64,000 nucleotides of DNA, from positions 1,389 through 65,388 of the forward strand of contig JASFEA010000001.1 of the NCBI GenBank assembly GCA_050125095.1, read 5' to 3'. Below the pieces are notes generated by a model, which was given only the letters and a program-made list of their open reading frames with translations, did not search any database and was not told the origin of the DNA. A program made the position numbers and the translations under genes. This DNA comes from a bacterium. Its GTDB lineage: Bacteria; Arandabacterota; Arandabacteria; Arandabacterales; JALGWA01. The first letter of the stretch is position 1. Each line of letters opens with the position of its first letter. This document shows positions 1-64,000 of this stretch, piece after piece.

Positions 1-48
1 AACACGGAGGAGAGCAGCCGCTATTAACGTATGTGTTGGGGGAATACC

Positions 49-498
49 GTGAGCGACATTCTGGTCGTGAGGCCGTACAAGCCCGCAGACGAGAAGCACG
101 TTATCGACCTCTGGTTTCGATGCAATCTAGTCGTGCCATGGAATAATCCGAAGCGGGACATAGAGCGGAAGCTCAGGGTCAATCCCGACCTCTTCCTCGT
201 CGGCGAACTCGGCGGGAGGCTTGTGGCGACATGCATGGCCGGCTACGAGGGCCACAGGGGATGGATCAATTACCTTGCCACCGATCCAGATTGCCGGCGA
301 CGGGGCATCGCCGCCAGGATGATGGAGGCGGCGGAGGAGAGGCTTCTCGCGATGGGCTGTCCCAAGATCAACCTCCAGGTCCGGGCCGGGAACGACAGCG
401 CCATAAAGTTCTATGAGGCCATTGGCTATAAGCTTGACGATGTACGCAACATGGGTAAACCCCTTACCGAGGATGAGCCCTACAGTCGAGAGCAATAA
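49..498 (+). CDS. ypeA: GNAT family N-acetyltransferase, YpeA-like
   Basis: Translation VSDILVVRPYKPADEKHVIDLWFRCNLVVPWNNPKRDIERK...GYEGHRGWINYLATDPDCRRRGIAARMM...GCPKINLQV is colinear over its full length with E. coli YpeA, including the acetyl-CoA binding R-R-R-G-I-A segment. The ORF track frame opens at 31. GTG at 49 matches the YpeA N-terminus. Confidence 0.8.
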   Translation: MSDILVVRPYKPADEKHVIDLWFRCNLVVPWNNPKRDIERKLRVNPDLFLVGELGGRLVATCMAGYEGHRGWINYLATDPDCRRRGIAARMMEAAEERLLAMGCPKINLQVRAGNDSAIKFYEAIGYKLDDVRNMGKPLTEDEPYSREQ

Positions 499-511
499 AC
501 CGGGGGTAAGC

Positions 512-1210
512 GTGAAGTTCATTGAGATAGCCAACCTCAGGAAGGTTTATCGCAAGGGAAGCGTGAAGATCCCAGCGTTGAGGGGAGTGTCGCTTGAAGT
601 CGAGCGGGGCGAGTTCATATCAATTGTGGGGAGATCGGGTTCGGGGAAGTCAACCCTCCTCAACCTGGTCGGCGGCCTGGACACGGCGACCTCGGGCAGC
701 ATCGTCGTGGACGGGACCGACCTCGCCGGCATGGACCGTTCCGGACTGGCAAGGCACAGGCGCCATACGGTGGGCATGGTCTTCCAGTCTTTCAACCTCA
801 TCTCTCACCGGTCGGCGCTCGAAAACGTCATGCTGGCTCTCACCTTCGGGGGCGTGCCGCGCGGCGAAAGAAGGCCGAGAGCCACGAATCTCCTGAGGCG
901 GGTCGGCCTGGGACGGCGGCTCGACCACAATCCCTCCGAGCTCTCCGGGGGAGAGGCGCAGCGGGTGGCCCTTGCGCGCGCGCTAGCCAACGGGCCGGAT
1001 GCCCTGCTCCTCGACGAACCCACCGGAAACCTGGACAGCTCCACGGCAAGGGAGATCATCGACCTCATTGCCGGCCTCAACAGGGACGCCGGCCTCACGG
1101 CGATCATGGTCACGCATGAACAGGCCCTTGCGCGCGAAGTCTCGAGCCGGATTGTGGAACTCCTGGACGGCCGGGTCGTGGGAAGCGGGGAGGAGGGTAG
1201 GGCCTCGTGA
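512..1210 (+). CDS. ABC transporter ATP-binding protein (LolD/MacB-type)
   Basis: Walker A GRSGSGKST, Q-loop, ABC signature LSGGEAQRVALARAL, Walker B LLLDEPTGNLD and H-loop VTHE are all present. The in-frame GTG at 512 gives the typical N-terminus VKFIEIANLRKVYRKG. The track ORF from 413 would overlap the upstream gene. Confidence 0.85.
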   Translation: MKFIEIANLRKVYRKGSVKIPALRGVSLEVERGEFISIVGRSGSGKSTLLNLVGGLDTATSGSIVVDGTDLAGMDRSGLARHRRHTVGMVFQSFNLISHRSALENVMLALTFGGVPRGERRPRATNLLRRVGLGRRLDHNPSELSGGEAQRVALARALANGPDALLLDEPTGNLDSSTAREIIDLIAGLNRDAGLTAIMVTHEQALAREVSSRIVELLDGRVVGSGEEGRAS

Positions 1211-2619
1211 ATCTCCTCGACATGGTGGAGCTGGGCTTCGACAACCTGAGGCGCACCAAGCTGAGGACCGCGCTGACCACGCTCGGCGTCATAATCGGCA
1301 TCGGCGCGCTTACTTCGATGGTGTCCTTCGGCACGGGGATGCAGAAGAACATCACCGAGACCTTCGAAGAGAACGACCTATTCACGAGCCTCTTCGTTAC
1401 TGCGGCCGACGTCGAGGAAATGGCTGAGGCCGATCCCGGCCGGGTGCGTGAGATGATGGAGGAGGTCCCCGAGCCCCTCACCGACGAGACCCTGGAGGAC
1501 ATTCGCGGTGTCGGAGGAGTGGAGCTTGCCTTTCCCGAACTGCGTTTTCCCGTGAGGATCCAGGTGAATGGGAGCGAGACGAGAACCATGCTCAGGGCGC
1601 TGCCGGCCTCCATGGGCGCCTACAAGCCGTTCAGCGAGACCGCCTACGGCCGTTTCTATGACGATGACGAGTCGAATGAGGTGGTAGTGAGATGGCAGAC
1701 GCTTGAGCGCATGGGCATACTGGTGGAGGAGGAACCCAGCGGGGCCGCCGGGAGAGATACAACGGGCAAGACCCGCTCGGTTCACCCGGATTCCATTCTG
1801 GGGACTGAAATAGTCGTAATATCCTCAACCCTTGACGTGTCACGCATACCGACCAATCCCCTGGAGGCGTTTTCTCTCGTCAGGGATATCCCGGTTAAGG
1901 AGGTAGAGACCAGGCTCACTATCGGCGGCATCATGAAGCGCTCCGCCGCCTTCGGCAGCAACGCGTGGAACGCGGGACTGCTCATCCCCATGGAGACCGG
2001 AAAGCGAATTCCCAGCCTTGGTTTCTCCAGCATATGGGAAATCCTCAGAAGGCAGCGAAGGGGAGATGCCTACGCGTCGATTTATGTCCGCGTCGGCGAC
2101 GTGCGCAATGTCGAAGCCGCGCGGGACAGCATTGAGAGCATGGGGCTCAATGTTTTCTCGATTGCCGACCAGCTCGAGGATATCAAGAAGGGATTCATGA
2201 TCATGGACGCGGTGCTTGGCGCGGTGGGTACTATCGCGCTGGTCGTCGCGGCCCTCGGCATCATAAACACCATGGTCATGTCCATACTGGAGCGGAGGCG
2301 CGAGATCGGAGTGATGAAAGCCATAGGCGGGAGCGAAAACGACATCAAGATGATCTTCGTTGTGGAGGCCGGGGCCATCGGTTTTGTCGGGGCTCTACTG
2401 GGTCTCCTCTTGGGCTGGGTTGTGACCAAGATAGCCAATTTCGTGGCCAACTCCTATCTGCTGCCTGACGATGCTCCCTTCATCAACTTCTTCCATTTTC
2501 CCGCGTGGCTCATACTGGGCGCGGTGGCGTTCTCGGTGGTGGTGAGCCTGGCTGCCGGGCTCTATCCGGCCGTGCAGGCGGCCAGGGTTGACCCTGTCAC
2601 CGCTCTGAGGCATGACTAG
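1207..2619 (+). CDS. ABC transporter permease, FtsX/MacB/LolC-type (N-terminal TM, periplasmic domain, C-terminal FtsX 3-TM bundle)
   Basis: N-terminal LRRTKLRTALTTLGVIIGIGALTSMVSFGTG is the classic MacB/LolCE opening helix. The C-terminus has FtsX-like TMs (ILERRREIGVMKAIGGSENDI...). The 4-nt overlap with the ATPase gene indicates an operon. Confidence 0.8.
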   Translation: MNLLDMVELGFDNLRRTKLRTALTTLGVIIGIGALTSMVSFGTGMQKNITETFEENDLFTSLFVTAADVEEMAEADPGRVREMMEEVPEPLTDETLEDIRGVGGVELAFPELRFPVRIQVNGSETRTMLRALPASMGAYKPFSETAYGRFYDDDESNEVVVRWQTLERMGILVEEEPSGAAGRDTTGKTRSVHPDSILGTEIVVISSTLDVSRIPTNPLEAFSLVRDIPVKEVETRLTIGGIMKRSAAFGSNAWNAGLLIPMETGKRIPSLGFSSIWEILRRQRRGDAYASIYVRVGDVRNVEAARDSIESMGLNVFSIADQLEDIKKGFMIMDAVLGAVGTIALVVAALGIINTMVMSILERRREIGVMKAIGGSENDIKMIFVVEAGAIGFVGALLGLLLGWVVTKIANFVANSYLLPDDAPFINFFHFPAWLILGAVAFSVVVSLAAGLYPAVQAARVDPVTALRHD

Positions 2620-4465
2620 CGCCATGCGGATACTGCACGTCCTCTCTCAGATTTTCACCTCGGGCCCCGAGTTCTATGTCTCCGCACTTTCCGAGAAGCA
2701 CGCCGCGCTGGGCCACAAGATATTCGTTGTGTCGGATACCCTGACGGCCCCCGTGCGGGGTGAGTTCTACAGCCGGCCAATAGCCAACCGCAGGTACCCG
2801 CAGCGCCTCAAGAACATCTGGTTCCTGAGACAATTAATCAGGGAAAGGGGCATCGACATAGTCCATGCCCACTCGCGGGCCGCGAGCTGGGTAGCTTACT
2901 ACGCCACCCGGGGGAGCGGCGTACCTCTTGTTTCAACTGTCCACGGCAGGCAGTTCCCGCATGCCTCGGCCCGGTGGTTCGACATATACGGCGACCGGGT
3001 CATCGCCGTGTGCGAGAACCTGCGGGAGCATCTGGTCAATGAAATGCGCATGAAGCGCAGCAAGATTGAGCTTATCCGCAACGGGCTCGATTTTTCGACG
3101 CTCGGCTCTTCCCGTGCGAGTGAGACCGGCCCCCCCGTTAGCGGCCGGACGATAGCCATAGTCGGCAGAACGAACGGTCCCAAGGGAGAAAATATAGTGA
3201 AGGTGGTGGAAGAGGTAATAGATCCACTGCTTGCCGAGAATGACGATCTCAAGGCATTCATACTGGGGGGTGACGCCGGAGACCTCCCGGGTGACGGCTA
3301 CCGGCGCGTGAAGAAGGTGTCGGAAAAACACGGCGGTCGTCTCGAGACTCCGGGCTTCGTCGATGATCTTGCCGCGTGGATCGCACGCAGCAGTGTTGTA
3401 GTCTGCGCCGGGAGAGTCGCGGTTGAGGCGCTTTACCTGGGCCGCCCTGTCGTCGCGGTCGGCGAAGACGTCTCGCACGGCGTGGTGACGGAAGCGAACC
3501 TCGAGGATGCCATGGCGTCCAACTTCGGCGACATTCTGCCCACCTCCGTCAGGAAGGAGCCCGACTTCGATCTTATAAGGACGCATGCCCGGTCGTTGCT
3601 GACGGCGCCGGTTGCCGCGCCGTCCCTGCGCAGCAAGGTCGTCCGGGAGTACGACGCCGAAAGCGTCTCCCGAGACGTGATGAGGGTATACGAATCGGCG
3701 CGCATGAAGAAACGCTATCCGCGGCACATACCGGTGCTCATGTATCACAAGATACCCGATGAGCCTTTCGAAACCGAGCACGGGGTCTACATAACAAGGG
3801 CGAATTTCAGGAGGCATCTCGAGTACTTCCGGAGAAGGGGATTCACTGCCATCACCTTCAGGGAATACGGTGAATTCGCAAGCGGTATGAGGGACATGAG
3901 CGACTTCCCGCGCCGCCCCATTATCCTGACTTTCGATGACGGCTACCGGGATAATTTCACCAATCTCCTTCCCATGATGAATGAGTTCGGATTCAGGGGC
4001 GTCCTGTTCCTGTTGGGAGACAATTCGGCGGACTACAATTTCTGGGACGCCGACCGCGGTGACCACTATGACCCGCTGATGACGCTTGAGGAGAAGAAGG
4101 CGTTTCTTCAGGCGGGCTGGGAGATTGGAGCCCATTCCATGACGCATCCGGACCTCACGGCCATGGACTACGGCCAGGCGAAATGGGAGATCGAAGAGAG
4201 CAGGAGGCGCCTTGAGGCCGACCTCGGGGCGGAGATCGTTTCCTTCGCCTATCCGGGCGGGCGCGTGGACGAGCGCGTCAAGAGGCTGACGCAGCAGGCC
4301 GGCTTCGTCTTCGGCATATCAACAGACACGGGCGGACTTCATATCGAGGACGACCGTTTCCAGGTCTTCAGGGTCAACATGTTTCCGGGCGACGCGGATT
4401 TCCAGCTTTGGAAGAAGTCGTCTTCCTGGTACCGGAGGTACTACAGGCATAAGAGGGGCAAGTGA
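2612..4465 (+). CDS. Fusion protein: GT4 glycosyltransferase (N-terminal) plus polysaccharide deacetylase/CE4 (C-terminal)
   Basis: N-terminal half has GT-B/GT4 hallmarks (MRILHVLSQIF..., VHAHSRAASW, C-terminal nucleotide-sugar-binding region). C-terminal half has NodB/CE4 deacetylase motifs (ILTFDDGYRDN, GWEIGAHSMTHPDL, FAYPGG). It is a single uninterrupted 617-codon ORF. Confidence 0.75.
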   Translation: MTSAMRILHVLSQIFTSGPEFYVSALSEKHAALGHKIFVVSDTLTAPVRGEFYSRPIANRRYPQRLKNIWFLRQLIRERGIDIVHAHSRAASWVAYYATRGSGVPLVSTVHGRQFPHASARWFDIYGDRVIAVCENLREHLVNEMRMKRSKIELIRNGLDFSTLGSSRASETGPPVSGRTIAIVGRTNGPKGENIVKVVEEVIDPLLAENDDLKAFILGGDAGDLPGDGYRRVKKVSEKHGGRLETPGFVDDLAAWIARSSVVVCAGRVAVEALYLGRPVVAVGEDVSHGVVTEANLEDAMASNFGDILPTSVRKEPDFDLIRTHARSLLTAPVAAPSLRSKVVREYDAESVSRDVMRVYESARMKKRYPRHIPVLMYHKIPDEPFETEHGVYITRANFRRHLEYFRRRGFTAITFREYGEFASGMRDMSDFPRRPIILTFDDGYRDNFTNLLPMMNEFGFRGVLFLLGDNSADYNFWDADRGDHYDPLMTLEEKKAFLQAGWEIGAHSMTHPDLTAMDYGQAKWEIEESRRRLEADLGAEIVSFAYPGGRVDERVKRLTQQAGFVFGISTDTGGLHIEDDRFQVFRVNMFPGDADFQLWKKSSSWYRRYYRHKRGK

Positions 4466-4466
4466 G

Positions 4467-5144
4467 ATGAGGGGCAGGAGACGAATCGAAGAGATGAACG
4501 CCTATTACGACAAGGTGGCGCCGCTGCATGACAAGTTCATGGGGTACACGACCAACGAGGCCATGGAGGAGCTGCTTGCGCCCATAATCGAGTGGGTCGA
4601 GCCCTTCGTCAGTGACAGGGACGTGCTCGAGATCGCGTGCGGCACAGGTAACTGGACCCAGGTCCTCTCCAGGCGCGCAAAGGCGGTTGTCGCCACCGAC
4701 CGGAGTCCGGCCTACCTCCGGATTGCCCGGTCGAAGACCTATGCACGGGACAATGTCACTTTCCTCAATGAGGACGCATACTCGCTCGAAGGAGTGAAGG
4801 GTGAATTCGACACGGCATTCGCCGCGGACTGGTGGTCGCATATTCCCCGGTCCCATGTGCCGGTGTTTGCCCGTAGCATGATGGAGAAGCTCCGGCGGGG
4901 AAGCGCAGTGGTTCTTCTCGATATGTTGCCGAGCCCCGGTCTTGACGCCATGTTCTCGCATTACGATGAAGACGGGAACTGCATTCATATGCGGAGATTC
5001 GACGACGGCACCGAATTCGAGGTCGTCAAGAACTTCCCTGCGGAGTCTGAGCTCCGCGAGGCGCTGGGCGAATATGCCGATGAAATGGAGTACAGAGAGC
5101 ACGACGGGCTTCGCCGTTGGGTGCTGACCCTGAAAGTGAGGTGA
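4467..5144 (+). CDS. Class I SAM-dependent methyltransferase
   Basis: Motif I VLEIACGTGNWT followed by an acidic residue (VVATDRS) marks a Rossmann-fold methyltransferase. The start codon is 2 nt after the upstream stop. Confidence 0.7.
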   Translation: MRGRRRIEEMNAYYDKVAPLHDKFMGYTTNEAMEELLAPIIEWVEPFVSDRDVLEIACGTGNWTQVLSRRAKAVVATDRSPAYLRIARSKTYARDNVTFLNEDAYSLEGVKGEFDTAFAADWWSHIPRSHVPVFARSMMEKLRRGSAVVLLDMLPSPGLDAMFSHYDEDGNCIHMRRFDDGTEFEVVKNFPAESELREALGEYADEMEYREHDGLRRWVLTLKVR

Positions 5145-5362
5145 GTGGCAGCCTGGGCGATTTCTTTCAAACCGTATTCATGGTCATGCTCTTCATGATC
5201 TTCATGGTATTGCTGCCGGTGGCCCTGGTGGTTGCCACGCCTTTCGTGCTTCTCTGGCCCGGAAAAAGGCTTCCCGGCGGCGGACGGGCGAAGCGCGATA
5301 TCGAAGGAAGGTATAGAAAGATCCTCAGCGTCTGGATAGAACTGGGAAAGGGGATCGCCTGA
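5117..5362 (+). CDS. Small hydrophobic protein (hypothetical)
   Basis: 81-codon ORF with one strongly hydrophobic helix (FFQTVFMVMLFMIFMVLLPVALVVATPFVLLW). No homology recognised. It overlaps the end of the upstream gene. Confidence 0.3.
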   Translation: MGADPESEVSGSLGDFFQTVFMVMLFMIFMVLLPVALVVATPFVLLWPGKRLPGGGRAKRDIEGRYRKILSVWIELGKGIA

Positions 5363-5422
5363 AGAGAGCGCCGCTACCCGCGGGCAACGGCGCTTCTCTT
5401 CTATGAATCTTGTGTTTCTGCC

Positions 5423-5977
5423 TTACTTGGGCGGAAAACCGGCCAGGATTCTGTCGACGACCTTGTCTATGTTCTTCTGTGCGTCCTCGGGAGTGCTGTA
5501 GCCCTTCACTATGGCGGTCCCCAGTCCCCTCCAGGCCAGCTCCTTGGTCCCGACGTCCACGAAGTCGATAACAAGGGTGCCTTCGGTGTAGTAGCTGACG
5601 TCTGTGTGGCCGCCATAGGGTCCCCACCACGGGTCGTAACTGTAATATCCGGAGTAGCCCCCGTAATTGGTAACCTGCATTTTCTCCTGGGTGCCCGCGT
5701 GAATCACTACCGCGAAGTCGGCGTTCTCGGGGTCGTCCACCATGGCAAAACCCCTGGCCTTCAGGTCCCTGTTCACGGACTCGGCGACGCGCTTGGCGAC
5801 CAGCGGGTAATCGGCCAGTGAGCTTCCTTCAATGACTCCGCTGTCTCCGACCCAGGCGTAAGTCTTGTACTTGCTGAAATCGACGTCCGGGTCGTAATCG
5901 GTCTTGACATCGACTGACGAACACCCGGCCAGCATAGCCAGTAAGAGGAAGGCTGAAGCTGCGGCAACCAGTCTCAT
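5423..5977 (-). CDS. DUF4136 family lipoprotein
   Basis: Lipoprotein signal MRLVAAASAFLLLAMLAGCSS, then the DUF4136 signature (DYDPDVDFSKYKTYAW ... ADFAVVIH ... GTLVIDFVD). The internal Met after a track ORF extension was chosen as the start. Confidence 0.7.
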   Translation of the reverse strand: MRLVAAASAFLLLAMLAGCSSVDVKTDYDPDVDFSKYKTYAWVGDSGVIEGSSLADYPLVAKRVAESVNRDLKARGFAMVDDPENADFAVVIHAGTQEKMQVTNYGGYSGYYSYDPWWGPYGGHTDVSYYTEGTLVIDFVDVGTKELAWRGLGTAIVKGYSTPEDAQKNIDKVVDRILAGFPPK

Positions 5978-6082
5978 TTTAATACCTCCTTGCTTTCCAT
6001 CGACTTGCCCCGGTGGATCCTGTGCGCGCTTATTGTAAATGCGGTCCTGCAGCGTGTCAACCATAATAGCCGCGCTTTGGAT

Positions 6083-6111
6083 TGACGTCCGGAGGCCGTG
6101 AATGTAGAATA
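6083..6111 (+). promoter_or_regulatory. Sigma-70-like promoter candidate TTGACG-N17-TAGAAT
   Basis: Lies 33 nt upstream of the 6144 OMP gene start. Spacing is optimal. Confidence 0.4.
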
Positions 6112-6143
6112 CAGTCTGTCTTCTGGCATGTGGACGAGGTTAA

Positions 6144-7559
6144 ATGCTCCTGAAAACTGGCGGTTACAGGGCCGGATTCCGGCTGTCCCTGACCTTACGG
6201 GCAGCTATAGCGGCCATAGCGGTGTTGGCTCTCTCCACGCCACTGTGGGCGCAGGACTCGCACTACTGGACGCTTACCTACGGCGCAAGAGCCTCGCTCC
6301 TGGGCGGAGCTCTCATAGGTTCGGTGATGGACCTCAGCGCCACGTACTATAATCCCGGAGCGCTTCCGCTTACTGAAGACCTCGACGTCGTTATGACCTC
6401 TACGGTGTTCAACTACCCGAATGTCTGGATGAAGGACATAGGTGGCACCGACATCGACATAAGGTCATCCAATCTCAACCAGGTGCCGATCGTCGTGGCC
6501 GGTATGTTCAAAGTCGACTGGCATGGGTCGAATCGCCTGGGCTATTCGGTTCTCACCCGCCACCGCGTCCGCCTGGACTTTTACGGCAGTGTGGTCCAGG
6601 GGGTCTATGACCTGCCGGATACCATCGATCTCAGCGCTTTCGCAGGTGACCTGAACCTTAACGAAGAACTGAGTGAGACATGGGTCGGGCTGTGCTGGGC
6701 ACGGCGTCTCAGGTCCGGCATAGGGTTCGGCCTTACGGCCTACGGCACCTTCAGGAATCACGATGCAAGTCTCGGCGTGAGCACCCAGGCTCTGGACCAG
6801 CGCGGCAATCTGGCATGTACGCAGGACATCGGGTACTATAGATACTCCGACTACGGGATTCTGGTTAAGATGGGAGTCTCATTCGGTTTCCAGGGTATTT
6901 CCTGCGGGCTGACACTCACGACGCCCAATTTGAGCGTTTACAGCGACGCCAAGGTCGGCACCAACCACACGAAAGCGGGATATGAAACCGGCGATCCGCC
7001 GAATCGGGGAGATTACATGGCCGTCCGGTACCAGGAGGGGCTCAAAGCCCATCACAAGATGCCCCTCTCGCTCGGGGCCGGTGCCAACTACAGCCTGGAC
7101 AATACGAGCCTGCACTTCAGCGTGGAGTATTTTTTCCCGGTCGATGAATACGATGTCATCAGTGCCGGTGATTTCGTGGGGCAGACCCATGGAGATACTC
7201 TCAGTCAGGGGGTTACCCATGCGGCGCGCGGCGTGCTCAACTTCGGCCTGGGGATCGAGCAGACACTGGGAGAGGATGTAAAAGCCTATGCCAGCTTCTC
7301 CACGGACTTCTCATCCAAAAGAAGGGACGTCCAGACCAACCTGTCGGTGAGCGACTGGGACATTTACAGCATAATGATTGGGTCCACATTCAGGGTAATG
7401 AAGGCCCGGTTCACCCTGGGCCTGGGCCTCGGCTGGGGCTCGGAGCTGCGCGGAAGTGGTGAGCCCGTGGCCATAGGGGGCGACGAGGGCGCGAGCCTCA
7501 TAAGGGAGGCTTCCTTCAAGTACCGCATGTATAAGTTCGTACTTGGATTCTCATTCTAG
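6144..7559 (+). CDS. Predicted outer-membrane beta-barrel protein (hypothetical)
   Basis: Signal peptide ...AVLALSTPLWAQ. Alternating amphipathic beta-strand composition rich in G/Y/T/S. The C-terminal ...FVLGFSF ends in Phe as in OMP beta-barrel signatures. A promoter-like motif lies upstream. Confidence 0.55.
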   Translation: MLLKTGGYRAGFRLSLTLRAAIAAIAVLALSTPLWAQDSHYWTLTYGARASLLGGALIGSVMDLSATYYNPGALPLTEDLDVVMTSTVFNYPNVWMKDIGGTDIDIRSSNLNQVPIVVAGMFKVDWHGSNRLGYSVLTRHRVRLDFYGSVVQGVYDLPDTIDLSAFAGDLNLNEELSETWVGLCWARRLRSGIGFGLTAYGTFRNHDASLGVSTQALDQRGNLACTQDIGYYRYSDYGILVKMGVSFGFQGISCGLTLTTPNLSVYSDAKVGTNHTKAGYETGDPPNRGDYMAVRYQEGLKAHHKMPLSLGAGANYSLDNTSLHFSVEYFFPVDEYDVISAGDFVGQTHGDTLSQGVTHAARGVLNFGLGIEQTLGEDVKAYASFSTDFSSKRRDVQTNLSVSDWDIYSIMIGSTFRVMKARFTLGLGLGWGSELRGSGEPVAIGGDEGASLIREASFKYRMYKFVLGFSF

Positions 7560-7705
7560 GGCAGTTATGATCTGACATAGGTATTGAGCCGTAAAAGAGG
7601 CCTACCCCGTACATCGACGGAGGAAGTCGCGGCAAGGAGGTGATCACGCAGAAGTAACCCCCTGACGGGATTCTCCAAGTCAGTTCTTCACTGGAGGTTG
7701 AGAAG

Positions 7706-8392
7706 ATGAAGCACAATGGTTTCAGCAAGCTCAAGTTTCTTTCGGCGGGTGCGGTGGCGTCGGCTGGAGTTGTCCTCCTGCTGCTGCTCTGCTCGTGCTA
7801 TCCGAGCTCCGACTTCAACTCGGTGGCCGACTACGACGTAGTGCTGACGCTTTACGATGAGGAACAGGACTTCAACGAGTACGTCACCTACTACATGGAG
7901 GACACCGTCTACCATTACAGGGACCCGGAGGACACATCCGACGACAATCTCAGCCGGGCACATGACGCGCTCATAATAGCCACGATCAAGTCCAACATGA
8001 ATGATCTGGGGTATCAGTTCAAGGCGGACGCCGACTCGGCGGACCCATCGGACCTCTACATAGTGGTGGGAGCGTCATCAAGCGACTGGTACAGCGTATG
8101 GTACCCGTATTACCCCTCATATCCGGGCTGGGGCTGGTGGGGCCCCGGCTGGTGGTGGGGCTATCCCGGGCCGCCTCAGGTCTCCTACGCGTACACTACC
8201 GGCACGCTTTCCATAGACATGTGGGACGCCAAGAACGCCGACGAGGACTATGAGATCGTGCCCGTGCCCTGGGCTGCGACCGTGAACGGCATATTGAATG
8301 ATAAATCGGCGGGCGTGGGAAACCGGATCGAGGACAGCGTAAATCAGGCGTTCGCACAGTCACCGTACCTTGGAACGAGCGAGGGGAGGTAG
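7706..8392 (+). CDS. DUF4136-like lipoprotein, divergent paralog A
   Basis: Lipobox LLLLCSC. Contains DYDVVLTLYDEE ... IVVGASSSDW ... TGTLSIDMWD. It carries a W/G/P-rich insert (YPGWGWWGPGWWWGYPGPP). It is paralogous to the 16494-17171 gene. Confidence 0.65.
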   Translation: MKHNGFSKLKFLSAGAVASAGVVLLLLLCSCYPSSDFNSVADYDVVLTLYDEEQDFNEYVTYYMEDTVYHYRDPEDTSDDNLSRAHDALIIATIKSNMNDLGYQFKADADSADPSDLYIVVGASSSDWYSVWYPYYPSYPGWGWWGPGWWWGYPGPPQVSYAYTTGTLSIDMWDAKNADEDYEIVPVPWAATVNGILNDKSAGVGNRIEDSVNQAFAQSPYLGTSEGR

Positions 8393-8398
8393 ACAGAT

Positions 8399-8995
8399 AT
8401 GAAATACGTACTTGCGATTCTGCTGTTGCTCGCCCTCTCTTCGTCGGCGCAAGCCTTTAGTTCCATGGGAGGGGCCACCTACAACGTGTCATTCGCGCTG
8501 GGCGACACGCGGGAGTTCATAGACGCGGTGAGCTGGAGGGGCTGGAACCTCGAAGGCCGTTGGTTCCATAACGATAATCTCTCTTTCGGACTCTCCTGGC
8601 ACTGGACCACCCTTCACGAGCAGGAGACCGGCACGTGGCCCGTAGAGGGAGGTCATGTGACAGGCGGCCAGTTCAGGCGGATAAGCACATCGCCCTTCCT
8701 GGTGAATACGCACTGGCACTTCGTCAACACCCGCGACCGCTACCAGAAATACATACCCTATCTGGGAATGGGTCTTGGCGCTTACTGGATCGAGACCCGG
8801 CACGAGATAGGCGTCTTCGCATTTGAGGACCGCAACTGGCACTTCGGGCTCGCTCCCGAGGCCGGGATGTTCGTCAACCTGAAGTTCGAGACCTATCTGA
8901 TGGTAACGCTGAGATATAATTACGCATTCAAGTCGGGTAGCGCGGAGAGCATGCAGTACGTCGCGCTCATGGTGGGACTGGCTTATCTGGAGTAG
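8399..8995 (+). CDS. Small predicted outer-membrane beta-barrel protein (OmpW/OmpA-beta-barrel-like), paralog A
   Basis: Signal peptide LLLLALSSSAQA. About 180 aa of alternating beta-strand pattern. Shares the GDTREFI motif with the 17175 paralog. The C-terminal aromatic-rich strand is LMVGLAYLE. The start is 7 nt after the DUF4136-like gene. Confidence 0.55.
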   Translation: MKYVLAILLLLALSSSAQAFSSMGGATYNVSFALGDTREFIDAVSWRGWNLEGRWFHNDNLSFGLSWHWTTLHEQETGTWPVEGGHVTGGQFRRISTSPFLVNTHWHFVNTRDRYQKYIPYLGMGLGAYWIETRHEIGVFAFEDRNWHFGLAPEAGMFVNLKFETYLMVTLRYNYAFKSGSAESMQYVALMVGLAYLE

Positions 8996-9041
8996 GCGGC
9001 CTGAGGACTTGCGGTCCGGTCGGGCCGGGTGGGATAATGAA

Positions 9042-9063
9042 GGGGCGTGCTTCGGCACGCCCC
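9042..9063 (+). terminator. Stem-loop ggggcgtgc-TTCG-gcacgcccc downstream of the 8399-8995 gene
   Basis: Perfect 9-bp GC-rich stem with a TTCG tetraloop, 47 nt after the stop codon. No U-run follows, so this is a terminator-like or RNA-stability hairpin. Confidence 0.4.
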
Positions 9064-9116
9064 TCTGCCAGATGTGAGTTGACTCGAGCCCGCTTTTCGA
9101 ATACGCTGAGCGCCGG

Positions 9117-9470
9117 TTGGTATCTGAACCTCAGTCATCCTTCATCTGTGAGGTAACGTCTATGCGACGATCAGGTATAGTCTGCGGCCCCCTTGTCGTC
9201 TTTCTGGCGACAGGTATTCTCGTCGGCGCTCTCGCCGGGGACGTCCAGGCGCGCACGGAGACTGTCGGCGTTGTCAGCGATGGGCCGGTTTCGATGGCTG
9301 CTGTCACAACAATCATGGGAATGATACCGCTTCCGGGTGGCGCGTTCTCCGCCGCCATGGCTGTGACCATAATGGCGGGGTCTCGGCGTGGCCACGGTTC
9401 TGGTCCTGGTGGTCTTGCCGGTGCTCTATGCTGTAATCTTCAGGGTACCGGCGCGAGAGGCCTGGACGTA
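9117..9470 (+). pseudogene. Remnant of the C-terminus of an RND (AcrB/CzcA family) efflux permease, frameshifted
   Basis: Frame 0 encodes ...AAVTTIMGMIPLPGGAFSAAMAVTIMAG, then the +1 frame continues GLGVATVLVLVVLPVLYAVIFRV. Together these match the last TM helices of AcrB (LMTSLAFILGVMPL...GAGSGAQNAVGTGVMGG MVTATVLAIFFVPVFFVVV). The frame switches at the GGGG run near 9377. The rest of the roughly 1000-aa pump is absent. Confidence 0.5.
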
Positions 9471-9528
9471 AGCAGGCGAAGACGTCGGCTGCTTTAGTAC
9501 AGCGTGGAGTATTAGCAGGGGAGGCGTA

Positions 9529-10356
9529 TTGAGACTTACGGGCCCCGGCGGAATCCATCACTACGTGGAGCGATTCCTGCGCTCCAATTCAAGCAGATTC
9601 GCAGGAAAGACGGTCGTAGATATTCCGGCAGGGACGGGGCGTTCTTCGGACGTGTTACGGAGCCTGGGAGCCCGGGTTGAGGCCTTCGACCTCTTTCCGG
9701 AGTCGTTCGCGGTGGATGGCCTGGAATGCAGGAAGGCCGACCTATCGCGTGACATCCCTCTTATGAGCGGCGCGGCGGATTATGTGCTCTCTCAGGAAGG
9801 AGTCGAGCATATTCCCGACCAGGTCGGCATGTTCCGAGAGTTCAATCGCATTCTCAAGAAAGGCGGCGGTCTCTTAATCACAACTCCCAACTATTCCAAC
9901 CTGAGAATCAAGATCGGGCAGCTTCTTTCGGAAAGCGAATACGCGTATAAGAAGATGCCGCCCAATGAACTGGACTCGATCTGGGGGCACGGCGCCGAAT
10001 GTGGTGATGTCTATTATGGGCATGTGTTCCCTGTCGGTATACAGAAACTGCGACTGCTCGCGAGGGTGGCCGGTTTTGCGATCAAGAAGGTCCACCGTAC
10101 CCGGGTGAACGGCTCTTCACTTGCCCTGATGTTTCTTTTCTATCCCCTGATTCTGACGGTGAATTATCTCGCGTATCTGAGGGCGATCGCGAAGCGAAAG
10201 GAAATTCCAATCGAGCAAAAGAGAGAGGTGTACGGCGAGGTCCTGAGATATGGAATCGACCCGCGAATTCTCCTCGACGGCTATCTGTTTGTGGAGTTCG
10301 AGAAAGAACATGAGGTCTCCGAGGAATTCTCGCGCCTGAGGGACAGGGACGCATAG
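9529..10356 (+). CDS. Class I SAM-dependent methyltransferase
   Basis: Motif I VVDIPAGTGRSS, the acidic residue after beta-2 (EAFDL), and motif post-I/II ...NRILKKGGGLLITTPN. The ORF begins with a non-ATG or leucine codon in the track, so the start is uncertain. Confidence 0.65.
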   Translation: MRLTGPGGIHHYVERFLRSNSSRFAGKTVVDIPAGTGRSSDVLRSLGARVEAFDLFPESFAVDGLECRKADLSRDIPLMSGAADYVLSQEGVEHIPDQVGMFREFNRILKKGGGLLITTPNYSNLRIKIGQLLSESEYAYKKMPPNELDSIWGHGAECGDVYYGHVFPVGIQKLRLLARVAGFAIKKVHRTRVNGSSLALMFLFYPLILTVNYLAYLRAIAKRKEIPIEQKREVYGEVLRYGIDPRILLDGYLFVEFEKEHEVSEEFSRLRDRDA

Positions 10357-10365
10357 AGATATGTC

Positions 10366-10393
10366 TTGACGGGTTGTGGAGCGTCACTAGACT
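10366..10393 (+). promoter_or_regulatory. Sigma-70-like promoter candidate TTGACG-N16-TAGACT
   Basis: Located 44 nt upstream of the 10437 start. Follows the same TTGACR/TAGNNT pattern seen at four other intergenic sites in the window. Confidence 0.35.
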
Positions 10394-10436
10394 CTGAGAC
10401 ATAGATGTCGGATTTAAGACAGGGAGAGATACACAT

Positions 10437-11279
10437 ATGACAATCCGGAAGACTTCGCTAGTGCTGCTTGCTTTACTGGTCTGTTTCTGTCCCGCGCTGG
10501 CTGCTGATGACGGCGTGGCAGAGCTGCCCTGGGAGAAGGGGTCCGTGAACCTGGGCGCGTACATGGCCGACCTCAACAGCTCTTTTCGCCTGGGGCTCGA
10601 CAATGTGGGACTCGGTCTCATTCTCGATACTGAGAAGTTTCTCGGGATGAAGGCCAATGACTACGCCTTCCGCGTCGGGGGCGCATACCGTATGGGCGAG
10701 AGCATGCGGCATAAGTTCGAGTTCGTATGGTTCAGCTTCGACCGGCGCTCTGAGAAGGAGATCACTGAAGATATAGAGCTGCCCCCGGAGCTGGGCGGAG
10801 ACACGCTCTACGTGGGCACGACGATCACCAGCACCTTCAAGTTCGACATAATAAAGGCCAAGTACAAGTATTCGATTGTACTCGACAACCGGGTCGACAT
10901 GAATGTCGGGTTGGGCTTTTATGTAATGCCGGTGACGATAGGTCTCGGGAAGAAGGGTGAGGAGCTCAAGTCTCAGGACATCACCGCGCCGCTCCCGGTT
11001 TTCGGTCTTGGCGTCGATGTGATCCTCACGCCCCGCTGGTTGCTCAAACAGAACCTGGACATCTTCTTCCTTAAGATCGGCAATTTCAGGGGGTCCATAC
11101 TGAACGCCCAAATGGCGCTCGAATACTCCAGATGGAAACACTGGGGAGTGGGGGCGGGCGTCGACGGGCTGCAGCTCAAGGTAGAGGCAGACGGCGACGA
11201 CTACCCGCTTATGGATTTCGTCGGGTCCCTTCAATTCTCTTATTTCGGCGCCCAGCTGTATGTCAAGTTCCTGTATTGA
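10437..11279 (+). CDS. Predicted secreted/outer-membrane beta-barrel protein (hypothetical)
   Basis: Signal peptide LVLLALLVCFCPALAADDG. Beta-strand-rich composition. C-terminal LYVKFLY has terminal aromatic residues. Confidence 0.5.
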   Translation: MTIRKTSLVLLALLVCFCPALAADDGVAELPWEKGSVNLGAYMADLNSSFRLGLDNVGLGLILDTEKFLGMKANDYAFRVGGAYRMGESMRHKFEFVWFSFDRRSEKEITEDIELPPELGGDTLYVGTTITSTFKFDIIKAKYKYSIVLDNRVDMNVGLGFYVMPVTIGLGKKGEELKSQDITAPLPVFGLGVDVILTPRWLLKQNLDIFFLKIGNFRGSILNAQMALEYSRWKHWGVGAGVDGLQLKVEADGDDYPLMDFVGSLQFSYFGAQLYVKFLY

Positions 11280-11315
11280 TCTGGCAGGTTTCAGGTCTGC
11301 CGCTGTGACGCGCAT

Positions 11316-11344
11316 TTGACACGCGGACGCGGTCTGGATATATT
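11316..11344 (+). promoter_or_regulatory. Sigma-70-like promoter candidate TTGACA-N17-TATATT
   Basis: The spacing is optimal (17 nt). Located about 25 nt upstream of the 11369 start. Confidence 0.4.
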
Positions 11345-11368
11345 CTGCCAGGGGCACTCCTTTCCAAT

Positions 11369-12478
11369 ATGCGGAAGGTCGGTATGAAGAGAATCTTGCT
11401 GCTTGCCGTGTTCCCGATTGTTCTCGCCTTAACCGTTCCCGCCCGCACCGCTACTCCGGATGAAAACCTGGAGGAGGCCATCGATTACCTGGTGGAGTTC
11501 GTCCGGACTTCGGATGTCGTATTCATACGTAACGACAAGGAGCACAATCCGGAAGAGGCGGCCTCGCATATGCTCAAGAAATACAAGTACGCAAAGAGGA
11601 AGGTGAAGACCCCCGAGGATTTCATCAGGTACTGCGCCACCGAGAGCACGATGAGCGGGAAGCCCTACCGTGTGAGGCTTGAGGACGGCAGAACCATTAC
11701 GTCTGAGGAGTGGCTGCTCGCGGCGCTCGAAGACTACAGGAGAGCCGACGGGGGTGAGGGTTTCGTCTTCGAGATGAGGGAGTTCCGCAAGCAGTATGGC
11801 ACCTGTCCGGCGCCGCAGGAGGACTGCGCGTCGGTAGTGGTGCGCTACCCGGAAATAAGCGGGGCGGACGCGAATTCCGCCATGGGAGCGATCGCCCGCG
11901 ATATCATGGCGCGCCTGGTGGCTCCCGTGTATGAGGATACGGAGCCCGGCACTCTTGCGGAGCTGGCCGATACCTTCATTGGGGCCTACAAGAACATGCA
12001 GACCGATTTCCCGGACTACAGGCTGGGCTGGATGCTCGAAAGAGAGGCCTCGGTCGAGTTCACGTGTGACTCTCTTGTCTCCATCGCCTACACCGAGATG
12101 TCCTTTGCGGGGGGCGCCCATCCCAACTCCAGGAAGAGATTCGCCAACTACCGGATGTCGGACGGCTCGTTGATCGATCTTAAGGATATCCTGGTTGAAG
12201 GGTACCGGAAGCAACTCACGAGGGCGGCGGAGATGGCCTTCAGGGCGGACAGACAACTGGATGAAGACGACAGCCTCGAGGAGGCCGGCTTCTGGTTCGA
12301 GGGCGGCGAGTTTGATCTGAATGACAACTTCGGTATCGCTGCCGGCGGACTCGTTTTTCACTTCGGTTATTACGAGATCGCGCCCTATGCTATGGGGCCG
12401 ACGGAGATTGTCGTGCCTTACGATAAGATATCTTCATTTATACGGGCGGACGGGCTTCTAAAAGGAGTTGTCAGGTGA
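11369..12478 (+). CDS. Exported hypothetical protein with DUF3298-like (RsiV-type, GGAHP motif) C-terminal region
   Basis: Signal peptide ILLLAVFPIVLALTVPA. The C-terminal region contains ...YTEMSFAGGAHPNS..., which is reminiscent of DUF3298/DUF4163. The N-terminal domain is unassigned. Confidence 0.5.
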   Translation: MRKVGMKRILLLAVFPIVLALTVPARTATPDENLEEAIDYLVEFVRTSDVVFIRNDKEHNPEEAASHMLKKYKYAKRKVKTPEDFIRYCATESTMSGKPYRVRLEDGRTITSEEWLLAALEDYRRADGGEGFVFEMREFRKQYGTCPAPQEDCASVVVRYPEISGADANSAMGAIARDIMARLVAPVYEDTEPGTLAELADTFIGAYKNMQTDFPDYRLGWMLEREASVEFTCDSLVSIAYTEMSFAGGAHPNSRKRFANYRMSDGSLIDLKDILVEGYRKQLTRAAEMAFRADRQLDEDDSLEEAGFWFEGGEFDLNDNFGIAAGGLVFHFGYYEIAPYAMGPTEIVVPYDKISSFIRADGLLKGVVR

Positions 12479-14844
12479 AATCTATTATCACTGCTTTGAC
12501 GGTGGTGGTGGGCCTGGCCGGCCCGTCGACTGCATCGGGCGCGATAGAGTGGCCTCAGCAGATCGACACGGCCGAGGCCACTATTGTCATATACCAGCCC
12601 CAGCTGGAGTCATTTGAGGGGAACAAACTGTCCGCGCGGGCGGCCGTTTCGGTTAAGGGCCGCGAAGCCCAGGAGCCCGTCTTCGGGGCCGCCTGGGTGG
12701 ACGCCAGGGTATCGACAGACACCGATGAGAGGACAGTGCATCTGATATCGGCTGAAGTCACGGCGGTCAAGTTCCCCGAGGCGACGGACGAGCAGGTCGA
12801 GTGGTTCAAAGGGGTGGTGAAGGCGGAGATCGAGAGCTGGGGTCTGACGATGTCGCTTGACCAGCTCATAGCTGACCTAGACCTCACGGAGAAGGAGATA
12901 GCAGCCTCCGAGAACCTCAAAAACGATCCCCCCCGGGTCATTTACAGAACCGAGCCCGCGGTCCTGGTCCTGATCGACGGCGACCCGGTTCTACAGGATG
13001 TCGAGGAAGGCCTCAAGGCGGTCGTGAACACGTCATTCTTCATAGTCTACGACACGCAATCTGAGACGTATTATCTGACGGGAGGCGATTACTGGTACTC
13101 GACCAATAACCTCGAAGGTGAGTGGAGGCAGATCGATTCGCCGCCGAAGAAAATCAGCGACCTGGCCGCTGAGATGCAGATGATGTCAGAGGACGACATG
13201 GAGAAGGTCTCCGCGGCGATGGACAGCGCGGGTTTCTCGGCCGATGTCGCCCCTGAGATCGTCGTTGCCGACGAGCCCGCAGAGCTCATCGTCTCTGACG
13301 GAGCCGCAGATTTCGCGCCGATTGAGGGGACGGGTCTCCTCTATATGACCAACTCCGAGACGGACATCATAATGGTGATAGACAGCCAGAAGTACTACGT
13401 GCTTCTGGCCGGCCGCTGGTATGCGTCGGAAAAAATGTCGGGGGGTACCTGGGCTTTCGTTCCCCCGGACGATCTGCCGGAGGACTTTGCAAGCATCCCC
13501 GAGGACTCGGACATCGGAGAAGTGAGGGCGAGCGTCCCGGGCACGGTGGAGGCCAAGGAGGCCGTGCTCGAGAACCAGATCCCGCAGACGGCGGCGGTGC
13601 ACCGAGACAGCGCGGCGGTGGAGGTCACCTATGACGGAGATCCGGAGTTCGAGAAGTGCGGCGACTCGGGTGTTTATTATGCGAAGAATACCGACAAAGC
13701 CGTGCTCATGATTGACAGGACCTATTACTGCTGTGACGACGCGGTCTGGTTCGTATCCGGCTCGCCCGACGGACCTTACGAGGTAGCGGACGAAGTGCCC
13801 GATGAGATAAGGACGATGGGCCCGGAGTGCCCTCACTATAACGTCAAGTATGTCTATATATATGATTCCACGCCTGAAGTCGTCTATGTGGGTTACACGC
13901 CCGGATACACCTGCTCTTATGTGTACGCGGGGACAGTCGTCTACGGCACGGGATGGTGGTACCGGCCATGGTGGGGCACATATTATTATCCGAGGCCTGT
14001 GACCTGGGGGTTCGGAGTCCACTACAATCCCTATACCGGCTGGGGCTTTTCCTTCGGTATGAGCTTCGGGTGGGTGGGATGGCGTTGGGGTTGGTGGGGA
14101 CCGCATTATGGCGGTTGGTGGGGACCGGGGGGTTATCGATGGGGTTACAGGCACGGCTATCGGCACGGATATTATCATGGTTACCGCCATGGATACTATG
14201 CCGGACGACGCGCGGGCTATGTTCATGGTCGCGCCGACGCCGCGCTCCGTAATCATAATAACATTTACAGAAACAAGCCGGGAGTGAGGCCGGCGGACCG
14301 CCCCGTTACGCGGCCGTCCACCCGACCGTCGACGCAGCCATCGACCCGGCCGTCGACCCGGCCGTCCACGCAGCCATCGACGCGGCCGTCCACGCAGCCG
14401 TCCACCCGGCCGTCGACGCAGCCATCGACCCGGCCGTCGACGCAGCCATCGACGCGGCCGTCGACGCAGCCATCGACCCGGCCGTCGACAATGCCGGCAT
14501 CCCCTGCGGATGGTTCGACTATGGACAGGAGTAGACCTGCCCAGACTCAGAATAATGTGTTTGCCGACAAGAACGGCAATGTCTACAGAAAGACCGACAG
14601 CGGGTGGCAGTCGCGGGACGGGGGCAACTGGAACAGCCCCGACAGGTCCTCGCCGAGTACGAGGCAGAATTTCAATAGCAATAGATCAGATCTCAACCGG
14701 CAGTCCATGGCGCGCGACCGTGGGAATCAGAGGACCCAGACCTATAATAACTGGCAGAGCACCCAGCCCGCGGGCCGGCAACGGCCCCAGACCCAGCAGC
14801 GGCCGAGCGGCGCAAAGGGCGGGAGCAACCGCACGCGCAGGTGA
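12475..14844 (+). CDS. Large secreted hypothetical protein with a Trp/Gly/Tyr-rich segment, PST[RQ]P tandem repeats and an N/Q/R-rich tail
   Basis: Signal peptide VVVGLAGPSTASGA, a 789-codon ORF, and 4-nt overlap with the upstream gene. The composition is described under the findings. Confidence 0.6.
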   Translation: MKSIITALTVVVGLAGPSTASGAIEWPQQIDTAEATIVIYQPQLESFEGNKLSARAAVSVKGREAQEPVFGAAWVDARVSTDTDERTVHLISAEVTAVKFPEATDEQVEWFKGVVKAEIESWGLTMSLDQLIADLDLTEKEIAASENLKNDPPRVIYRTEPAVLVLIDGDPVLQDVEEGLKAVVNTSFFIVYDTQSETYYLTGGDYWYSTNNLEGEWRQIDSPPKKISDLAAEMQMMSEDDMEKVSAAMDSAGFSADVAPEIVVADEPAELIVSDGAADFAPIEGTGLLYMTNSETDIIMVIDSQKYYVLLAGRWYASEKMSGGTWAFVPPDDLPEDFASIPEDSDIGEVRASVPGTVEAKEAVLENQIPQTAAVHRDSAAVEVTYDGDPEFEKCGDSGVYYAKNTDKAVLMIDRTYYCCDDAVWFVSGSPDGPYEVADEVPDEIRTMGPECPHYNVKYVYIYDSTPEVVYVGYTPGYTCSYVYAGTVVYGTGWWYRPWWGTYYYPRPVTWGFGVHYNPYTGWGFSFGMSFGWVGWRWGWWGPHYGGWWGPGGYRWGYRHGYRHGYYHGYRHGYYAGRRAGYVHGRADAALRNHNNIYRNKPGVRPADRPVTRPSTRPSTQPSTRPSTRPSTQPSTRPSTQPSTRPSTQPSTRPSTQPSTRPSTQPSTRPSTMPASPADGSTMDRSRPAQTQNNVFADKNGNVYRKTDSGWQSRDGGNWNSPDRSSPSTRQNFNSNRSDLNRQSMARDRGNQRTQTYNNWQSTQPAGRQRPQTQQRPSGAKGGSNRTRR
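14305..14492 (+). repeat. In-frame tandem repeat, 15-nt unit (PSTRP/PSTQP) about 12 copies, equal to a 30-nt unit about 6 copies
   Basis: DNA ccgtcgac[cg]c[ag]gcc[ga]tc... repeats in phase with the ORF, giving RPSTRPSTQPSTRPSTRPSTQPST.... The opposite-strand track ORF 14306-14500 is its shadow. Confidence 0.85.
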
Positions 14845-14867
14845 AATGTCGGCGGGTCCTGAGGACG

Positions 14868-14920
14868 TTGCGCATTTTCAGACCTGACCCCGGCTGTTGT
14901 GCATTTTCAGACCTGACCCC
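14868..14920 (-). repeat. Two direct copies of a 24-nt element (minus-strand reading GGGGTCAGGTCTGAAAATGC[GA]CAA) with period 29
   Basis: Plus strand has TTGCGCATTTTCAGACCTGACCCC at 14868-14891 and TTGTGCATTTTCAGACCTGACCCC at 14897-14920. The same element recurs at 50473-50497, see findings. Confidence 0.7.
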
Positions 14921-14981
14921 TACGATGACCACGTCTATTCTCTCCTGCGGCCGGCGGGGAAGCCGGGGGGAGAACGACCGC

Positions 14982-16106
14982 CTATTTCCGGGGACGCGTA
15001 GCGACCCGGTAAGCGGCGAGCCCGGCGAAGATGGCCCCGATGAGTATCAGGCCCCTCCAGAAGGCGTGGTCCACCACCGCTCTTGTGCGGGCCTCGTAAT
15101 CTGCCGCGGCGCCGTCCACAGTCTTCTGGAGCTCGGCGAGCACCGGTTCCAGGTCGGTGCTCAGGCCCGCGAAAGCCTCAATCCTCTGGTTTCGGATTCC
15201 GTCGACAAGCGTCACTCCCAGCCTGTCGAATCCACCCGAGATGGACGAGTTGACGTCGTCTATTGACCCTGCAGTCCTTCCGAAACCCCCTGACAGGGAG
15301 TTGTCCATCCTGTCGAGGCTCCCGCGTAGCTCGGAGATGTCCCTGAAAGCGACCTGGATGTCCTCGACCTCCATGAGGCCCAGCGAGGCGAGCTCCAGCT
15401 GCCACTGAACCTGCCTGGGGATTATGTCGGTGTAAACGGTCAGGCGCATCCGCAGCTCCTGGACGCTCTCCTCCAGGGACTCGAAACCCGCGGTCCAGTC
15501 CGGCTTCTGGGCGACCATCACCCCGGCGACAAGGGGAATGACCGAGTCGCGAATGAAGAAGTGACTCTGAACGGGGTGATCCTGGGCCCAGCCATAGACG
15601 TCATGTCTTACCGCGGCAACCCCGTCATCGCCCAGTGCCAGCGCTGCAATGCCGGCGAGTTCCCTCTCCATGCCTTCGGCCGCCTCGAGGGCGATGGCCT
15701 GCCCCTCGCCGAAGGCCCCGGCTCCCGGGCCGGTGGCGAAGTAGTCCCTCATCTGTACGGTGAGCACCCACGTATCGATGAGCGCCGCATAGGGGTCCAG
15801 CCTGAACATGGCCTTGTGATAGGCCGGTATGGCATAGATCTTCCACAGCAGTGCCTGCTTATAGATCTCGGGGTCGTCCGTCCCCGCGTCTATCCTGTAG
15901 GCGGCCTCCTCGATCAGAACAGGATAGCGCACCGCGAATTCGTGCATCCTTATCCTGAGTTCGGCCGCCGACATGTCCCTGACACCGGCATGCTCCATGA
16001 GGGGCGTCATGCCGGGGGACGAAGAGCAGGCCGATACACAAAGCAAGGCGATTGCGGTCAAGGCCCTCACAGGGGCCTGCCCGTGGAGCCTCAAGGACGC
16101 ATTCAT
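14982..16106 (-). CDS. Hypothetical lipoprotein/membrane-associated protein
   Basis: The internal start MNASLRLHG... gives a lipoprotein-like signal (ALLCVSACSS). Contains repeated SxSGGF[GD]R segments and a C-terminal TM helix GLILIGAIFAGLAAY. The track ORF extends to 16181. Confidence 0.5.
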   Translation of the reverse strand: MNASLRLHGQAPVRALTAIALLCVSACSSSPGMTPLMEHAGVRDMSAAELRIRMHEFAVRYPVLIEEAAYRIDAGTDDPEIYKQALLWKIYAIPAYHKAMFRLDPYAALIDTWVLTVQMRDYFATGPGAGAFGEGQAIALEAAEGMERELAGIAALALGDDGVAAVRHDVYGWAQDHPVQSHFFIRDSVIPLVAGVMVAQKPDWTAGFESLEESVQELRMRLTVYTDIIPRQVQWQLELASLGLMEVEDIQVAFRDISELRGSLDRMDNSLSGGFGRTAGSIDDVNSSISGGFDRLGVTLVDGIRNQRIEAFAGLSTDLEPVLAELQKTVDGAAADYEARTRAVVDHAFWRGLILIGAIFAGLAAYRVATRPRK

Positions 16107-16493
16107 ATGTATCCTCCCGCGATATGCTCTTTGTTGCGCTTCCTGCTCTTTATAGCACAGAAGCCCGGAGTTTGCGAGCACCTAATGCCTCAGGCCAGCC
16201 ATCGCTCATCAAGGGGTCACCGCTTCCGTAGACAGGACGCCGTGGATCGGTGTATCGTTACCGGAAAGGGCTTGTCACATATGACCTACCGGGGCAAGGT
16301 GTATATACTGGCCTGGATGTTGTCATTGACGGCCCATCTATCGGCGTGAGCTTCTTCTGTTGAGGGCGGCGGGAGGGGCCGCCCGGCCGCGGAACGGAGC
16401 TGTTCCGGATTCGCTCGAGTCCGTCTTGGTTCTGGACGATTCTTTATGCATGGGTTAGTGTTAGGGTAAGTGGTGGTGAAGGAGGATGGCCAT

Positions 16494-17171
16494 ATGAGAA
16501 TCAGAGGGCTCAGAATTTGCGCCATCAGGGCCGCCGTCGGCCTGATTGCGGCTGCCCTGGGAAGCGTCATGCTCGCGTCGTGCACCCCCGAGGGCGCCTT
16601 CCAGAACGCCGAGGACTATGATGTCGTGGTGACGCTCTACGATAAGGAAACCGATTACGGCTCCATACGGACTTACCTTATGCCCGATTCGGTGGTGCAT
16701 TTCCAGGATCCCCAGAATCCGGGCCAGTCTCTCACGCATGACTACGATGACCTCATTCTCGAGAGGGTGGAGTATAATCTCCAGGCAATAGGCTACAGGA
16801 GGGAGAGTGACCCCGAGAACGAGGACCCCGACATAATCGTCATGGTCTCGGCCACTTCGTCCGACTGGCAGGCGTATAGTTACCCCTGGCTTCCCAGGTG
16901 GGGATGGTGGGGCCAGTGGCCTGGCGGAACCACAGACTGGTATTACCAGAGTCCGTACTACGGCAGCGGAGGCGTGTATACTTTCTCAACGGGCACGCTT
17001 CTTATCGACATGGGTGACATCAGGGAAGCGGATGAGGAAGAGGAGATGAAGGGGATCTGGACGGCCGCCATGAACGGCGTGCTTATGGAGGAAGCCTCGG
17101 GCGCTCCCCAGAGACTGGTCGACTTCATCGACCGGGCTTTCAGCCAGTCGCCATACCTAGGAGCGGACTGA
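16494..17171 (+). CDS. DUF4136-like lipoprotein, divergent paralog B
   Basis: SD AAGGAGGA lies 7 nt upstream of ATG 16494. Lipobox MLASCT. Contains DYDVVVTLYDKE ... IVMVSATSSDW ... PRWGWWGQWPGG ... TGTLLIDMGD. Colinear with the 7706-8392 gene. Confidence 0.65.
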   Translation: MRIRGLRICAIRAAVGLIAAALGSVMLASCTPEGAFQNAEDYDVVVTLYDKETDYGSIRTYLMPDSVVHFQDPQNPGQSLTHDYDDLILERVEYNLQAIGYRRESDPENEDPDIIVMVSATSSDWQAYSYPWLPRWGWWGQWPGGTTDWYYQSPYYGSGGVYTFSTGTLLIDMGDIREADEEEEMKGIWTAAMNGVLMEEASGAPQRLVDFIDRAFSQSPYLGAD

Positions 17172-17174
17172 TAG

Positions 17175-17780
17175 ATGAAGAACAACCTGCTGGCCGCACT
17201 GATTGCGTTGCTCATATTGATTTCCTCGGCACCTGCCGCCGTCGGCCAGGGATCGCTTACGAGCCTGTCCTGGGACCCGTCGTTTCCCACGGGCGATACC
17301 CGGGAGTTTATAGGCAAGTTCTCCTGGCGAAGTTTCGGTCTCGACGTCAAGGGGTTCATGACGCCGCGTTTTGCAATGGGCGCGTCTTTTGACTGGCGCC
17401 TATTCAACGAAGTGAGCAGCAAGACAATAGAGATCGAGGACGGCCATGTGAGCGGCACCCAGACACGCCGGCTGTATGCGATTCCCGTGCTTCTCACCAC
17501 GAGCTATTACTTCGGTTCATTCAGGGACTATCCCCGGTTTATACCCTATATCGGGGGCGGGGGAGGGGCGTACTATATAGAGGAGAAACTCGAAATCGGC
17601 GTCTATACGATGAAGCAGAAAGCCTGGAACTTCGGGCTCTGCGCCGAGATCGGGACGCTTTTCCAGTTCTCCTATGGATACGCCATGCTGCGGTTCAAGT
17701 ATCACTATGCATTCGAAAGTGAGGACGTCGCTCCGGTCTCGTGGTGGAGCGTGGGGATAGGCATAGTGGACACGCATTAG
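17175..17780 (+). CDS. Small predicted outer-membrane beta-barrel protein, paralog B
   Basis: Signal peptide ALLILISSAPAAVGQ. Shares the GDTREFI motif and is colinear with the 8399-8995 gene. The start is 4 nt after the DUF4136-like gene, the same cassette arrangement as paralog A. Confidence 0.55.
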   Translation: MKNNLLAALIALLILISSAPAAVGQGSLTSLSWDPSFPTGDTREFIGKFSWRSFGLDVKGFMTPRFAMGASFDWRLFNEVSSKTIEIEDGHVSGTQTRRLYAIPVLLTTSYYFGSFRDYPRFIPYIGGGGGAYYIEEKLEIGVYTMKQKAWNFGLCAEIGTLFQFSYGYAMLRFKYHYAFESEDVAPVSWWSVGIGIVDTH

Positions 17781-17868
17781 CCGGCTTCCGTATCAGGCAG
17801 CCGGAACCGGCCCTTCCGCAGGGATCACACAAAAGGCCTCTTCGCCTGCTTGGTCCCGAACATCCTCA

Positions 17869-18432
17869 TCACTGGGCCTGCCCCGTGGGCGGGTAGAGCG
17901 CCATGACTTCCCGGACGATGTCTTTGATCATCTGGTCGGCCTCCTCCGGCGTCAGATTCTCAAGCACCTTCTGCGCCGAACCCCTCCAGACCAGCACCTT
18001 GGTGTTGGCGTCCACGAAATCTATTATGAGCGTGCCCTCCTGGTATTCATAAGTGTCCACGTTCCTAGTATTCCATCCCCAGTAGCGCCCGGTTGAGGCG
18101 TAGGAGTAGCCCCAGTCGGTGACGTCCACTTTATCTTCGACGCCGACGTGGTAGAACACGACGATGTCCGGGCTGGACGTCGTGGCGGTGAAACCCTTGG
18201 CCGCCATCTCGCTGTCTACCGCGCTTCGGATGCGCATGTCGGTTATATCGCCGGCGGTCCTCAGGTGCTCGGGGATCTTGTCCGGCGGCAGGACTTCATC
18301 GAGCCAGGCATAGGTCCTGTATACCGAGAAGTCCGCGGAGGTATCGTAGTCGGCGTTTACGGCTGTCTGCTGCGAGCAGGTCAATGCCACGGCAGCGAGG
18401 CAGAATAGCGCGAGGCAGGCGGCGAGTTTCAT
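17869..18432 (-). CDS. DUF4136 family lipoprotein
   Basis: Lipobox AVALTCSQ. Contains DYDTSADFSVYRTYAW ... DIVVFYH ... GTLIIDFVD. Colinear with the 5423-5977 gene. Confidence 0.7.
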   Translation of the reverse strand: MKLAACLALFCLAAVALTCSQQTAVNADYDTSADFSVYRTYAWLDEVLPPDKIPEHLRTAGDITDMRIRSAVDSEMAAKGFTATTSSPDIVVFYHVGVEDKVDVTDWGYSYASTGRYWGWNTRNVDTYEYQEGTLIIDFVDANTKVLVWRGSAQKVLENLTPEEADQMIKDIVREVMALYPPTGQAQ

Positions 18433-18592
18433 GCAATCCTCCTTGGGTGAGCGAGCGTTTCCAGATTATAGGCGTGTCCTCCGGGGGTTGTCAATGCCGG
18501 GCTTGTGTCGCCGTTCTCCAGGCCACTTGCCGGTTGACAATGACGGGGATATGGTCGAGATTCCATATATTGAGGTCTTGAACGGGGGGATT

Positions 18593-19447
18593 ATGAGGGG
18601 TCCACGAGGTTCGGCACTCGCATCACTCGCGATTATTATGGCGCTGACAGCCGCATCCTGTGGAATGCGGAGGACGTACACCGAACCCGGCGGGCCGGTG
18701 TATGAAGGTGACTTTCGCTCCGAGACGGCGGAGTTCTCGGGAACCGCCAAAGTCGTCTCCTATAACGTGGCCCTGGCCGAGCGAATCGATCTGGCGATTG
18801 CTGAACTGCGCGGATTCCCCGAGCTCAGCGGCGCCGACATTATTCTGCTGCAGGAGATGGACCCTGAAGGCGTCTCGGCAATCGCGGAGAGCCTCGGCTG
18901 CGAATACGTTTACTACCCCTCGGTTGTCCATGCAAAACACGGCAAGGAATTCGGGACGGCCATACTCTCAAAGCTGCCGATCATATCCCACAGAAAGGTC
19001 GTGCTTCCATATGAGGATCCCGTCCGAAAGTCACGCAGGGCCGTCACGGTCGCGGAGGTTGCCGCCGGAGTCAACAGGGTACTTGTAGTCAGCAGTCATA
19101 CGGAAAGCGCCCTGATGAATATTGACACCAGGGTGGCGCAGGCCGACTCGCTCGTCAGGAGCCTCATGAGCGAACACCGCTTCGCCATAGTGGGGGGCGA
19201 TTTCAATACGGTGTCACGGGAAGCCCTGGATGCCCTTGACGCCATGTTCTACTGGGTGGGCTTCGAGCGCGCCACCGCCGGAGTGGGCGCCACCGCCAGG
19301 TGGGGTCCGCAGGGAATAGTCGAGCTGGAGCTGGATCATATCTATGTCAAGGGATTCGACGTCCTGGAGTCCGGCAAAGTCTGGGAAGCCGACGCCAGCG
19401 ACCACAAGCCCATATGGGCCGTGCTCGAACTGCGCGCTCCAGATTGA
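18593..19447 (+). CDS. Endonuclease/exonuclease/phosphatase (EEP) family lipoprotein
   Basis: Lipoprotein signal ...LTAASCG from ATG 18593. EEP motifs: VVSYNV, LQEM, GGDFN, SDHKPIWAVL. The track ORF extends upstream to 18431. Confidence 0.7.
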   Translation: MRGPRGSALASLAIIMALTAASCGMRRTYTEPGGPVYEGDFRSETAEFSGTAKVVSYNVALAERIDLAIAELRGFPELSGADIILLQEMDPEGVSAIAESLGCEYVYYPSVVHAKHGKEFGTAILSKLPIISHRKVVLPYEDPVRKSRRAVTVAEVAAGVNRVLVVSSHTESALMNIDTRVAQADSLVRSLMSEHRFAIVGGDFNTVSREALDALDAMFYWVGFERATAGVGATARWGPQGIVELELDHIYVKGFDVLESGKVWEADASDHKPIWAVLELRAPD

Positions 19448-19520
19448 TCACCCCGCATGCCGCCTGCGCCCGTCCTCTCCGGTTCGCTCCAGCGGGCCGC
19501 GCACCTGAGACATGCCTTTC

Positions 19521-19539
19521 ACCCGCCGGCCGGCGGCGG
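19521..19539. terminator. GC-rich hairpin cccgccgg-cc-ggcggcggg between convergent genes
   Basis: Inverted repeat in the 95-nt gap between the 18593-19447 gene (+) and the 19543-22611 gene (-). Candidate bidirectional terminator. No strong U-run. Confidence 0.35.
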
Positions 19540-19542
19540 GCC

Positions 19543-22500
19543 CTAGAGTGCCGTCTTGAGCCAGCGGCCCAGCCATTCCTTGAAGCCGCCGTACCTCGGC
19601 ATCAGGTCTTGAAGTTCCTCGATGCTGTTGACCCAGGTGGTCGTGGAGATCATGCCCAGAAAGTCAAGATAGGCCAGCATGGCCCCCCGCTGGCCCACGA
19701 CATAAAGCACTTCGGCATCCATGAACTTGCCGCGGTAGTTCTGGTTGTGTGAGCCCAGAGTGAGGTATATGACCATTCTCTCTATTTCCGCGGGCGTGTG
19801 CGCCTGGAAGAAGGCCGTCGTGACCCTGCCGGTGTCGTCAGACAGCTCGTCCCGGAGGTCTTCTGTGCTAACATACTCGTCCCTGCGGCTCGTCTGCTCC
19901 GCTCTGGCCAGGAAGTAGCTGAGTATAAGCTCACGCCAGCCCTCAACTCCGAGTATCCCGTCAAGGGCTTCCTGGGACACGAAGAACTGCGTTTTGAGAT
20001 GAAGCTTGGGCTTCCGGTTCTCGACGTCGGCCACGAGGTAGACCGGCTCGTAGCCCTGGGCGACCAGGCGGTCGACTAGCTCATTGAGGACCCCGCGCAC
20101 GGACGGCTGGAAGGGCATGAGGTCGAGCAGCCAGGGGTTCTTCTTGAGCCCCTCCTGGACGCCCTCCGCATGAGCGATCTGGTTGCCGACGTCGACGTCA
20201 AGGTTGTAAACGCCTGTCCTGAAAAGCCCCCCGGCATGAGCTATGTCCTCTGCCATCTCCTCCTGTATCACCACAAACTTGGTGAAGAGCTCATTGGCGC
20301 GTGACATCTGGGGGACTCCGCTCGAGGGGGCGTTCTCGAGCGAAGGCGCGATCACGAGCACCTTGCATCCCCGGAAGGCGGCCCCGACGAGCATCCCTCC
20401 CCAGAAGGGGCTGTTCCAGAGGGAGTCCGGTATGTACATATGCGAGCCGGCTGGCATGAGATTGTACAGCACGGCCTTTACGAGGTTGGCGTGCTTGGGA
20501 TGGAGGTAGCCCGTGGCGTTGTGTGCCTGCATGGCTTGCTGAGTCCATCCCCGGGCAACCAGGTCCCCGACCATGTCAGTGTAATTGTCGGGCCTCCGAA
20601 TGGGGCGGAGGCAGGGAGGAATCTCACCCGGCTTGAATCCCTGCGAAAGGAGGACCTCTCGCGCCGCATGCTTGGTATAAACGGCGGCGGGCCCTCGAAC
20701 CAGCAGCGCCCTGTCGTCCCAGGTGGGCCCGGAGTAATGCTCGCCCACTCCCATCCCGGTGAACATTGACTCGCCGCGGCCGGGGTCGCGTTCGGTGACG
20801 TCGTAGAAACTTATCTTCCTGTGGTCCCTCATCACGTTGTCGGGCGCAAGCGGGAAGTAGTCAAAGAGATGGGAGGCCCTGAACGAAAGGTCCGAGGGGT
20901 TGGTGATATTCACATGCACTTTTATCTTGTTATAGAGCCAGTCCTTGCCGTATATCCTGAGTCCATTCTGCAGCTCTTCCGATTCGGCCACGGCCTTGCG
21001 CAATTCATCCTGTAGACTGAGTATCTCTTCTTCCCACCCCTCAAAGCCCCCGGGGAGGCTCATCCTGTGCCTAAGCGGGTCCGCGAGGAGCTCGAGCCAG
21101 AGCGCGCCGTCATTGACGGCGTAATAGAACTCGTCGATTATGATGATATATGTAGGTATTTTGCCCGTCTTATCGAACTCCCTGACCTTGTCGATGAGGG
21201 CCCGCATATATCCTTCAGTGGTCATGGCGTAGCCGACGGTGTCCGGCGTGCCGGCCGCGTTCACGCCCTTGTAGTCGTGAATCCAGAGGACGTGATAGTC
21301 CTCCGCCGCGTGTATCATGCGGTGGAGCTCCCACTGGAACTGCTCATTGATGATATAGTGAATGTCATTGCCCGTGGTCATCTCGGACTCGAGGAACTTC
21401 TCGAGAATGGCGTCAATCTCGCTCTGGGTGTCGTGGTCCTCAATTGTGAAAACGTAGTGGAGCGGCAGCCAGACCACCCGGGGCGTCCGCCAGAGCTTGC
21501 GCTGCCGGGCCCTGCTCTCATCCATGATCTCGATAAGGCGGTGAAAGACGTATTCGGCCGCCCTCACTTGCTCCCCGGGGAGGCCGGATGCCTCAAGCAG
21601 GTAATCGTGGAAGGCTTCTTCCGCCTCTGCCCCCAGTCCAAGCAGAGTGTCATTGGCCTTCCACTGGCCCAGGAGCCGGTTATAGGGAAGCACGACCTCC
21701 TCTAAGAGTATCTCCCTCGCCCTTACCGCGAGAGCGCTTCCGGCCTCTTCGCTGCCTGCGGCCAGGGTGAAGGCATGAATGAGGTTCCTGTGGTAGAACC
21801 GTATCTCGGCTTCGAAGGTGTGCCCCCCGGGGAAGTCCTCGTCGGTGGCGTAGTATTTCTCGCGGGCCTGAGCCAGCGCCTTCCGGAATTCAACGATGTC
21901 GCCCTCGTCGGAGCCGCGCTTGCGGTCGAGGAAAGGAGACGTGAAGTAGGTGATTTCTTCGGCTCCTTCGGAGATGTTGGCGAGCGCTTCCGCCAGTTCG
22001 GCCGACGGCCGGTATGGCTTCTCGAATGTGCGCCCGGGTTCGGGCGGCAGCGTCACATGGGCCAGCCGCGGCCGAGTCCTGCCCATATACGGCTGGCGGA
22101 GAGGCGTGACTATGCCGAAGTTATAGGACCTCCCGCGGCCTCCCGAAACGATGTCAAGCCGGAAGTCGCCGCCGCGCTGTATGGGCCCGCCCCTCCACAT
22201 GGGGAGCTGTATGTTCCAGATGAATCTCAGCGTCTCCTCCCTGAAGGAATAGTCCGCGCCGATGCCCAGGAGAAACGTCTTTACCGTGAAAAAACCGCGA
22301 AGGCCCCCGTCGGCTTCGGATTCTATCGCGGCGAGGTAAGCCTCGCCCATGAGGCCTATGCCCATGTTGGGATTTCCCAGGTCGCGGTAAACGCCCAGAA
22401 GGACCTCGCCGCCCCCGCGGGATTCCTCCTCGCGCCGGTCCCACTTGAGCATGGCCCCGGCGTAGGGCTTGTACTTGGAATGGAATCCCATGGACTTGAT

Positions 22501-22611
22501 TTCTTCGCCGCGCTCGGGCCAGCCGGCGTCATCCTGTCCGAATGCCGGCGCCGCCGCGCCGGCGACCAGTGAGGCTGCAAGAAGAACCGCCAGAGTTCCC
22601 GCTTTCTTCAT
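19543..22611 (-). CDS. Large secreted hypothetical protein (1022 aa)
   Basis: Signal peptide MKKAGTLAVLLAASLVAGAAAPAFGQ. Uninterrupted 1022-codon ORF with coding-like composition. No domain confidently recognised. Confidence 0.6.
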   Translation of the reverse strand: MKKAGTLAVLLAASLVAGAAAPAFGQDDAGWPERGEEIKSMGFHSKYKPYAGAMLKWDRREEESRGGGEVLLGVYRDLGNPNMGIGLMGEAYLAAIESEADGGLRGFFTVKTFLLGIGADYSFREETLRFIWNIQLPMWRGGPIQRGGDFRLDIVSGGRGRSYNFGIVTPLRQPYMGRTRPRLAHVTLPPEPGRTFEKPYRPSAELAEALANISEGAEEITYFTSPFLDRKRGSDEGDIVEFRKALAQAREKYYATDEDFPGGHTFEAEIRFYHRNLIHAFTLAAGSEEAGSALAVRAREILLEEVVLPYNRLLGQWKANDTLLGLGAEAEEAFHDYLLEASGLPGEQVRAAEYVFHRLIEIMDESRARQRKLWRTPRVVWLPLHYVFTIEDHDTQSEIDAILEKFLESEMTTGNDIHYIINEQFQWELHRMIHAAEDYHVLWIHDYKGVNAAGTPDTVGYAMTTEGYMRALIDKVREFDKTGKIPTYIIIIDEFYYAVNDGALWLELLADPLRHRMSLPGGFEGWEEEILSLQDELRKAVAESEELQNGLRIYGKDWLYNKIKVHVNITNPSDLSFRASHLFDYFPLAPDNVMRDHRKISFYDVTERDPGRGESMFTGMGVGEHYSGPTWDDRALLVRGPAAVYTKHAAREVLLSQGFKPGEIPPCLRPIRRPDNYTDMVGDLVARGWTQQAMQAHNATGYLHPKHANLVKAVLYNLMPAGSHMYIPDSLWNSPFWGGMLVGAAFRGCKVLVIAPSLENAPSSGVPQMSRANELFTKFVVIQEEMAEDIAHAGGLFRTGVYNLDVDVGNQIAHAEGVQEGLKKNPWLLDLMPFQPSVRGVLNELVDRLVAQGYEPVYLVADVENRKPKLHLKTQFFVSQEALDGILGVEGWRELILSYFLARAEQTSRRDEYVSTEDLRDELSDDTGRVTTAFFQAHTPAEIERMVIYLTLGSHNQNYRGKFMDAEVLYVVGQRGAMLAYLDFLGMISTTTWVNSIEELQDLMPRYGGFKEWLGRWLKTAL

Positions 22612-22789
22612 TACTGATTACTCCCTGTGTGAAATGCACGGAGGGTCCACGGTAGCCATTATCAGATGTCTTTATTGTATTCGCCGGGAGGTATATTTCA
22701 ACCTAAATCAACTGCGAATAATGTGGCAGGGCGAAGGGATGCGTTATAAGATATTGAATGACAGCCAAACAGACGATACGGAGGGCGGA

Positions 22790-24184
22790 ATGCCGAAAGC
22801 CAGGTTCATCTCGGTCATACTCTTAGTGCTTGCGCTTCTGTCGGGATGCGGTGCGGACCGTGGAAGCGACCTCGTCCTGGGACTCTGGGAGGGCAGGCTC
22901 CAGTACCCGGGCGTTGAAGTCAGAATAGTCTTCAAGATAGAGAAATCGCCGGTCGGGACTCTGACGGCGTTCCTCATGACCCCTGACCAGGATGACAGGG
23001 AAGTGCTGGCGAACAGGATCGTCTATCAGGACCGTGATATACACATCGAAGTCGCCACCGTCGCCGGGTCCTTCAACGGCACCGTACTCGAGTCGGACAA
23101 TGTGATAGAGGGCGTATGGACCCAGGCCCGAGTCACGCAGCCGCTTGTCCTGGCCAGGGTACCTGAGATTTTCAAGCACCCGAGGCCCCAGGAGCCGCGG
23201 CCGCCTTTCCCCTATGATGTCGAGGAGGTCGGGTTCGAGAACCGTGAAGCCGGAGCCGAGTTCGGCGCGACTCTCACCATACCGCTTGAGGGCAGGCCGG
23301 TGCCCGCGGCCGTCCTCATTTCGGGCGGCGGTGCCCAGGACAGGGACGCGACCATGCTGCGTCACCGGCCGTTTCTCGTGCTGGCCGATCACCTGGCCAG
23401 GAATGGCATTGCAGTGCTGCGATACGACGACCGCGGAGTGGGTGAGTCCACCGGCGACCGGTCGAAGGCTACGACCGGGGACTATGCGGGTGACGCCGCC
23501 GCGGCGCTGGCCTATCTCAGGTCACGTCCGGAGATCGACTCCGGGCGAATCGGCCTTATCGGGCACAGCGAGGGGGGGCTCATAGCGCCCATGGTGGCTG
23601 AGCGGCACCGGGATATCGCCTTCATCGTAATGCTGGCGGCGCCGGGCCTTCCCGGCGACGAGTACAACTACCAGTACGAGGAGTCGGCGGGAAGAGCTTT
23701 CGGGATGAGCGAGGACGTCATCGCGGCCAAGCGCGAGATGCAGGAGCGCATGTATGCGGTACTGCTTTCGGATGACAGCGACGAAGCCGCGGCACAGAAG
23801 ATAAGGGACATAATGCTGGAAATGGATCCCAACACCCCGCCTTCGAGGATGGAGAACGCGATTCAGAGGTTCATATCCCCGTGGTTCAGGTTCGCGCTCG
23901 CCTACGACCCCGGCGCCGCTCTTAAGAAGGTAAGGTGCCCGGTGCTGGCTCTTTATGGAGAAAAGGACATACAGGTTCCGCCAGAGGGCAACACCGACGC
24001 GGTCGAGCGCGCTCTCAGGGCGGGCGGCAACAGGGACTACCGGGTGGAGGTCGTCCCCGGTCTCAACCACATTTTCCAGACCGCCCGGACCGGCCTTCCG
24101 GACGAGTACGGCAAGATAGACGAGACCTTCGCGCCGGCCGCTCTGGACACGATTACCAGGTGGATCGTCGAGAGGGTGAAATAG
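22790..24184 (+). CDS. Alpha/beta hydrolase lipoprotein (S9/dienelactone hydrolase-like serine hydrolase)
   Basis: Lipoprotein signal LVLALLSGCGA from the ATG at 22790. Nucleophile elbow LIGHSEGG. A late GEKD...NHIF segment supplies the Asp/His. The track ORF extends upstream to 22469. Confidence 0.7.
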   Translation: MPKARFISVILLVLALLSGCGADRGSDLVLGLWEGRLQYPGVEVRIVFKIEKSPVGTLTAFLMTPDQDDREVLANRIVYQDRDIHIEVATVAGSFNGTVLESDNVIEGVWTQARVTQPLVLARVPEIFKHPRPQEPRPPFPYDVEEVGFENREAGAEFGATLTIPLEGRPVPAAVLISGGGAQDRDATMLRHRPFLVLADHLARNGIAVLRYDDRGVGESTGDRSKATTGDYAGDAAAALAYLRSRPEIDSGRIGLIGHSEGGLIAPMVAERHRDIAFIVMLAAPGLPGDEYNYQYEESAGRAFGMSEDVIAAKREMQERMYAVLLSDDSDEAAAQKIRDIMLEMDPNTPPSRMENAIQRFISPWFRFALAYDPGAALKKVRCPVLALYGEKDIQVPPEGNTDAVERALRAGGNRDYRVEVVPGLNHIFQTARTGLPDEYGKIDETFAPAALDTITRWIVERVK

Positions 24185-24197
24185 CCCTGCCGGCCTG

Positions 24198-26033
24198 TCA
24201 GTCTATGTAACCAATGGCTTTCAGCTTCCGGCGCAGTTCTTCCTGCTTTTCATCGAGGGCGGTGGGCTGGCTGCCCGGGTCCACCCAGAAGACCACCAGG
24301 TCCGCCGGGGTCTCGGCGAATACGCGGCCAAGGTCCCGACGGCCCACCCTGGCCTCATCCGGACGCAGCGTCACCGGGAACGAGAGTTCGCGCAGCTGGT
24401 TTCCCACCTGCGTCATGACTTTTCCGGAGCCCGTGACCTCTATGTCGAAGCCGGCCTCTGCAGCACCGGCCATGCGGAGTTCGACGCCTTCCCATGTCCG
24501 GCCGAGCTGGCTGCCGAAGGTTACAGTTCTTCTGTCAGGGGATGTCGCCAGGGCGTCGACATGACTGTCGACGTCCGGGAGTATATTGTGGCCGGCCGTC
24601 TCTATCAGGCCCGCCGGGATCTGGACGCTGCCTTCGATTCGGCCCCTCGCGTTCTGGTTTCTCCAGGCGATGCCCCAGCCCCCGGGGTAATATGACTCCA
24701 TGGCGGTCAGCAGGAGATCCACAAGCTGGTCCGCCATGTCCGGATTGGCGGGGGAGATGTCGCTGGTCTCCCGCGGGTCCGTATCGAGGTTGTACACCTC
24801 GGTTGACCCGAAGAAGGGATCGAATATGAGCTTGTATGGCGGACAGCGCAGGGCCTTCCTCTCGGGCCGGTGGGCAATGGACTCGGCCAGGTAGCATGAA
24901 TATGGAAGCCCGCCCGGGCGCAGGCCGTCCTCGCTGTTTTCGAATCTATCCGACATGAAGGGCATGAGACTCCTCCCCTCGAAGTGCCCGGGCACATCTA
25001 TGCCCGCCGATTGGAGGACGGTGGGGCCCAGGTCGATCAGGCCCACCTGCTCGGGCACCCTGCGGCCCGCCTCCACGCATGATGGAGCGAATACCACCAG
25101 CGGCACCCTGAGGCTCTCGTCATAAACCGTCTGCCCGTGGTCCAGGCTCCCGTGCTCCAGGAATTCCTCGCCGTGGTCGGCCGTGATTATTATCATCGCC
25201 CTGTCGAGCCTGCCCCAGGCCTCGAGCGAATCCACCAGCGCACCTATGGATGAGTCAGTGCGGACAATCTCGCAGTCGTAAAGCGCCTTGATATGCCGCA
25301 TGTCGCCGTCTGTGAGCCCGATCTCCGACAGCCTCCCTATTCTGGCCTTCTTGAGTATTCTCAATGATGAATCGCCGAACCTGAGGCGGTACTCCCCGTT
25401 ATATTCGGGATCGAAGCGGTTTATGCATGCGGCGCTGGCTCTGTATGGATAGTGCGTATCGTAATGGTGGACAAGGAGGAAGCACTTCTCCTCCCGCTGG
25501 CGGCGCAACCACTTTATGGCGGCCCCGGAGAGTTCCATTGCGGCGATTTTCTCAAGTACGTCTTTCGTGCCCCCGATCACATACGATTCATCGAAGCCCT
25601 GTTTGAGGCCGAGCGCCGGTTTGTAGAGTTCGGCCGTGCTCATTGCGCAGGTCTTGTAGCCGCTCGCGGCCAGCACTTCCACGAAAGTATTCTCGCCCGT
25701 CTTCAGGGGTACGTTCTTGCCCTCGCGCCTCCTTGCGCCGTGCTGGGACGGAAAGGTGGATGACAGCAACGTCGCCACCGACGGCAGCGTCCACGGCGCC
25801 TGCGAAACGGCGCCCTCAAACAGGGTTCCCCGGGCGGCGAGGTCGTCGATCCTGGGGCTTGTGTCGCGCTCGTAACCATAGCAGCCCAGGTGGTCGGGTC
25901 TCACGGCGTCCATTATGATGAGGATGACGTACTGGGGAGGACCGGAGCGCCCCCGGAGCAGGTAGGCGGCCGCGGTCACCGCCACGAGCGCGACCAATAT
26001 GAGCGCGATTACATGTGCTCTCCGCATGGGCAC
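24198..26033 (-). CDS. Sulfatase-like hydrolase/transferase (alkaline phosphatase superfamily, PF00884-type)
   Basis: N-terminal TM then YVILIIMDAVRPDHLGCYG (metal-binding Asp). The nucleophile region is APWTLPSVATLLSS, aligned to sulfatase APVCSPSRAALLTG. Thr sits at the Cys/Ser position, suggesting a phosphotransferase or LtaS/EptA-type chemistry rather than a formylglycine sulfatase. Confidence 0.7.
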   Translation of the reverse strand: MPMRRAHVIALILVALVAVTAAAYLLRGRSGPPQYVILIIMDAVRPDHLGCYGYERDTSPRIDDLAARGTLFEGAVSQAPWTLPSVATLLSSTFPSQHGARRREGKNVPLKTGENTFVEVLAASGYKTCAMSTAELYKPALGLKQGFDESYVIGGTKDVLEKIAAMELSGAAIKWLRRQREEKCFLLVHHYDTHYPYRASAACINRFDPEYNGEYRLRFGDSSLRILKKARIGRLSEIGLTDGDMRHIKALYDCEIVRTDSSIGALVDSLEAWGRLDRAMIIITADHGEEFLEHGSLDHGQTVYDESLRVPLVVFAPSCVEAGRRVPEQVGLIDLGPTVLQSAGIDVPGHFEGRSLMPFMSDRFENSEDGLRPGGLPYSCYLAESIAHRPERKALRCPPYKLIFDPFFGSTEVYNLDTDPRETSDISPANPDMADQLVDLLLTAMESYYPGGWGIAWRNQNARGRIEGSVQIPAGLIETAGHNILPDVDSHVDALATSPDRRTVTFGSQLGRTWEGVELRMAGAAEAGFDIEVTGSGKVMTQVGNQLRELSFPVTLRPDEARVGRRDLGRVFAETPADLVVFWVDPGSQPTALDEKQEELRRKLKAIGYID

Positions 26034-26085
26034 ATTGTAATCGGGGCCGCCTCCATAGTCAAGAGTGGCAGGGGGGGCGATATTT

Positions 26086-26094
26086 TGGTAGAAT
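26086..26094 (+). promoter_or_regulatory. Extended -10 promoter candidate TGgTAGAAT
   Basis: TG-N-TAGAAT lies about 70 nt upstream of the 26162 start. No good -35 is present, consistent with an extended -10 promoter. Confidence 0.35.
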
Positions 26095-26161
26095 AGAAGG
26101 TGGCAGCTTGTGTCTGCGTCCCGATACTGAGTGAATGATCGTGTTGTGAAAGGAGCACGAG

Positions 26162-29100
26162 ATGAACAGGGGTCTCACTCTCGGTTTAGTCATCGTTCTC
26201 GTATCCGCATTCTCCGCGGGAGCCGCGGCCGTAAAGCAGACCGCGCATGACCAGATGGTGATCGATCTGACCTTCGAAAGCGGCCAGTTCTCTTTCGATA
26301 AGGTCGACGGTTACGACCTTATAAGCGCCGACGGCATGGCCTGCCTTGCCGAAGAGGGCGCGCCCTCCCTGCCCAGGTATCCGGTGCATATCACGGTGCC
26401 ATACAATACCCGGGTAGAGCGGGTGCGCGTGGAAAGCGCGCATGAGGTGGAACTCGAAGACCGCTTCAATGTAATGGCGACTCAGCCGCCCACCGCGCTG
26501 GGCTCAGTGCCCGCGCGCTATGCGGACCCGGATCCGTCCATATACGGCGCCAATGCATATTATCCCTACCAGCTCCTCGGCGGAATTAAAGAAGGCTTCA
26601 TGGGCAACAGTCATGTAGTGAGTTTCTACGTGTCTCCGCTTCGCTATAATCCCATTACGCGCTCCATGATGCTGATAGATGAGATGACCGTGAGCATCTC
26701 GCTGGCTGACGCGAGGCCGGAGCGGCCCGTACGCCGCGTCGCCGGCAGCCGGGACCCGGTGGGGGAGACAGTGCGGGGCATGGTGTCGAACCCGCGAGAC
26801 GTAGACAGGTTCGCGCCCGATTTTGTCCCCGCGGCCGCTACTCAACTGCCGGCCGGCGACTTCGAATACGTCATAATCACCGTGGATTCGCTGGTCGCAG
26901 CTTTCCAGCCCCTGGTCGACTGGAAGACCGAGAAGGGCGTGCCGGCCACATGCGTGACGCTTGATTTCATCGAAGTCAATTACACGGGTGACAACACGGC
27001 CGAGAAGATCAAGGCATGCATTATCGACGCCTACGAGAACTGGGGGGCGGCCTATGTGCTGCTGGGAGGGGACACCGAGCTCATCACGGGCCGCTGGGCC
27101 TTTGCGATGGACTGCGAGATGGGCCTCACGGGCAACAGAATACGGGCCGACCTCTTCTATGGCGATCTGGACAATTACTGGAACGATAACGGCGTGGCTC
27201 CATACGGCGAGGTGGACGACAATGTCGACATGCTGCCGGACGTATTCGTGGGCAGGGCTCCGGCCGAATGCGTCGCCGAAGCGGAGACTTTCGTCGACAA
27301 GGTGCTTCTCTACGAAAAGAACCCGCCTTCCGACTACGTCCTCAAGATGCTGATGGCAGGAGAGGTTCTCTGGACGAACCCGTTTACGGACGCCGGAATC
27401 GGTCTCGACAGGATAGACGAGGAGTGCGTGCCGCCCAGGTTCGATCCCATCCTCAAGCTCTACCAGACCCTTGGCAACGAGTCGCCCGAGACCGTTATCG
27501 CGGCCATGAACGCAGGCCAGAACTTCATTATACACGACGGGCATTGCTATTACTACGTGATGGGGGCGGGCGACGGTTCCATTTACATTCCCGACGCCGA
27601 CAGCGTCACCAACTATCCCCGCAACTTTATTCTGACATCCATAGGGTGCTGGCCCGCGGCCATCGAAACCGACTGCATCGCCGAGCACTTCATGAACAAT
27701 CCAAACGGCGGATGCGTGGCCTTCCTGGGCAATTCCAGGTACGGCTGGGGATCTCCCGGGAATCCGGGTATGGGCTACTCGGACATCATCCAGCATGAAT
27801 TCGTGCGGCGGGTGTTCGTTGAGGAAGATGTTCACATAGGACATGCCCACGGACTTGCGAAGGCGCGCTATGTGCCTTTCGCCGCAGGCGAGAACGTCTT
27901 CCGGTACTGCGAGTACCAGTACAACCTGCTGGGCGACCCGGAGATGATGATGTGGACGGATGAGCCGCTGGCCTTCAGCGTCGACCTCCCCGGGAACGTA
28001 ATGGCTACGGGGGGCGGCCTGAGGGTCACGGTGAGCGACGCGGGCGGCGCCTGCGAAGGAGCGGTTGTCTGCGTTTCAAACGGCGCGGATGTCTATCTCA
28101 GAGAAAATACCGGCGTTTCCGGCTCGGTCGACTTCGCCGTCGATACCGCCAGCCCCGACTCGCTGCTTGTCACTGTGAGCGCCTACAACCACTTACCCTT
28201 CCAGGAGCGCGTCAATGTTGTGACGGCGGGCATACATCTGGCATGGACGGCATGCGACGTACTGGACGGCGCCGACGGGATGGCGAACCCGGGAGAGACC
28301 GCGGAGGTAGATGTCACGGTCAAGAACTTCGGCACGATAGACGCCGAGGGTGTCTCCGGCGTCCTGCGTTCCAAAGACATGGACTGCTCGGTGACAGACA
28401 GCGTCTTCTACTACGGCACCGTGGGAGCCGGCCAGGAAGTGCACTCCAACGGATTCGAGATCTCCCTGGGCGGCGGCCTCGAGAACGGAGACGTGGTTGC
28501 GCTGGAGCTCGCTCTGGAAGATACACTATCGAACGAATGGACCGTCCAGGTACCGGTCGTGGTCGCCGCGCCGGTGCTCGAAGTGGTTTCATACGGCATG
28601 GACGAAATCGTGGGCGACGGCGACTTCATAATCGAGCCCGGAGAGGAGATACTGATCACGCTGCAGGTGATGAACCGCGGTCTCACCTACTGCACGGCCA
28701 CCGCGACCGCCTCCACGACAGACCCCCATTTCTCGGTCACGGACTCGGTCACGGCGACGGGCAACATAGACGCAGGTTCAACGGGATTCTCGCTCCACAG
28801 ACTGGCGGTCACGGGCGGCGCTCCCGAGCCCCATGTCGGAGTGGTCACGGTCGACCTCGATGCTTCGGACGGCTCCGGCTTCACCGACAGCATATACGTC
28901 AACGTGGGCGACCTGTGGTTCGCCGACGACTGCGAGGCGGGAGACGGCAACTGGACAAGGGCCGGCTCACCGGACCTCTGGCACCTCTCGGACTACCGCG
29001 CCCATTCGGGGGATCACTCCTGGTACTTCGGCGTCGATTCCACCCACTATTATCCGCGGAACGCCGACGGCAGCATAACGTCGGTGAACTTCATGGCCGG

Positions 29101-29707
29101 TGAGGAGAACGAGTTCAGCTTCTGGTACTGGTACGACCTGACCACCTACGGCAGCGACGGGGTATATGTAATCATACACGCCGGGGGAGAGGCCGATACG
29201 GTGGAGTTCATCGGGTCCGGAGGAGCGCTCAATAACCCGCCGCAGGAGCCGCTGAATATCTACTCGGACTGGGTCGAGTGGAGCACGGACATACCGGAAC
29301 TCACTCCCGGTGACCTGTTCTGGGTTGAGTTCGCCTTTTACAGCGACCACGATGACGAGGCCGAGGGCGTATATCTCGACGACATATCGATCCGGTCGTG
29401 GACTCCGGAGAAAACAGGTGTCGGCGACCTGCCCGGCGCGGCAGTCAAAGACGTTCTGGCGATTCTCCCCAATCCCGTTCGCGACGAGGTGAGTATACTC
29501 ATGGCACCTCATACAGAGGCCATGTCGCTCTGCATATATGACGTGGAGGGACGATTCATAAGCGAGCTCGCCAAGCCGGCGGGCGCACAATCGGTGTCCT
29601 GGGACCTCAGGGACGCCGGCGGGCGCCGCGTGGCGCCGGGAATTTACCTTGCAAAGATAAAAGGCGGCGCCTATTCTTCGACCAGGAAGATAGTCGTACT
29701 TCGTTAG
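26162..29707 (+). CDS. Peptidase C25 (gingipain-like cysteine protease) with Ig-like repeats and T9SS-type C-terminal sorting domain
   Basis: Signal peptide. Catalytic His HDGHCYYY and Cys LTSIGCWPAA typical of C25. The final about 80 aa (NPVRDEVSI...IYDVEGRFI...GIYLAKIKGGAYSSTRKIVVLR) match the Por/T9SS C-terminal secretion-domain pattern. Confidence 0.8.
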   Translation: MNRGLTLGLVIVLVSAFSAGAAAVKQTAHDQMVIDLTFESGQFSFDKVDGYDLISADGMACLAEEGAPSLPRYPVHITVPYNTRVERVRVESAHEVELEDRFNVMATQPPTALGSVPARYADPDPSIYGANAYYPYQLLGGIKEGFMGNSHVVSFYVSPLRYNPITRSMMLIDEMTVSISLADARPERPVRRVAGSRDPVGETVRGMVSNPRDVDRFAPDFVPAAATQLPAGDFEYVIITVDSLVAAFQPLVDWKTEKGVPATCVTLDFIEVNYTGDNTAEKIKACIIDAYENWGAAYVLLGGDTELITGRWAFAMDCEMGLTGNRIRADLFYGDLDNYWNDNGVAPYGEVDDNVDMLPDVFVGRAPAECVAEAETFVDKVLLYEKNPPSDYVLKMLMAGEVLWTNPFTDAGIGLDRIDEECVPPRFDPILKLYQTLGNESPETVIAAMNAGQNFIIHDGHCYYYVMGAGDGSIYIPDADSVTNYPRNFILTSIGCWPAAIETDCIAEHFMNNPNGGCVAFLGNSRYGWGSPGNPGMGYSDIIQHEFVRRVFVEEDVHIGHAHGLAKARYVPFAAGENVFRYCEYQYNLLGDPEMMMWTDEPLAFSVDLPGNVMATGGGLRVTVSDAGGACEGAVVCVSNGADVYLRENTGVSGSVDFAVDTASPDSLLVTVSAYNHLPFQERVNVVTAGIHLAWTACDVLDGADGMANPGETAEVDVTVKNFGTIDAEGVSGVLRSKDMDCSVTDSVFYYGTVGAGQEVHSNGFEISLGGGLENGDVVALELALEDTLSNEWTVQVPVVVAAPVLEVVSYGMDEIVGDGDFIIEPGEEILITLQVMNRGLTYCTATATASTTDPHFSVTDSVTATGNIDAGSTGFSLHRLAVTGGAPEPHVGVVTVDLDASDGSGFTDSIYVNVGDLWFADDCEAGDGNWTRAGSPDLWHLSDYRAHSGDHSWYFGVDSTHYYPRNADGSITSVNFMAGEENEFSFWYWYDLTTYGSDGVYVIIHAGGEADTVEFIGSGGALNNPPQEPLNIYSDWVEWSTDIPELTPGDLFWVEFAFYSDHDDEAEGVYLDDISIRSWTPEKTGVGDLPGAAVKDVLAILPNPVRDEVSILMAPHTEAMSLCIYDVEGRFISELAKPAGAQSVSWDLRDAGGRRVAPGIYLAKIKGGAYSSTRKIVVLR

Positions 29708-29720
29708 ACCTGGAGACGAG

Positions 29721-30125
29721 TTGACGGCAAGCCACAGGAGCACGGCATTGAGAGCGGTTGCGGCCGCTCTGGTCTTGCTGCTCCTTTCCGCGGGCGCTGC
29801 CCCTGCCGGGGAATTGCGCCTTCCCTTCTCGCGATACAGGCTTCCGCACGTGTCCCAGGTGGGCGAGGTCGATGAAGAGTCCGATAAGGGCAATCAGGTT
29901 CTCATCGGGGAAGAGAAGGAAGAAGGCTCCGACACGGGCAAGAAGATCGCCGGCGCAGTTATGTTCGGGAGTGGCGTGTTCCTCTGTTCATGGGGGATAG
30001 TGGACTGGCAGTTTTCCGACGCCCAGTGCTGCCCCGCCCGTAACACCGAAAACGTGGCCAAGATCGTGGTGGGCGTCGTGCTCATCAACGCCGGGCTCGT
30101 TTACCTGATCGCAGGCGGTCTTTAG
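29721..30125 (+). CDS. Small membrane protein (hypothetical)
   Basis: Signal/TM at the N-terminus and two C-terminal hydrophobic helices (AVMFGSGVFLCSWGIV, VVGVVLINAGLVYLIAGGL). Lies between the C25 gene and the GT-C gene. The start codon is unclear. Confidence 0.35.
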   Translation: MTASHRSTALRAVAAALVLLLLSAGAAPAGELRLPFSRYRLPHVSQVGEVDEESDKGNQVLIGEEKEEGSDTGKKIAGAVMFGSGVFLCSWGIVDWQFSDAQCCPARNTENVAKIVVGVVLINAGLVYLIAGGL

Positions 30126-30140
30126 CCCGGGGGTATACTG

Positions 30141-31664
30141 ATGGGCGACACCTCCGGCAGGGAACTAAAGGCGGGCATACTGCTTCTCGTGTGTTCGGTG
30201 CTCATCCTGTTTTTTCACGCATACTCCTACAATTACGTGGTCGACGACGCTTACATTTCCTACCGCTACGCGCGCAATCTCGTGGACGGGCACGGGCTCG
30301 TTTTCAATCCCGGGGAGAGGGTCGAGGGCTATACCAACTTCCTGTGGGTGATGATCACGGCACTGGGCATGCAGGCCGGCATCGCCCCGGTGCTGCTGAC
30401 CAAGACGCTCTGCTTCGCTTTCTCGGCCTTGACGCTGGTGGTTCTGTACCGCTATGCCGGCCCGGTCTTCGGGCTCAAGGGCCCCTTGAGGGCGCTTCCG
30501 CCGCTCCTCGCGGCCGCGAGCCCGGCTATGGCCGTCTGGAGCCTGGGCGGGCTCGAGACCACGTTTTTCGCATTCCTGGTGACGCTGGCAGTGCTGTCCC
30601 ACCTGAGCGGCGTGCAGCGCGGGAGAGTCCCTATGGCCTCTTCGGCATGTGCCCTCATAGCTTCGCTCACCCGCCCGGAGGGCATTCTCATCGCCGCGAT
30701 TCTCTTCGTTGACCTGCTCTGGCGCCGGCCGGGAGCCCGGGCGCTGTGGCTCTGGCTCATCCCCCTCGCCGCCGGCTACATTCCATACTTCGTCTGGCGC
30801 TATTCATACTATGGCTTTCTGTTTCCCAACACCTTCTATGCCAAGACGGGCGGCGGGCTGTACCACGCGGCACGGGGCCTGTCCTATGCGAAGGGCTACT
30901 TCATCTCCCCGGGCGGGTGGTTGTTTATGTTGGCGATTGTACCGCTGATCGCCTGCCGCAGAAAATGGGGCCTTGTCCTTGCAATATGCGCGGCCTGGAT
31001 CGCCTATGTCGTCGCGGTCGGAGGGGACGGCCTGGCCATGCACCGCTTCTTCGTACCCGTTATTCCCCTCCTCTTCCTGCTGGCCGCCGGGGGGGCGCGC
31101 GAAGTCTCACGGCGCCTGGCCGGCTCGCTCGGCCCGCGGGCCTCAGCCGGCCTAATCGCAGTCATTTCAGCACTGGGCCTTCTCACCACTCTCTACCCGT
31201 CGATGTCGAGCGCCGATAGGGACTTCGTGATCGAGGACCGGATAAGGGTGCAGGGCAACTGGGTCCCCATAGGCAAATGGCTGAGGGACTATGCCCGGCC
31301 GGGGGATTCCATAGCCGTCACGGCGGCGGGCGCACTTCCATATTACTCGGGCCTTTATACCATTGACATGCTCGGCATCAACGACGTCCATATCGCCCAC
31401 CGCGATATGCCCGCCGGCGGAGGGGGCATTGCCGGTCACGAGAAGCATGACATGGAGTATGTTCTCCTGAAAAGGCCCACCTATATCTTCCACTACCCGT
31501 TCTTCACCGGGCGCCCGGTCATAACGCGCGACCAGTTCGTGACCGAATGGAATCCCGGGATGATACTCCTCTTCGAGTCGGAGGACTTCAGGCGCAATTA
31601 CGAGCCGGTGAGTGAGAGATTCGGTGAAGCCGTCCTCAACTTCTTCAGGCTCAGGGCGGGATAG
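30141..31664 (+). CDS. Integral-membrane GT-C glycosyltransferase (ArnT/PMT-like, GT83/GT39-type)
   Basis: About 11 predicted TM helices. First periplasmic loop VVDDAYISYRYARNL matches the ArnT/PMT D-E/D...RYA catalytic signature. Confidence 0.7.
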   Translation: MGDTSGRELKAGILLLVCSVLILFFHAYSYNYVVDDAYISYRYARNLVDGHGLVFNPGERVEGYTNFLWVMITALGMQAGIAPVLLTKTLCFAFSALTLVVLYRYAGPVFGLKGPLRALPPLLAAASPAMAVWSLGGLETTFFAFLVTLAVLSHLSGVQRGRVPMASSACALIASLTRPEGILIAAILFVDLLWRRPGARALWLWLIPLAAGYIPYFVWRYSYYGFLFPNTFYAKTGGGLYHAARGLSYAKGYFISPGGWLFMLAIVPLIACRRKWGLVLAICAAWIAYVVAVGGDGLAMHRFFVPVIPLLFLLAAGGAREVSRRLAGSLGPRASAGLIAVISALGLLTTLYPSMSSADRDFVIEDRIRVQGNWVPIGKWLRDYARPGDSIAVTAAGALPYYSGLYTIDMLGINDVHIAHRDMPAGGGGIAGHEKHDMEYVLLKRPTYIFHYPFFTGRPVITRDQFVTEWNPGMILLFESEDFRRNYEPVSERFGEAVLNFFRLRAG

Positions 31665-31670
31665 CCGGGA

Positions 31671-32513
31671 CTACAGGGTCTCGGCGAACCACCTCACGGT
31701 GGCGCCTATCACCTGTTCCTCCCAGTGACCGCTGTTGAAGTTGTGGTCCGCTCCGTCCACAACCACGAGCAGCTTCTGACCCTTCGCGCTCTCGTTGAGA
31801 AGCTGGCTGTTGATGAGCGAAACGCCCTGGTCCTCGCTGCCGTGCAGGAGCAGAAGGGGGCCGGAGTATTCTGATACCGCGCTCAGGGGGTCGTAGAACC
31901 TTATGCTCTCGAAGAAGGCCTTGCCCCGGGTGAAGCCCCCAATGTCGACGCTGCCCTTCTTCTCCAGGGCGCCGCGGTATTCGTCCGGGAGCCATATATA
32001 AGGGTCCTTGAAGGTCTCGCCGTCTTTTTCGACGAGATAGTCGGCGAAAGCCGTGGCGGCCCAGAGGGCGACCGAGGCGGCTTCGCATTCGGCGGCGATG
32101 CAGGCTGCAACGCATCCGCCGAGGTCGTGGCCCAGCAGGGCGACCCTTTTCGCGTCGATCTCGGGCAGAGCCCTTACCAGCTTGAGCGCCTCAAGGGCGT
32201 CGCTTATCTCGCTCTCCACGCTGATGTCCTTGAAGTCGCCCTCGCTCTCCCCCGAACCCCTGAAATCGAAACGGAAGACCGCCATGCCGTTGCGCGCGAG
32301 CTCGCGCGCAGCCTTCACGAATATGAAGTGCTCGCCGACCCGGTTTCCCGTATAACCGTGGAGCATGACCACGCATGGTTTGGCGCCCTTGCCCCGGGGA
32401 AGGTGCAGCATGCCGAAGAGCTTCATGCCCTCGTTTTCAAACTGGATACATCTCTCTTCCAAGATGATACCTCCGGTCTGATTCTCATTGACGCCCGTCG
32501 CGTTGTCCAGCAA
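31671..32513 (-). CDS. Alpha/beta hydrolase fold protein
   Basis: Oxyanion-hole VVMLHGYTGN. Nucleophile elbow LLGHDLGG has Asp, not Ser, confirmed at DNA level (gac). C-terminal HGSEDQ..ADHNF. Confidence 0.7.
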   Translation of the reverse strand: MLDNATGVNENQTGGIILEERCIQFENEGMKLFGMLHLPRGKGAKPCVVMLHGYTGNRVGEHFIFVKAARELARNGMAVFRFDFRGSGESEGDFKDISVESEISDALEALKLVRALPEIDAKRVALLGHDLGGCVAACIAAECEAASVALWAATAFADYLVEKDGETFKDPYIWLPDEYRGALEKKGSVDIGGFTRGKAFFESIRFYDPLSAVSEYSGPLLLLHGSEDQGVSLINSQLLNESAKGQKLLVVVDGADHNFNSGHWEEQVIGATVRWFAETL

Positions 32514-32530
32514 TTAGTTGACAGGGCCCG

Positions 32531-33412
32531 TTGAATCTGGGAAACTCCAGTTGCCAATCTTGTGTTCGGAGGTCAATCGGAGTGAGAATTCTGGGGATTG
32601 CAGCGTCCGGCCGCAAATGGGGGAACAGCGAGTGCTCCGCGAGTATGATATTGAACTCGGCCCGCGCGGCGGGCGCGGAGACCGAATTCCACCGTCTCAC
32701 GGACTTCGATCTGCTTCATTGCATGGGCTGCCTCAAATGCGTCTATAAGGACGGCTGCCCGCTCGAGGACGACCTCTATAAACTGCTCGATCTTTGTGAA
32801 GCCGCCGACGCGCTGGTACTTGCCGCGCCGGTCTACTTCCTTGCCCCGAACTCCCTTCTTACCGCGCTCATGGACAGGCTGCTCACGACCGACGCCCTGC
32901 CCTCCGACCGCGCGGGCCGGCCGGCGGTCACCGTGAATGTGCTCGGCAAGAGGGAGTGGAGGGGCGTCGGGCGGAGCTATCTCAACATGACGGCCTGGCT
33001 GCTGGGCTTCAAAGTGGAACAATGTCTCGACATCGTCGCCGAGGGGCCCGGCGATGTGCTCATGCACAGGGTCAATTGCGACAGGCTCGAGAAGACGGGC
33101 GCGGCCCTCACAGGGAGCGCCGGCTTCCCCGTAGAAAGGGATAAAGCCCTGTGCCCGGGCTGCATGAGCGATTTCTTCCGAATCGAGCCGCCCTTCATAG
33201 TCTGCCCGGTATGCGGTTATCGCGGGAACCTCGCCGTCTATACCGGGCGCGGGGAGTTTGAAGACGCCGGCTCGAAACCGAGGATAGGAAGAGAGTGGCT
33301 CAAGTGGCACATCGACGACTGGCTGAGGCCCTCGGCCGCGAGGTACATGAAACGAAGACGCGAAGTGCTCCGCAGGCTGCGCAGCCTCAAGAGCGCGAGC
33401 GAGGCTGACTAG
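32531..33412 (+). CDS. Iron-sulfur flavoprotein (Isf)/NADPH-dependent FMN reductase-like with C-terminal zinc-ribbon extension
   Basis: Flavodoxin-like start ILGIAASGRKWGNS. Compact Cys motif HCMGCLKCVYKDGCP (CX2CX2CX5C) characteristic of Isf. An extra C-terminal CPGC...CPVC pair is present. The track start is TTG 32531, with alternative GTG 32582. Confidence 0.65.
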   Translation: MNLGNSSCQSCVRRSIGVRILGIAASGRKWGNSECSASMILNSARAAGAETEFHRLTDFDLLHCMGCLKCVYKDGCPLEDDLYKLLDLCEAADALVLAAPVYFLAPNSLLTALMDRLLTTDALPSDRAGRPAVTVNVLGKREWRGVGRSYLNMTAWLLGFKVEQCLDIVAEGPGDVLMHRVNCDRLEKTGAALTGSAGFPVERDKALCPGCMSDFFRIEPPFIVCPVCGYRGNLAVYTGRGEFEDAGSKPRIGREWLKWHIDDWLRPSAARYMKRRREVLRRLRSLKSASEAD

Positions 33413-33428
33413 GGAGGAGACAGGTCTG

Positions 33429-33845
33429 ATGATCAAGAAGATACTCGTTGCGTCCGACGGGTCGAGCCCCGCAATGGAAGCGGCCCGGGCGGCAGCGCGG
33501 ATCGCCGGGGCTTTCGACGCGGAGTTGACTGTGGTAACGGTCGCCAACATTCCCAGGATGTATAAGGTGGACCTCGGCGATGAGATGGAGAGAGCTTACA
33601 TTGAGGACTGGGAACATGCGCTGAAGGATACCGTGCGCGCAATAGGCGATGTCGTGAAGCCGCGGGCCAAGCTTCTCAGGGAGGATTCGCCTGCGGAAGC
33701 CATACTCGCCGAGGCCGAGAGCGGCGGGTACGACCTGATAGTGGTGGGCAGCACGGGAGCCGGCAATCCCGGCGAAAGGGCCATGGGCAGCGTGGCGGCG
33801 AGGGTGGGGGCGGGGGCGCATTGCAGCGTCCTCGTTATAAGGTAG
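33429..33845 (+). CDS. Universal stress protein (UspA family)
   Basis: MIKKILVASDGS... and ATP-binding motif GYDLIVVGSTGAGNPGERAMGSVA. Confidence 0.8.
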   Translation: MIKKILVASDGSSPAMEAARAAARIAGAFDAELTVVTVANIPRMYKVDLGDEMERAYIEDWEHALKDTVRAIGDVVKPRAKLLREDSPAEAILAEAESGGYDLIVVGSTGAGNPGERAMGSVAARVGAGAHCSVLVIR

Positions 33846-33871
33846 TATAAGGGCAGAGGCAAGGAGGGAGG

Positions 33872-34942
33872 ATGAGTCTGATACTGGTGATCAATCCCGG
33901 CGGAGGGTCAACCAAGATCGCCGTTTACGACGGCGGGGAATGCGTCATGAGCCGGAAGATCTCACACCCGCCGGAGGTACTCGGCGAATTCCCCGACACT
34001 TTCTCCCAGAGGGAATACCGGGAGGAGTGCATCATGGATGCCCTGGGGGAGGAGAATATCGACCTGGCGAATCTGGACGCCGTGGTCGGCCGAGGCGGCG
34101 CGCTCAAGCCGCTGGAGAGCGGCACGTATGAGGTGAACGAGCTCCTCGTCGAGGACGTGAAGAACGGCATCGTGCAGACGGATCATGCGTCCAACCTGGG
34201 CGCGCTCATGGCCTTCGAGATGGCGGCGCCGCTGGGGAAGCCCGCCTACATGGTTGACCCGGTTTCGGTTGACGAGTTTATCGATGAGGCGAGAATCTCG
34301 GGCCATCCCAGGATGGAACGCAAGAGCCTCGACCATCCGCTTAACGCCAAAATGGTGGCGAGAAAGGCGGCGAGAGAACTCGGAACGCGGTATGAAGACA
34401 TGAACGTCATAGTCGCCCATCTCGGAACGGGCATTTCCATCAGCGTTCACGAGAAGGGCAGGATAATAGACGTCAATTGCGCGCATGACGGCGGGCCGTT
34501 TTCAACGCAACGCACCGGCACGCTTCCGGTGACCCAGCTCATGGACTGGTGCTATTCGGGGGAGCTGACGCGGGACGAAATGTTCGCCCAGTTGACGAGC
34601 AAGGGCGGGCTACTGGCCTATACGGGCACGGACGACGCAGCCCGGGTCGAGGAGATGGCGAGGGGGGGCAACGCTGAGGCCGGGCTGGTGCTCCGCGCAA
34701 TGGCATATCAGATAGCGAAGGAAATCGGGGGCGCAGCGACCGCGCTCAGGGGGAAAGTGGACGCTATCATATATACGGGCGGCGTCGCGCATTCGGATTT
34801 CATAGTGGGCCTGGTGAGGGAACGCGTCGACTTCATCACGCCCAGCGTATTCCTCTATCCCGGCGAGCATGAAATGGACTCGATGGCCCAGGGGGCCCTG
34901 CGCGCGCTTCGGGGCGAAGAGAAGCCGAAGCAGTACAGGTGA
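33872..34942 (+). CDS. buk: Butyrate kinase
   Basis: ASKHA-fold kinase with the butyrate-kinase N-terminus LILVINPGGGSTKIAVYDG. Length 356 aa. Internal motifs VVGRGGALKP, IVAHLGTGISISVHEKGRIID, IIYTGGVAHSDF. No adjacent ptb gene. Confidence 0.8.
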   Translation: MSLILVINPGGGSTKIAVYDGGECVMSRKISHPPEVLGEFPDTFSQREYREECIMDALGEENIDLANLDAVVGRGGALKPLESGTYEVNELLVEDVKNGIVQTDHASNLGALMAFEMAAPLGKPAYMVDPVSVDEFIDEARISGHPRMERKSLDHPLNAKMVARKAARELGTRYEDMNVIVAHLGTGISISVHEKGRIIDVNCAHDGGPFSTQRTGTLPVTQLMDWCYSGELTRDEMFAQLTSKGGLLAYTGTDDAARVEEMARGGNAEAGLVLRAMAYQIAKEIGGAATALRGKVDAIIYTGGVAHSDFIVGLVRERVDFITPSVFLYPGEHEMDSMAQGALRALRGEEKPKQYR

Positions 34943-35844
34943 GACGTTCATCCCACATAGCCGTCCTCATGACGGTTCTTGCCGCCCTGCTCTGGGCGAC
35001 GTCTTTCAGCGTCATAAAGGTCGGGCTGCGGAGTATCGAACCCTACACATTCCTATTCCTCAGGTTCGTCATCGCCACTGCCCTGCTTGTTCCGGGCGTG
35101 CTGGCCGCGCGCAAGGGGCGCCTTCTCCTTAAGTATATCGCGGGCAGGTACCCGGCGCTTCTCGGCCTTGCGCTTGCGGCGAGCTTCGGCTTCCAGTTCC
35201 GCGCTCAGACCGAAATACCCGCTTCAACCGCCGCCATCATCATAAACTCGAGCACCTTGCTCGTCGCGCCCCTGTCGGCCGCACTCCTTACCGAACGCAT
35301 CGGGATAAGGAAGGTCATAGCGCTGGTTCTGGGGATGGCGGGAGTGTATCTCATAACCGCGAGGTCCGCCGGAGGCGGTGCCGGTGGCACCTTGCTCGGC
35401 AATCTGCTGATATCGGCGTCGGCGGTGTCCACCGCCATATACATAGTGGTGACGAAGAAGGCGCTCAGCGAAAAGAGGCTGGAGGAATTTCCGCTTATCA
35501 CCGCCGTTTTCATCTGGACCCTGCCGGTGTATCTTGTGCTGGCCGCGCCCGCCCTTCGGCGGGGCGTGGACATTACGGGGGAGGCCTGGGTCGCCATTAT
35601 TTACCTTGCCGTTTTCTGCACGGCGCTGGCCTTCATGCTCTGGGCCAGGGCCATAAGGAGGATCGGGGCCCTCACCTCTGCCATAGTGCTGCTCTCTGAG
35701 CTGGTGTTCGGCGTGCTGATCGCCCGCATCTTCCTGGCCGAGGCGCTTCCCGTGCCGACCCTTGCCGGCTGCGCGCTCATAGGCCTCGGCATCTTCGTAG
35801 TCGGAGTGAGGGAGCAGGACGAACGGGCCTCAGTCGCCGCTTAA
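34939..35844 (+). CDS. EamA/DMT-family transporter
   Basis: Ten hydrophobic helices in two EamA repeats (LLWATSFSVIKVGL..., FCTALAFMLWARAIRRIGA). 4-nt overlap with buk. Confidence 0.75.
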   Translation: MRRSSHIAVLMTVLAALLWATSFSVIKVGLRSIEPYTFLFLRFVIATALLVPGVLAARKGRLLLKYIAGRYPALLGLALAASFGFQFRAQTEIPASTAAIIINSSTLLVAPLSAALLTERIGIRKVIALVLGMAGVYLITARSAGGGAGGTLLGNLLISASAVSTAIYIVVTKKALSEKRLEEFPLITAVFIWTLPVYLVLAAPALRRGVDITGEAWVAIIYLAVFCTALAFMLWARAIRRIGALTSAIVLLSELVFGVLIARIFLAEALPVPTLAGCALIGLGIFVVGVREQDERASVAA

Positions 35845-37713
35845 GATGTTCCTTAAGTTGTCGGTGATTTCCTCTATTTCTTCGTCCTCGAGGGCACGGC
35901 CCTGGTGTGCGAGCCGGTACAGAACCAGCCTGTAGTCTTCGCCGTCGTATATGACCGAGGACTCAGCGCCCGAACCGTCCAGCAGCTTGACGACGCCGAC
36001 CAGGCTGGGCGACGCGGGCCGCTGCACCACGGCGATGAGCGTATAGGAGGAACCCCGGCCGGCCGAGCTCATCTCTATGTTGCGCCACCTGACCTGCGGG
36101 ACTCTACTGCCCGATTCCTTCCAGTCGCCGACCGTACTGACGCCGGTCTCCACCTGCGCGAAGACCTCGTCGTCGCTGACCGTGGGCGAGAGTATGAGCC
36201 TGTCCCCGAACCGGCCCATGACCTGGCGCGTCAGGTCCGCGTCCAGGCCCCGGTCAGCCGCCATTGCCGTAATTCGCTCGGTGCGCACCCTGCGGAGCTG
36301 TCTGCCCGTCCTGTCGAATATGCGCAGGCGCGGTCCGATATCCCTCGCCCGCCTCAGCGCCTCCTCTATGGCTATAAGAATGAGCTCGTCATCGTAAGGC
36401 CCCCGGGGCGTCCCGAAAAAGGCCTCGAAATTTATCCATACGTCGATGATGGCGACTTCCTGCAAGCCCGCGGAGGCGCCGTCGCCATGCTGAACAATAG
36501 ACGGCGGGTCGGGCATAGCGGCCTCCAGCCCCTTGATCTTGTTAATCTCCTCGATGCACTTGAAGGCCTGGCCCCTGTCGTTGCCGGACGCCACGATAAT
36601 CACCTTCACATTGGACCTGCTGTGCGGATGCATGTACACCTGCGGGATGTGTATCTCGCGTTCCTCTTCGAGCATCGCGGGGCATATCTTCCTCCCGACG
36701 AGTTCCACGCCGGGCGAGAGCCTGTTGCAGGCGGGGGCCTCCTTGAAGGCGAGTATTTTCTGCACGAGTTCAACCCGATGGTCATGCGTGAGCGGCATCC
36801 CCTTGGCGTCCACGAATTCGATTCTCATGACATTGATGCCTTCGCCCGTTATGAAGGCCTTGTCGTATTTGCGCTGGTAACCGGGCGCCACTTCCTCTAT
36901 GAGCCGGAACACGTCCCCCATTGAGAGGTCGTGACCGTATGCGGCCACCGAGATGCCCGTGAGGTCTCCCGCGGGGGTGCTCACGTTGCCCGAGTTGGCG
37001 TAGATCTTCCCGGTTTCCCTGACCCCTCTTATGAATGCGAAGTTGTCATGTATCTGTTCGGCGAGGTCCTTGGGGTCCCTTTCGGTGAGGTAGGCGAAGG
37101 TCCTTGCGGCGAAGAACCGCACTGCCTCCCCCTTGCGGCCGAAGAAGGCCTGGTAGTCGGACGGGTCGCCTATCGACTTGAGCTCCTTGGCGACCAGCGA
37201 GTACTGCTCGGCCTTTCTGGTCTCCAGAATCAGCAGCTCGTCCTTGCCGGTTTCCGCGGCGGCCGCCCTTATGAGGCTCTGCTGTATCTCGCCTTCCATG
37301 CTCAGAAGGTGTTCGAACTCCTCCTTGTCGCCGGCCTCGATCTCCATGAAGACGAGGCCCACCCGCTTGTCGGGCTCGTCGATGACGATGGCCTCGCAAA
37401 AGGCGACGTTGAAGCCCTTCTCATGGAGGGTTCCTGTGCAGGAGTTGAGAAGGCCGGGCCAGTCCAGCGCCAGCACGGCGAAGGTCACAGACGGCATGCC
37501 CACGGCGTGCTTGCGCGGTTTCTCGCTTATATGAATCTGGACGCGGCCCGGGTTCTTGAGATCGCGCTCGATGAGCTCAATGGCAATGGCGAGATAGGGG
37601 GGCGGCATTTTCGCCGGGTATTTACCCGAGCCCTTTATGAGCTCGTAGGTCTTCTCTACCGTCTCCTCGTCAATGCCTTTGCCCTTTAGAATCTGCTTGA
37701 CTCTTATGAGCAA
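35830..37713 (-). CDS. ACT-domain-containing hypothetical protein (627 aa)
   Basis: ACT-like beta-alpha-beta-beta-alpha-beta segments at both ends (N-terminal VTFAVLALDWPGLLNSCTGTLHEKGFNVAFCEAIVID, C-terminal YTLIAVVQRPASPSLVGVVKLLDGSGAESSVIYD). The central about 350 aa is unassigned. Confidence 0.5.
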   Translation of the reverse strand: MLIRVKQILKGKGIDEETVEKTYELIKGSGKYPAKMPPPYLAIAIELIERDLKNPGRVQIHISEKPRKHAVGMPSVTFAVLALDWPGLLNSCTGTLHEKGFNVAFCEAIVIDEPDKRVGLVFMEIEAGDKEEFEHLLSMEGEIQQSLIRAAAAETGKDELLILETRKAEQYSLVAKELKSIGDPSDYQAFFGRKGEAVRFFAARTFAYLTERDPKDLAEQIHDNFAFIRGVRETGKIYANSGNVSTPAGDLTGISVAAYGHDLSMGDVFRLIEEVAPGYQRKYDKAFITGEGINVMRIEFVDAKGMPLTHDHRVELVQKILAFKEAPACNRLSPGVELVGRKICPAMLEEEREIHIPQVYMHPHSRSNVKVIIVASGNDRGQAFKCIEEINKIKGLEAAMPDPPSIVQHGDGASAGLQEVAIIDVWINFEAFFGTPRGPYDDELILIAIEEALRRARDIGPRLRIFDRTGRQLRRVRTERITAMAADRGLDADLTRQVMGRFGDRLILSPTVSDDEVFAQVETGVSTVGDWKESGSRVPQVRWRNIEMSSAGRGSSYTLIAVVQRPASPSLVGVVKLLDGSGAESSVIYDGEDYRLVLYRLAHQGRALEDEEIEEITDNLRNILSGD

Positions 37714-37724
37714 AGCCTGCCTCC

Positions 37725-38531
37725 TCAGTCCTCCTCTTCAGGGGGCGGGGGAGGGGGCAGGGTAGACAGCGTTGACTGCGCCTCTCGCGCCTCCATCGTC
37801 GTGGGGTACCTCGAGACCACTATCTTGAAGTACTCCCTGGCGGTCTCTATATCATCTATCTCGATATAGCAGAGTCCGAGATTGTACATGGCCGGCGGCA
37901 CCCGGTCTCCCGACGGGTAATTGTCCAGCACCTTGCGGAATTCGACTATGGCGTCGTCATAATCACCGAGGAGGAAGTGGGACCGGCCTATCATGAACTG
38001 CGCGTCGTCCGAAAAGTCGGTCATGGGAAAGCCGCTGACGAAGTCCGAGAAACCCGCGATTGCGGACTCGAAGTCGCCCTTGGTAAAATCCACGTAGGCG
38101 GTCTCGAAGAGATGCTGCGCGAGCGACGCCTGCATCATCACCGAGTCTTCCCCCGCCGGAGTTGCGGCCCCGGCTCCGATGCCGGCCCCGACCCCGGCTC
38201 CCGCGCCGCCCCTCAAGGTGGCCTGCGAGATGCGATACCTGTTCTCCTTTACAAGGGACTCGAGTATTTCGACCCTCGTCTGGAGCTCGTCCATCCTGGT
38301 TCCCATGTCGGCTCTGCGCGTGCGGTACGGAACGGATTCCCTTCCCACCAGCGAATCGAGATCGGCTATGGCCCGGCGGCTCATGGCCAGTGAGTCCTCA
38401 AGCGCCTCGATGACCCTCTCCTGCCTGGCCGCCTGGGTTTCGAGTTCGTAGATTTTCTTTCCGTAGCAGCCGCAGAGCAGCAGGATCCCCGCGAAGAGGA
38501 AAAGCAGAACCAGCAGTCTCCTTCTTATCAT
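37725..38531 (-). CDS. cpoB: Tol-Pal system protein CpoB/YbgF (coiled-coil plus TPR)
   Basis: Single N-terminal TM/signal, coiled-coil (LETQAARQERVIEALEDSLAMSRRAIADLD...), Gly/Ala linker, C-terminal TPR repeats (AIAGFSDFVSGFP...AQFMIGRSHFLLGDYDDAIVEFRKVLDNYP...AMYNLGLCY). It sits immediately downstream of pal, as in the canonical operon. Confidence 0.7.
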   Translation of the reverse strand: MIRRRLLVLLFLFAGILLLCGCYGKKIYELETQAARQERVIEALEDSLAMSRRAIADLDSLVGRESVPYRTRRADMGTRMDELQTRVEILESLVKENRYRISQATLRGGAGAGVGAGIGAGAATPAGEDSVMMQASLAQHLFETAYVDFTKGDFESAIAGFSDFVSGFPMTDFSDDAQFMIGRSHFLLGDYDDAIVEFRKVLDNYPSGDRVPPAMYNLGLCYIEIDDIETAREYFKIVVSRYPTTMEAREAQSTLSTLPPPPPPEEED

Positions 38532-38559
38532 TGTGGCTTCCCCTGTCAGGTTCCCGGCC

Positions 38560-39087
38560 CTACTTGGTTACGACGAACCGGGCCCTTCGATTCTTCGCCC
38601 AGGCTTCCTCGTTGTGCCGGGGATCCACCGGCTTTTCCTCACCATAGCTTATTACGGATATGCGGTCTTTCGCAATCCCGAATCCCACGAGGTAGTCCCT
38701 CGCCGCGAGAGCGCGCTTCTCGCCGAGGGCGAGGTTGTAGTCCTCCGTGCCTCTCTCGTCACAGTGCCCCTCGATGAGGATACTGAAGCTCGAGTGCTCC
38801 ATCATGATGCTCGCGTTCGCCGAGAGCGTCATCTTGGACTCGGGGGTGAGGTCGTACTTGTCGAACTCGAAGTAGATGTTGTCCAGCTTTATGTCCTCGG
38901 GCCGGACGGGCACGACCGGTTCGACTTCGCGCTCGGGGAGCTTGGGCTCCTTGGCGGCCTCGGCCTCGCGCGCGGCCCTTTCGGCCGCCTCGCGTTCGGC
39001 GTCGATGTCGGGTTCGGCCTTCTTCTTGCCGCAGCCCACGATGGTAACGGCCAGCGCTATTACCAGCAAAATCGCAATGACTCTCAT
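38560..39087 (-). CDS. pal: Peptidoglycan-associated lipoprotein Pal (OmpA-family)
   Basis: Lipobox TIVGCG. OmpA-like domain with the peptidoglycan-binding motif (IEGHCDERGTEDYNLALGEKRALAARDYL) and C-terminal NRRARFVV. Confidence 0.85.
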   Translation of the reverse strand: MRVIAILLVIALAVTIVGCGKKKAEPDIDAEREAAERAAREAEAAKEPKLPEREVEPVVPVRPEDIKLDNIYFEFDKYDLTPESKMTLSANASIMMEHSSFSILIEGHCDERGTEDYNLALGEKRALAARDYLVGFGIAKDRISVISYGEEKPVDPRHNEEAWAKNRRARFVVTK

Positions 39088-39102
39088 GATTCCTCCTTGT
39101 CG

Positions 39103-40434
39103 TTACTCCGCCGCGAGGCCCTGTGTCCTCTGGTGGCCCGGCAGGGTCGCCCAGCTGGGGCTCCGCGGTCCCACGAGTCCGTCGAATATCTTGGTCTTGT
39201 TCCCGCCGTCACGGTTCATAATGTAGATAGCGGAATTGCCTGCTGCTGTCGAGCAAAAAACCAGATGCATGCCGTCCGGCGACCAGCCGGGGTCCTCGTT
39301 GTTTCCGCCGGACGTGAGCTGGGTCGAGGAAATTCCGAACGGGTCGGCCGCGAATATCTGAAAACGTCCCTCCACTCTCGACACATAAGCTATGAGATCC
39401 CCCTCCGGCGACCACGCCGGGGAGGTGTTGTAATAGCTGCCGTAGCTTATGCGCCTGGGGGAGAGGCCCTGGACGTCCGTCACGAATATGTGGGGCGAAC
39501 CCGCGCGGTCGGAGGTGAACGCGAGCTCGATGCCGTTGGGGGCCCAGGTAGGGGACGTGTCTATTCCTGAATAGTAGGTGAGTCGCTTTCTCGTCATGCC
39601 GTCTAAGGAGATTATGTAGACTTCGGGATTGCCGTCCTTGCTCAGGGTGAGCGCGATCCTATCCCCGTCCGGCGCCCATGCGGGGGAGGAGTTGAGGCCC
39701 TCGAACGAGGAGAACCTGGTCCTCGCCATGGTCATGACGTTGAGTATATAGACGGCGGGCACCCCGCTTTCATAGGAGAGGTATGCGATCCTTGTCCCGT
39801 CCGGCGACCATGCTGGCCCCATGACTATGCTCGGGGTCTCGGTGAGTCGTTCAAGATTCCTGCCGTCGATGTCGACCATATACAGATGAGATTTGCCCTT
39901 CTCGCCCGCCACGAAGGCGATCCTCGTATTGGCGATACCGTGCCTCCCGGTGAGGGCGTACACGATGTCGTCGGCGACCGTATGGGTCAGCTTGACGATC
40001 TCGCCGGCCGGCTCCCGGTACCTGCGGCTGAAGACGGAGGCCTTGGAGTTGAAGTCGGCGAGCTTGACACCCGCGGTTACGTCTCCTCCGGCCAGTGCGA
40101 TTTCCGACTCGACCACGGCGTGCATGTCGCCATCCTTGACGTCCACGATCTCGAAGTAGCCGGTCAGCTTGAGGTCCTTTTCCAGCGTTTCGATATAGGT
40201 CTCGTATTTCTCCCGGGCTTCCCCGGTCGGCTTCCTGGAGGGCTCGGCGAAGCCGATCTTGATCCGGCTGAATGAGTCCGACGTGATCCTCAGGTGGACG
40301 TCCTTCTGCCCGAGGCAGGGGCAGGCGGCCCCCGCCACGAGCAGAAACAGGCTCAAGGCACATAACGCTTTGAAGGGCGAATGCCGATTCGACTTGCGTC
40401 TTTCAGGGCTGCTCGGATGTCTGTTCGAATTCAA
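39103..40434 (-). CDS. tolB: TolB periplasmic beta-propeller protein
   Basis: N-terminal TolB domain followed by repeated WSPDG/WAPDG/WAPNG/WSPEG propeller blades. Located between tolA and pal. Confidence 0.8.
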   Translation of the reverse strand: MNSNRHPSSPERRKSNRHSPFKALCALSLFLLVAGAACPCLGQKDVHLRITSDSFSRIKIGFAEPSRKPTGEAREKYETYIETLEKDLKLTGYFEIVDVKDGDMHAVVESEIALAGGDVTAGVKLADFNSKASVFSRRYREPAGEIVKLTHTVADDIVYALTGRHGIANTRIAFVAGEKGKSHLYMVDIDGRNLERLTETPSIVMGPAWSPDGTRIAYLSYESGVPAVYILNVMTMARTRFSSFEGLNSSPAWAPDGDRIALTLSKDGNPEVYIISLDGMTRKRLTYYSGIDTSPTWAPNGIELAFTSDRAGSPHIFVTDVQGLSPRRISYGSYYNTSPAWSPEGDLIAYVSRVEGRFQIFAADPFGISSTQLTSGGNNEDPGWSPDGMHLVFCSTAAGNSAIYIMNRDGGNKTKIFDGLVGPRSPSWATLPGHQRTQGLAAE

Positions 40435-41062
40435 AGTGAACTCCCAACCATTTGCTCTTGTAACCCGCCGGCAGCGGCGGCAGCGGGTCGCACAGTTTAA
40501 TTGCTCTCACGGCGGCCTTGTCGAACAGGTCGTATCCGGATTTCCTCTCGACCTTGGTGTCGGCGATGCCGCCCGACTTGGAGATTCTGAAGTATATGAC
40601 GGACGAGGTCGGACTTCCCGAGCCGGAAATGGGAGGGGGGGACCAGTTCGAGCCCACCCGCTCCCTGATGATCTCAAGGTAGTAGGCGAACTTGAAGTCC
40701 GGGTCGTCCACCGTCACGGCGGACCCCGCGGCGGCCGCGGACGGCTTCTTTTCGGGCTCGGCCTTCTTGGCCGTGCTCTCCGGCTTGGGCTCGGTCTTCT
40801 TCTTCGTCGTCTTCTTCTCGGGTTTATAGGTCATCTTGGGCTCGGCCTTCTTCTCGGGTTCCGGAGCCTTCTCTTCCTTGACGACCTCGGGCTTCTTCTC
40901 GGGCGCGGGTTTGGGGGGCGCGGGCCTGGGTTTCTCTTCCGCGATGAGTTTGACGTTCATCACCTGTGTCGTGACCGTCTTCCCCGTCCAGAGCGCCGGC
41001 AATACGATGACGCCGAGGAAGACCGCGTGAGCGATGAGAGAGGTCAGCAGGGAAGATCTCAA
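40403..41062 (-). CDS. tolA: TolA-like protein (TM anchor, Lys/Pro/Glu-rich linker, TonB/TolA C-terminal domain)
   Basis: N-terminal TM HAVFLGVIVLPALW, a low-complexity EKKPE/PKPE linker, and a C-terminal domain with ...YYLEIIRERVGSNW...GYDLFDKAAVRAIKLCDPLPPLP typical of the TonB_C/TolA fold. Position follows tolR. Confidence 0.6.
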   Translation of the reverse strand: MRSSLLTSLIAHAVFLGVIVLPALWTGKTVTTQVMNVKLIAEEKPRPAPPKPAPEKKPEVVKEEKAPEPEKKAEPKMTYKPEKKTTKKKTEPKPESTAKKAEPEKKPSAAAAGSAVTVDDPDFKFAYYLEIIRERVGSNWSPPPISGSGSPTSSVIYFRISKSGGIADTKVERKSGYDLFDKAAVRAIKLCDPLPPLPAGYKSKWLGVHFEFEQTSEQP

Positions 41063-41463
41063 CGTCTTGCTTCCTCCTCCAGTTCCGTCACGAGACCGAC
41101 CTCGACTATCCCATGTTTCCTCGCGGCGTCGAGCACCTTCACCACCGCGCCGTACGGCACCTGCTGGTCGGCCCTTATGAGCACGCCCTTGGCCCCCCTG
41201 GCCCTGGCTCTCTCCAGGCTCTGCCCTAGAGCTGCGAGGGGCACCAGCTCCCCTGCTATCGAGAGCGCGCCGTCCTTGCGCACGGTTATTGTCAGGGTTT
41301 CCCTCTTCTCTATGGGCTTGGCAGACGCCTTGGGCAGATTGACCTCGATCCCCAGCTGCATCAGGGGGGAAGTGATCATGAAGATGATGAGCAGAACGAG
41401 AGTCACGTCCACCAGCGATGTCACGTTTATCTCAGAGAGTAACTTCTTCTCGCTCAATTTCAC
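41059..41463 (-). CDS. tolR: TolR/ExbD biopolymer transport protein
   Basis: ExbD/TolR signature INVTSLVDVTLVLLIIFMITSP and a periplasmic domain. 4-nt overlap with tolA. Confidence 0.8.
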   Translation of the reverse strand: MKLSEKKLLSEINVTSLVDVTLVLLIIFMITSPLMQLGIEVNLPKASAKPIEKRETLTITVRKDGALSIAGELVPLAALGQSLERARARGAKGVLIRADQQVPYGAVVKVLDAARKHGIVEVGLVTELEEEARR

Positions 41464-42163
41464 CTTGTATCTCCCTTTCCGCGCGGTTGGATACGCGAGA
41501 GATGAATGAGTCCATGAGAGAGGCCTCGCGGCGCACGCGGGCCACGAAGTAGTTGTAGATAATGAGCGCCGGTATGGCCGCGCCGAGACCGAAGACGGTG
41601 GTTATGAGGGCCTCCGCGATGCCCGAGCCCACGACGGTAATGCTCGCCGACCCGGCGGCCCCCATGCTGAGAAACGAGTTCATGACGCCCCATACCGTTC
41701 CGAAAAGGCCGAGGAACGGCGCGACACTGGCCGTCGTGGCGAGCACGGTGAGATTGCGCTCCATATCCTCGAGTATCTCGCCTGCCTTGCGCTCCATTGC
41801 CCCGCGCGCGGCGTCGGTGAGCGTGCGCGAGGTGTCGGCCCGTATTTCCTTTATTGCCCCGACCTCGTCGTTCAGGGTCTCTTCCCCCGAGAGCATGATG
41901 CGGCCGAGGCTCGAGCTCTTGTATTTCTCGACATAGCGCCTGGCTTCGAAAACCGAGAATTCCCTGGGAAGCCCGGCCAGGAAGCCCTTGTTGAGGGCGG
42001 CGTTGCTCCTCAAGCGCCTGAACTTGTCGATGGCGATCGCCCAGGAGATCATAGAGAGTACCGCGAGAATCAGGAGAACGATCGTTGCGACAAGCCCGGA
42101 ATTGAGAATGATGTCGCCGACTCCGGGCTTGGATGTAATTAGAACGGCGAGAATAGAATTCAC
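41432..42163 (-). CDS. tolQ: TolQ/ExbB (MotA/TolQ/ExbB proton-channel family)
   Basis: Three TM helices with the conserved ...APFLGLFGTVWGVMNSF...GIAEALITTVFGL. The proposed start is a GTG (VNSILAV...) preceded by AAGGAAGG at 8 nt. The track ORF extends to 42196. Confidence 0.8.
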   Translation of the reverse strand: MNSILAVLITSKPGVGDIILNSGLVATIVLLILAVLSMISWAIAIDKFRRLRSNAALNKGFLAGLPREFSVFEARRYVEKYKSSSLGRIMLSGEETLNDEVGAIKEIRADTSRTLTDAARGAMERKAGEILEDMERNLTVLATTASVAPFLGLFGTVWGVMNSFLSMGAAGSASITVVGSGIAEALITTVFGLGAAIPALIIYNYFVARVRREASLMDSFISRVSNRAEREIQGEIEREEVTL

Positions 42164-42223
42164 GTCTGGCACCTTCCTTGACGTCGGAACGTCCAAGTTG
42201 GCGCCGCTTCGAAGGGCAAGCCG

Positions 42224-42252
42224 ACTTTAGCCATTCGGAACGGATTTGTCAA
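42224..42252 (-). promoter_or_regulatory. Promoter candidate for the tol-pal operon: TTGACA-N17-TAAAGT (minus strand)
   Basis: Minus-strand reading ttgacaaatccgttccgaatggctaaagt sits 60-90 nt upstream of tolQ. The spacer is optimal at 17 nt. Confidence 0.35.
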
Positions 42253-42322
42253 GCCAATTCAGGCGCTCTTTTTTAAATGACGGTCCGGGTCGCCAGAGAC
42301 CCGGGTATGGCTTATAAACGGG

Positions 42323-42352
42323 TTGACAAAAGCGGGGTTGAAGTGATAGCTT
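42323..42352 (+). promoter_or_regulatory. Promoter candidate for the hdrCBA-sdhBA operon: TTGACA-N18-TAGCTTCC
   Basis: Lies 55 nt upstream of the hdrC ATG. The same -10 octamer TAGCTTCC follows a TTGACA at 48262-48290. A perfect 7-bp hairpin (ccgggtc-gccaga-gacccgg, 42285-42304) lies just upstream. Confidence 0.35.
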
Positions 42353-42411
42353 CCCTTGAATGTGTCAGGCCTTTTTTTTGCGTATAGGGCGGTTTCAAGG
42401 AGAATTGCAGC

Positions 42412-42831
42412 ATGGGTGATACACGCGTCAGGTTGTCCAGAGACAGGGTAATGAGTGACTTCGTAAAGCGCGTAAACGAAATAAGCGGTCAGAACGTCCT
42501 CAACTGCTATCAATGCGGCAGGTGTTCTTCCGGATGTCCCCTGACCTTCGCAATGGACCTTCTCCCGAGCCAGGTGATCAGGCTCGTTCAGCTGGGTCTG
42601 GAAGAGGAAGCTCTCGAGGGAAACACGCAGTGGCTCTGCGCATCATGCCTGACCTGTCATGCAAGATGCCCCAGGGGCGTTGATCTGGCCAAGGTAATGG
42701 AGGCGCTGAGAGCTCTCAAGCTGAGGCCGGGTAAGGAAAGCCGCATAAAGATAGAGGATATTCCCAAAGAGCAGCTGGCGAAGATGCCTCAGCAGGGTAT
42801 TGTCAGTGGTTTCAGGAAACTCACCGGTTAA
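42412..42831 (+). CDS. hdrC: Heterodisulfide reductase subunit C-like (HdrC; two [4Fe-4S] ferredoxin motifs)
   Basis: CYQCGRCSSGCP and CASCLTCHARCP motifs with the HdrC-type spacing. SD AAGGAGA lies 9 nt upstream of ATG 42412. Confidence 0.8.
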   Translation: MGDTRVRLSRDRVMSDFVKRVNEISGQNVLNCYQCGRCSSGCPLTFAMDLLPSQVIRLVQLGLEEEALEGNTQWLCASCLTCHARCPRGVDLAKVMEALRALKLRPGKESRIKIEDIPKEQLAKMPQQGIVSGFRKLTG

Positions 42832-42855
42832 GAGTCAGTGTCCCAGGAGGATATC

Positions 42856-43785
42856 GTGAAGGTAGCTTACTTTCCCGGTTGTACGCTCAAGACCAAGGCG
42901 AAGGGACTCGACGACTCGGTCGTGGACACCGCCAGGGCCCTGGGGTACGACCTCGAAGAGGTCCCGGACTGGACCTGCTGCGGGGCGACATTCAACCTTT
43001 CGGTTGACAACATCATGGCCCTCGCGCCGCCCATCCGCATACTCGCCAACGCGCAACAGATAGGAAAAGAAGTCGTGACGGTCTGCGCCGGTTGCTACAA
43101 CGTCCTCAAGCGCGCGAATTACACCGTCCGGAACGACCCCGAGAAACTCCAGAAGATCACCGATTTTATCGAACTCGATTACAACGGAGATACGGAGGTG
43201 CTCCACTACCTGGAGTTCCTGAGAGACAGGGTGGGGTTCGAGAAGATATCGAAGAACTTGAAGAGGGATCTTGGCGAGCTCAAGGTCGTACCCTATTACG
43301 GCTGCCAGCTCCTGAGGCCGCATGAGGAAGTCCTCCTGGACGATCCCGAGAATCCCATGATACTGGACAACATGCTCGAGGCCATCGGCTGCGATGTCCT
43401 CGAGTTTCCGCATAAGGGCGAGTGCTGCGGCGCGTTTCTCACCGTCTGCAGCAACCTCGAGGCCCGCCTGGCCGAGCCCGGCGACAGGCCGGACAACGCC
43501 GTCAGCGACTGCTCCTACACCATAGTGAACTCGGCCGGCAAGAGAGGGGCGGACCTCATCGTTCTGTCATGCCCGCTCTGCCAGTACAATATCGATTACT
43601 CGCAGGAGCGGATCATAAAGGAGCATTACGGCTTCAAGCAGGTGCCTTCGCTTTATTTCTCGCAGCTTCTGGCGCTTGCCCTCGGCCTCGACATGAACAA
43701 GTATTCTCTTGATGATAAGCATCATTTCATTAATCCCAAAGGAGTCATAGAACAGAAAGTCCTGTCTCAACGTGAGGTAGCCTGA
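42856..43785 (+). CDS. hdrB: Heterodisulfide reductase subunit B-like (HdrB; two CCG Cys-rich domains)
   Basis: Two CCG domains (YFPGCTL...WTCCGATF...CAGCY and YYGCQL...GECCGAFL...SCPLCQYN). Proposed GTG start at 42856 is preceded by AGGAGG at 6 nt. The track ORF is from 42838. Confidence 0.8.
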   Translation: MKVAYFPGCTLKTKAKGLDDSVVDTARALGYDLEEVPDWTCCGATFNLSVDNIMALAPPIRILANAQQIGKEVVTVCAGCYNVLKRANYTVRNDPEKLQKITDFIELDYNGDTEVLHYLEFLRDRVGFEKISKNLKRDLGELKVVPYYGCQLLRPHEEVLLDDPENPMILDNMLEAIGCDVLEFPHKGECCGAFLTVCSNLEARLAEPGDRPDNAVSDCSYTIVNSAGKRGADLIVLSCPLCQYNIDYSQERIIKEHYGFKQVPSLYFSQLLALALGLDMNKYSLDDKHHFINPKGVIEQKVLSQREVA

Positions 43786-45758
43786 TGAAAAGGATAGGCG
43801 TTTTCGTTTGCTGGTGCGGATCCAATATAGCTTCTACGGTCGACGTCGGCAAGGTGGTCGAGGCCGCGAAGAAGATGCCGGGTGTCGTGCACGCGGAGGA
43901 CTACAAGTACCTGTGCTCCGATCCCGGTCAGAACATAGTACAGAAGGCGATCGCGGACCACAACCTCGATGCCGTGGTCATAAGCGCTTGCACTCCGAGC
44001 CTCCACGAGCCCACGTTCAGGAAGGCCTGCGAGCTCTCGGGGCTCAACCCCTATCAGTGCGAGATAGCCAACATCCGCGAGCAGTGCAGCTGGGTGCACG
44101 ACGATCCGGAAGCCGCGACCAGGAAGGCGGTTCTGGTCATAAGGTCGATTGTAGAGAAGGTCAAGCTCAACGAGTCTCTCGATCCGATTACCGCGCCGCT
44201 CACGAAGCGCGCGATGGTGATCGGAGCCGGCATAAGCGGCATACAGTCCGCGCTTGACATCGCCAACGCCGGCTATGAGGTCGTTCTGGTCGAGCGCGAG
44301 CCGGCCATCGGCGGCCACATGGCGCAGCTATCGGAGACATTCCCGACGCTCGATTGCTCCCAGTGTATCCTCACTCCCAAGATGGTGGAAGTAAGCCGCC
44401 ATCCCAATATCAAGCTCATGACCTACAGCGAGGTCCTTGAGGTATCCGGCTTTGTGGGCAACTTCACCGCGAAGATACTCAAGAAGCCCAGGTACGTCAA
44501 AGAAGACGTGTGCACAAACTGCGGAGACTGCTCGGACGTATGCCCCGTGGTCGTGCCCAACGAGTTCGACCGGGGCCTTTCCTCCAGGCACGCCATATAC
44601 GTGCCTTTCCCGCAGGCCGTGCCCGCGATCTACACGCTGGACGCGAACTCATGTCTCGGGCTCTTCCCGCTGGCCTGCGAGAACTGCCGCAATGCATGCG
44701 AGGTCGACGCGATAGACTATGACATGGAACCCGAGGTCGTCGAAGAGCAGGTCGGAGCCATAGTGGTCGCCACCGGCTTCGACGTCTTTCCCATCGAGGA
44801 GATCAAGGAATACGGCTACGGCAAGTGCCCGGACATAATAGACGGGCTGCATTTCGAGCGGCTTCTCTCGGCCTCCGGTCCCACGCAGGGCGAGGTCAGG
44901 AGGCCTTCGGACGGCAAGGTTCCCAAGGAAGTGGTGTTCGTCCAGTGCGCCGGCTCGAGGGACACCGAACGCGGCAAGCCCTATTGCTCCAAGATATGCT
45001 GCATGTACACGGCCAAGCACGCGATGCTCTACAAGCACAAGGTGCATGACGGCCAGGCGTATATCTTCTATATCGACGTTCGCGCAGCCGGCAAGAACTA
45101 CGAGGAGTTCTACCAGCGCGGCGTCGAAGAGGACGGGACCATGTACTTGAGGGGCAAGGCCTCCAAGATCTTCGAGGAGGACGGCAAGGTCTATGTCTGG
45201 GGCTCTGATACGCTCACGGGCAAGAAGATCGAGATAGCCGCGGACATGGTAGTGCTGGCGGCCCCCATCATCCCGAGCGTGGGCACCGCCGAGCTCGCCA
45301 AGAAGCTCAGGATCCAGACCGATATAAACGGCTTCCTCTCGGAAGTGCATCCCAAGCTCAGGCCCGTGGAAAGTATCACTGCCGGGTACTTCCTGGCAGG
45401 CGCGGGGCAGGCTCCCAAGGACATTCCGGAGGCCGTCGCCCAGGCGAGCGGCGCCGCGAGCAAGGTGCTCGACCTCTTCAGCCAGAACGAGGTGCATCAC
45501 GACCCCATGATCGTCGGCATAGACGAGGACCTCTGCAGCGGCTGCGGCGTATGCGTCGGCGTATGCCCGTACTCGGCGAGGGAGCTGGATACCGAGCGCA
45601 AGAAGGTAAGGGTGATTGAGGTTCTCTGTGAAGGCTGCGGCGCCTGCGGGGCGGCCTGTCCCACAGGGGCGGCCCAGCAGAGGAACCTGACTGACAGGCA
45701 AGTTGCGACAATGGTCGGGGCCACGCTCGACACGTTAACAGAGGAAACAGAAGAGTAA
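43785..45758 (+). CDS. hdrA: Heterodisulfide reductase subunit A-like (HdrA; FAD plus multiple Fe-S clusters)
   Basis: HdrA N-terminal 4-Cys region (GVFVCWCGSNI...CSDPG...ISACTPS...REQCSW), FAD-binding GAGISGIQSALDIA, inserted ferredoxin CTNCGDCSDVCP, and C-terminal CSGCGVCVGVCP/CEGCGACGAACP. The start overlaps the hdrB stop (TGATG). Confidence 0.85.
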   Translation: MKRIGVFVCWCGSNIASTVDVGKVVEAAKKMPGVVHAEDYKYLCSDPGQNIVQKAIADHNLDAVVISACTPSLHEPTFRKACELSGLNPYQCEIANIREQCSWVHDDPEAATRKAVLVIRSIVEKVKLNESLDPITAPLTKRAMVIGAGISGIQSALDIANAGYEVVLVEREPAIGGHMAQLSETFPTLDCSQCILTPKMVEVSRHPNIKLMTYSEVLEVSGFVGNFTAKILKKPRYVKEDVCTNCGDCSDVCPVVVPNEFDRGLSSRHAIYVPFPQAVPAIYTLDANSCLGLFPLACENCRNACEVDAIDYDMEPEVVEEQVGAIVVATGFDVFPIEEIKEYGYGKCPDIIDGLHFERLLSASGPTQGEVRRPSDGKVPKEVVFVQCAGSRDTERGKPYCSKICCMYTAKHAMLYKHKVHDGQAYIFYIDVRAAGKNYEEFYQRGVEEDGTMYLRGKASKIFEEDGKVYVWGSDTLTGKKIEIAADMVVLAAPIIPSVGTAELAKKLRIQTDINGFLSEVHPKLRPVESITAGYFLAGAGQAPKDIPEAVAQASGAASKVLDLFSQNEVHHDPMIVGIDEDLCSGCGVCVGVCPYSARELDTERKKVRVIEVLCEGCGACGAACPTGAAQQRNLTDRQVATMVGATLDTLTEETEE

Positions 45759-45773
45759 AAAGGTGAGGTAACG

Positions 45774-46556
45774 ATGGCAGCGAAGAAAGCAGCTACTAAG
45801 CCCAAGACGAAGAAGGCAGCCAAAGACGCCGGGCCCGAGATGATTCCAATTTACATCATGGGCAAAAGGTACGACGTGCCCAAGGGCCTTACCATACAGA
45901 AGGCGCTTGAGTACGCGGGTATGACGCTTCTGCGCGGCTGCGGTTGCAGGGGTGGGTTCTGCGGCGCCTGCGGTACCGTTTACAGGACCAAAGGCGACTA
46001 CAAGCTCAAGGTCGCCCTGGCCTGCCAGACCGTCGTTGAAGACGGCATGTACCTTACCCAGATACCTTTCTATCCGGCTAACAAGGCCACGTACGATATC
46101 GAGAAACTCGGGCCCGTGCTCGAGGATGTTGTGCAGTGCTATCCCGAGCTCATGCGATGCGTGCAGTGCGGGACCTGCACCAAGGTGTGCCCGCAGGACA
46201 TCGACGTGATGCAGTACATGGCGACGGCCATGCGCGGAGACATCTCCCGCACGGCCGACCTCTCTTTCGACTGCATCATGTGCGGGCTCTGCGCGAGCCG
46301 CTGCCCGGCGGAGACGGTGCAGTACTACGTGGGCATCCTCAACAGGCGCCTCTACGGCAAGTATGTCGCGCCCGCGGCCAAGCACGTGCAGGAGAGAATC
46401 AAGGAGCTTGAGGCCAGCAAGTATGATAAGGAAATCGCCGACTACATGAAGATGGACAAAAAAGAACTTCAGAAAATATACGAATCAAGAGATATCGAAC
46501 CGGAAGACCTGAGTGTGGAGCCCGCTTTGACGGCTTCCGGCGAGAAGAACGACTGA
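45774..46556 (+). CDS. Succinate dehydrogenase/fumarate reductase iron-sulfur subunit-like protein (SdhB/FrdB/TfrB-type)
   Basis: Lys-rich N-terminal tail (KKAATKPKTKKAAKD), then a 2Fe-2S-type Cys pattern CGCRGGFCGACG and two ferredoxin-type motifs CVQCGTCTKVCP / CIMCGLCASRCP. No membrane-anchor gene is nearby. Confidence 0.7.
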   Translation: MAAKKAATKPKTKKAAKDAGPEMIPIYIMGKRYDVPKGLTIQKALEYAGMTLLRGCGCRGGFCGACGTVYRTKGDYKLKVALACQTVVEDGMYLTQIPFYPANKATYDIEKLGPVLEDVVQCYPELMRCVQCGTCTKVCPQDIDVMQYMATAMRGDISRTADLSFDCIMCGLCASRCPAETVQYYVGILNRRLYGKYVAPAAKHVQERIKELEASKYDKEIADYMKMDKKELQKIYESRDIEPEDLSVEPALTASGEKND

Positions 46557-46575
46557 ATTAAGGAGGAGAGTTGAG

Positions 46576-48243
46576 ATGGCACTGCAGCCGGGAGCTGACC
46601 CTTATCCCAAGTCAATGCGTGAGACCATAAAGAAGGTCGAAGCGACCCGTTCTCGCCGGATGTCAGAGGAGTTCGACCGGATTACCGCCGACCAGAAGGC
46701 GGACCTCTTGGAGAAGTACCATCCCGACCATAAAAGGGGCGAAATGGTCGAGATAAAGGTTGGCATTAGCAAGGGCGAGAAGACTCCCAAGGAAGTCGAG
46801 AACATACTGCAGGCATATAGCCGCCTCGACCCCAAGAGCTTCGACCTCAGCCGGGTCGACTTCGATGTCGACGTGCTCGTCATAGGCGGCGGCGGCGCCG
46901 GAGCGTCCGCGGCCCTTATGGCGCATGAGCAGGGCGCCAAGGTTCTGCTCACCACCAAGCTCCGTCTGGGCGATGCCAACACCATGATGGCGCAGGGCGG
47001 TATCCAGGCCGCCGACAAGCCCAATGATCCGCCGTCGAGGCACTATCTGGACGTCATAGGCGGCGGCGGATACTACAATATCCCCGAGCTCGTGAAGGCG
47101 CTCGTACTTGACGCGCCCCGCGTCATAGACTGGCTCCAGGGGCTCGGCACCATGTTCGACAAGACGGCCGACGGTACTTACGTCACGATACACGGCGGCG
47201 GCACGTCGAGAAGAAGGATGCACGCCGCGCGCGACTACAGCGGCGCCGAGATAATGAGAACGCTGAGGGACGAGGTCCTGAACCGGGGAATAGAGGTCGT
47301 CGAGTTCACAGCGGCCATCGAACTCCTGAAGGACGATGAAGGCAAGTGCGCCGGCGCCGTGCTCTATAATATGGAAACAGAAGAGCATTTCGTCTGCCGC
47401 GCCAAGACCACGGTGATAGCCACGGGCGGCGCCGGAAGGCTCCATGTCCAGGGCTTCCCGACTACCAACCATTACGGGGCGACGGCCGACGGGCTCGTTC
47501 TCGCCTATCGCGCGGGCGCTCCGTTCATATTCATGGACGCAATTCAGTACCACCCCACCGGGGCCGCATTTCCGGAGCAGATCCTGGGGCTCCTGGTAAC
47601 CGAGAAAGTGCGCGGCATGGGCGCCCAGCTGGTCAACATCGAAGGGGATCAGTTCATTTATCCCCTGGAGACCAGGGACGTTGTTGCGTCGGGCATCATA
47701 CGCGAGTGCGGCGAGAGGAAGAAGGGCATAAGCACGAACACCGGCATGGTCGGCGTGTGGCTGGACTCGCCCATGATAGACCTGAAGCACGGCCCGGGCT
47801 CGGTGAAGCGCGCGCTTCCCGCCATGGTCCGGCAATACGAGCGCTGCGACATAGACATGACCAAGGACCCGATCCTCGTCTTCCCTACGCAGCACTACCA
47901 GAACGGCGGTGTCCTCATCAACGACAAGGCCGAGGCCGGGTTGGCGAACCTCTTCATCGGTGGCGAGGCGGCCGGCGGCATTCACGGCCGTAACAGGCTG
48001 ATGGGGAACTCGCTGCTGGACATACTCGTATTCGGCAGGCGCGCGGGACTCAACGCTGCGGCGCTTTCCAAGAAGACCAAGATAGGCAAACTCACCCTCA
48101 AGCATGTTGGGGAATATCATAAGGATCTCGAGGCGGCAGGCGTTCCGAAGGAGAAGGTCTCGCCGATGCTGCTGCCCGACTACCGCACGCCTGAGACCAA
48201 GGAGAGGCAGAAAGGCCAGGTGCCGCTGGGCGGGGCTGTCTAG
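46576..48243 (+). CDS. Fumarate reductase/succinate dehydrogenase flavoprotein-family FAD oxidoreductase (FrdA/SdhA/TfrA-like), non-covalent FAD type
   Basis: FAD motif DVLVIGGGGAGASAA, QYHPTG (cf. QFHPTG), and active-site GEAAGGIHGRNRLMGNSLLDILVFGRRAG (cf. HGANRLGGNSLLD). There is no His at the covalent-FAD position (GDANTMMAQGG). There is a 90-aa N-terminal extension. SD AAGGAGGAG. Confidence 0.75.
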   Translation: MALQPGADPYPKSMRETIKKVEATRSRRMSEEFDRITADQKADLLEKYHPDHKRGEMVEIKVGISKGEKTPKEVENILQAYSRLDPKSFDLSRVDFDVDVLVIGGGGAGASAALMAHEQGAKVLLTTKLRLGDANTMMAQGGIQAADKPNDPPSRHYLDVIGGGGYYNIPELVKALVLDAPRVIDWLQGLGTMFDKTADGTYVTIHGGGTSRRRMHAARDYSGAEIMRTLRDEVLNRGIEVVEFTAAIELLKDDEGKCAGAVLYNMETEEHFVCRAKTTVIATGGAGRLHVQGFPTTNHYGATADGLVLAYRAGAPFIFMDAIQYHPTGAAFPEQILGLLVTEKVRGMGAQLVNIEGDQFIYPLETRDVVASGIIRECGERKKGISTNTGMVGVWLDSPMIDLKHGPGSVKRALPAMVRQYERCDIDMTKDPILVFPTQHYQNGGVLINDKAEAGLANLFIGGEAAGGIHGRNRLMGNSLLDILVFGRRAGLNAAALSKKTKIGKLTLKHVGEYHKDLEAAGVPKEKVSPMLLPDYRTPETKERQKGQVPLGGAV

Positions 48244-48261
48244 GCCGGGAAAGCACGGCGC

Positions 48262-48290
48262 TTGACACATGCGGTAGGGAATGCTAGCTT
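48262..48290 (+). promoter_or_regulatory. Promoter candidate TTGACA-N17-TAGCTTCC upstream of the EF-G-like gene
   Basis: Same -35 hexamer and identical -10 octamer as the hdr operon promoter candidate. Lies 70 nt upstream of the TTG start. Confidence 0.35.
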
Positions 48291-48358
48291 CCACGCTGGC
48301 CATCCGAGTTCCACCACACGGAAGCTTATCTTAGGCTATTACGAATGGGGGAAGGGAA

Positions 48359-50446
48359 TTGAAGGAGTATAACACTGCTGACATTCGCAACGTGGTAACG
48401 GTGTCCCATGGAGGTGCAGGCAAGACTTCTCTTGCCGAATCATTGCTATTCGCCGGCAAGGCGACCTCCAGATTCGGCAAGGTCGATGACGGGAGCTCTG
48501 TGCTCGACTACGGCGAGGACGAGGCCGAAAGGAAAATCACCTTAAATCTCGCTGTCGCTCATATCGAGTATAAGAACACAAAGATCAACCTCATCGATAC
48601 GCCCGGCTACGCCGACTTCTACGGCGACACCAAGGCGGGGATCCGCGCGGCGGACGCGGCCCTGGTGCTGGTAAGGGCCGACGCGGGCATCGAAGTCGGC
48701 ACCGACAAGGTATGGGAGTTCACCGGGGAAGTCGGAATTCCCAGGCTCATAGTCATGAATCGCATGGACAAGGAGCACGCCGACTTCGACAAGGTGCTGG
48801 CCCAGCTGCAGGACCATTACGGGACCTCCGTTGCGCCGATGCATATACCGGTGGGCGCCGGTGATGGCTTCAGCGGCGTGGTCGACCTCCTCACAATGAA
48901 GTACTACAAGTACGAGCGCGGCAAGCCCGGAGCCGGGCTCATGCAGGACATCCCCGGCGACCTCAGCGACCGGGCGAAGTCCATGAGGGAGAAGCTCATA
49001 GAGAGCATAGCCGAGTCCAGCGACGAACTCCTTGAAGCTTATCTCGAAGGCAAGGACATACAGCAGGACGCCCTGGTCGGCGCGCTTCAGGCCGGCTTCA
49101 AGATGGGCAAGATCGTCCCCGTATTCTGTTCGGCGGCCGTTCACGGCATAGGCGCCCAGCAGATACTGGATGCCATTGCCGGCTTCTTTCCGTCGCCCCT
49201 GGATGCCGGCGAGTTCAAATGCACCAAGCCGGGATCCACTGAGGAGATTACGAGGAAGATCTCGGTCGACGACCCCTTCGCTGCGCTGGTCTTCAAGACC
49301 ATATCCGAGCCCCACCTGGGAGACATGTCCATATTCAAGGTATATAGCGGCGCCTTCAAGGAGGGCACCGAGGTCCAGAACTCGGTCAAGGGCTCTTCCG
49401 AGAAGGTCACCCAGCTCTACAGCCTGATGGGCAAGGAGAGGAGAGAGGTGAACAAGGTGGTGGCGGGCGACATCGGCGCCACGGTGAAGCTGAGGGACAC
49501 CTCGACCAACGATACGCTCTGCCAGAAGGGCAATCAGGTCATCATAGACCCCATCAAGTTCCCCAGGCCCGTCGTCAGGGAGGCGCTCTTCCCCAAGAAC
49601 AAGGGTGAAGAGGACAAGGTGTCGAGCGGAATGGCCAGGCTGCTCCAGGAGGACCCGACATTTACCATGGTCGTGGACCCCGAGATCAAGCAGACCATCG
49701 TCTCGGGCCTCGGCGAGCTCCACCTCGCGGTAATACTCGAAAGGCTCAAGAAGCGCTCGGGCGTTGAAGTATTACTCGAGAAGCCGCGGATTCCCTACAG
49801 GGAGACCATCAAGGGCAAAGCCGAGAAGCAGGGGAAGTACAAGAAACAAACCGGAGGCCGCGGGCAGTACGGCGACGTCTGGCTTCGCATAGAGCCCATG
49901 CCCAGGGGAGAGGGCTTCGAGTTCGCCGACGAGATTGTGGGCGGGGCGGTTCCCTCCAAATTCGTGCCGGCCGTGGAGAAGGGCGTCAAGGAGACCATGG
50001 AGAAGGGCGCCTACGCCGGATACAACGTCGTAGACGTCAAGGCCATAATATATGACGGGTCGTTCCACCCGGTAGACTCATCCGATATGGCTTTCAAGGT
50101 GGCTGCTTCCATGGCTTTCAAGAAGGCGTTTCTCGAAGCCAAGCCGATTCTCTTAGAGCCCATCATGAACATCACGGTCACGGTGCCCGAGGAGAACCTG
50201 GGCGACGTCATGGGCGACGTATCGAGCCGCAGGGGCAAGATCCAGGGTGTCGAAGGCAAAGGCAACCTCCAGGTCGTGAGGGCGTCGGTGCCGCTTGCGG
50301 AGCTCTACAAGTACTCCACCCAGCTCCGGTCGATGACTCAGGGCAGGGGCATGTACGAGAACGAGTTCTCTCATTATGAAGAGGTGCCCCACGAGATCGC
50401 CCAGAAGATAGCCGAAGAGCACCAGACCCAGGCGGCCGAGAAATAG
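48359..50446 (+). CDS. Elongation factor G paralog (EF-G-like translational GTPase) with His to Tyr substitution in the G3 motif
   Basis: Five-domain EF-G architecture (695 aa). G1 SHGGAGKTS, G2 RKITL and G4 NRMD are present, but G3 reads DTPGYADF (DNA acg ccc ggc tac gcc gac) instead of DTPGHVDF. TTG start preceded by GGGGGAAGGG. Confidence 0.75.
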   Translation: MKEYNTADIRNVVTVSHGGAGKTSLAESLLFAGKATSRFGKVDDGSSVLDYGEDEAERKITLNLAVAHIEYKNTKINLIDTPGYADFYGDTKAGIRAADAALVLVRADAGIEVGTDKVWEFTGEVGIPRLIVMNRMDKEHADFDKVLAQLQDHYGTSVAPMHIPVGAGDGFSGVVDLLTMKYYKYERGKPGAGLMQDIPGDLSDRAKSMREKLIESIAESSDELLEAYLEGKDIQQDALVGALQAGFKMGKIVPVFCSAAVHGIGAQQILDAIAGFFPSPLDAGEFKCTKPGSTEEITRKISVDDPFAALVFKTISEPHLGDMSIFKVYSGAFKEGTEVQNSVKGSSEKVTQLYSLMGKERREVNKVVAGDIGATVKLRDTSTNDTLCQKGNQVIIDPIKFPRPVVREALFPKNKGEEDKVSSGMARLLQEDPTFTMVVDPEIKQTIVSGLGELHLAVILERLKKRSGVEVLLEKPRIPYRETIKGKAEKQGKYKKQTGGRGQYGDVWLRIEPMPRGEGFEFADEIVGGAVPSKFVPAVEKGVKETMEKGAYAGYNVVDVKAIIYDGSFHPVDSSDMAFKVAASMAFKKAFLEAKPILLEPIMNITVTVPEENLGDVMGDVSSRRGKIQGVEGKGNLQVVRASVPLAELYKYSTQLRSMTQGRGMYENEFSHYEEVPHEIAQKIAEEHQTQAAEK

Positions 50447-50448
50447 CC

Positions 50449-50497
50449 GGGGTCAGGTCTGGGGTCAGGTCTGGGGTCAGGTCTTGAAATGCACAGG
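50449..50497 (+). repeat. 3 x 12-bp tandem GGGGTCAGGTCT followed by TGAAATGCACA; this is the third copy of the dispersed element at 14868-14920
   Basis: Begins 2 nt after the EF-G-like stop codon. The last unit plus its tail (GGGGTCAGGTCTTGAAATGCACA) matches the minus-strand copies at 14.9 kb with one position shifted. Confidence 0.7.
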
Positions 50498-50577
50498 CCC
50501 CGGATGCACAGCCAAACATATGCCCCTTCCGGGCTCGGAGCCCGGGAGGGGTAGTTTTATCAGCCGAAGGACTCCAC

Positions 50578-51516
50578 ATGCCGTCTGAAGCGCAGCCGCT
50601 CGGGATATCGACGGCCTGGAACGCCGCCAGCCTCAGGGACGGCGAGAAGGTAATCGGCGAGATCCTGCGGGTCGGCTTCCGCTCGATTGAAGTTGACTAT
50701 CGACTGAGCGAAAACGCCGTTCCGCTTCTCAAGCAATACATCCGCGAGGGCAGGCTGACAGTCTCGAGCGTACACAATTTCGCCCCCCTGCCCAGGGGAG
50801 AGGACCCGAAGAATACGGGAGGCGACAAGCTGTCGCTGGCCTCCACGGATGAGGCGGAGAGGCAGGATGCCGTGGCCCTCACGAGGACGACCATAGACCT
50901 CGCAAGAGACCTCGGCGCACGGGCCGTAGTGCTTCACATAGGCCATGTCGAGGTAGGCATACGTTACTTCCAGGAGATCTCGGACATCTGCCGGGTAGAG
51001 GGCGTCAACTCAAAAAAGGCCATGCAGATGAGGGACATGGTGAGGAAGATGCGCAAAGACCTGCGGCCGCCCCACATGGACAGTGTGACGAGGAGCCTCA
51101 AGGAGCTCGTCGCTTATGTCGGCGAGGATGATTTGACGCTCTGTATCGAGAACCGGTATTTTTTCCACCAGATACCGCTCCCGGTCGAGGTTCTCTTTCT
51201 CATTGACGAGATATCCTCCGACCGGCTCAAGTACTGGCACGACATCGGCCACGCGCATGTGCTCGAGGTGCAGGGCTGGCTCCCGCATCTGCCCGCTCTG
51301 GACACTCTGAAGCAGCATCTCTTCGGAGTGCACATTCACGACTCGGTCTTCACCGGAGACCACATAGCGCCCGGCACGGGCGAGATCGACTTCGAGCCGA
51401 TATTCCGCCGGGTGCCCCCCGGGGCCATAAAGGTGATGGAGCTCTCCCCCAAGGTGAGTGAAGATGAGGTATTGAATTCAATAGACTTCCTCTCGAAGTT
51501 CGGCCTGAAGCCCTAG
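50578..51516 (+). CDS. Sugar phosphate isomerase/epimerase (xylose-isomerase-like TIM barrel)
   Basis: AP-endonuclease-2/xylose-isomerase-like TIM-barrel pattern: GFRSIEVDY, VVLHIGH, metal-binding E/D/H spacing (IENRYF...WHDIGHAHV...HIHD). Confidence 0.6.
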   Translation: MPSEAQPLGISTAWNAASLRDGEKVIGEILRVGFRSIEVDYRLSENAVPLLKQYIREGRLTVSSVHNFAPLPRGEDPKNTGGDKLSLASTDEAERQDAVALTRTTIDLARDLGARAVVLHIGHVEVGIRYFQEISDICRVEGVNSKKAMQMRDMVRKMRKDLRPPHMDSVTRSLKELVAYVGEDDLTLCIENRYFFHQIPLPVEVLFLIDEISSDRLKYWHDIGHAHVLEVQGWLPHLPALDTLKQHLFGVHIHDSVFTGDHIAPGTGEIDFEPIFRRVPPGAIKVMELSPKVSEDEVLNSIDFLSKFGLKP

Positions 51517-51898
51517 GTGCGGATCCCGCCCGGTGAGCCCAAAAACCGCGAGCGGTTCCGGCTTCGGCTTGAATCTCAAGAACCCCTGGACATGAGCGTG
51601 GGGCGTTTGCCGCTCGACGGCGCGATTAGCAGTACGAGGGTTACGGCCGGGACCGGCAGCGCCGAGACCTGGCCGCGCGCCGCTTGCTATTTCAGTGAGG
51701 CGGCACAAAAAAAAGCTTGAAAGAGCGGCCCGACTATACTAAATTCTTTCGCTGTATGCCGTCTGCCGTTGGTGCCGCCAGGAAGTGGACGGCGTTCCGG
51801 CGGATTGTGTACGGGCCCCGCCGTTAATGCCCATGGAGACAAGAAGCGTCCAGGGGTGTGACCGCGGCGGCAGTAAGACAGGAACAGAGGAATGTGCT

Positions 51899-52165
51899 GT
51901 GTTGAGCTATGAGAAGATCAGCGAGATTCTCAAGGCAATAGCGCATCCTACACGTATGGAGATAATCGTCCGGCTCAGGGAGGACGGCTGCAATGTCTCG
52001 GAGATACAGAAAAATCTCGGGCTGCCGCAGTCGACAATATCCCAGCATCTCAGAATACTGAAGAACGCTGGTGTTCTCTCGAGCCGAAGGGAAGGGACGA
52101 AGGTCTGCTACAACGTGGAGATGAAAGAAATCATCAGCATGATAGAAGCACTTGGGAGAGACTGA
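51899..52165 (+). CDS. ArsR/SmtB-family transcriptional regulator (candidate thiol/persulfide-responsive repressor)
   Basis: wHTH: LKAIAHPTRMEIIVRL...CNVSEIQKNLGLPQSTISQHLRILKNAGVLSSRREG. Cys in alpha-3 (DGCNVSE, position equivalent to BigR/SqrR Cys) and a second Cys in the wing (KVCY). The GTG/TTG start at 51899/51902 was chosen. The track ORF from 51785 is far longer than ArsR proteins. Confidence 0.7.
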   Translation: MLSYEKISEILKAIAHPTRMEIIVRLREDGCNVSEIQKNLGLPQSTISQHLRILKNAGVLSSRREGTKVCYNVEMKEIISMIEALGRD

Positions 52166-52174
52166 TTTTTTTTG

Positions 52175-52224
52175 CCCATTTCCACCGTATTATCCTAATA
52201 GACAGATTAGCCGGTGGAAGTGGT
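52175..52224 (+). promoter_or_regulatory. Imperfect 12-bp inverted repeat (CCATTTCCACCG...CGGTGGAAGTGG) enclosing TATTAT and a nested CTAAT/ATTAG palindrome: candidate ArsR operator and tusA-yeeE promoter
   Basis: Arms match 11/12 and are separated by 24 nt. Located between the arsR stop (52165) and the tusA start (52347). A -10-like TATTAT sits at 52188-52193. Confidence 0.4.
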
Positions 52225-52346
52225 GCGCGATGCGGGAGCGTCAAGCAAGCGCAGTTATGCAGCCGGATGATTCCGGCAGTATAAGGAGAAGTAAGGGAAG
52301 TGGTTTGAAACCGCCTGGTCAGATTGCCAGAAAGGGGAGGTAACAG

Positions 52347-52580
52347 ATGGACGTCAATGTTGACAAGACACTGGACTGCAAGGGCCTTTCCTGTCCCATG
52401 CCGATTCTGAAGCTCGCCAAAGAGATCAAGACGATGGAGAGCTCACAGGTCCTCGAGCTCCTTGGCACCGATCCCGGGTCCAAGGCCGATGTTCCCGGTT
52501 GGTGTGAGAAGACCGGAAACGAGTTCCTCGGTATGGAGGAAGAAGAGGGCGTCTACAAGTTCTATATCCGGAAGTCGTGA
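52347..52580 (+). CDS. tusA: TusA-family sulfur carrier protein
   Basis: 77 aa. LDCKGLSCPMPILKLAKEI contains the CPxP persulfide-carrying motif. Confidence 0.85.
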   Translation: MDVNVDKTLDCKGLSCPMPILKLAKEIKTMESSQVLELLGTDPGSKADVPGWCEKTGNEFLGMEEEEGVYKFYIRKS

Positions 52581-52639
52581 TTCGGGAAGACCTGCCGTCA
52601 CGGCAGGATAGGGCTCTGTCCACTTCGAGAAGGAGCTGA

Positions 52640-53854
52640 TTGATGGGAAACGATGAAAAGGGAGCCTGGCGCCAGCTGTGGAACACGTTCTTCGGCAAGA
52701 CATGGCCGATGTGGGCCGCAGGCATTTTGCTCGCTTTGCTCAACGTCTGTCTGTTCCTGGTTAAATCTCCATGGGGTGGAAGCGGGACGTACATTAACTG
52801 GGGGGAGAACATCTACAGCGGACTCAAGTTGTTTGGCCTCTCCGGCATCAAGCCGGTTCTCTCGCATACCTATGGCCTGCTGGGGTTGTTGACCCTGCTC
52901 GGGGCTTTTGCGGGGGCGCTGTTGGGGCGCGAGTTCGCGCTCAGGATCCCGCCGCCCGGAGAGATGTTTAAAGGGCTCCTGGGCGGCATCCTCATGGCGC
53001 TCGGTGCGACCCTGGGAATCGGCTGCACGATAGGCGGCTTCTTAAGCGGATGGGCAGCCCTCTCGGGCGGCGCCATCATCCTCGCGGTAGGATTCGTAAT
53101 AGGCACCTATATCGCCCTGCGTTATCTGCTCTGGGAGATGGAAAACCTCCCCAGGATGAGTACGGGCAAGAGCTACACCTGGCTGGCGGCTAAGGCAGGC
53201 GGCGGCGTCTGGCAACCCATACTGGGGGTTATGCTGACGGTCTTCCTTCTCGTCCTGTTCGGCCGGCGTTTCCAGAACGACAACGTACTGGCGATGTTCG
53301 CGATTATCGGCCTGGTGATCGGAATCATCCTCCAGCGTTCCCGTTTCTGCATTGTGAGGGCGTTCAGGGAGCCTTTCATGACGGGTGAATCCGAAGCCCC
53401 TCTGGGCGTCATGGTGGCGCTGGCTGTCGGGATATTCGGTTTTACCGTGATCAAATACATGGGCGTGGGCACTTCGACCCCGGGGGCGGCAAGGGTTCTC
53501 GCCATGACCTGGGTGTATCCCCACTTCTGGCTGAGGGCTCTGATCGGCGGAACCATCTTCGGCCTCGGGATGACAGTGGCCGGGGGATGCGCCATCGGCA
53601 CCATATGGAGGGCCGGCGAGGGACAGGTCAAGCTCTGGTTCTCGGCGCTCGGATTCATGCTGTTCGCCCCGATATCGAAGAAGTTCATCGTTCCGGGATT
53701 CGCCCACATTCTCCCTGAGTGGGCCCAGCAGAAAGTGTTCCTTCCTGATTGGTTCGGGTACTGGGGGGCGATGCTTTTATTCTTCGTCCTGATAGTGCTC
53801 TGGTACGTGTTCGTAAAGTGGAATGAGCGGACCGGCAGGTTTTCGGCTGTATAA
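52640..53854 (+). CDS. YeeE/YedE-family inner-membrane transporter (thiosulfate uptake, TsuA-like)
   Basis: Two YeeE/YedE repeats of about 9 TMs, with conserved Cys-containing loops LGIGCTIGGF and AGGCAIGTIWRAGEG. Directly downstream of tusA, the canonical tsuA-tsuB/yeeE-yeeD pairing. Confidence 0.8.
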   Translation: MMGNDEKGAWRQLWNTFFGKTWPMWAAGILLALLNVCLFLVKSPWGGSGTYINWGENIYSGLKLFGLSGIKPVLSHTYGLLGLLTLLGAFAGALLGREFALRIPPPGEMFKGLLGGILMALGATLGIGCTIGGFLSGWAALSGGAIILAVGFVIGTYIALRYLLWEMENLPRMSTGKSYTWLAAKAGGGVWQPILGVMLTVFLLVLFGRRFQNDNVLAMFAIIGLVIGIILQRSRFCIVRAFREPFMTGESEAPLGVMVALAVGIFGFTVIKYMGVGTSTPGAARVLAMTWVYPHFWLRALIGGTIFGLGMTVAGGCAIGTIWRAGEGQVKLWFSALGFMLFAPISKKFIVPGFAHILPEWAQQKVFLPDWFGYWGAMLLFFVLIVLWYVFVKWNERTGRFSAV

Positions 53855-53860
53855 GATGAG

Positions 53861-54382
53861 GTGAGAATGATGAGAATATTCGCACTCATATCGCTGCTTG
53901 CTCTTGTTGTGGCGCTTGCCGGCTGCGGGGGCGCGGGGACCGAAGGGAGAGGGCCCGCTGCATGCTCGGACGCCAAGGAAATGGTCGCCCATGCGAGGGC
54001 GGGAGTGGACGAGATACTGATCGACGAGTTCAATGCCCTGCTGGATAGCGATGAGTACTTCACCATTATCGACGTTCGCGAGCCGGACGAGTACGATGAA
54101 GGGTGCATCCCCGGCGCAATCAACATCCCGCGCGGCATATTGGAGTTCAAGATCGCCGACGAGAAGTACTGGGACAGCGAAGGCCTGTTCGTGCCCGAGA
54201 AGGACGAAGTCTTAATCGTCTACGGCCACAAGGTAGACCGCGGCGTGCTCGCGGCTGAGTCGCTGGTAAGGCTCGGTTACGGCAATGTCAGGCATCTCTA
54301 CGGGGGATGGGTCGTGTGGACCGAGGGTCCGGAGGCTGTGGAAGTAGAGGAAGTGGTTGAAGAGGGCGGTTGCGGAGGCTAG
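53861..54382 (+). CDS. Rhodanese-homology-domain lipoprotein lacking the catalytic Cys (predicted inactive)
   Basis: Lipobox LAGCGG. Single rhodanese fold (IDVREPDEYDEGCIPGAINIP...LIVYGHKVDRG...LYGGWVVW). The active-site loop has Gly where Cys is expected (DNA tac ggc cac). Ends with EEGGCGG. Confidence 0.7.
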   Translation: MRMMRIFALISLLALVVALAGCGGAGTEGRGPAACSDAKEMVAHARAGVDEILIDEFNALLDSDEYFTIIDVREPDEYDEGCIPGAINIPRGILEFKIADEKYWDSEGLFVPEKDEVLIVYGHKVDRGVLAAESLVRLGYGNVRHLYGGWVVWTEGPEAVEVEEVVEEGGCGG

Positions 54383-54586
54383 CCGGCCGACCCGCGGCAG
54401 CCGGGCAGACAGCAGAACGTGAAATAAAGCATGAATGGATGTAGTAGGTGTCGAGATAGAGCGTTGGCCTGCGGAATGGAATTAAAAAGGGGGTATCGTG
54501 GCCGGTTCCCAAGGGGACCGATTCCGCTCTGCAGCAGATTCAAGGATGGGTTAATCGGCAGTGGACCGCTTAATAGGAGGACAACA

Positions 54587-55555
54587 ATGAGAAGTGCGGC
54601 CAGATATTTCCTGGTCTCGATGGCCCTGGTGGCTGTGATCCTGGCCGGTTGTTCCGAGAACACGACCGCGCCCGGAGGTGACGCTTCAGCCACCCTGCGA
54701 GCCTATCTTGAAGACAATGATCTTGACCTTCCCGACATTCTAACCAGCTGGACAATACTGGCTTCCGAAGTGGAGACGAATCCCGCGGCATACTACATCA
54801 TGGACATCCGTCCTGACACGACGTATGCGAGGGGGCATATCGCCGGAGCCGTCAATTCCACGCTTGGCGATATCCTCGACGACGCGGCCAATAGCGGCGG
54901 CAAGCCCATAGTCGTCGCCTGTCTCACGGGCCAGTCCGCGGGGCATGCGATGTTGGCTCTGCGCTTGAGCGGATACCCCGACGCCAGGATCCTGAAGTGG
55001 GGTATGAGCTCGTGGAATGAGGACTTCGACAAGTGGACGGCCAACACCGCCAGTATCGCGGTGGGTCACTCAAACTGGTCTATGGACGCGACGCCGTCCC
55101 CGGGCACCTATGATTATCCGACGCTGATTACCACCGCCACCGACGGGCCGGGCATTCTGGCCGAGCGCGTGGAGGAAATGCTGTCCGGCGGCTTCAAGGG
55201 TGTAGAACCCGACGACGTTCTCGAATCGCCCGGAGACTACTATATCAACCTCTACTGGGAAGAGGATGACGTCACGACTTTCGGTCACATAGACGGCGCT
55301 TACAGGATACAGCCGCTCAGCCTGGCCGGCGACACGTTCAAGCACTACGACCCGGATGAGACCGTCGTCACGTACTGCTGGACGGGTCAGACCTCGTCAG
55401 TGATCACGGCGTACCTCAATATACTCGGGTACGACGCCAGGAGCCTCAAGTTCGGGGCCAATGCGCTCATATACAGCGAGCTGACCAAGCAGTACTGGGA
55501 AGGCTCAGAGGATTTCGAATACACGGTCTCATCACTGGCCTCGATGGCTGAGTGA
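54587..55555 (+). CDS. Tandem-rhodanese-domain lipoprotein (both domains with active-site Cys)
   Basis: AGGAGG lies 6 nt upstream of ATG 54587. Lipobox ILAGCSE. Domain 1 loop VVACLTGQSAG, domain 2 loop VTYCWTGQTSS. The track ORF extends to 54431. Confidence 0.75.
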   Translation: MRSAARYFLVSMALVAVILAGCSENTTAPGGDASATLRAYLEDNDLDLPDILTSWTILASEVETNPAAYYIMDIRPDTTYARGHIAGAVNSTLGDILDDAANSGGKPIVVACLTGQSAGHAMLALRLSGYPDARILKWGMSSWNEDFDKWTANTASIAVGHSNWSMDATPSPGTYDYPTLITTATDGPGILAERVEEMLSGGFKGVEPDDVLESPGDYYINLYWEEDDVTTFGHIDGAYRIQPLSLAGDTFKHYDPDETVVTYCWTGQTSSVITAYLNILGYDARSLKFGANALIYSELTKQYWEGSEDFEYTVSSLASMAE

Positions 55556-55670
55556 GCGGTTGTTGAGGGCGAGACCAACAGGAACTGTAAGTAAGCGATC
55601 AAGTGATGGTTCATAAGAGAGTGACAGTAGGGCCCGAAGAACTTCGGCTCGTGTCGAAAGGAGAGGGACT

Positions 55671-56714
55671 ATGAGGAAGCCGTGGATCTTGCTGCTGATT
55701 GCAGCGCTGGCTTTACCCGTGGCGGCATCGGGGCAGGGTTGCATGGGGGGTGGATCCGAGGAAGGCGTGAACGTCATAGGGTTCATTCAGCCTCAGTTTG
55801 AGTATCATCCGAATTACGATGACAGCGACCTGTCGGAGCTGACTTTCACATTCCTGAGAGCGAGGCTGGGCGTGACGGGCACTGTTCCCTATGACATCAG
55901 CTACTACTTCGTGATGGAGTTCGGTCCGTTTATGTCGGGCGAGCCGCCGTACATGCTTGACGCGTTCATAACTTATACGCGCCTGCCCTACGCGAATATC
56001 ACGTTGGGGCAATATAAGCAGCCTTTCAGCATGGAGAGGAATATCGCGTGCCATAAGCTGCATACGGTACGACGGGCGAATTTCGTAGAAGCGCTGGCAA
56101 TGGACAGGGACATAGGCCTCATGGCTTTCGGAGAAGTGGCGGAGGGACTCAACTACCACCTGGCATTGATGAACGGCACCGGGAAGAACACGGAAGACGA
56201 CAACAAGGGCAAGGATATTATCGGCCGCGTGACCTATGAGCCGATGGCGTACGTCACACTCGGGGCCGGATTCGTGTCGGGCAACTCCGCGACCGATGTG
56301 GAAGGCGCCGACGACAACACCAAGACGAGATACGGGGCCGATATCGAAGTGCGCTACAGGGACTTTCTTGCTCAGGGCGAGTACATATACGGCAAGGATG
56401 TGGGGGCCTATACGGAAGGCGGAGGCTGCGGCGGCGACCCGGTGGTCAAAGAGGGCTCCATCAAGAGAGACGGCTACTTCATCCTGCTGCTCTACAGGAC
56501 GGAGTATAACCTCGAGCCCGTGGTCAAGTACGAGAGATACAATGCGGACAAAGACGATGCCGAAGACGTGTGGCACGCCTGGACCTTTGGATTCAACTAC
56601 TTCATGAACGACTGGACCAGGATTCAGGCCAATTACATTCGCAGAATAGAGGATTTCGTGCCCGCGCTGAACAACGATGAATTCGTGGTCCAGTTGCAGG
56701 TGGTAATGCAGTAA
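55671..56714 (+). CDS. Anion-selective porin of the OprO/OprP (Porin_O_P) family
   Basis: Signal peptide. LRARLGVTG, LALMNGTGKN and C-terminal ...TRIQANYIRR... match the phosphate/polyphosphate porin family. 16-strand-sized barrel. Confidence 0.65.
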   Translation: MRKPWILLLIAALALPVAASGQGCMGGGSEEGVNVIGFIQPQFEYHPNYDDSDLSELTFTFLRARLGVTGTVPYDISYYFVMEFGPFMSGEPPYMLDAFITYTRLPYANITLGQYKQPFSMERNIACHKLHTVRRANFVEALAMDRDIGLMAFGEVAEGLNYHLALMNGTGKNTEDDNKGKDIIGRVTYEPMAYVTLGAGFVSGNSATDVEGADDNTKTRYGADIEVRYRDFLAQGEYIYGKDVGAYTEGGGCGGDPVVKEGSIKRDGYFILLLYRTEYNLEPVVKYERYNADKDDAEDVWHAWTFGFNYFMNDWTRIQANYIRRIEDFVPALNNDEFVVQLQVVMQ

Positions 56715-56761
56715 GGACGACGTTGTCATGCAGATGATGCCTGAAAGGAAGGAGGTCTGAC

Positions 56762-57628
56762 GTGAAGAAGTTGAGCCGTTACGCGGCGATACTCGTCATG
56801 TCGCTTTTGGTTTCGCAGGCGGCACTTGCCCAGCTCGTGACAGTCGACGAGCTCGCAGAGATGATGGAAAAGGGCGAAGTGGTCGTTGTGTCGGCGAGAT
56901 CGCCCAAGGACTATGAGAAAGTGCATATACCGGGCGCCGTGAATCTCTGGCACAAGGACCTGTATAAAGAGGGCGATATCCAGGCGCTTCTTAAGAGCCC
57001 CGAGGAGATAGCGGAAATACTCGGAAGCCTGGGGATAAGCGCGGATAAGACCATCGTCGTCTATGACAGCGGCAAGGCCAAATTCGCCGGGCGGATTTAC
57101 TGGATTCTCAAATACATGGGCGCACAGGACGTCAATATACTCGACGGCCATATGAAGATGTGGCGGAAGGGGCGCAAGCCGGTCACCAAGGATGTAACGG
57201 AAATTACCGCGGCCGAGTTCGTCCCCGCCCCGGTGAATTCGATTTACGCGTCGATAGATTACGTGAAGTCTCATCTCGGCAAGCCGGATTTCGTGTTGCT
57301 CGACGCCAGAGCCGAGGATGAATACGACGGCAAGAAGGGCGAGACCAAGAGGAAGGGGCATATACCCGGGTCTGTGCGCCTGGATTATGTGGAAGTCCTG
57401 AATGAGGACGGCACCATGAAGTCGAAGGCCGACCTCACCAAGGTCTTCGCCGACGCCGGGATCACACCCGACAAGGATGTTGTCATATATTGCGAGACAA
57501 GCGTGCGCGCGGGAATCGTGTTCCTGGCCCTGGACTCTATACTCGGTTATCCCAAAGTCAGGGTGTACGACGGCGCGCTGTATGAATGGTCCGCCGATGC
57601 CGGCAATGAGGTCGAAGCAAAGAAATAG
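56762..57628 (+). CDS. Periplasmic two-domain rhodanese (thiosulfate sulfurtransferase-like)
   Basis: GTG start. Signal peptide ILVMSLLVSQAALAQ. Inactive N-domain (VVYDSGKAKFAG) plus catalytic C-domain with a 6-residue loop IYCETSVRAG, as in TST/SseA-type enzymes. Confidence 0.8.
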   Translation: MKKLSRYAAILVMSLLVSQAALAQLVTVDELAEMMEKGEVVVVSARSPKDYEKVHIPGAVNLWHKDLYKEGDIQALLKSPEEIAEILGSLGISADKTIVVYDSGKAKFAGRIYWILKYMGAQDVNILDGHMKMWRKGRKPVTKDVTEITAAEFVPAPVNSIYASIDYVKSHLGKPDFVLLDARAEDEYDGKKGETKRKGHIPGSVRLDYVEVLNEDGTMKSKADLTKVFADAGITPDKDVVIYCETSVRAGIVFLALDSILGYPKVRVYDGALYEWSADAGNEVEAKK

Positions 57629-57654
57629 AACGGCCTGGAAGGGAGACAACCTAA

Positions 57655-58014
57655 ATGGGCAAAACGGCAATCACCATCAATGGTGCGGGCGTGCAGAACG
57701 TATTTCCGGCTGTCACCATAGCCGTCTCGGCGGCTGCAAGCGGTGACGAGGTCATTCTCTTCTTCACCCCCGGCGGGGCTCCCGCGATGGTAAAGGGAGC
57801 GCTGGAGAAGCTGAATGAGGAAGCCAAGAATCTGCCGGATCTGATGGAGATGATAGAGGGTCTTAAGATGCTCAATGCCAGATTCCTGGTATGCGAGCTG
57901 GCCTTCGGGGTACACGGATTCGGTGAAGAGGATCTAAGGGAAGGCGCTGAAGTTGTCGGCGCGACCACGTTCGTGGGCGCGGCCGATGGCGCAGGCCTGA
58001 CGCTTTCTTTCTGA
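57655..58014 (+). CDS. DsrE/DsrF-like sulfur-relay protein
   Basis: 119 aa, DsrE fold pattern. TINGAG...VILFFT...ARFLVCELAF with the conserved Cys in the CxxAF context. Confidence 0.7.
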   Translation: MGKTAITINGAGVQNVFPAVTIAVSAAASGDEVILFFTPGGAPAMVKGALEKLNEEAKNLPDLMEMIEGLKMLNARFLVCELAFGVHGFGEEDLREGAEVVGATTFVGAADGAGLTLSF

Positions 58015-58044
58015 AGTGGTCTCTAGTTGTAGGAGGAACGCAGA

Positions 58045-58269
58045 ATGGCGACAGAACAACTCGATTGTCTGGGACTGAAGTGCCCGCAGCCTATACTGAA
58101 AGTCGTGGCGAAGATACCGTCCATGCAGGCGGGCGACATCCTTGAAGTTCTGGCGGACTGCCCGTCCTTCCCGACGGACATGAAGGCCTGGTGCGAGAAG
58201 ACGGGCAAGGTCCTGCTCATGCTCACGACCGACGGGGCAGGCAAGCATACGGCGCAGATCCAGCTATAA
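58045..58269 (+). CDS. TusA-family sulfur carrier protein (second copy)
   Basis: 74 aa. LDCLGLKCPQPILKVVAKI CPxP motif. 30 nt downstream of the DsrE-like gene, the dsrE-tusA pairing known from sulfur-oxidiser hdr loci. Confidence 0.8.
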   Translation: MATEQLDCLGLKCPQPILKVVAKIPSMQAGDILEVLADCPSFPTDMKAWCEKTGKVLLMLTTDGAGKHTAQIQL

Positions 58270-58391
58270 GTTCATTCTGCCGGTTGGCACCGGGGGACAG
58301 GAAGGCGGCGGGATGCGGCTGTGAGAGCATCGACGGGCGCTGTGTCGTCGCCATTTCAGGATCCCGCTGCCCTTGAGAGAGAATTGTTGAT

Positions 58392-58832
58392 ATGAGCGAA
58401 GGTCAGCAAAAAGCGGAGTTCACCCCGAAGATAGTGGGTTTTCTCTGCAACTGGTGCACTTACGCGGCCGCCGATCTCGCCGGTTCGACCAAACTCGAGA
58501 TATCGCCGTCCCTCACCGTGATCCGGGTGATGTGCTCCAGCCGGGTAGACCATAACCTGGTTCTCACGACCTTTTTCCGGGGGGCGGACGGCATTCTGAT
58601 AGCGGGCTGTCATCCCGGTGACTGCCATTACGGCAAGGGCAATTATTACGCTAGACGCAGGTACGCGGTGCTCAAGAGGGTGATGGAGGGGCTGGGGCTG
58701 GAGCCGGAGAGACTCCAATTGTCGTGGGTATCGGCCTCTGAAGGCAATCGCTATGCCGATGTAGTGAACGCATTTTCGGAGAAGATAAAGGCGCTGGGGC
58801 CGAATCCCATAAGCGGCAGGGCGGACTTCTGA
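58392..58832 (+). CDS. MvhD-like (methyl-viologen-reducing hydrogenase delta subunit family) Fe-S protein
   Basis: FLCNWCTYAAADLAG...VMCSSRV...GADGILIAGCHPGDCHY is the MvhD/FlxD signature. Confidence 0.8.
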   Translation: MSEGQQKAEFTPKIVGFLCNWCTYAAADLAGSTKLEISPSLTVIRVMCSSRVDHNLVLTTFFRGADGILIAGCHPGDCHYGKGNYYARRRYAVLKRVMEGLGLEPERLQLSWVSASEGNRYADVVNAFSEKIKALGPNPISGRADF

Positions 58833-58847
58833 CGGAGGATACGCGAG

Positions 58848-60176
58848 ATGCACCATGAGAATGTAGTTGTGGTGGGAGCCGGACTCGCCGGGATGAAGGC
58901 GAGCCTCCTGCTTGCCCAGGCGGGCAAGAAGGTCCATCTCGTTGAGACTCTTCCCCTGATAGGCGGCAAGACCATCAAGAATGAGGAGAGCTTCCCGAAC
59001 CTGGAATGCTCGACATGCCTCGTGGCGCCCATACAGCAGGCCGTGCTTCAGAATCCGGACATAGAAGTCATGACGATGAGCGCTGTGGAGAAGGTAGAGG
59101 GAGACGAGGGCGACTACACCGTGACAGTCAAGAAGTCCGCGAGGTACGTGAAGGTGGCGGACTGTATCGGTTGTGGGATGTGTTATGAGCCGTGCCCCGT
59201 TTCCGTGTCCAACGAATGGGAAGAAAACCTTGGTGAGAGAAAGGCGATTTACGTGCCGTGCCCGGGTTCGCTGCCCAATGTGCCGACCGTGGATCCGGAA
59301 CACTGCCTGAAACTGAGCGGCAAGGGGGAATGCACCGCCTGTGTGGAGGCCTGCATGTTCGGAGCCGTCAATCTGGAGGACAGGGACGAGACAGTCAAAA
59401 TAGAGGCCGGCGCCATGATCGTGTCCACCGGCGCTGGCGTCTTCGACGTTTCGAAGCTCCCCGACCTCGGCTACGGCGAGTATCCCGGGGTCTACACGCC
59501 CTTCGAGTTCGAGAGGCTTTTCGCCTCAAACGGCCCCACGCTCGGGGAACTCAAGTTGCGGGGCACGGAGAACGCGCCCGGGAAGATAGCGATCATCCAC
59601 TGCGTGGGCCGGAAAGAGTGCGGGTACTGCTCGGGCGTATGCTGTATGTATTCTTTCAAGTTCGCGCACTTCCTCAAGAAGAAACTGCCGGAGGCGTCGG
59701 TTTACAATCTGCACTCGGATATCTGCGTGCCCGACAAGACCTATCAGAAGTTCTTCGATGGCGTCAACGGCAAGCATTCGGAGATGATTTACAACTCGTC
59801 GATGGAGAGTCTCAAGGTAACGGGTTCGGGCGACGGCCTGCAGGTCACCTATCTCGACGAGGCCGGCGCGGAGAAGAACCTCGAGGTCGATATGGTCATA
59901 TTGGCCGCCGCCATGGTCCCGGAAGAAGGGACACGGAATCTGGCCGAAGTGCTCGGGATAGACCTGGACGCCGCGGGCTTCTTCAAAGTGCGTGACGACG
60001 ACATAGCCTCGGTGGAGACCTCCAGGAAGGGGATATTCGTTGCCGGCACGGCTGAGGGCCCCAAGGACAGCCAGTCTTCCGTAATACAGGCCGATGCGGC
60101 CGTGGGCAAGGTCCTGGCCTTTCTGGAGTCCTTGAAGCCGCAGCCGGAAGAGGCGGCGGCGGGGGGACAGGGTTGA
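58848..60176 (+). CDS. HdrA/QmoA-like FAD oxidoreductase with one ferredoxin insert (no N-terminal 4-Cys domain)
   Basis: FAD-binding VVVVGAGLAGMKASLLLAQAGKKVHLVE...IGG. Ferredoxin motifs CIGCGMCYEPCP and CTACVEACMFGAV. HdrA-type motif HCVGRKECGYCSGVCCMYSFK. Confidence 0.75.
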   Translation: MHHENVVVVGAGLAGMKASLLLAQAGKKVHLVETLPLIGGKTIKNEESFPNLECSTCLVAPIQQAVLQNPDIEVMTMSAVEKVEGDEGDYTVTVKKSARYVKVADCIGCGMCYEPCPVSVSNEWEENLGERKAIYVPCPGSLPNVPTVDPEHCLKLSGKGECTACVEACMFGAVNLEDRDETVKIEAGAMIVSTGAGVFDVSKLPDLGYGEYPGVYTPFEFERLFASNGPTLGELKLRGTENAPGKIAIIHCVGRKECGYCSGVCCMYSFKFAHFLKKKLPEASVYNLHSDICVPDKTYQKFFDGVNGKHSEMIYNSSMESLKVTGSGDGLQVTYLDEAGAEKNLEVDMVILAAAMVPEEGTRNLAEVLGIDLDAAGFFKVRDDDIASVETSRKGIFVAGTAEGPKDSQSSVIQADAAVGKVLAFLESLKPQPEEAAAGGQG

Positions 60177-60190
60177 TGCAGGAAGCGTCT

Positions 60191-61873
60191 ATGAAAGCGA
60201 AAATCGGAGTATATGTCTGCGAATGCGGGCCCAATATCGGCCAGAGCATTGACATACCGAGGGTTCTCGAGTCGATTCCAGCCCTGGAAGGCTATGAGGA
60301 CGTAGAACTTGTCCCGAAGAGTTACGGCCTGCTCTGCTCTCCGGACGGCAAGGAACACCTGAAGAAGGAAATCCAGGAGAACGGATACACGCATCTTGTC
60401 ATAGCGGCCTGTTCGCCAAGGGACCACGATTCGACCTTCATGGGCATATGCAAGCAGGCCGGACTCAATCCCTATCTCTATAAGATCATAAACATACGCG
60501 AGCACTGCGGCTGGATAATACATGACAAAGACGCGGCAACCGAAAAGGCGATCCAGTACATAAGCGGGGGCATCAGCAGGGTCCTATATCAGTCGGAGCT
60601 CTTCGAGAGGCAGCTTGAGATTACCCCCGACGTGCTCGTCATAGGCGGCGGCGTGGCGGGCATAGAAACGGCGCTCTCGCTCGCCGGCGAGGACAGGAAA
60701 GTCTATCTGGTGGAGAGGGCGGAAGAACTGGGGGGAAGCGCGGCCCGGTTCGCCTCGCTTCTTCCCCGCCAGCAAGGCGGAGCGGACCTGATAAGAAGCA
60801 AAATCGAGGCGGTCGGAGAGAACGAGCATATCCGGGTCCTCCTCAATACCGAGGTCGAGAGCTCGATAGGGTTCCTGGGCAATTTTGAGGTTGTGCTTGC
60901 AGGCAAAAGTGACGGCGAGAAGACAGATATCAAGGTCGGGGCGATAGTGGTGGCCACGGGCTGCCGCATGTCGGACCCGAGGAGCTTCGCGGGCATAGAA
61001 TACGCCGACTCGGATGAGGTCTATACGTCGCCTGAGGTTGAGAAGATGAATACCGGCGGGGCGATTACCCTCCGCTCGGGCGAGAAGCCTGCATCGGTGG
61101 CGCTTGTCCACTGCGTGGGCCGGGGCGAGAAGGGCTACTGCTCACGGGTCTGCTGCAACTACATGATGAAGATCGCCGGCTATTTCAAGAAACAGTCGAA
61201 GGAAACCAAAGTAACTGAGTTCTTCGTTGATATGTGCGTTCCCCACAAGGCCGACCAGAAATTCTTCGACGAATCGGCGCGCCTTGGTATCGATTTCAAG
61301 CGTGTCCGTAAGATCGGACTTTCCGGCACCAGAGTCGAATTCAAGGGGATGGACGGCAAAAAGCAGCAAATGGACTTCGATATGGTTGTCCTGGCTTCGG
61401 CGTTGGAGCCCTCCGAGGGCACGGAGGCGCTGGCAGGGCTTCTGGAGATAGACCTCGATGATAGGGGATTCTACCGGGAGGCGCATCATACCACCGATCC
61501 GGTGGCCACTTCCATCGACGGCATTTTCGTGGCCGGTGCCTCACAGGGCCCCAGGGACATATCCGATTCGATATTGCTGGCCCAGGCCTCGGCGGGGCGA
61601 ATCCGCGCCCAGCTGATACCGGGAGGCAAGATAGTGCCCGAAGTCAAGGTGTCCGAGATCCTCGAAGCCTATTGCACGGGATGCAAGACCTGTCTCGAAG
61701 TGTGCGGTTATGGCGCAATCTACTTCGACGATCAGAAGGGAATATCGGTGGTGAACGAGGCGGTTTGCAGGGGTTGCGGCAATTGCTTCGGCAGTTGCCC
61801 GTCCGGGGCCCTCCGGACGAAGCACTTCACGAACAGCCAGCTCCTGCGGGAGGTAACCGAGGCGCTGAAATAG
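60191..61873 (+). CDS. HdrA-like FAD/Fe-S oxidoreductase (second copy, with N-terminal Cys cluster and C-terminal ferredoxin)
   Basis: KIGVYVCECGPNI...LLCSPDG...IAACSPRD...REHCGW (HdrA N-domain), FAD motif VLVIGGGVAGIETAL, HCVGRGEKGYCSRVCCNYMMK, C-terminal CTGCKTCLEVCG/CRGCGNCFGSCP. The ATG at 60191 is preceded by AGGAAG. The track ORF is from 60173. Confidence 0.8.
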   Translation: MKAKIGVYVCECGPNIGQSIDIPRVLESIPALEGYEDVELVPKSYGLLCSPDGKEHLKKEIQENGYTHLVIAACSPRDHDSTFMGICKQAGLNPYLYKIINIREHCGWIIHDKDAATEKAIQYISGGISRVLYQSELFERQLEITPDVLVIGGGVAGIETALSLAGEDRKVYLVERAEELGGSAARFASLLPRQQGGADLIRSKIEAVGENEHIRVLLNTEVESSIGFLGNFEVVLAGKSDGEKTDIKVGAIVVATGCRMSDPRSFAGIEYADSDEVYTSPEVEKMNTGGAITLRSGEKPASVALVHCVGRGEKGYCSRVCCNYMMKIAGYFKKQSKETKVTEFFVDMCVPHKADQKFFDESARLGIDFKRVRKIGLSGTRVEFKGMDGKKQQMDFDMVVLASALEPSEGTEALAGLLEIDLDDRGFYREAHHTTDPVATSIDGIFVAGASQGPRDISDSILLAQASAGRIRAQLIPGGKIVPEVKVSEILEAYCTGCKTCLEVCGYGAIYFDDQKGISVVNEAVCRGCGNCFGSCPSGALRTKHFTNSQLLREVTEALK

Positions 61874-61950
61874 GTCTGCCCGGGACGCCGCCCGTAAGGG
61901 GAGGGCCGGGCATGGAGATTGAGAGTGGTTAGAGCATTTGGAGAGGCGAT

Positions 61951-63117
61951 TTGATAAGCGATCCTGAAAAGCAAGGTGCCGCCATGAAGGCCGCCGGGGG
62001 GATAGAGGACGCAGTGCGGGGCTTCCTGCGCGAGGCGCTCAAGAGCTCCGCGGCCGATGCCGTGCTCGTGCCTGTGAGGACCCCGGCTGAGGATTCTTAC
62101 GCCTGGATACTGACCAATAATCCCTCGGTTCTGGACAATGCCAGGCCCGCGGCCCCCACGATGCCCGTTCAGGGCGCCAAGGCCCTTAAGAGCCTTACCA
62201 GGAAGGGAGAGGGCAAGGCCAGGATCATAGCCGTCATGAGACCCTGCGAGATCAGAGCGGCCATCGAGCTGTACAAGCTCAACCAGGTGCATCTGGACAA
62301 TATCACCCTCATAAGCTATGACTGTGTCGGAGCTGTCCCTCTTCAGGATTACATAAGTGACCCTGCGGGCAGTGAAAAGCGCTTCGATTCGATGCTCAAG
62401 GCAGGGAAGACGGATGACTCCGCGGTCAAACCCGTATGCAGGATATGCGTCGACTTCTCTCTGGTGGATTCGGACATACATATCGGGCTCATCGGGCAGT
62501 CGGGCGGTTCGGCCCTGCTGGTTCCCAACAGCGAGAAGGGGCAGGCCCTGCTCGAATCCATGGGAATGGCCTGCGGGGAGGACATCTCCGGATGGACCAA
62601 GACCGTAGCCCAGATGAAGGTGGAGAGAGAGGGCGCCAGAGCCAGGGCGCTCGCGGAAATGGGGACGAGGCTTCAGGGCTTCGACGGGCTCAGCGCGACT
62701 TTCGCGGATTGTATCGGTTGCCATAATTGCCAGAGCGTGTGCCCCATCTGTTACTGCAGGCAGTGCTACTTCGACTCCGATGCGTCAAGGCAGGACGCGG
62801 CCTCTATTCTGGATACCGCGATCGAACGCGGCGGCGTAGCTTTCCCGGGCAACAGGGTAATGTTCCATACAGGGAGAATGGCGCATATGAGCCTCTCCTG
62901 CGTTTCATGCGGGCAGTGCTCTGACGCTTGCCCGGTCTCTATTCCGGTAGCCGACATCTTCAGTTATATGGCCGGCCTCACACAGCCGACCTTCGAATAC
63001 ACGGCGGGCAGGAACGACGGCGAGCCGCTTCCTCTCAGGCATTTCAAGGAAAAAGAAGTCGAAAAAGTCCACGAAATCGTCAAGGGCGCCGAGGAAGAGG
63101 AGGTAGCTCATGAGTAG
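61951..63117 (+). CDS. FrhB/FdhB-family (coenzyme F420 hydrogenase/dehydrogenase beta-subunit-like) Fe-S flavoprotein
   Basis: FrhB N-domain followed by the C-domain Cys pattern CIGCHNCQSVCPICYC and CVSCGQCSDACP. Confidence 0.7.
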   Translation: MISDPEKQGAAMKAAGGIEDAVRGFLREALKSSAADAVLVPVRTPAEDSYAWILTNNPSVLDNARPAAPTMPVQGAKALKSLTRKGEGKARIIAVMRPCEIRAAIELYKLNQVHLDNITLISYDCVGAVPLQDYISDPAGSEKRFDSMLKAGKTDDSAVKPVCRICVDFSLVDSDIHIGLIGQSGGSALLVPNSEKGQALLESMGMACGEDISGWTKTVAQMKVEREGARARALAEMGTRLQGFDGLSATFADCIGCHNCQSVCPICYCRQCYFDSDASRQDAASILDTAIERGGVAFPGNRVMFHTGRMAHMSLSCVSCGQCSDACPVSIPVADIFSYMAGLTQPTFEYTAGRNDGEPLPLRHFKEKEVEKVHEIVKGAEEEEVAHE

Positions 63118-64000
63118 AGTCAGGATCGACATGAGCTCCTCGGAGGGTGCTGTCGCCTTCCTGAAGCACCTGCTTGGGTCCGGCAAGGTGAGCGCCATTC
63201 TCACGATGCGGAAGAATCCGGGCACGGGGGCCTATGACATAGGTCTTATCGCCGATGAGGCCGGCCTCGATAATGCGGCGCCGGTCGCCCCGGTGATGGT
63301 GGCCAATACCGGACGGGTTCTCTCCTCGCTGACGCCCGCGGCGAAGCCCCTGGCAGTGATGCTGAAGCCCTGCGAACTCCGCGCGTTTGTGGAGCGCGTT
63401 AAGCGGGACCAGGGTTCATTCGAGAACCTGCTGATCATATCCTATACATGCGGAGGGGTTTTCCCTCTGGATGAGGCCATCGGGGAGCACTTCCAGGATT
63501 CGATTCCCGATTATTTCAGACGCGTCGCCTCGGGCGAGATCGTAGAAGGCGTTCGGGAGACCTGCAAGGCATGCGAGCACTTTGTGCCCACCTGCGCCGA
63601 CGTGACCATCTCCATAGCGGGCGACCGGGATTCGACCTCGGGCTGCTCCATTTACCTCAATACCGACAGGGCCAGGGAAATGGCGGAAGGCCTCGAAGGA
63701 AAGCAGTCGGACGACGAATTCGATCCAGCCGTGACTGCGGAACTGGCCGTGAAGCGGACGGCGGAGAAGAAAAAGGTCTTTGATTCCCTCGCTCCGGCCG
63801 GTGACGGCCTGGACGGTCTTATAGAGATTTTCGGGAAGTGCGTGGGATGCCACGGTTGCGGGCACGTCTGCCCCATCTGTTACTGCGTCCTGTGTGATTT
63901 TGAATCGCATAGCTTCGATTACAATCTGCCCTACTTCGAAAAGGAGCTCTCCGAGAAGGGTTCCCTGAGGCTGCCGCCCGACACGATTTTCTTCCACCTG
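63110..64000 (+). CDS. Second FrhB/FdhB-family Fe-S flavoprotein, 3'-truncated by the window end
   Basis: The ATG at 63110 overlaps the upstream stop (ATGAGTAG). The in-frame ORF stays open to position 64000. Contains CKACEHFVPTCADV and CVGCHGCGHVCPICYC. Absent from the ORF track because no stop falls in the window. Confidence 0.7.
   Translation, partial: MSRVRIDMSSSEGAVAFLKHLLGSGKVSAILTMRKNPGTGAYDIGLIADEAGLDNAAPVAPVMVANTGRVLSSLTPAAKPLAVMLKPCELRAFVERVKRDQGSFENLLIISYTCGGVFPLDEAIGEHFQDSIPDYFRRVASGEIVEGVRETCKACEHFVPTCADVTISIAGDRDSTSGCSIYLNTDRAREMAEGLEGKQSDDEFDPAVTAELAVKRTAEKKKVFDSLAPAGDGLDGLIEIFGKCVGCHGCGHVCPICYCVLCDFESHSFDYNLPYFEKELSEKGSLRLPPDTIFFHL

Follow-up and report, generated by a model that had tools for sequence, protein, structure and literature searches.

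Two cassettes and two canonical lipoprotein genes

The window, i.e., the whole 64-kb stretch of DNA that we analyzed, holds four DUF4136 lipoprotein genes and two genes for small outer-membrane β-barrels, and beyond these six we found no further DUF4136 genes or barrel-family members in it. The ORFs that an earlier note had described for this region are present at the coordinates given here, and the features are as follows:

5423–5977, minus strand: canonical DUF4136 lipoprotein, unpaired type, 184 aa (PF13590, 138.8 bits)
6144–7559, plus strand: accessory gene just ahead of cassette 1, encoding a 471-aa outer-membrane protein with a FadL/PorV-like N-terminal motif only
7706–8392, plus strand: cassette 1 lipoprotein, paired-type DUF4136 (BT2437-like), 228 aa (PF13590, 94.3 bits; predicted lipobox LCSC, then YP)
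8087–8179, plus strand: W/Y/G/P-rich loop in the lipoprotein of cassette 1, residues 128–158, WYSVWYPYYPSYPGWGWWGPGWWWGYPGPPQ
8399–8995, plus strand: cassette 1 barrel, signal peptide and 8-stranded outer-membrane β-barrel by structure model, 198 aa
8498–8518, plus strand: GDTREFI short helix in loop 1 of the cassette 1 barrel, residues 34–40
12475–14844, plus strand: accessory, lineage-specific 789-aa secreted protein with homologs near the pair
13837–14244, plus strand: conserved aromatic/Gly block of the 789-aa protein, approximately aa 455–590
14308–14489, plus strand: PSTRPSTQ tandem repeat of the 789-aa protein
16494–17171, plus strand: paired-type DUF4136 lipoprotein of 225 aa in cassette 2 (PF13590, 72.1 bits; predicted lipobox LASC)
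16866–16973, plus strand: aromatic loop of the cassette 2 lipoprotein, aa 125–160
17175–17780, plus strand: barrel of 201 aa in cassette 2, paralogous to the 8399–8995 barrel (37% identity, E 8e-38)
17292–17312, plus strand: GDTREFI in the cassette 2 barrel, residues 40–46
17869–18432, minus strand: canonical DUF4136 lipoprotein, 187 aa (PF13590, 140.3 bits)

All four lipoproteins matched PF13590 (DUF4136) in a Pfam HMM search, at 72.1–140.3 bits against a gathering threshold of 32.8 bits, which bears out the family assignment made in the earlier note, and each carries a predicted lipobox (LAGC, LCSC, LASC and ALTC) before the mature Cys. ORF coordinates and HMMs also agree with that note in placing a canonical copy on the minus strand at each end of the region. 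A promoter-like TTGACA-17-TACAAT lies at 6060–6032 for the 5423–5977 gene and a perfect, likewise promoter-like TTGACA-18-TATAAT at 18494–18465 for the 17869–18432 gene. NCBIfam had no model for any of the four lipoproteins and two barrels, and searching the literature for DUF4136, PF13590/IPR025411 and BT2436-2438 we found no functional study.

The cassettes had been described as colinear paralogs with identical gene spacing of 4–7 nt. Colinear paralogs they are, with 35% identity between the lipoproteins (E 1e-46) and 37% between the barrels, but the spacing differs, being 6 nt in cassette 1 (TAG acagat ATG) and 3 nt in cassette 2 (TGA tag ATG). In both cases, the lipoprotein gene contains a Shine-Dalgarno-like GGAGG/AGGAG at its 3′ end. 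Judged by their 35–37% identity, the two cassettes are old, anciently diverged paralogs. More than one copy is found in other genomes too, and the idea that the module has been multiplied and has diverged is supported.

The paired-type lipoprotein and its barrel

The window lipoproteins fall into two subfamilies, two being canonical and two belonging to a paired type exemplified by BT2437 of B. thetaiotaomicron (PDB 4F54), which is approximately 26–32% identical to the window lipoprotein and is followed by BT_2438, an OMP_b-brl domain protein annotated as an outer-membrane barrel. The predicted fold agrees with that of 4F54. Subfamilies were assigned with one HMM of barrel-linked members from other genomes and one of unlinked members: the paired-type HMM gave 222 bits for 7706–8392 and 210 bits for 16494–17171, as compared with 46 and 36 bits from the canonical HMM, while 5423–5977 and 17869–18432 scored 192 and 167 bits with the canonical HMM and 63 and 59 bits with the paired-type HMM.

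Several features are confined to the paired lipoproteins. The Trp/Gly/Pro-rich insert pointed out in the earlier note is indeed there; it is also rich in Tyr, and it is an enlargement of a shorter aromatic loop found in the canonical copies. In the paired type this loop spans 25–35 residues, nearly all of them Trp, Tyr, Gly or Pro. The best 30 residues contain 27 of these in 7706–8392 and 21 in 16494–17171, and the median elsewhere is 26 for paired-type vs. 15.5 for canonical members. Residues 139–154, within the aromatic loop, have pLDDT < 50 in the 7706–8392 model. A C-terminal motif, Q-S/T-x-Y/F-L, is present in both window copies (the C-terminus of 16494–17171 reads SQSPYLG) and in 60 of 71 paired members elsewhere, as opposed to 0 of 16 unpaired ones. 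Lastly, Cys-Tyr-Pro after the lipobox is nearly universal in the paired type; its members read C-Y-P-G/D where the lipoprotein export signal of Bacteroidota would be acidic.

The barrel model has eight strands (pLDDT 89), and the family HMM detects the 17175–17780 barrel at E 2e-70. As the earlier note had seen, GDTREFI is common to both barrels, and strand 6 of the 8399–8995 barrel contains NWHFGLAPEAG, where the Bacteroides-branch barrel has TWGFYVSPEIG. By strand parity in the model, E52, R54, N70, Q91, R93, N96, R119, Y121, H148, E154, R172, N174 and N191 are predicted to face inward together with conserved glycines, and these polar and charged residues argue against a hydrophobic lumen. 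The most conserved part of the barrel is the outer-leaflet half of its membrane span, at 0.57 with 9 of 40 positions ≥ 0.8, and the extracellular parts follow at 0.48–0.50, whereas the periplasmic turns, of only 4, 10 and 2 residues, are least conserved (0.22, no position ≥ 0.8). The membrane-strand prolines P99 and P153 are 97–98% conserved across the family.

Neither window barrel matched PF13505 (OMP_b-brl) or PF03922 (OmpW), even at E ≤ 0.1; among 30 relatives, 22 matched the former and 15 the latter at E ≤ 0.01. Searched against PDB sequences, the family profile matched solely OmpW (E 0.03) and AlkL (E 0.07), while single-sequence phmmer searches with the barrel and with one canonical lipoprotein gave nothing useful; for this purpose the profiles did work. 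From its sequence, the barrel family is best described as a divergent branch of the OMP_b-brl/OmpW superfamily rather than a recognized member. It comprises more than 1000 clusters, and the Pfam and NCBIfam models detect it only partly.

The OmpA N-domain, the small barrels NspA, OmpX, OmpW and PagL, and the Legionella Dot/Icm ‘porin III’ (9nh2) are 12–16% identical to the window barrel. In its predicted interior, the window barrel resembles the closed barrels OmpA, OmpX and NspA and differs from OmpW, whose channel is hydrophobic. The earlier suggestion that the lipoprotein is the plug or partner of a channel is therefore disfavored, given the predicted polar, closed interior of this 8-stranded, glycine-containing barrel. 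The family stands apart from known small barrels in having an obligatory lipoprotein gene partner and in conserving its extracellular half, which is variable in those barrels. Barrel enzymes such as PagL and PagP have an invariant catalytic His/Ser/Glu or His/Asp/Ser. We considered NWHFGLAPE as a catalytic motif and dropped the idea, as His148 is not universal: it reaches 78% conservation, and the Bacteroides branch carries another residue there. In a provisional comparison with PagL motifs, the barrel motif also lacks a Ser at the second position after this His.

Conservation of the pair and its neighbors

A search of other genomes for the coupling of the two genes, which the earlier note had seen in the window, showed that it is not peculiar to this genome but recurs across at least eight phyla, with pair loci in Krumholzibacteriota, Ignavibacteriota, Bacteroidota, Gemmatimonadota, Calditrichota, Chlorobiota, Eiseniibacteriota and Anaeromyxobacter. 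Starting from the barrel, a paired-type DUF4136 gene was found directly upstream on the same strand in 84 of 84 primary loci. Starting from the C-terminal motif of the lipoprotein, the barrel lay directly downstream in 74 of 75 evaluable metagenome loci, a count that includes eight of nine loci where ORF calling had missed the barrel and a six-frame HMM search found it; the barrel is also downstream of the lipoprotein in loci L085 and L086. Metagenomes contain more than 600 matches to this C-terminal motif. Order, strand and spacing of the pair are constant in approximately 99% of 159 loci, with intergenic gaps of mostly 0–60 nt, while the other neighbors vary. Two exceptions lack the usual partner, namely a barrel copy at 9516–10109 of L041 and the lipoprotein of L150. 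Among the DUF4136 subfamilies, only the paired type, with its own motifs, is ever linked to the barrel, and the two proteins co-diverge (Mantel r 0.78 vs. a permutation maximum of 0.12). Such operon conservation and co-divergence would also be expected for two co-inherited genes that only act in one pathway. An apparent natural fusion of lipoprotein and barrel in L016 (452 aa) proved to be a frameshift at the QSPYL motif, with the barrel part retaining its signal peptide, and thus provides no Rosetta-stone evidence. We found no paper describing the pair as a unit.

Two further genes accompany the pair in some loci. The 471-aa gene, preceded by a promoter-like site at 6082–6110, is possibly in one operon with cassette 1, and its homologs adjoin the pair in 12–14 loci, including Krumholzibacteriota, Ignavibacteriota, Bacteroidota and Calditrichota records. 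None of 12 members of this family matched Pfam; the protein has a weak PorV_fam match (E 0.006) and reaches just E 1.3 with a FadL homolog, too little to assign it to a family. The 789-aa protein does contain the WWGP-type block noted earlier. In six loci (L003–L006, L009 and L012), a homolog with 43–45% identity by BLASTP (48–50% by MAFFT) is encoded upstream of the pair and in the same direction. This family, however, has more than 3305 members with a separate distribution, and its linkage to the pair is limited to Krumholzibacteriota-like loci; it is unlinked in L087 and L088 and was rejected as a general partner.

A putative complex and its alternatives

The reading we prefer, which we put at a little under an even chance, is that the pair is a conserved two-gene outer-membrane module whose products form a lipoprotein-barrel complex at the conserved outer half of the barrel. 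Both products would be made in matched amounts from their adjoining genes and would form a stable 1:1 complex in the outer membrane, with the barrel acting as a closed, polar-core anchor or docking partner and not as a pore. At the membrane interface, the aromatic loop would pack onto the extracellular hairpins of the barrel and onto its aromatic girdle, which is conserved in the outer leaflet, and the DUF4136 domain would thereby be on the cell-surface side. Physical binding, stoichiometry, surface orientation and cellular role are what we infer here; the orientation is suggested by the AF2 topology, the conservation gradient and one IgA dot-blot, in which BT2437 was among the few B. thetaiotaomicron clones recognized by gut IgA (PMC6831775). 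Against the reading stand the missing acidic export signal, the periplasmic position of PelC, the low confidence with which the aromatic loop is modeled and the two exceptions that lack the usual partner. As for the role, we would guess at a part in envelope architecture or in binding at the surface, more readily than in transport.

It seems unlikely that the lipoprotein instead oligomerizes like PelC or TraT into a periplasmic ring on the inner leaflet of the outer membrane, with the barrel as anchor or nucleus. The lipoprotein fold resembles PelC, TraT and LptE, and PelC, structurally the nearest protein whose partner is known, does sit on the periplasmic side, where in Pel exopolysaccharide export of P. 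aeruginosa it forms a 12-mer ring on PelB, a large secretion barrel with TPR domains. Unlike PelB, the partner in the window is predicted to be a closed 8-stranded barrel; PelC has no sequence-level relation to the window lipoproteins, and no pel genes or large barrel were found near the cassettes, the likeness being at the fold level only. TraT, a conjugation surface-exclusion lipoprotein, is anchored by three amphipathic helices of its own in a decameric helical barrel and has no barrel partner (PMC11733297). These helices are absent from the model of the window lipoprotein, and the TraT model PF05818 (threshold 31 bits) gave 16.7 bits (E 0.0067) for 5423–5977 only. With no counterpart here of PelB or of the TraT helices, a ring would have to use periplasmic barrel turns that, being short and poorly conserved, offer little for a periplasmic partner to recognize. 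LptE plugs the 26-stranded LptD barrel; a barrel of eight strands has no room for a plug domain, and the window pair has no Lpt signature.

An OmpW/AlkL-like conduit with a lateral opening for uptake of hydrophobic compounds, in which the aromatic loop would be a substrate-binding lid and the FadL-like 471-aa protein part of the same pathway, appears quite unlikely to us in view of the predicted polar lumen, even though OmpW and AlkL are the only PDB sequences matched by the family profile, half of the 30 relatives match PF03922, the membrane-strand prolines are highly conserved and the FadL/PorV-like neighbor recurs. We likewise regard as rather improbable a private export or anchoring function, in which assembly or exposure of each lipoprotein at the cell surface would depend on its own barrel, and the barrel would hold the tether or the loop. 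Precedents are RcsF, which is held by OmpA/OmpC, and Slam-dependent display. The dedicated barrel for each lipoprotein copy, the nearly universal Cys-Tyr-Pro tether, the glycine-rich lumen, the conserved outer half of the barrel and the recognition of BT2437 by IgA would all fit, but charged side chains are predicted to fill the 8-stranded lumen and leave little space for a threaded chain, and the canonical DUF4136 lipoproteins do without such a barrel. The two could also be abundant envelope proteins that form no complex and are just co-transcribed within outer-membrane gene islands, the neighborhood being rich in OMP_b-brl, Omp85-like and Porin_O_P genes and in more DUF4136 copies. We consider this improbable, since neighbors vary by locus while the pair stays constant across phyla, and the sole paired subfamily has its own motifs.

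To our knowledge, the machinery for lipoprotein surface export in Bacteroidota-related phyla is not known. If the BT2437/BT2438-type pair were a surface-display unit, each barrel holding and exposing its own lipoprotein and the aromatic loop serving as an interfacial or ligand-binding platform, it would be an example of how these phyla put a lipoprotein on the outside of the cell, a proposal to which we give little credence. The outer-membrane lipoproteins of the DUF4136 family are widespread and have a crystal structure but no assigned function. In approximately 99% of loci, one subfamily is tied to a private 8-stranded barrel, and these loci range over groups as far apart as Bacteroides, Gemmatimonadota and Krumholzibacteriota. 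The pair thus gives a testable hypothesis of a complex, for which BT2437-BT2438 in B. thetaiotaomicron is a tractable model, and, if the complex is surface-exposed, it would bear on how the cell surface is built in these phyla.

Lipoprotein-barrel cassettes in the window

The open reading frames that an earlier note on this DNA had described are all present where it had placed them, including six that form two cassettes and two flanking copies:

5423-5977, minus strand: canonical, unpaired DUF4136 lipoprotein
7706-8392, plus strand: lipoprotein of cassette 1
8399-8995, plus strand: barrel of cassette 1
16494-17171, plus strand: lipoprotein of cassette 2
17175-17780, plus strand: barrel of cassette 2
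17869-18432, minus strand: canonical, unpaired DUF4136 lipoprotein

The assignment of the four lipoproteins to DUF4136 held, as each has a lipobox and all score far over the gathering threshold of Pfam model PF13590 (138.8, 94.3, 72.1 and 140.3 bits; threshold 32.8 bits). The cassettes are indeed colinear paralogs, with 35% identity between the lipoproteins (E 1e-46) and 37% between the barrels (E 8e-38), and the GDTREFI motif noted earlier is common to both barrels. The supposedly identical spacing of 4-7 nt was not borne out, the spacers measuring 6 nt in cassette 1 and 3 nt in cassette 2. Each cassette has a GGAGG-like ribosome-binding site within the 3' end of its lipoprotein gene, which would fit translational coupling of lipoprotein and barrel. 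An HMM search of every ORF found no additional DUF4136 gene or same-family barrel in the 64-kb window, so the six genes are all confined to 13 kb.

Pairing and subfamilies in other genomes

The proposed coupling to a dedicated small barrel extends well beyond this genome. A scan with the barrel alignment, taking one genome per species, returned 80 loci from Krumholzibacteriota (the closest barrels, 42-45% identity), Ignavibacteriota, Bacteroidota, Gemmatimonadota, Calditrichota, Chlorobiota and Eiseniibacteriota, and also three Anaeromyxobacter/deltaproteobacterial records; exact-protein look-ups contributed 4 more loci. In all of these (84/84), a DUF4136 gene of the barrel-adjoining subfamily (paired type) lies directly upstream of the barrel on the same strand, one of them (L082) being detected only with a better HMM. 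For the reverse test, we scanned metagenomes with the lipoprotein motif [QR]AFxQSPYL[GKR], which gave >600 matches; 80 loci were returned, 75 with enough downstream sequence to judge, and the barrel directly follows the lipoprotein in 74 of the 75. The remaining locus (L150, 629-1642) has a paired-type lipoprotein followed by a different, outer-membrane-like ORF of 337 aa and no family barrel. Gaps between the two genes are mostly 0-60 nt across loci. Distance matrices for lipoprotein and barrel correlate with r 0.78 (permutation maximum 0.12); the pair is thus inherited as one unit and diverges as one. Neither window barrel exceeds 45% identity to barrels of the other retrieved loci, and cassette 1 proteins have database homologs of up to 73-84% identity; the two cassettes are old paralogs.

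Two loci deserve separate mention. An apparent 452-aa lipoprotein-barrel fusion (L016, 6245-7603) was rejected: it comes from a long-read MAG and reflects a frameshift located at QSPYL, and the barrel portion retains its own signal peptide. Another locus (L041, 8116-10109) has an extra barrel copy without a paired-type lipoprotein; the gene before it encodes a 453-aa lipoprotein with a C-terminal half of barrel-like appearance.

Two HMMs, built from DUF4136 genes of other genomes that do or do not adjoin a barrel, separate the window copies: with the barrel-linked model the cassette lipoproteins reach 222 and 210 bits, versus 46 and 36 with the unlinked one, and the flanking copies 63 and 59 versus 192 and 167 bits. 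A C-terminal Q-S-P-Y-L motif occurs in 60/71 paired-type members versus 0/16 canonical ones, and Cys-Tyr-Pro after the lipobox is near-universal in the paired type. The Trp/Gly/Pro-rich insert ascribed to the cassette lipoproteins is real as a W/Y/G/P-rich region (median 26 of 30 loop residues, versus 15.5 in the canonical type). Since canonical members carry a short form of this aromatic loop, however, it is an enlarged existing loop and not an insertion.

Genes around the pair

Beyond the constant pair, surroundings differ between loci yet are rich in envelope genes. The following features were of interest in the window and at loci fetched from elsewhere (L-numbers):

6144-7559, plus strand: 471-aa outer-membrane protein, family recurring beside the pair in 12-14 loci
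12475-14844, plus strand: 789-aa secreted protein, no Pfam domain
14982-16181, minus strand: 399-aa protein, lipobox VSAC, C-terminal hydrophobic helix
19543-22611, minus strand: 1022-aa protein
L005 3429-3890, L015 3510-3992 and 24 other loci: ~160-aa family with FWPIYREYE and LTDEQ-like motifs

The ~160-aa family, all-helical and secreted with a signal peptide, adjoins the pair on either side in 26/84 loci; it has no Pfam model, is absent from the window and is possibly Spy/CpxP-like. A second OMP_b-brl barrel (21 loci), Omp85-like barrels (12 loci) and additional canonical DUF4136 copies also recur. In Algoriphagus aestuarii (L086, 1-7654), ten consecutive outer-membrane genes lie on one strand, in the order 515-aa protein, OMP_b-brl, Porin_O_P, Omp85, 159-aa protein, DUF4136-barrel pair, Omp85-like, two DUF4136. 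The 471-aa family has a Pfam match in 0/12 members, and its FadL/PorV resemblance is confined to the N-terminal 'YYNPG' region; given a promoter-like site ahead of the gene (6082-6110), the window member and cassette 1 may share a transcript. The 399-aa and 1022-aa proteins have no Pfam match and no homolog among the fetched loci.

The WWGP-type motif reported in the 789-aa protein was seen again, with a mean column identity of 60% among five aligned homologs. This aromatic/Gly block (~aa 455-590) is strongly conserved and not the product of low-complexity drift. The protein also has three internal 'YY..G.WY.S....G.W..V' repeats, and a 12/24-nt tandem repeat (14308-14489) encodes PSTRPSTQ ~7.5 times, a repeat missing from four aligned homologs. 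Its family has >3305 matches in several phyla, with members sharing 44-56% identity along most of the protein in Bacteroidota, Chlorobi, Gemmatimonadota and Krumholzibacteriota, some labelled 'carbohydrate-binding family V/XII' in NCBI records. In six Krumholzibacteriota-like loci a homolog is encoded upstream of the pair; in two other loci examined, family members show no such linkage. Immediately upstream in the window (10437-12478, plus strand) are a 280-aa barrel-like protein, with a homolog in none of the fetched loci, and after it a DUF5329+PdaC+DUF3298 protein, whose stop overlaps the 789-aa gene start by 4 nt, so that these genes are probably one operon.

The barrel and its likely partnership

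The window barrels match no Pfam or NCBIfam model; among 30 relatives, 22 match PF13505 and 15 match PF03922 at E<=0.01. An exhaustive profile search found 1809 clusters at 50% identity (E<=1e-3; 480 at E<=1e-30), and the best-scoring 150 matches listed are all 177-230 aa. An AlphaFold2 model from a 30-sequence alignment (pLDDT 89.4) is an 8-stranded barrel whose first extracellular loop contains GDTREFI as a short helix. Strand-parity analysis of 277 sequences places E52, R54, R93, R119, H148, E154 and R172 on the interior face, along with N70, Q91, N96, Y121, N174, N191 and many conserved glycines, a pattern suggesting a closed polar core. The family profile weakly matches OmpW and AlkL among PDB sequences. 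OmpW-type channels are hydrophobic, unlike this predicted interior; OmpW-like hydrophobic uptake with the lipoprotein as a lid is improbable. Of all the readings, the earlier proposal of a lipoprotein plugging a channel fits an 8-stranded barrel with a polar core least well; the earlier interpretation as a whole has partial support.

Extracellular loops are usually the most variable region of outer-membrane proteins. Here, mean top-residue frequency peaks at 0.57 in the half of the membrane span on the outer-leaflet side, is 0.48-0.50 in extracellular hairpins and loops and drops to a minimum of 0.22 in periplasmic turns, so the conserved outer side is unusual. Near-absolute reciprocal linkage, tight spacing, co-divergence and subfamily motifs favour a complex, as does the closed form of the barrel with its conserved outer half. 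Most likely, lipoprotein and barrel would form a stoichiometric complex, with the aromatic loop and tether touching the barrel close to where it meets the outer leaflet; each of these points, from binding and stoichiometry to orientation, is inferred, as is any cellular role. Mere co-transcription of the two genes we consider unlikely. In PelBC, the PelB barrel carries twelve PelC lipoproteins and a conserved PelC tryptophan is required for assembly (PMC12141448). A periplasmic PelC-like ring has a similarly small chance here as mere co-transcription, and a private surface-display device a slightly smaller one.

The match of the paired-subfamily profile to the Bacteroides thetaiotaomicron BT2437 structure (PDB 4F54; E 1e-53) spans the full chain, aromatic loop and QSPYL included. 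BT_2438 appears in PMC8931616 as an OMP_b-brl domain protein. Downstream of a protein that shares 62% identity with BT2437, after a gap of 20 nt, lies a barrel with 29% identity to the window barrel. BT2437 was among four clones in early recognition by gut IgA (PMC6831775). In the papers retrieved, DUF4136 appears in mere listings (Burkholderia two-component operons, vesicle proteomes), and none describes the pairing. In summary, the observation holds up and can be strongly generalised to other genomes. Both superfamilies and one solved structure were known already; the module itself, in which one DUF4136 subfamily has its own 8-stranded barrel, is undescribed in searchable papers, and we rate it as belonging with lipoprotein-barrel outer-membrane modules. 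With it, a domain whose function is unknown yields a two-protein hypothesis that can be tested directly, and in a tractable organism.

Follow-up and report, generated by a model that had tools for sequence, protein, structure and literature searches.

A predicted exported FCB-group protein with a TULIP-like head, a variable spacer and a conserved aromatic block represents a large, undescribed family

Introduction

The 64,000-nucleotide stretch of bacterial DNA analyzed here (the window) encodes a 789-residue protein that changes character along its length. A globular N-terminal part gives way to a block rich in Trp, Gly, Tyr and His, then to a tandem array of Pro-Ser-Thr units and finally to a tail rich in Asn, Gln, Arg and Ser. 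A preliminary description, made from the sequence alone, regarded the C-terminal half as a disordered, prion-like or adhesin tail at a length-variable locus. The question raised by the locus is what kind of protein this is, and what its C-terminal half may do in the cell envelope.

Results

The gene, its start and its export signal

The gene spans positions 12475–14844 of the forward strand, begins with a GTG codon and maintains an intact reading frame. The elements at and upstream of its 5' end are:

11316..11344, + strand, candidate sigma-70-like promoter TTGACA-17 nt-TATATT, 11 of 12 consensus positions, ahead of the two-gene unit
11369..12478, + strand, upstream partner gene, exported product of 369 residues, stop codon overlapping the start of the 789-residue ORF
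12462..12467, + strand, Shine-Dalgarno sequence AAGGAG, read from the sequence, 7 nt 5' of the GTG
12475..12540, + strand, Sec-type signal peptide MKSIITALTVVVGLAGPSTASG, residues 1–22, read from the sequence, without a lipobox cysteine

The Shine-Dalgarno sequence favors the 789-residue start, which is also that of the NCBI product (MGD9400643.1, likewise 789 residues), over the JGI call of 782 residues, which begins at a TTG codon 7 codons downstream. The 782-residue version is recorded on two contigs with identical sequence and hence equal repeat number; one of these contigs is 69,730 bases long, and a look-up placed the version on a contig of 22,388 bases from sample 3300042731. Together, the intact frame, the Shine-Dalgarno sequence and the agreement of the protein sequence between the two contigs and NCBI establish the ORF as real.

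The signal peptide, predicted from sequence, agrees with the earlier proposal that the protein is exported. A hydrophobic h-region precedes the WPR landmark in 88 of 99 family members, and a lipobox-like motif occurs in five of the 99. By these features the protein is Sec-exported, and its location is probably the envelope. Neither Pfam nor NCBIfam models revealed a T9SS C-terminal sorting domain (Por_Secre_tail or similar) in the protein, which terminates in GGSNRTRR. AF2 predicted no outer-membrane β-barrel, and the C-terminus is basic rather than an aromatic β-signal.

Genomic context

Translational coupling to the upstream gene, claimed previously, is borne out by a 4-nt GTGA overlap with the upstream stop codon. 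The same holds for the description of the upstream product as exported and DUF3298-like, since it matches Pfam DUF3298 (E 1.2e-18) in addition to DUF5329 (E 1.6e-26) and PdaC (E 5.9e-07). The promoter candidate is the best consensus site within 9000–16500; it is a consensus match and may not be the promoter type of this lineage. The pairing with the upstream gene is retained only in two close relatives (loci L001 and L002) and not family-wide. Across 88 loci no conserved neighbor was found, the commonest occurring in 10, and genomic context therefore lends little functional support. Envelope genes are abundant around the locus. Among the recurrent neighbors of family members are candidate small outer-membrane barrels, DUF4136 lipoproteins, MscS and TamA/TamB. 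No link to glycoside hydrolases or polysaccharide-utilization loci was found in the 88 loci. Elsewhere in the window, positions 26162–29707 encode a genuine T9SS cargo protein with a sorting domain.

A large FCB-group family with a shared layout

By sequence comparison the protein is representative of a very large family from the FCB group that is unannotated and has never been described. The search yielded more than 3,305 homologues. Those listed are mostly full-length, and the top ones cover 93–100% of the query at 50–73% identity. The number of 50%-identity clusters is 2,095 at E <= 1e-30, 4,355 at 1e-10 and 6,376 at 1e-3. At least 595 species genomes encode relatives, and all 80 retained loci bearing a taxonomic label belong to the FCB group. 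With one exception, each of the 88 loci has a single copy of the family gene. The family-defining alignment (A1) contains 72 invariant columns, and the 150 best representatives follow the family profile collinearly, nearly all of them matching over most of their own length. Full-length members combine a signal peptide, head, three repeats, aromatic block, linker, NNVY hairpin, helix and basic end. A search for homologues with the same layout had been proposed earlier; the whole layout recurs in thousands of them and is thus not a chance feature. The parts of the mature protein are:

12550..12915, + strand, TULIP/YceB-like domain, residues 26–147, curved β-sheet and long helices
12916..13830, + strand, three homologous β repeats of ~90 residues (148–232, 255–345 and 366–452), all acidic
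13831..14109, + strand, aromatic block A, residues 453–545, with glycine zipper G524-x3-G528-x3-G532
14110..14244, + strand, aromatic block B, residues 546–590, (G-Y-x-x)n, Arg/His-rich
14245..14544, + strand, variable linker, residues 591–690, housing the tandem array
14314..14493, + strand, tandem array (PST[R/Q/M])15, 15 x 12 nt, from TRF and a table of units
14545..14760, + strand, C-terminal element, NNVFADKNGNVYRK..W hairpin sheet (residues 691–722) and long helix (723–762)
14761..14844, + strand, basic tail ...GGSNRTRR and stop codon; family consensus GGGRRR (C-termini of 88 loci)

The protein divides into halves of opposite charge, with a net charge of −56 over residues 23–454 and +33 over residues 455–789. 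This dipole is kept family-wide, with medians of −39 and +32 (n=154).

The acidic head

AF2 models residues 21–475 with a pLDDT of ~90. In the predicted model of the first domain a long helix is wrapped by a strongly curved antiparallel sheet, the arrangement of the TULIP fold, and the segment is acidic (pI 4.25 for residues 23–147). TULIP Pfam models, including DUF1439, gave no match at E <= 10 on residues 24–147, and 3l6i was not among the PDB sequences retrieved by a profile search. As in the TULIP families used for comparison, namely YceB/DUF1439, DUF4403, DUF2140, DUF2993 and P47/OrfX (PMC6791001 and PMC5507252), the domain would reside in the diderm envelope. A lipoprotein anchor is described as a majority feature of YceB and DUF4403 in PMC6791001; the present protein, in contrast, has a signal peptide without a cysteine and is not a lipoprotein. 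It further differs in that the TULIP-like domain is fused to three β repeats and, beyond them, to an extended C-terminal half of aromatic and basic character, an arrangement that the sections consulted in PMC6791001 and PMC5507252 do not describe for TULIP families.

The three central repeats proved homologous to one another, and each closes with a YY..G.WY.S...G.W hairpin. These aromatic hairpins within the β repeats resemble CBM5/12 motifs. Membership in CBM5/12 is not supported, neither the Pfam models nor the CBM5/12 fold being matched.

The aromatic block

The sequence of the aromatic block is exactly as quoted in the preliminary description, which likened it to mineral- or polysaccharide-binding or amyloid-type segments. 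Binding of mineral or polysaccharide, or of an amyloid type, is conceivable for the block. A fast-evolving adhesive or amyloid segment is not supported by the conservation pattern, as conservation in the protein peaks in block A, where 54% of columns are at least 90% conserved. The zipper glycines G524, G528 and G532 show little or no variation across the family, and eight glycines follow at a period of 4 in block B (G553 to G581). On the Wimley-White interfacial scale residues 523–541 reach −13.5 kcal/mol, making them the most favorable 19-mer among the 125 ORFs of the window. AF2 assigns block A a pLDDT below 50, block B likewise a low confidence, and the block modeled alone a pLDDT of 35; a model without confidence fits membrane insertion, oligomerization and ligand binding alike.

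The glycine spacing at 524–532 (GxxxGxxxG) and 553–581 is reminiscent of glycine-zipper and deca-GX3 (Yae1/Lto1) sequences. The Pfam Yae1_N (deca-GX3) model matches the protein with 13.5 bits (E 0.058), below the gathering score of 27.5 bits, and gives sub-threshold matches in 19 of 26 family members (best E 2.3e-5); the GX3 periodicity itself is present. Those sequences have small or aliphatic residues between the glycines, whereas Tyr, Arg and His fill these positions here. The zipper of block A is presumably comparable to the membrane glycine zippers of the SlyB/YMGG type.

The spacer and its tandem array

The array had been described as about 12 in-phase repeats of 15 nt. It consists instead of 15 units of 12 nt, with a super-period of 24 nt corresponding to PSTQPSTR. 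The near-identity attributed to its DNA units does not hold for the array as a whole, which contains eight distinct 12-mers with TRF matches of 77% for the 12-nt period and 87% for the 24-nt period; it holds only for units 9–14, which make up three almost identical 24-nt copies. Comparison of the units pair by pair gave 156 differences in P/S/T codons, every one of them synonymous, indicating that the peptide was retained while the DNA drifted.

The suggestion of a length-variable locus stands at the evolutionary scale, between relatives. Independent expansions, in the form of tandem arrays of RP(S/A)T type with periods of 7 to 16 residues, occur in ~41 of 154 family members, and at the array site the closest relative (P0002) carries just a handful of RPST units. 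P0002 and P0271, members of the same 90%-identity cluster, differ by 8 residues in the linker, a difference that can be read from the sequences as one PSTRPSTG unit. In a second such pair (P0012 and P0274, also sharing a 90%-identity cluster) a 13-residue linker unit is present twice versus once. Because the 12-nt unit is in frame, slippage lengthens or shortens the product and cannot serve as an on/off switch for expression.

As a Pro/Ser/Thr-rich, repetitive and length-variable spacer between modules, the linker is like the (EP)n(KP)n segment of TonB and the PT boxes of cellulases. The PST[RQ] unit, however, is cationic, and there is no sequence relationship to these linkers (Pfam PT repeat, E 2.4); the analogy would be one of function.

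The C-terminal tail

The tail is N/Q/R/S-rich, as reported (R 16%, S 13%, N 13%, Q 12%). Its description as disordered, prion-like or adhesin-like disagrees with its conserved motifs and with the AF2 prediction for residues 690–762, a small sheet followed by a long helix at a pLDDT of 82–92. The helix bears the LNRQSMARDRGNQR motif. The motifs shared family-wide in alignment A1 are NNVYxDxNGNVYR..W, LNR..R.RG.QR and the terminal GGGRRR. In some members, for example that of locus L012, a repeat array sits between the hairpin and the helix.

Remote similarity to DUF3300

Profile comparison with hhalign aligns block A with the C-terminal part of DUF3300 (PF11737), the family of E. coli YacH (b0117), at probabilities of 73–87% and E values of 3e-5 to 4.5e-6. 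The 73% alignment (E 3e-5) extends over 65 columns with 43% identity, and the probability is 86.5% with the C-terminal halves alone. Against YacH alone it is 34%, and composition-matched control regions, the Trp-rich loops of DUF4136, score 1–5%. The DUF3300 segment tested, P.VVYVP.YNPTVVYG.W..P.YPP.Y.PPP...GFG.GV, aligns with block A along the pattern P-x-V-V-Y-V...Y-N-P-T-V-V-Y-G-x-W...Y-P-P...G-F-G-x-G-V. The Pfam DUF3300 model did not match the full 789-residue protein or its segments at the gathering score; applied to the block, it gave a sub-threshold match in one of 26 members (E 4.3), while YacH itself scores 264 bits. One family member is named 'DUF3300 domain-containing protein' by NCBI.

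The similarity is confined to the ~65 C-terminal columns. The DUF3300 head, a LAPVALYPDALLSQVL...WDPSVKSLVAFP core (LAPVALYPD...WDPSVKSLVAFP...FLAQ), is absent, and its place is taken by the TULIP-like domain and three β repeats. Trp, Tyr and Gly are also much more abundant in the FCB-group block, which has the additional (GYxx)n stretch. Six DUF3300 proteins and alignment A3 were inspected against the family C-termini; in both families the aligned segment precedes a low-complexity N/Q/R-rich tail with a glycine-rich end in RR. For the tails, hhalign gave no significant alignment. DUF3300 occurs in Enterobacteriaceae and Burkholderiales (organism-named relatives among the matches listed), whereas the present family belongs to the FCB group. 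Both comprise exported, functionally uncharacterized proteins of the envelope, a location that is presumptive for the FCB family. We consider the aromatic block to be remotely similar, and perhaps distantly related, to the C-terminal part of DUF3300/YacH. YacH is CpxR-regulated, and deletion of yacH alters survival on the cationic peptide protamine (PMC9600279).

Discussion

The reading that we favor, though tentatively and with less than even confidence, is that of an exported envelope protein in which a cationic aromatic membrane anchor is joined by a length-tunable spacer tether to an acidic lipid-binding head. It has to be weighed against other uses of the same parts. The protein could bind carbohydrate or cell wall through CBM5/12-like repeats, with the block as a flat aromatic platform on peptidoglycan, chitin or another polysaccharide. 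Several members are named 'carbohydrate-binding family V/XII' in NCBI and UniProt, the hairpins that end the repeats are of suggestive appearance, and the block strands would have one aromatic and one Gly/Ser face. Moreover, glycoside hydrolases are over-represented among PDB proteins with Trp-rich low-complexity regions (PMC7004392). Nonetheless, Pfam CBM_5_12 gives no match even at E <= 10, the 88 loci have no tie to glycoside hydrolases or polysaccharide utilization, and residues 523–541 are hydrophobic, with a membrane-like score on the octanol scale, all of which make carbohydrate binding unlikely. Also improbable is a self-assembling scaffold, in which the block and the Tyr/Arg- and N/Q-rich tail drive homo-oligomerization, as glycine-zipper helices, an oligomeric β structure, an amyloid-like stack or an envelope condensate, and the head is merely displayed. 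Self-associating low-complexity sequences resemble the block in their Tyr/Arg/Gly/His composition, the block resists folding as an AF2 monomer despite its extreme conservation, and both GxxxGxxxG and (GX3)8 are present, along with the sub-threshold Yae1_N deca-GX3 dimerization motif. Against this, low-complexity regions of condensates or amyloids are seldom conserved so strictly, and the tail contains confidently modeled secondary structure. Self-assembly and membrane anchoring, in addition, do not exclude each other.

A surface or biofilm adhesin with a disordered, prion-like, phase-variable tail, in line with the adhesin-type tail of the preliminary description, appears very unlikely. It would account for the low-complexity composition, the tandem repeats and the differences in repeat length among relatives. 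For delivery to the surface, however, the protein has neither a T9SS C-terminal domain nor a lipobox nor an autotransporter barrel; the sorting domain is missing from the family even though the same window encodes real T9SS cargo. A family that is full-length across several phyla and nearly always single per locus is likewise unlike adhesins, and the purely synonymous P/S/T codon differences, the identity of the two recorded contigs and an in-frame array that changes length without on/off switching all speak against this reading. An assembly or annotation artefact, either a collapsed repeat or a pseudogene, is the least credible explanation and extremely improbable. The 180-nt array does exceed a typical short read, so that units could have been miscounted, but the frame is intact, family motifs continue past the array to the usual basic C-terminus, the sequence is identical on both contigs, and the eight distinct 12-mers differ enough to anchor an assembly.

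If the protein is a tethered envelope protein, as we prefer, the aromatic cationic block would partition into the interfacial zone of an anionic membrane of the envelope, be it the outer membrane (inner leaflet) or the inner membrane (periplasmic face). Its glycine faces might, in addition, let it self-associate. The reach of the head would depend on the extended PST-rich spacer, the length of which would shift by replication slippage, and the acidic head would bind a hydrophobic ligand, for example a lipid or an acyl chain. A bolder and rather doubtful extension is that the block and the basic tail form a widespread, unrecognized module for envelope anchoring or self-assembly, shared by two very large families, the FCB one and proteobacterial DUF3300/YacH, that in the FCB group tethers a TULIP-type lipid-binding head. 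Should these proposals be correct, the family would be a new part of outer-membrane lipid handling or of envelope-stress defense, and would add a new component in phyla where such envelope systems are poorly known.

Gene boundaries and transcription unit

The open reading frame at 12475–14844 on the forward strand is intact and encodes 789 amino acids, in agreement with the preliminary description. Its GTG start lies on the TGA stop of the upstream gene, giving the 4-nt overlap GTGA already reported. The upstream gene (11369–12478, +), previously called DUF3298-like, encodes a 369-residue product that matches DUF5329, PdaC and DUF3298. The combination is unusual in that DUF5329, an enterobacterial domain of the PRK10318 type, is joined to a PdaC + DUF3298 module resembling RsiV. 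Two signals accompany the pair:

11316–11344: strong sigma-70-like site (TTGACA, 17-nt spacer, TATATT), near-consensus, in front of the upstream partner
12462–12467, +: Shine–Dalgarno sequence AAGGAG, preceding the GTG start

Because of the overlap, the Shine–Dalgarno sequence and the sigma-70-like site, the two genes look like a single transcription unit. The pairing is lineage-specific and is retained in close relatives only. Within the 137 nt that separate the target's stop (14844) from the convergent gene (14982), a simple scan listed no forward-strand terminator-like site. That convergent frame (14982–16181, reverse strand, 399 aa) has a lipoprotein-like N-terminus (…LLCVSAC…) and matches neither Pfam nor NCBIfam models.

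The NCBI annotation contains the identical 789-residue product with the GTG start at 12475 (MGD9400643.1). The JGI annotation contains a 782-residue version that begins at a TTG seven codons downstream (12496); it is recorded on two contigs, of which one measures 69,730 bases, and a contig of 22,388 bases was shown to carry it. The GTG start is favored by the Shine–Dalgarno sequence and by a lysine ahead of the hydrophobic core of the signal peptide.

Domain architecture

An AlphaFold2 model of the protein was built with an 86-sequence alignment. It is confident at residues 21–475 and 690–762, and the pLDDT falls below 50 at residues 490–690. The following segments were delineated:

Residues 1–22: Sec-type signal peptide without a lipobox
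Residues ~26–147: curved sheet and long helices (AlphaFold2)
Residues 148–232, 255–345 and 366–452: three homologous β repeats, each ending in a YY..G.WY.S...G.W hairpin
Residues 453–545: aromatic block A, containing G524-x3-G528-x3-G532
Residues 546–590: (GYxx)n stretch with eight glycines at period 4
Residues 591–690: variable linker holding the PST[RQ] array
Residues 691–762: conserved hairpin sheet (NNVFADKNGNVYRK..W) and long helix (LNRQ..R.RG.QR)
C-terminus: basic, family consensus GGGRRR

The Foldseek search, queried with the whole model and giving matches without query ranges, ranked E. coli YceB (PDB accession 3l6i) first with a probability of 1.0, and this match was assigned to residues ~26–147 by secondary structure. 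TULIP Pfam models do not match the target, so the likeness to YceB and the TULIP proteins is at the fold level only. The three β repeats are mutually homologous, with hhalign probabilities of 98–99%. When the complete sequence and four parts of it were scanned with Pfam and NCBIfam, the only matches were FliH (E 0.003), Big_14, Yae1_N and PT, all far below cut-offs, and a profile search of PDB sequences yielded solely a chance match to a glycoside hydrolase motif (E 0.07). For residues 546–590, 19 of 26 members match Yae1_N, the deca-GX3 model, below its threshold. A Bacteroidota O-glycosylation sequon, fitted by the D-S-T in YDSTPEVVY, was dropped because its position varies across the family (E-S-T, D-Y-T).

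The aromatic sequence and the composition of the tail had been described correctly. Block A is the most conserved part of the protein, with 54% of its columns at least 90% conserved, versus 15–38% in the folded domains. The protein is a charge dipole: residues 23–454 carry a net charge of −56 (pI 4.05) and residues 455–789 a net charge of +33 (pI 10.75). Across 154 family members the dipole persists, the median net charges of the two halves being −39 and +32. A hydrophobic h-region is present in the signal peptides of 88 of 99 members and a lipobox-like motif in 5 of the 99.

An unannotated family in the FCB group

A search of 5.8 billion proteins returned more than 3,305 homologs, and those listed are mostly full-length (about 650–830 aa) and lack any precomputed Pfam domain. 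When 1.84 billion representatives were searched exhaustively with a profile, the matches amounted to 2,095, 4,355 and 6,376 clusters at 50% identity for E ≤ 1e-30, 1e-10 and 1e-3, respectively. The best 150 representatives are collinear with the profile, nearly all of them across most of their length. With each species represented by one genome, at least 595 genomes encode a relative. The 80 taxon-labelled loci kept come from Bacteroidota, Ignavibacteriota/Chlorobiota, Gemmatimonadota, Krumholzibacteriota, Latescibacterota and Eisenbacteria, and cultured hosts include Draconibacterium aestuarii, Mangrovibacterium lignilyticum, Labilibacter marinus, Maribellus species and Flavicella marina. Members are named 'hypothetical', 'carbohydrate-binding family V/XII' and, once, 'DUF3300 domain-containing'. 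Nothing on the family itself was found in the literature searched.

The repeat array and the variable linker

The array had been described as about 12 units of 15 nt; it consists instead of 15 units of 12 nt, encoding PST[R/Q/M], at 14314–14493, with a 24-nt super-period. Nor are the DNA units nearly identical, as had been stated, since 8 distinct 12-mers occur and only units 9–14 form three near-identical 24-nt copies. All 156 of the 156 pairwise differences at the Pro, Ser and Thr codons of the units are synonymous. These synonymous-only differences, together with the near-identity of units 9–14, indicate that the array is partly old, with its peptide maintained, and that its 3′ part expanded recently; the proposed recent expansion applies to that part and not to the rest.

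Tandem arrays based on RP(S/A)T occur in about 41 of 154 family members, with differing units and periods of 7, 8, 11, 13, 14 and 16 residues. The closest relative of the target (P0002, 73% identity) has a few RPST units at the site of the target's 15. A distant homolog (47% identity) from the Bacteroidetes MAG Dive100_bin4.30 has the same PSTRPSTQ tandem array as the target, but in its second linker, after the NNVY hairpin and before the helix. This placement points to an independent expansion of the same short unit. Linker lengths differ even between proteins of one 90%-identity cluster. P0002 and its cluster mate P0271 differ by 8 residues in the linker, which is read as one PSTRPSTG unit, and in another such pair (P0012 and P0274) a 13-residue linker unit occurs twice versus once. 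Given the differing arrays and these length differences between relatives, the linker is a slippage-prone, length-variable spacer across the family. The earlier suggestion of a length-variable locus therefore holds at the family scale; at the target locus itself, both recorded contigs carry identical sequence.

Relation to DUF3300 and YacH

The single 'DUF3300' name of a member prompted a comparison with E. coli YacH (DUF3300 is Pfam PF11737), whose sequence was fetched and whose DUF3300 domain spans residues 75–333 in Pfam.

Profile comparisons of the family and the aromatic block
Family profile vs YacH residues 240–304 (single sequence): probability 34%, E 4e-4
Family profile vs 20-sequence DUF3300 alignment: probability 73%, E 3e-5, 65 columns, 43% identity
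Family vs DUF3300, C-terminal halves only: probability 86.5%, E 4.5e-6
Control, block vs Trp-rich loops of neighboring DUF4136 proteins of the same composition: probability 1–5%

The aligned DUF3300 segment reads IEPANPQVVYVPAYNPTVVYGTWWYPSYPPVYLPPPPG..F...GIGFGIGV...W and that of the family IYDSTPEVVYVGYTPGY..SYVYGGCVVYGTGYWYRPWYG.YYYPRPVTYGF.VHYNPYTGWGFSFGVSYGW. In DUF3300 proteins, as in the family, the segment leads into a tail rich in N, Q and R, and the C-terminus is glycine-rich with a final RR. The likeness of the tails is in layout only, as their alignment is not significant, and the Pfam DUF3300 model does not reach the family. The N-terminal halves are unrelated. We read the comparison as one C-terminal module common to two families with different heads, which is probable but not proven.

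YacH is regulated by CpxR and repressed by protamine and cecropin A, and a yacH deletion mutant survives better with protamine (PMC9600279). This connection to cationic antimicrobial peptides and the Cpx envelope-stress response is the sole YacH phenotype in the papers searched, and YacH itself is uncharacterized.

Genomic neighborhood

The open reading frames of 88 loci with a family gene were clustered, and no conserved operon partner emerged, as no neighbor occurs in more than 10 loci. The recurrent neighbors are all envelope proteins:

MscS: 10 of the 88 loci
Small candidate outer-membrane barrel: 9 loci, directly upstream in 5; only weak OMP_b-brl or PagL matches
DUF4136 lipoproteins, with or without a ~200-residue partner: near family genes in several phyla

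In one locus (L006, GCA_040961665.1, 1389–10271) an Omp85 (TamA/TamL-like) gene and a 1,544-residue TamB gene stand immediately upstream of the family gene, on the same strand and with a 140-nt gap. As a single case, this arrangement gives no more than a hint that the family is connected with the assembly of outer-membrane lipids or proteins. A Gemmatimonadetes MAG (L082) carries two adjacent copies of the family gene, the sole tandem duplication in the 88 loci.

The 64-kb window is likewise rich in envelope genes:

5423–6064 (−), 7706–8392 (+), 16470–17171 (+) and 17869–18432 (−): four DUF4136 lipoprotein paralogs around the target
8399–8995 and 17175–17780: second proteins of a duplicated pair
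26162–29707 (+): peptidase C25 (gingipain-like), 1,181 aa, with propeptide and Por_Secre_tail; T9SS cargo

A six-frame reading of the window places the motifs WG[WY]WG, GWWG and WWGP in the target and three of the DUF4136 proteins only. The Trp-rich loop belongs to a DUF4136 protein of solved structure (PDB accession 4f54). Despite the common WGWWG-type motif, homology between these loops and the target block was rejected on the control comparison. The duplicated pair (7706–8995 and 16470–17780) consists of a DUF4136 lipoprotein with, immediately after it, a ~200-residue protein without a Pfam match, which looks like a small outer-membrane β-barrel; the pair also occurs near the family gene in L001 (the locus of a close relative), L046, L082 and L084. 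Several other phyla likewise have DUF4136 genes no more than 6 kb from family members. The reverse-strand frame at 19543–22611 (1,022 aa) has no Pfam match. Its counterpart by position in L001, a 1,021-residue gene also without a Pfam match, adjoins an Omp85/POTRA gene that is missing at the corresponding position in the window.

Proposed role and alternatives

Residues 523–541 (WGFSFGMSFGWVGWRWGWW) score −13.5 kcal/mol on the Wimley–White interfacial scale, the most favorable 19-mer among the 125 window frames of at least 150 aa, and are membrane-like on the octanol scale too. With the flanking Arg/His residues and the invariant glycine zipper, these scores make the block fit an interfacial membrane anchor. 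It may also self-associate, and self-assembly is one of the rival readings. An AlphaFold2 run on residues 430–600 alone (26-sequence alignment) gave a pLDDT of 35 and is unusable. In a further rival reading the block would present its aromatic residues as a surface that binds peptidoglycan or a polysaccharide. Carbohydrate binding more generally is what the 'family V/XII' names imply; the YY..G.WY.S...G.W hairpin probably explains those names, and a CBM5/12 identity of the target was rejected against both the Pfam models and the fold. A role as an adhesin is a further rival, judged unlikely, and an assembly or annotation artefact is the least likely one. The C25 peptidase, a cargo with a proper sorting domain, shows that type IX secretion is present in the organism; a sorting domain of that kind is absent from the target, which has a Sec-type signal peptide.

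The function that we infer is as follows. The target would be exported and anchored at an envelope membrane. The anchor would be the cationic aromatic C-terminal module related to DUF3300, and it would hold an acidic TULIP-like head via a length-tunable PST-rich tether. Taken as a whole, this mechanism is tentative, and we place it somewhat below an even chance. The descriptive part (gene, family, architecture and spacer behavior) is given high confidence. The nearest known kinds are the bacterial TULIP proteins and the DUF3300-type tails.

A family with thousands of members across the FCB lineages named above has neither a Pfam nor an NCBIfam model. The domain map, the lipid-binding-like head and the link to the equally obscure proteobacterial DUF3300/YacH are new for it, and the misleading 'carbohydrate-binding family V/XII' names are corrected. 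Should this common C-terminal module prove to be an anchor in the membrane or an assembly device, two large groups of 'hypothetical' envelope proteins would be explained together.

Follow-up and report, generated by a model that had tools for sequence, protein, structure and literature searches.

A dispersed 24-nt intergenic repeat, probably of the TIRtron terminal-repeat class, at two loci of a 64-kb bacterial genome fragment

Repeat copies at two loci of the window

Two distant loci of the window (the whole 64-kb stretch of DNA that was analysed) carry copies of one short repeat. The first lies in a 137-nt gap between two converging genes, a 789-aa gene on the plus strand (12475-14844) and a 399-aa gene on the minus strand (14982-16181; GC3 0.78). 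Neither has a Pfam hit, and both show the GC3 signature of real genes. Within the gap, at 14863-14920 on the minus strand, is a pair of 29-nt head-to-tail units, which confirms the two direct copies of period 29 given in a preliminary description of this DNA. Unit 1 (14892-14920, minus strand) is composed of a 24-nt TIR-type repeat, GGGGTCAGGTCTGAAAATGCACAA, and the 5-nt spacer CAGCC; unit 2 (GGGGTCAGGTCTGAAAATGCGCAACGTCC, 14863-14891, minus strand) is unlike it at 3 of 29 positions. The 23-nt sequences that recur with the 29-nt period are GGGGTCAGGTCTGAAAATGCACA (14898-14920, minus strand) and GGGGTCAGGTCTGAAAATGCGCA (14869-14891, minus strand). These copies had been placed 60 nt downstream of the minus-strand gene; the side is correct, but the measured distance from the stop at 14982 is 61 nt. 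They also begin 24 nt past the stop of the plus-strand gene at 14844. The copy at 14920 is preceded by a GTAG that is peculiar to this locus. Just upstream of the repeat locus, at 14308-14489, the 789-aa ORF contains an in-frame 12/24-bp tandem (7.5 copies of a 24-mer, 87% matches) that encodes a repetitive Ala/Val/Asp-rich stretch.

The second locus is the 3' end of an EF-G-like gene (48359-50446, plus strand), whose product has its closest named relatives in Candidatus Eisenbacteria (~69% identity); the organism probably belongs to, or is close to, that group as an uncultured lineage. Tandem Repeats Finder identified 3.0 perfect copies of the 12-mer GGGGTCAGGTCT at 50449-50484 (plus strand), bearing out an earlier reading of a 3 x 12-bp tandem that starts 2 nt past the stop at 50446. 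Two of these (50449-50472) are extra repeats of the element's initial 12 nt, and the third opens a full 24-nt unit, GGGGTCAGGTCTTGAAATGCACAG (50473-50496), which is an exact match to the cross-phylum 20-nt core described below. The tail of this unit, ATGCACAG (50489-50496), can be read a second time at 50504-50511 (plus strand); it is a partial local duplication, and similar partial units are present in relatives. A canonical intrinsic terminator of the EF-G-like gene lies 25 nt downstream of the repeat, with a 15-bp stem at 50521-50553 followed by GTTTTAT (whole feature 50521-50560, plus strand; fold z = -3.23 with the stretch included). Thus, the statement that no U-run follows the repeat holds for the repeat itself, but a terminator does follow this copy at a short distance. 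A terminator scan found nothing inside either window repeat; it did find the stem at 50521-50553, outside the repeat.

The recurrence of the element at two distant loci is real when compared with shuffled sequence. The 12-mer GGGGTCAGGTCT occurs five times in the window versus 0.41 expected, a count reached in 0 of 100 shuffles, and the 23-mer (allowing up to 3 mismatches) occurs three times versus 0.00 expected. No additional copies were found elsewhere in the 64-kb window. All window copies start with GGGGTCAG, which has the form GGGGWSAS. The identity between loci was initially put at about 22 of 23 positions. The ungapped value is 21 of 23, and 22 of 23 is reached only with a 1-nt shift (TCT-T-GAAA-TGC versus TCT-GAAA-A-TGC). 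Folding of the window copies is no better than that of shuffled sequence (z = +0.71, -0.14 and -0.25), in agreement with the initial view that the element is neither a classical REP nor a terminator. Inverted pairs (the REPIN form) were not found in the window, where only direct tandems occur, and a gathering-threshold Rfam scan of the whole window returned no family. A full-text literature search with the repeat sequence gave a single irrelevant match, and the exact 20-mer is absent from viral contigs.

A repeat family that flanks Y1 HUH transposase genes

The motif was sought in related genomes, as the preliminary description had proposed, and it is not confined to this genome: its core, GGGGTCAGGTCTTGAAATGC, occurs in isolates as well as MAGs from many phyla. 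A scan with the pattern GGGGTCAGGTCTNNAAATGC, using one genome per species, gave at least 89 loci; about 17 chance matches are estimated for 18 specified bases in the scanned collection, and some single matches may be chance. At least 59 exact matches come from one MAG, CAZSBE01, and the ends of several CAZSBE01 contigs fall in the repeat, as is typical of a repeat that interrupts assembly. The other listed matches include Methylomirabilota, Acidobacteriota, Desulfobacterota-type MAGs, Syntrophomonadaceae, Aminicenantes and Eisenbacteria. Among the listed matches, isolate carriers are Thiococcus pfennigii, Thioalkalicoccus limnaeus, Denitromonas ohlonensis and a Zoogloeaceae strain. In four Thiococcus and Thioalkalicoccus loci (L035, L038, L056 and L061) the repeat adjoins a ~600-bp locally repetitive region that is open in several frames and shows 75-96% identity within and between these Chromatiaceae genomes.

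Once oriented, the loci show four arrangements: units standing alone, doublets repeated head to tail every 24-36 nt, inverted pairs whose outer ends are GGGG, and partial duplications. The inverted pairs include a 41-nt perfect palindrome (L034), 75-nt elements in Methylomirabilota and elements of ~140 nt in CAZSBE01, and such pairs in relatives form hairpins (z = -10.4 for L034; z = -7.9 for the 46-nt pair of L101). Partial duplications are frequent and have the form X-GGGGTCA-X-GGGGTCAGG..., taking in a few bases of unique flank. We considered and dropped a division into "left-arm" (TTGAAATGC) and "right-arm" (TGAAAATGC) variants, as pairs occur in every combination. The similarity between solo copies ends after 24-27 nt. 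In a profile of 101 copies, the information content is at background level on both sides of positions 1-24. Because the pattern used to select the copies dictated positions 1-12 and 19-23, the profile is informative only for the other positions and for the flanks. The same 101 copies carry no information at positions -4 to -1, where a conserved tetranucleotide tag (GTAG or CGTC) was looked for. No target-site duplication was found at 39 of 43 inverted pairs; the other four have 2-3 nt, about the chance expectation.

Inspection of inverted copies ~1 kb apart revealed an associated gene. The repeat, or a variant that co-varies with the protein, flanks a gene for a ~285-aa Y1 HUH transposase at 7 of 7 loci from six lineages. 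The flanking copies are inverted, with GGGG outward; L090/L091 is an exception on the downstream side. At L070 the gene (a 287-aa ORF) is preceded by a tandem pair of copies and followed by one inverted copy, and at L092 (protein P0005, 70% identical to the L070 ORF) there are likewise an upstream doublet and a downstream inverted copy. L090/L091 (P0002, 79%) has an upstream doublet of period 30, and a downstream inverted copy was not detected beside the gene. In an Acidobacteriota MAG (L024), a 49%-identical protein has one inverted copy on each side. More distant genes are bordered by other variants: GGGGTCACATCTTGA in Sulfuricella (L093 and L094; P0074, 49%), GGGGTCAGGTCTTGCAATGC in Nitrospirae (L095/L096; P0082, 49%), where one more dispersed copy has the same variant, and 26-nt inverted arms AGGGTCAGGCCTTGCC... 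on a Legionella adelaidensis plasmid (L117; 39%). The repeat variant thus follows the protein lineage. Such genes are bordered by one shared 20-nt core, its GGGG pointing outward, in lineages that are unrelated. The initial suggestion of a small mobile mini-repeat is supported to this extent, as a dispersed family flanks the Y1 tyrosine-transposase gene in every lineage examined.

The L070 ORF matches Pfam Y1_Tnp (E = 9.6e-11) and HTH_23 (residues 250-283). It scores 84 bits against NCBIfam NF047646 (REP_Tyr_transpos, the "REP-associated tyrosine transposase" equivalog; cut-off 80). The sole PDB match is E. coli TnpA_REP (4ER8), with which the HUH motif (HYH) and the catalytic Y-x3-NPV align. 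Homologues number at least 7,971 at E <= 1e-20 and are mostly of ~285 aa. They are seldom plasmid-borne (25 of 72,556 records; identity below 60% throughout, with 39% the best listed). The gene order around the transposase gene is common to L070, L090 and L118, with 68-77% nucleotide identity, indicating a single-copy gene passed on vertically within that group. The Sulfuricella MAG contig JAQTMN010000004.1 (39513-50720) carries two identical transposase genes 4.3 kb apart (L093/L094), each bordered by GGGGTCACATCTTGA; the gene is duplicated here versus the single syntenic copy elsewhere. We did not identify a transposase gene in the window (tblastn, E < 1e-3), and the window lineage's own transposase gene was sought and not found.

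The GGGG start and the MITE-like inverted pairs of 41-230 nt could also suggest a solo terminal repeat or MITE remnant of a DDE transposon, with either a Tn3-like GGGG end or a multi-site end like those of Tn7 and Tn402. There is, moreover, what we take to be a partial resemblance of the repeat to Tn3-family and TnsB-site sequences. We regard this origin as exceedingly improbable. The only gene consistently flanked encodes a Y1 HUH enzyme, the great majority of the inverted pairs are free of target-site duplications, no recurrent DDE transposase occurs near the repeat in the 89 listed loci, and the conserved stretch is 24-27 nt versus the 38 nt of Tn3 ends. The individual candidates (Tn3-family GGGG ends, Tn7 TnsB and Tn402 TniA multi-site ends) were dropped because the flanked gene is Y1 and target duplications are lacking. 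A sigma-54 promoter, for which the GG-to-GC spacing is off by one, was dropped once these two facts were established. A search for a recurrent neighbour by clustering ORFs of at least 90 aa from the 89 listed loci returned only ABC-transporter ATPases and the Chromatiaceae repetitive region, and revealed no association.

Placement relative to genes and turnover between strains

To place the copies, genes were called with a simple GC3-based caller, which reproduces the JGI calls for the window region. Of 181 distinct copies, 147 (81%) lie between genes, 17 overlap the end of a gene and a further 17 fall nominally within ORFs, several of these last being over-extended start calls. The surrounding loci are 87% coding (13% non-coding). 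The repeat is frequent, but it is not scattered at random with genes included, the pattern that the preliminary description had named as counting against its view. The preliminary description saw the window copies in sense orientation just past stop codons, and this does not extend to the family as a rule: among the 147 intergenic copies, the GGGG side faces a sense stop in 64 and a divergent start in 74. Stop proximity is nevertheless common, as 16 of the 64 sense copies begin no more than 7 nt from the stop. Some copies supply the stop codon itself. In these the upstream gene enters the repeat and ends at its TGA or TAA (GGG GTC AGG TCT TGA, giving a ...GVRS C-terminus); examples are at L070 (4451-4470 and 7093-7112), L006 (2249-2268), L022 (2084-2103), L002 (4868-4887) and L069 (3539-3558).

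The copies close to stops, the position of both window loci downstream of stops and the location of the 50.4-kb copy within the EF-G transcript, upstream of the terminator, could be accommodated by an element that acts in RNA, as a processing or stability site in 3'-UTRs or as a site for an RNA-binding protein. We found nothing in support of such a role and regard it as very improbable. The window copies have no structure above that of shuffled controls and no Rfam match, and roughly every second copy lies antisense to the neighbouring gene or upstream of it. The same sequence is also found inverted on both sides of the transposase gene, which points to a signal at the DNA level.

A different pattern is seen beyond the GGGG end. 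An outward sigma-70-like promoter (TTGACn-N17-TAnnnT) starts 4-40 nt past this end in 18 of 95 copies, versus 3 of 95 at the opposite end, 0 of 95 in the inward-facing direction and 0.24 expected in shuffles. Every one of these promoters has a different sequence, often with a G-rich spacer, and the adjacency to -35 boxes is specific to orientation. The loci concerned include L004, L011, L026, L027, L032, L036 and L041, and further L044, L055, L066, L085, L108, L109 and L112. A recurrent upstream GTCAAGC, considered at one stage as part of the element, turned out to consist of -35 boxes that belong to unrelated promoters on the opposite strand.

Comparison with close relatives shows how the repeat changes in place. 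A metagenome scan with the window's own variant recovered L100, from the 201,817-bp contig Ga0180438_10000077 (JGI metagenome 3300017971), which is 96.9% identical to window positions 8541-21514. At the 14.8-kb site the flanks are identical over ~100 nt, but the arrangement of the repeat differs. In the relative a single full unit follows a 15-nt junction duplication (CATCGTAGGGGTCAG twice), and tandem unit 2 is absent; in the window there are two full units of 29 nt, and the junction duplication is absent. The 3/29 differences in the window's extra unit are more than expected from recent slippage between strains this similar, and hint that the unit was copied in from another site or arose by gene conversion.

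The EF-G site tells a similar story over a greater distance. It holds three 12-nt units in the window and two in the same relative (L113; EF-G 99% identical to that of the window); in both, a full unit begins with the last of them. At both window loci, the differences from this relative are confined to the repeat. L114/L115 (EF-G 88%) have two full units and one partial unit. L116 (EF-G 86%) has instead a 198-nt inverted pair of a diverged repeat, GGGGTCAGGCCGGAAA, that overlaps the TAG stop; the pair spans L116 4588-4785, both of its ends are GGGGTCAGGCCGGAAA, and its first G is shared with the TAG. The diverged variant at this position indicates that the site follows the lineage's own repeat variant. 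As the site is occupied in four lineages with differing tandem structure, the positions are old or repeatedly reused, and the internal structure changes quickly. One promoter-proximal site (L108 2511 and L109 5504-5577, with identical upstream ATAATATGGGAATTATGTTGACA) has two versus three tandem units in two metagenomes. The copy number of the repeat changes unusually fast.

The placement and persistence of the copies could be read as the result of host exaptation, with the repeat, kept by selection and not by continuing mobility, serving mainly as a binding site for a protein (the transposase HTH or another factor) and acting on nearby promoters or gene ends. This is compatible with a TIRtron origin. 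The excess of outward promoters past the GGGG end is consistent with it, as are the occupation of the EF-G 3' site down to 86% protein identity, the perfect conservation of solo units over exactly 24 nt, and the single-copy, syntenic gene, which resembles domesticated RAYTs (PMC5581495). However, copies lie beside stops about as often as starts, with inconsistent orientation, and neither window locus has a promoter-like site. The variation in tandem number between near-identical strains is unlike a tuned operator, and no regulated gene set is evident among the neighbours. We consider selection for such a role possible but unlikely.

A further reading, which we put forward as doubtful, is that the copied unit is the bare 24-nt half-site, and that the Y1 HUH + HTH enzyme places units beside existing ones or at gene boundaries. 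Three observations fit this: the window's extra unit differs from its neighbour even though the flank is identical to that of the relative, the repeat at the EF-G site follows each lineage's own variant, and the GGGG end abuts promoter -35 boxes in an orientation-specific manner. If true, the repeat would be among the smallest mobile DNA units known, and taken together the three observations would point to sites being renewed actively and in a targeted way, with a possible function for the host.

Interpretation and comparison with known systems

We conclude, with a probability of about 0.85, that the window element is a non-autonomous copy of a TIRtron terminal repeat, that is, of the inverted 24-27-nt repeats starting with GGGGWSAS that surround a Y1 HUH gene. 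RAYT-like genes flanked by terminal inverted repeats rather than REPs have been named TIRYT, and the whole units TIRtrons, by Di Nocera, De Gregorio and Rocco (2013; PMC3733652). There, the repeats are described as sharing the GGGGWSAS motif and as forming "moderately abundant" families of single, dimeric and grouped copies (PMC3733652). According to Quentin et al. (2018; PMC6006769), most TIRYTs belong to TnpA_REP subclass 2.1, the largest subclass, with a C-terminal HTH or DnaA_C-like domain. The same authors report that REP-like sequences were not found beside subclass 2.1 genes (PMC6006769). In our literature search the name TIRYT was confined to PMC3733652 and PMC6006769, and no published TIRYT biochemistry was found.

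TIRYT, the TIRtron transposase, is the equivalent of TnpA_REP subclass 2.1 and goes under the annotation RayT; its C terminus carries a helix-turn-helix. Published TIRtrons probably correspond to this subclass. The published TIRtron description is matched by the repeat (GGGGTCAG...), by the architecture of the protein and by the arrangement in the genome, and thus we assign the element to the TIRYT-associated repeat family. The window repeat is an ordinary member of this known and little-studied class.

Under the TIRtron interpretation, a transposase encoded elsewhere in the genome would recognise the repeat, either through the HTH on duplex DNA or through the HUH core on single-stranded or hairpin DNA. 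The HTH domain is the obvious candidate for duplex recognition of bare 24-nt units. By analogy with IS608 TnpA and E. coli TnpA_REP, the enzyme may nick single-stranded DNA at the GGGG boundary, forming a 5'-phosphotyrosine link, and may rejoin the strands without target duplication. Repeated nicking and rejoining, or replication slippage at a bound or nicked site, could generate the variable tandem duplications, all of which include GGGGTCAG.

Mobilisation of the repeat by the transposase would be in keeping with the strain-level rearrangement, which supports it indirectly. Some findings count against the TIRtron interpretation. A transposase gene was found neither in the window nor for its lineage, an orthologous empty site was not found, and folding shows no hairpin in a single 24-nt unit. 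The biochemically studied relatives, TnpA_REP and IS608 TnpA, recognise hairpins. The change in copy number of the 12-nt tandem, moreover, could be plain replication slippage that needs no transposase. In the window, the copies are unable to fold into hairpins, and any effect they have on the genes around them is probably small or nil.

The TIRYT-type Y1 transposases form a very large family (the at least 7,971 homologues at E <= 1e-20 noted above) that is almost unstudied. The present work contributes a sharply bounded 24-nt candidate substrate with a core conserved across phyla, seen as solo units, tandems and hairpin pairs, and natural pairs of strains that differ at the repeat only. How an enzyme family that recognises hairpins handles a non-palindromic site can thereby be put to the test. 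There is also a modest lesson for annotation, as such repeats break assemblies and can give upstream genes their stop codons.

Several known systems resemble the one described here in part. Like the DDE MITEs (Correia/NEMIS, RUP, ERIC and Nezha), the repeat is short, non-coding, bounded by inverted repeats and intergenic, often beside gene ends. Those elements, however, have target-site duplications and match the ends of DDE insertion sequences, neither of which is seen here. The IS200/IS605 family (IS608, ISDra2) shares the Y1 HUH catalytic family and the lack of target-site duplication. In contrast to this system, its own ends are sub-terminal hairpins rather than inverted repeats and its elements are multi-copy and move as whole units, whereas no fixed target tetranucleotide is visible beside the repeat here.

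The REP/REPIN-RAYT systems (E. coli TnpA_REP, 4ER8; Pseudomonas REPINs) are closer. They have a homologous transposase, a single-copy, syntenic gene flanked by repeats, and intergenic repeats whose inverted doublets fold into long imperfect hairpins. They differ in that the single unit here is no palindrome and has no conserved GTAG or CGTC tag, the protein here is ~120 aa longer and carries an HTH domain, and solo and head-to-tail units are common here.

The TIRtrons share with the present system a Y1 HUH protein with a C-terminal HTH, a gene placed between inverted repeats that start with GGGGWSAS (here GGGGTCAG), and a repeat scattered as singles, dimers and clusters. The GGGGTCAG-anchored variable tandem duplications, polymorphic between near-identical strains here, are unmentioned for TIRtrons in the available portions of PMC3733652 and PMC6006769. 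TIRtrons are described there in few isolates, whereas here one 20-nt core extends across many phyla, with at least 59 copies in one MAG.
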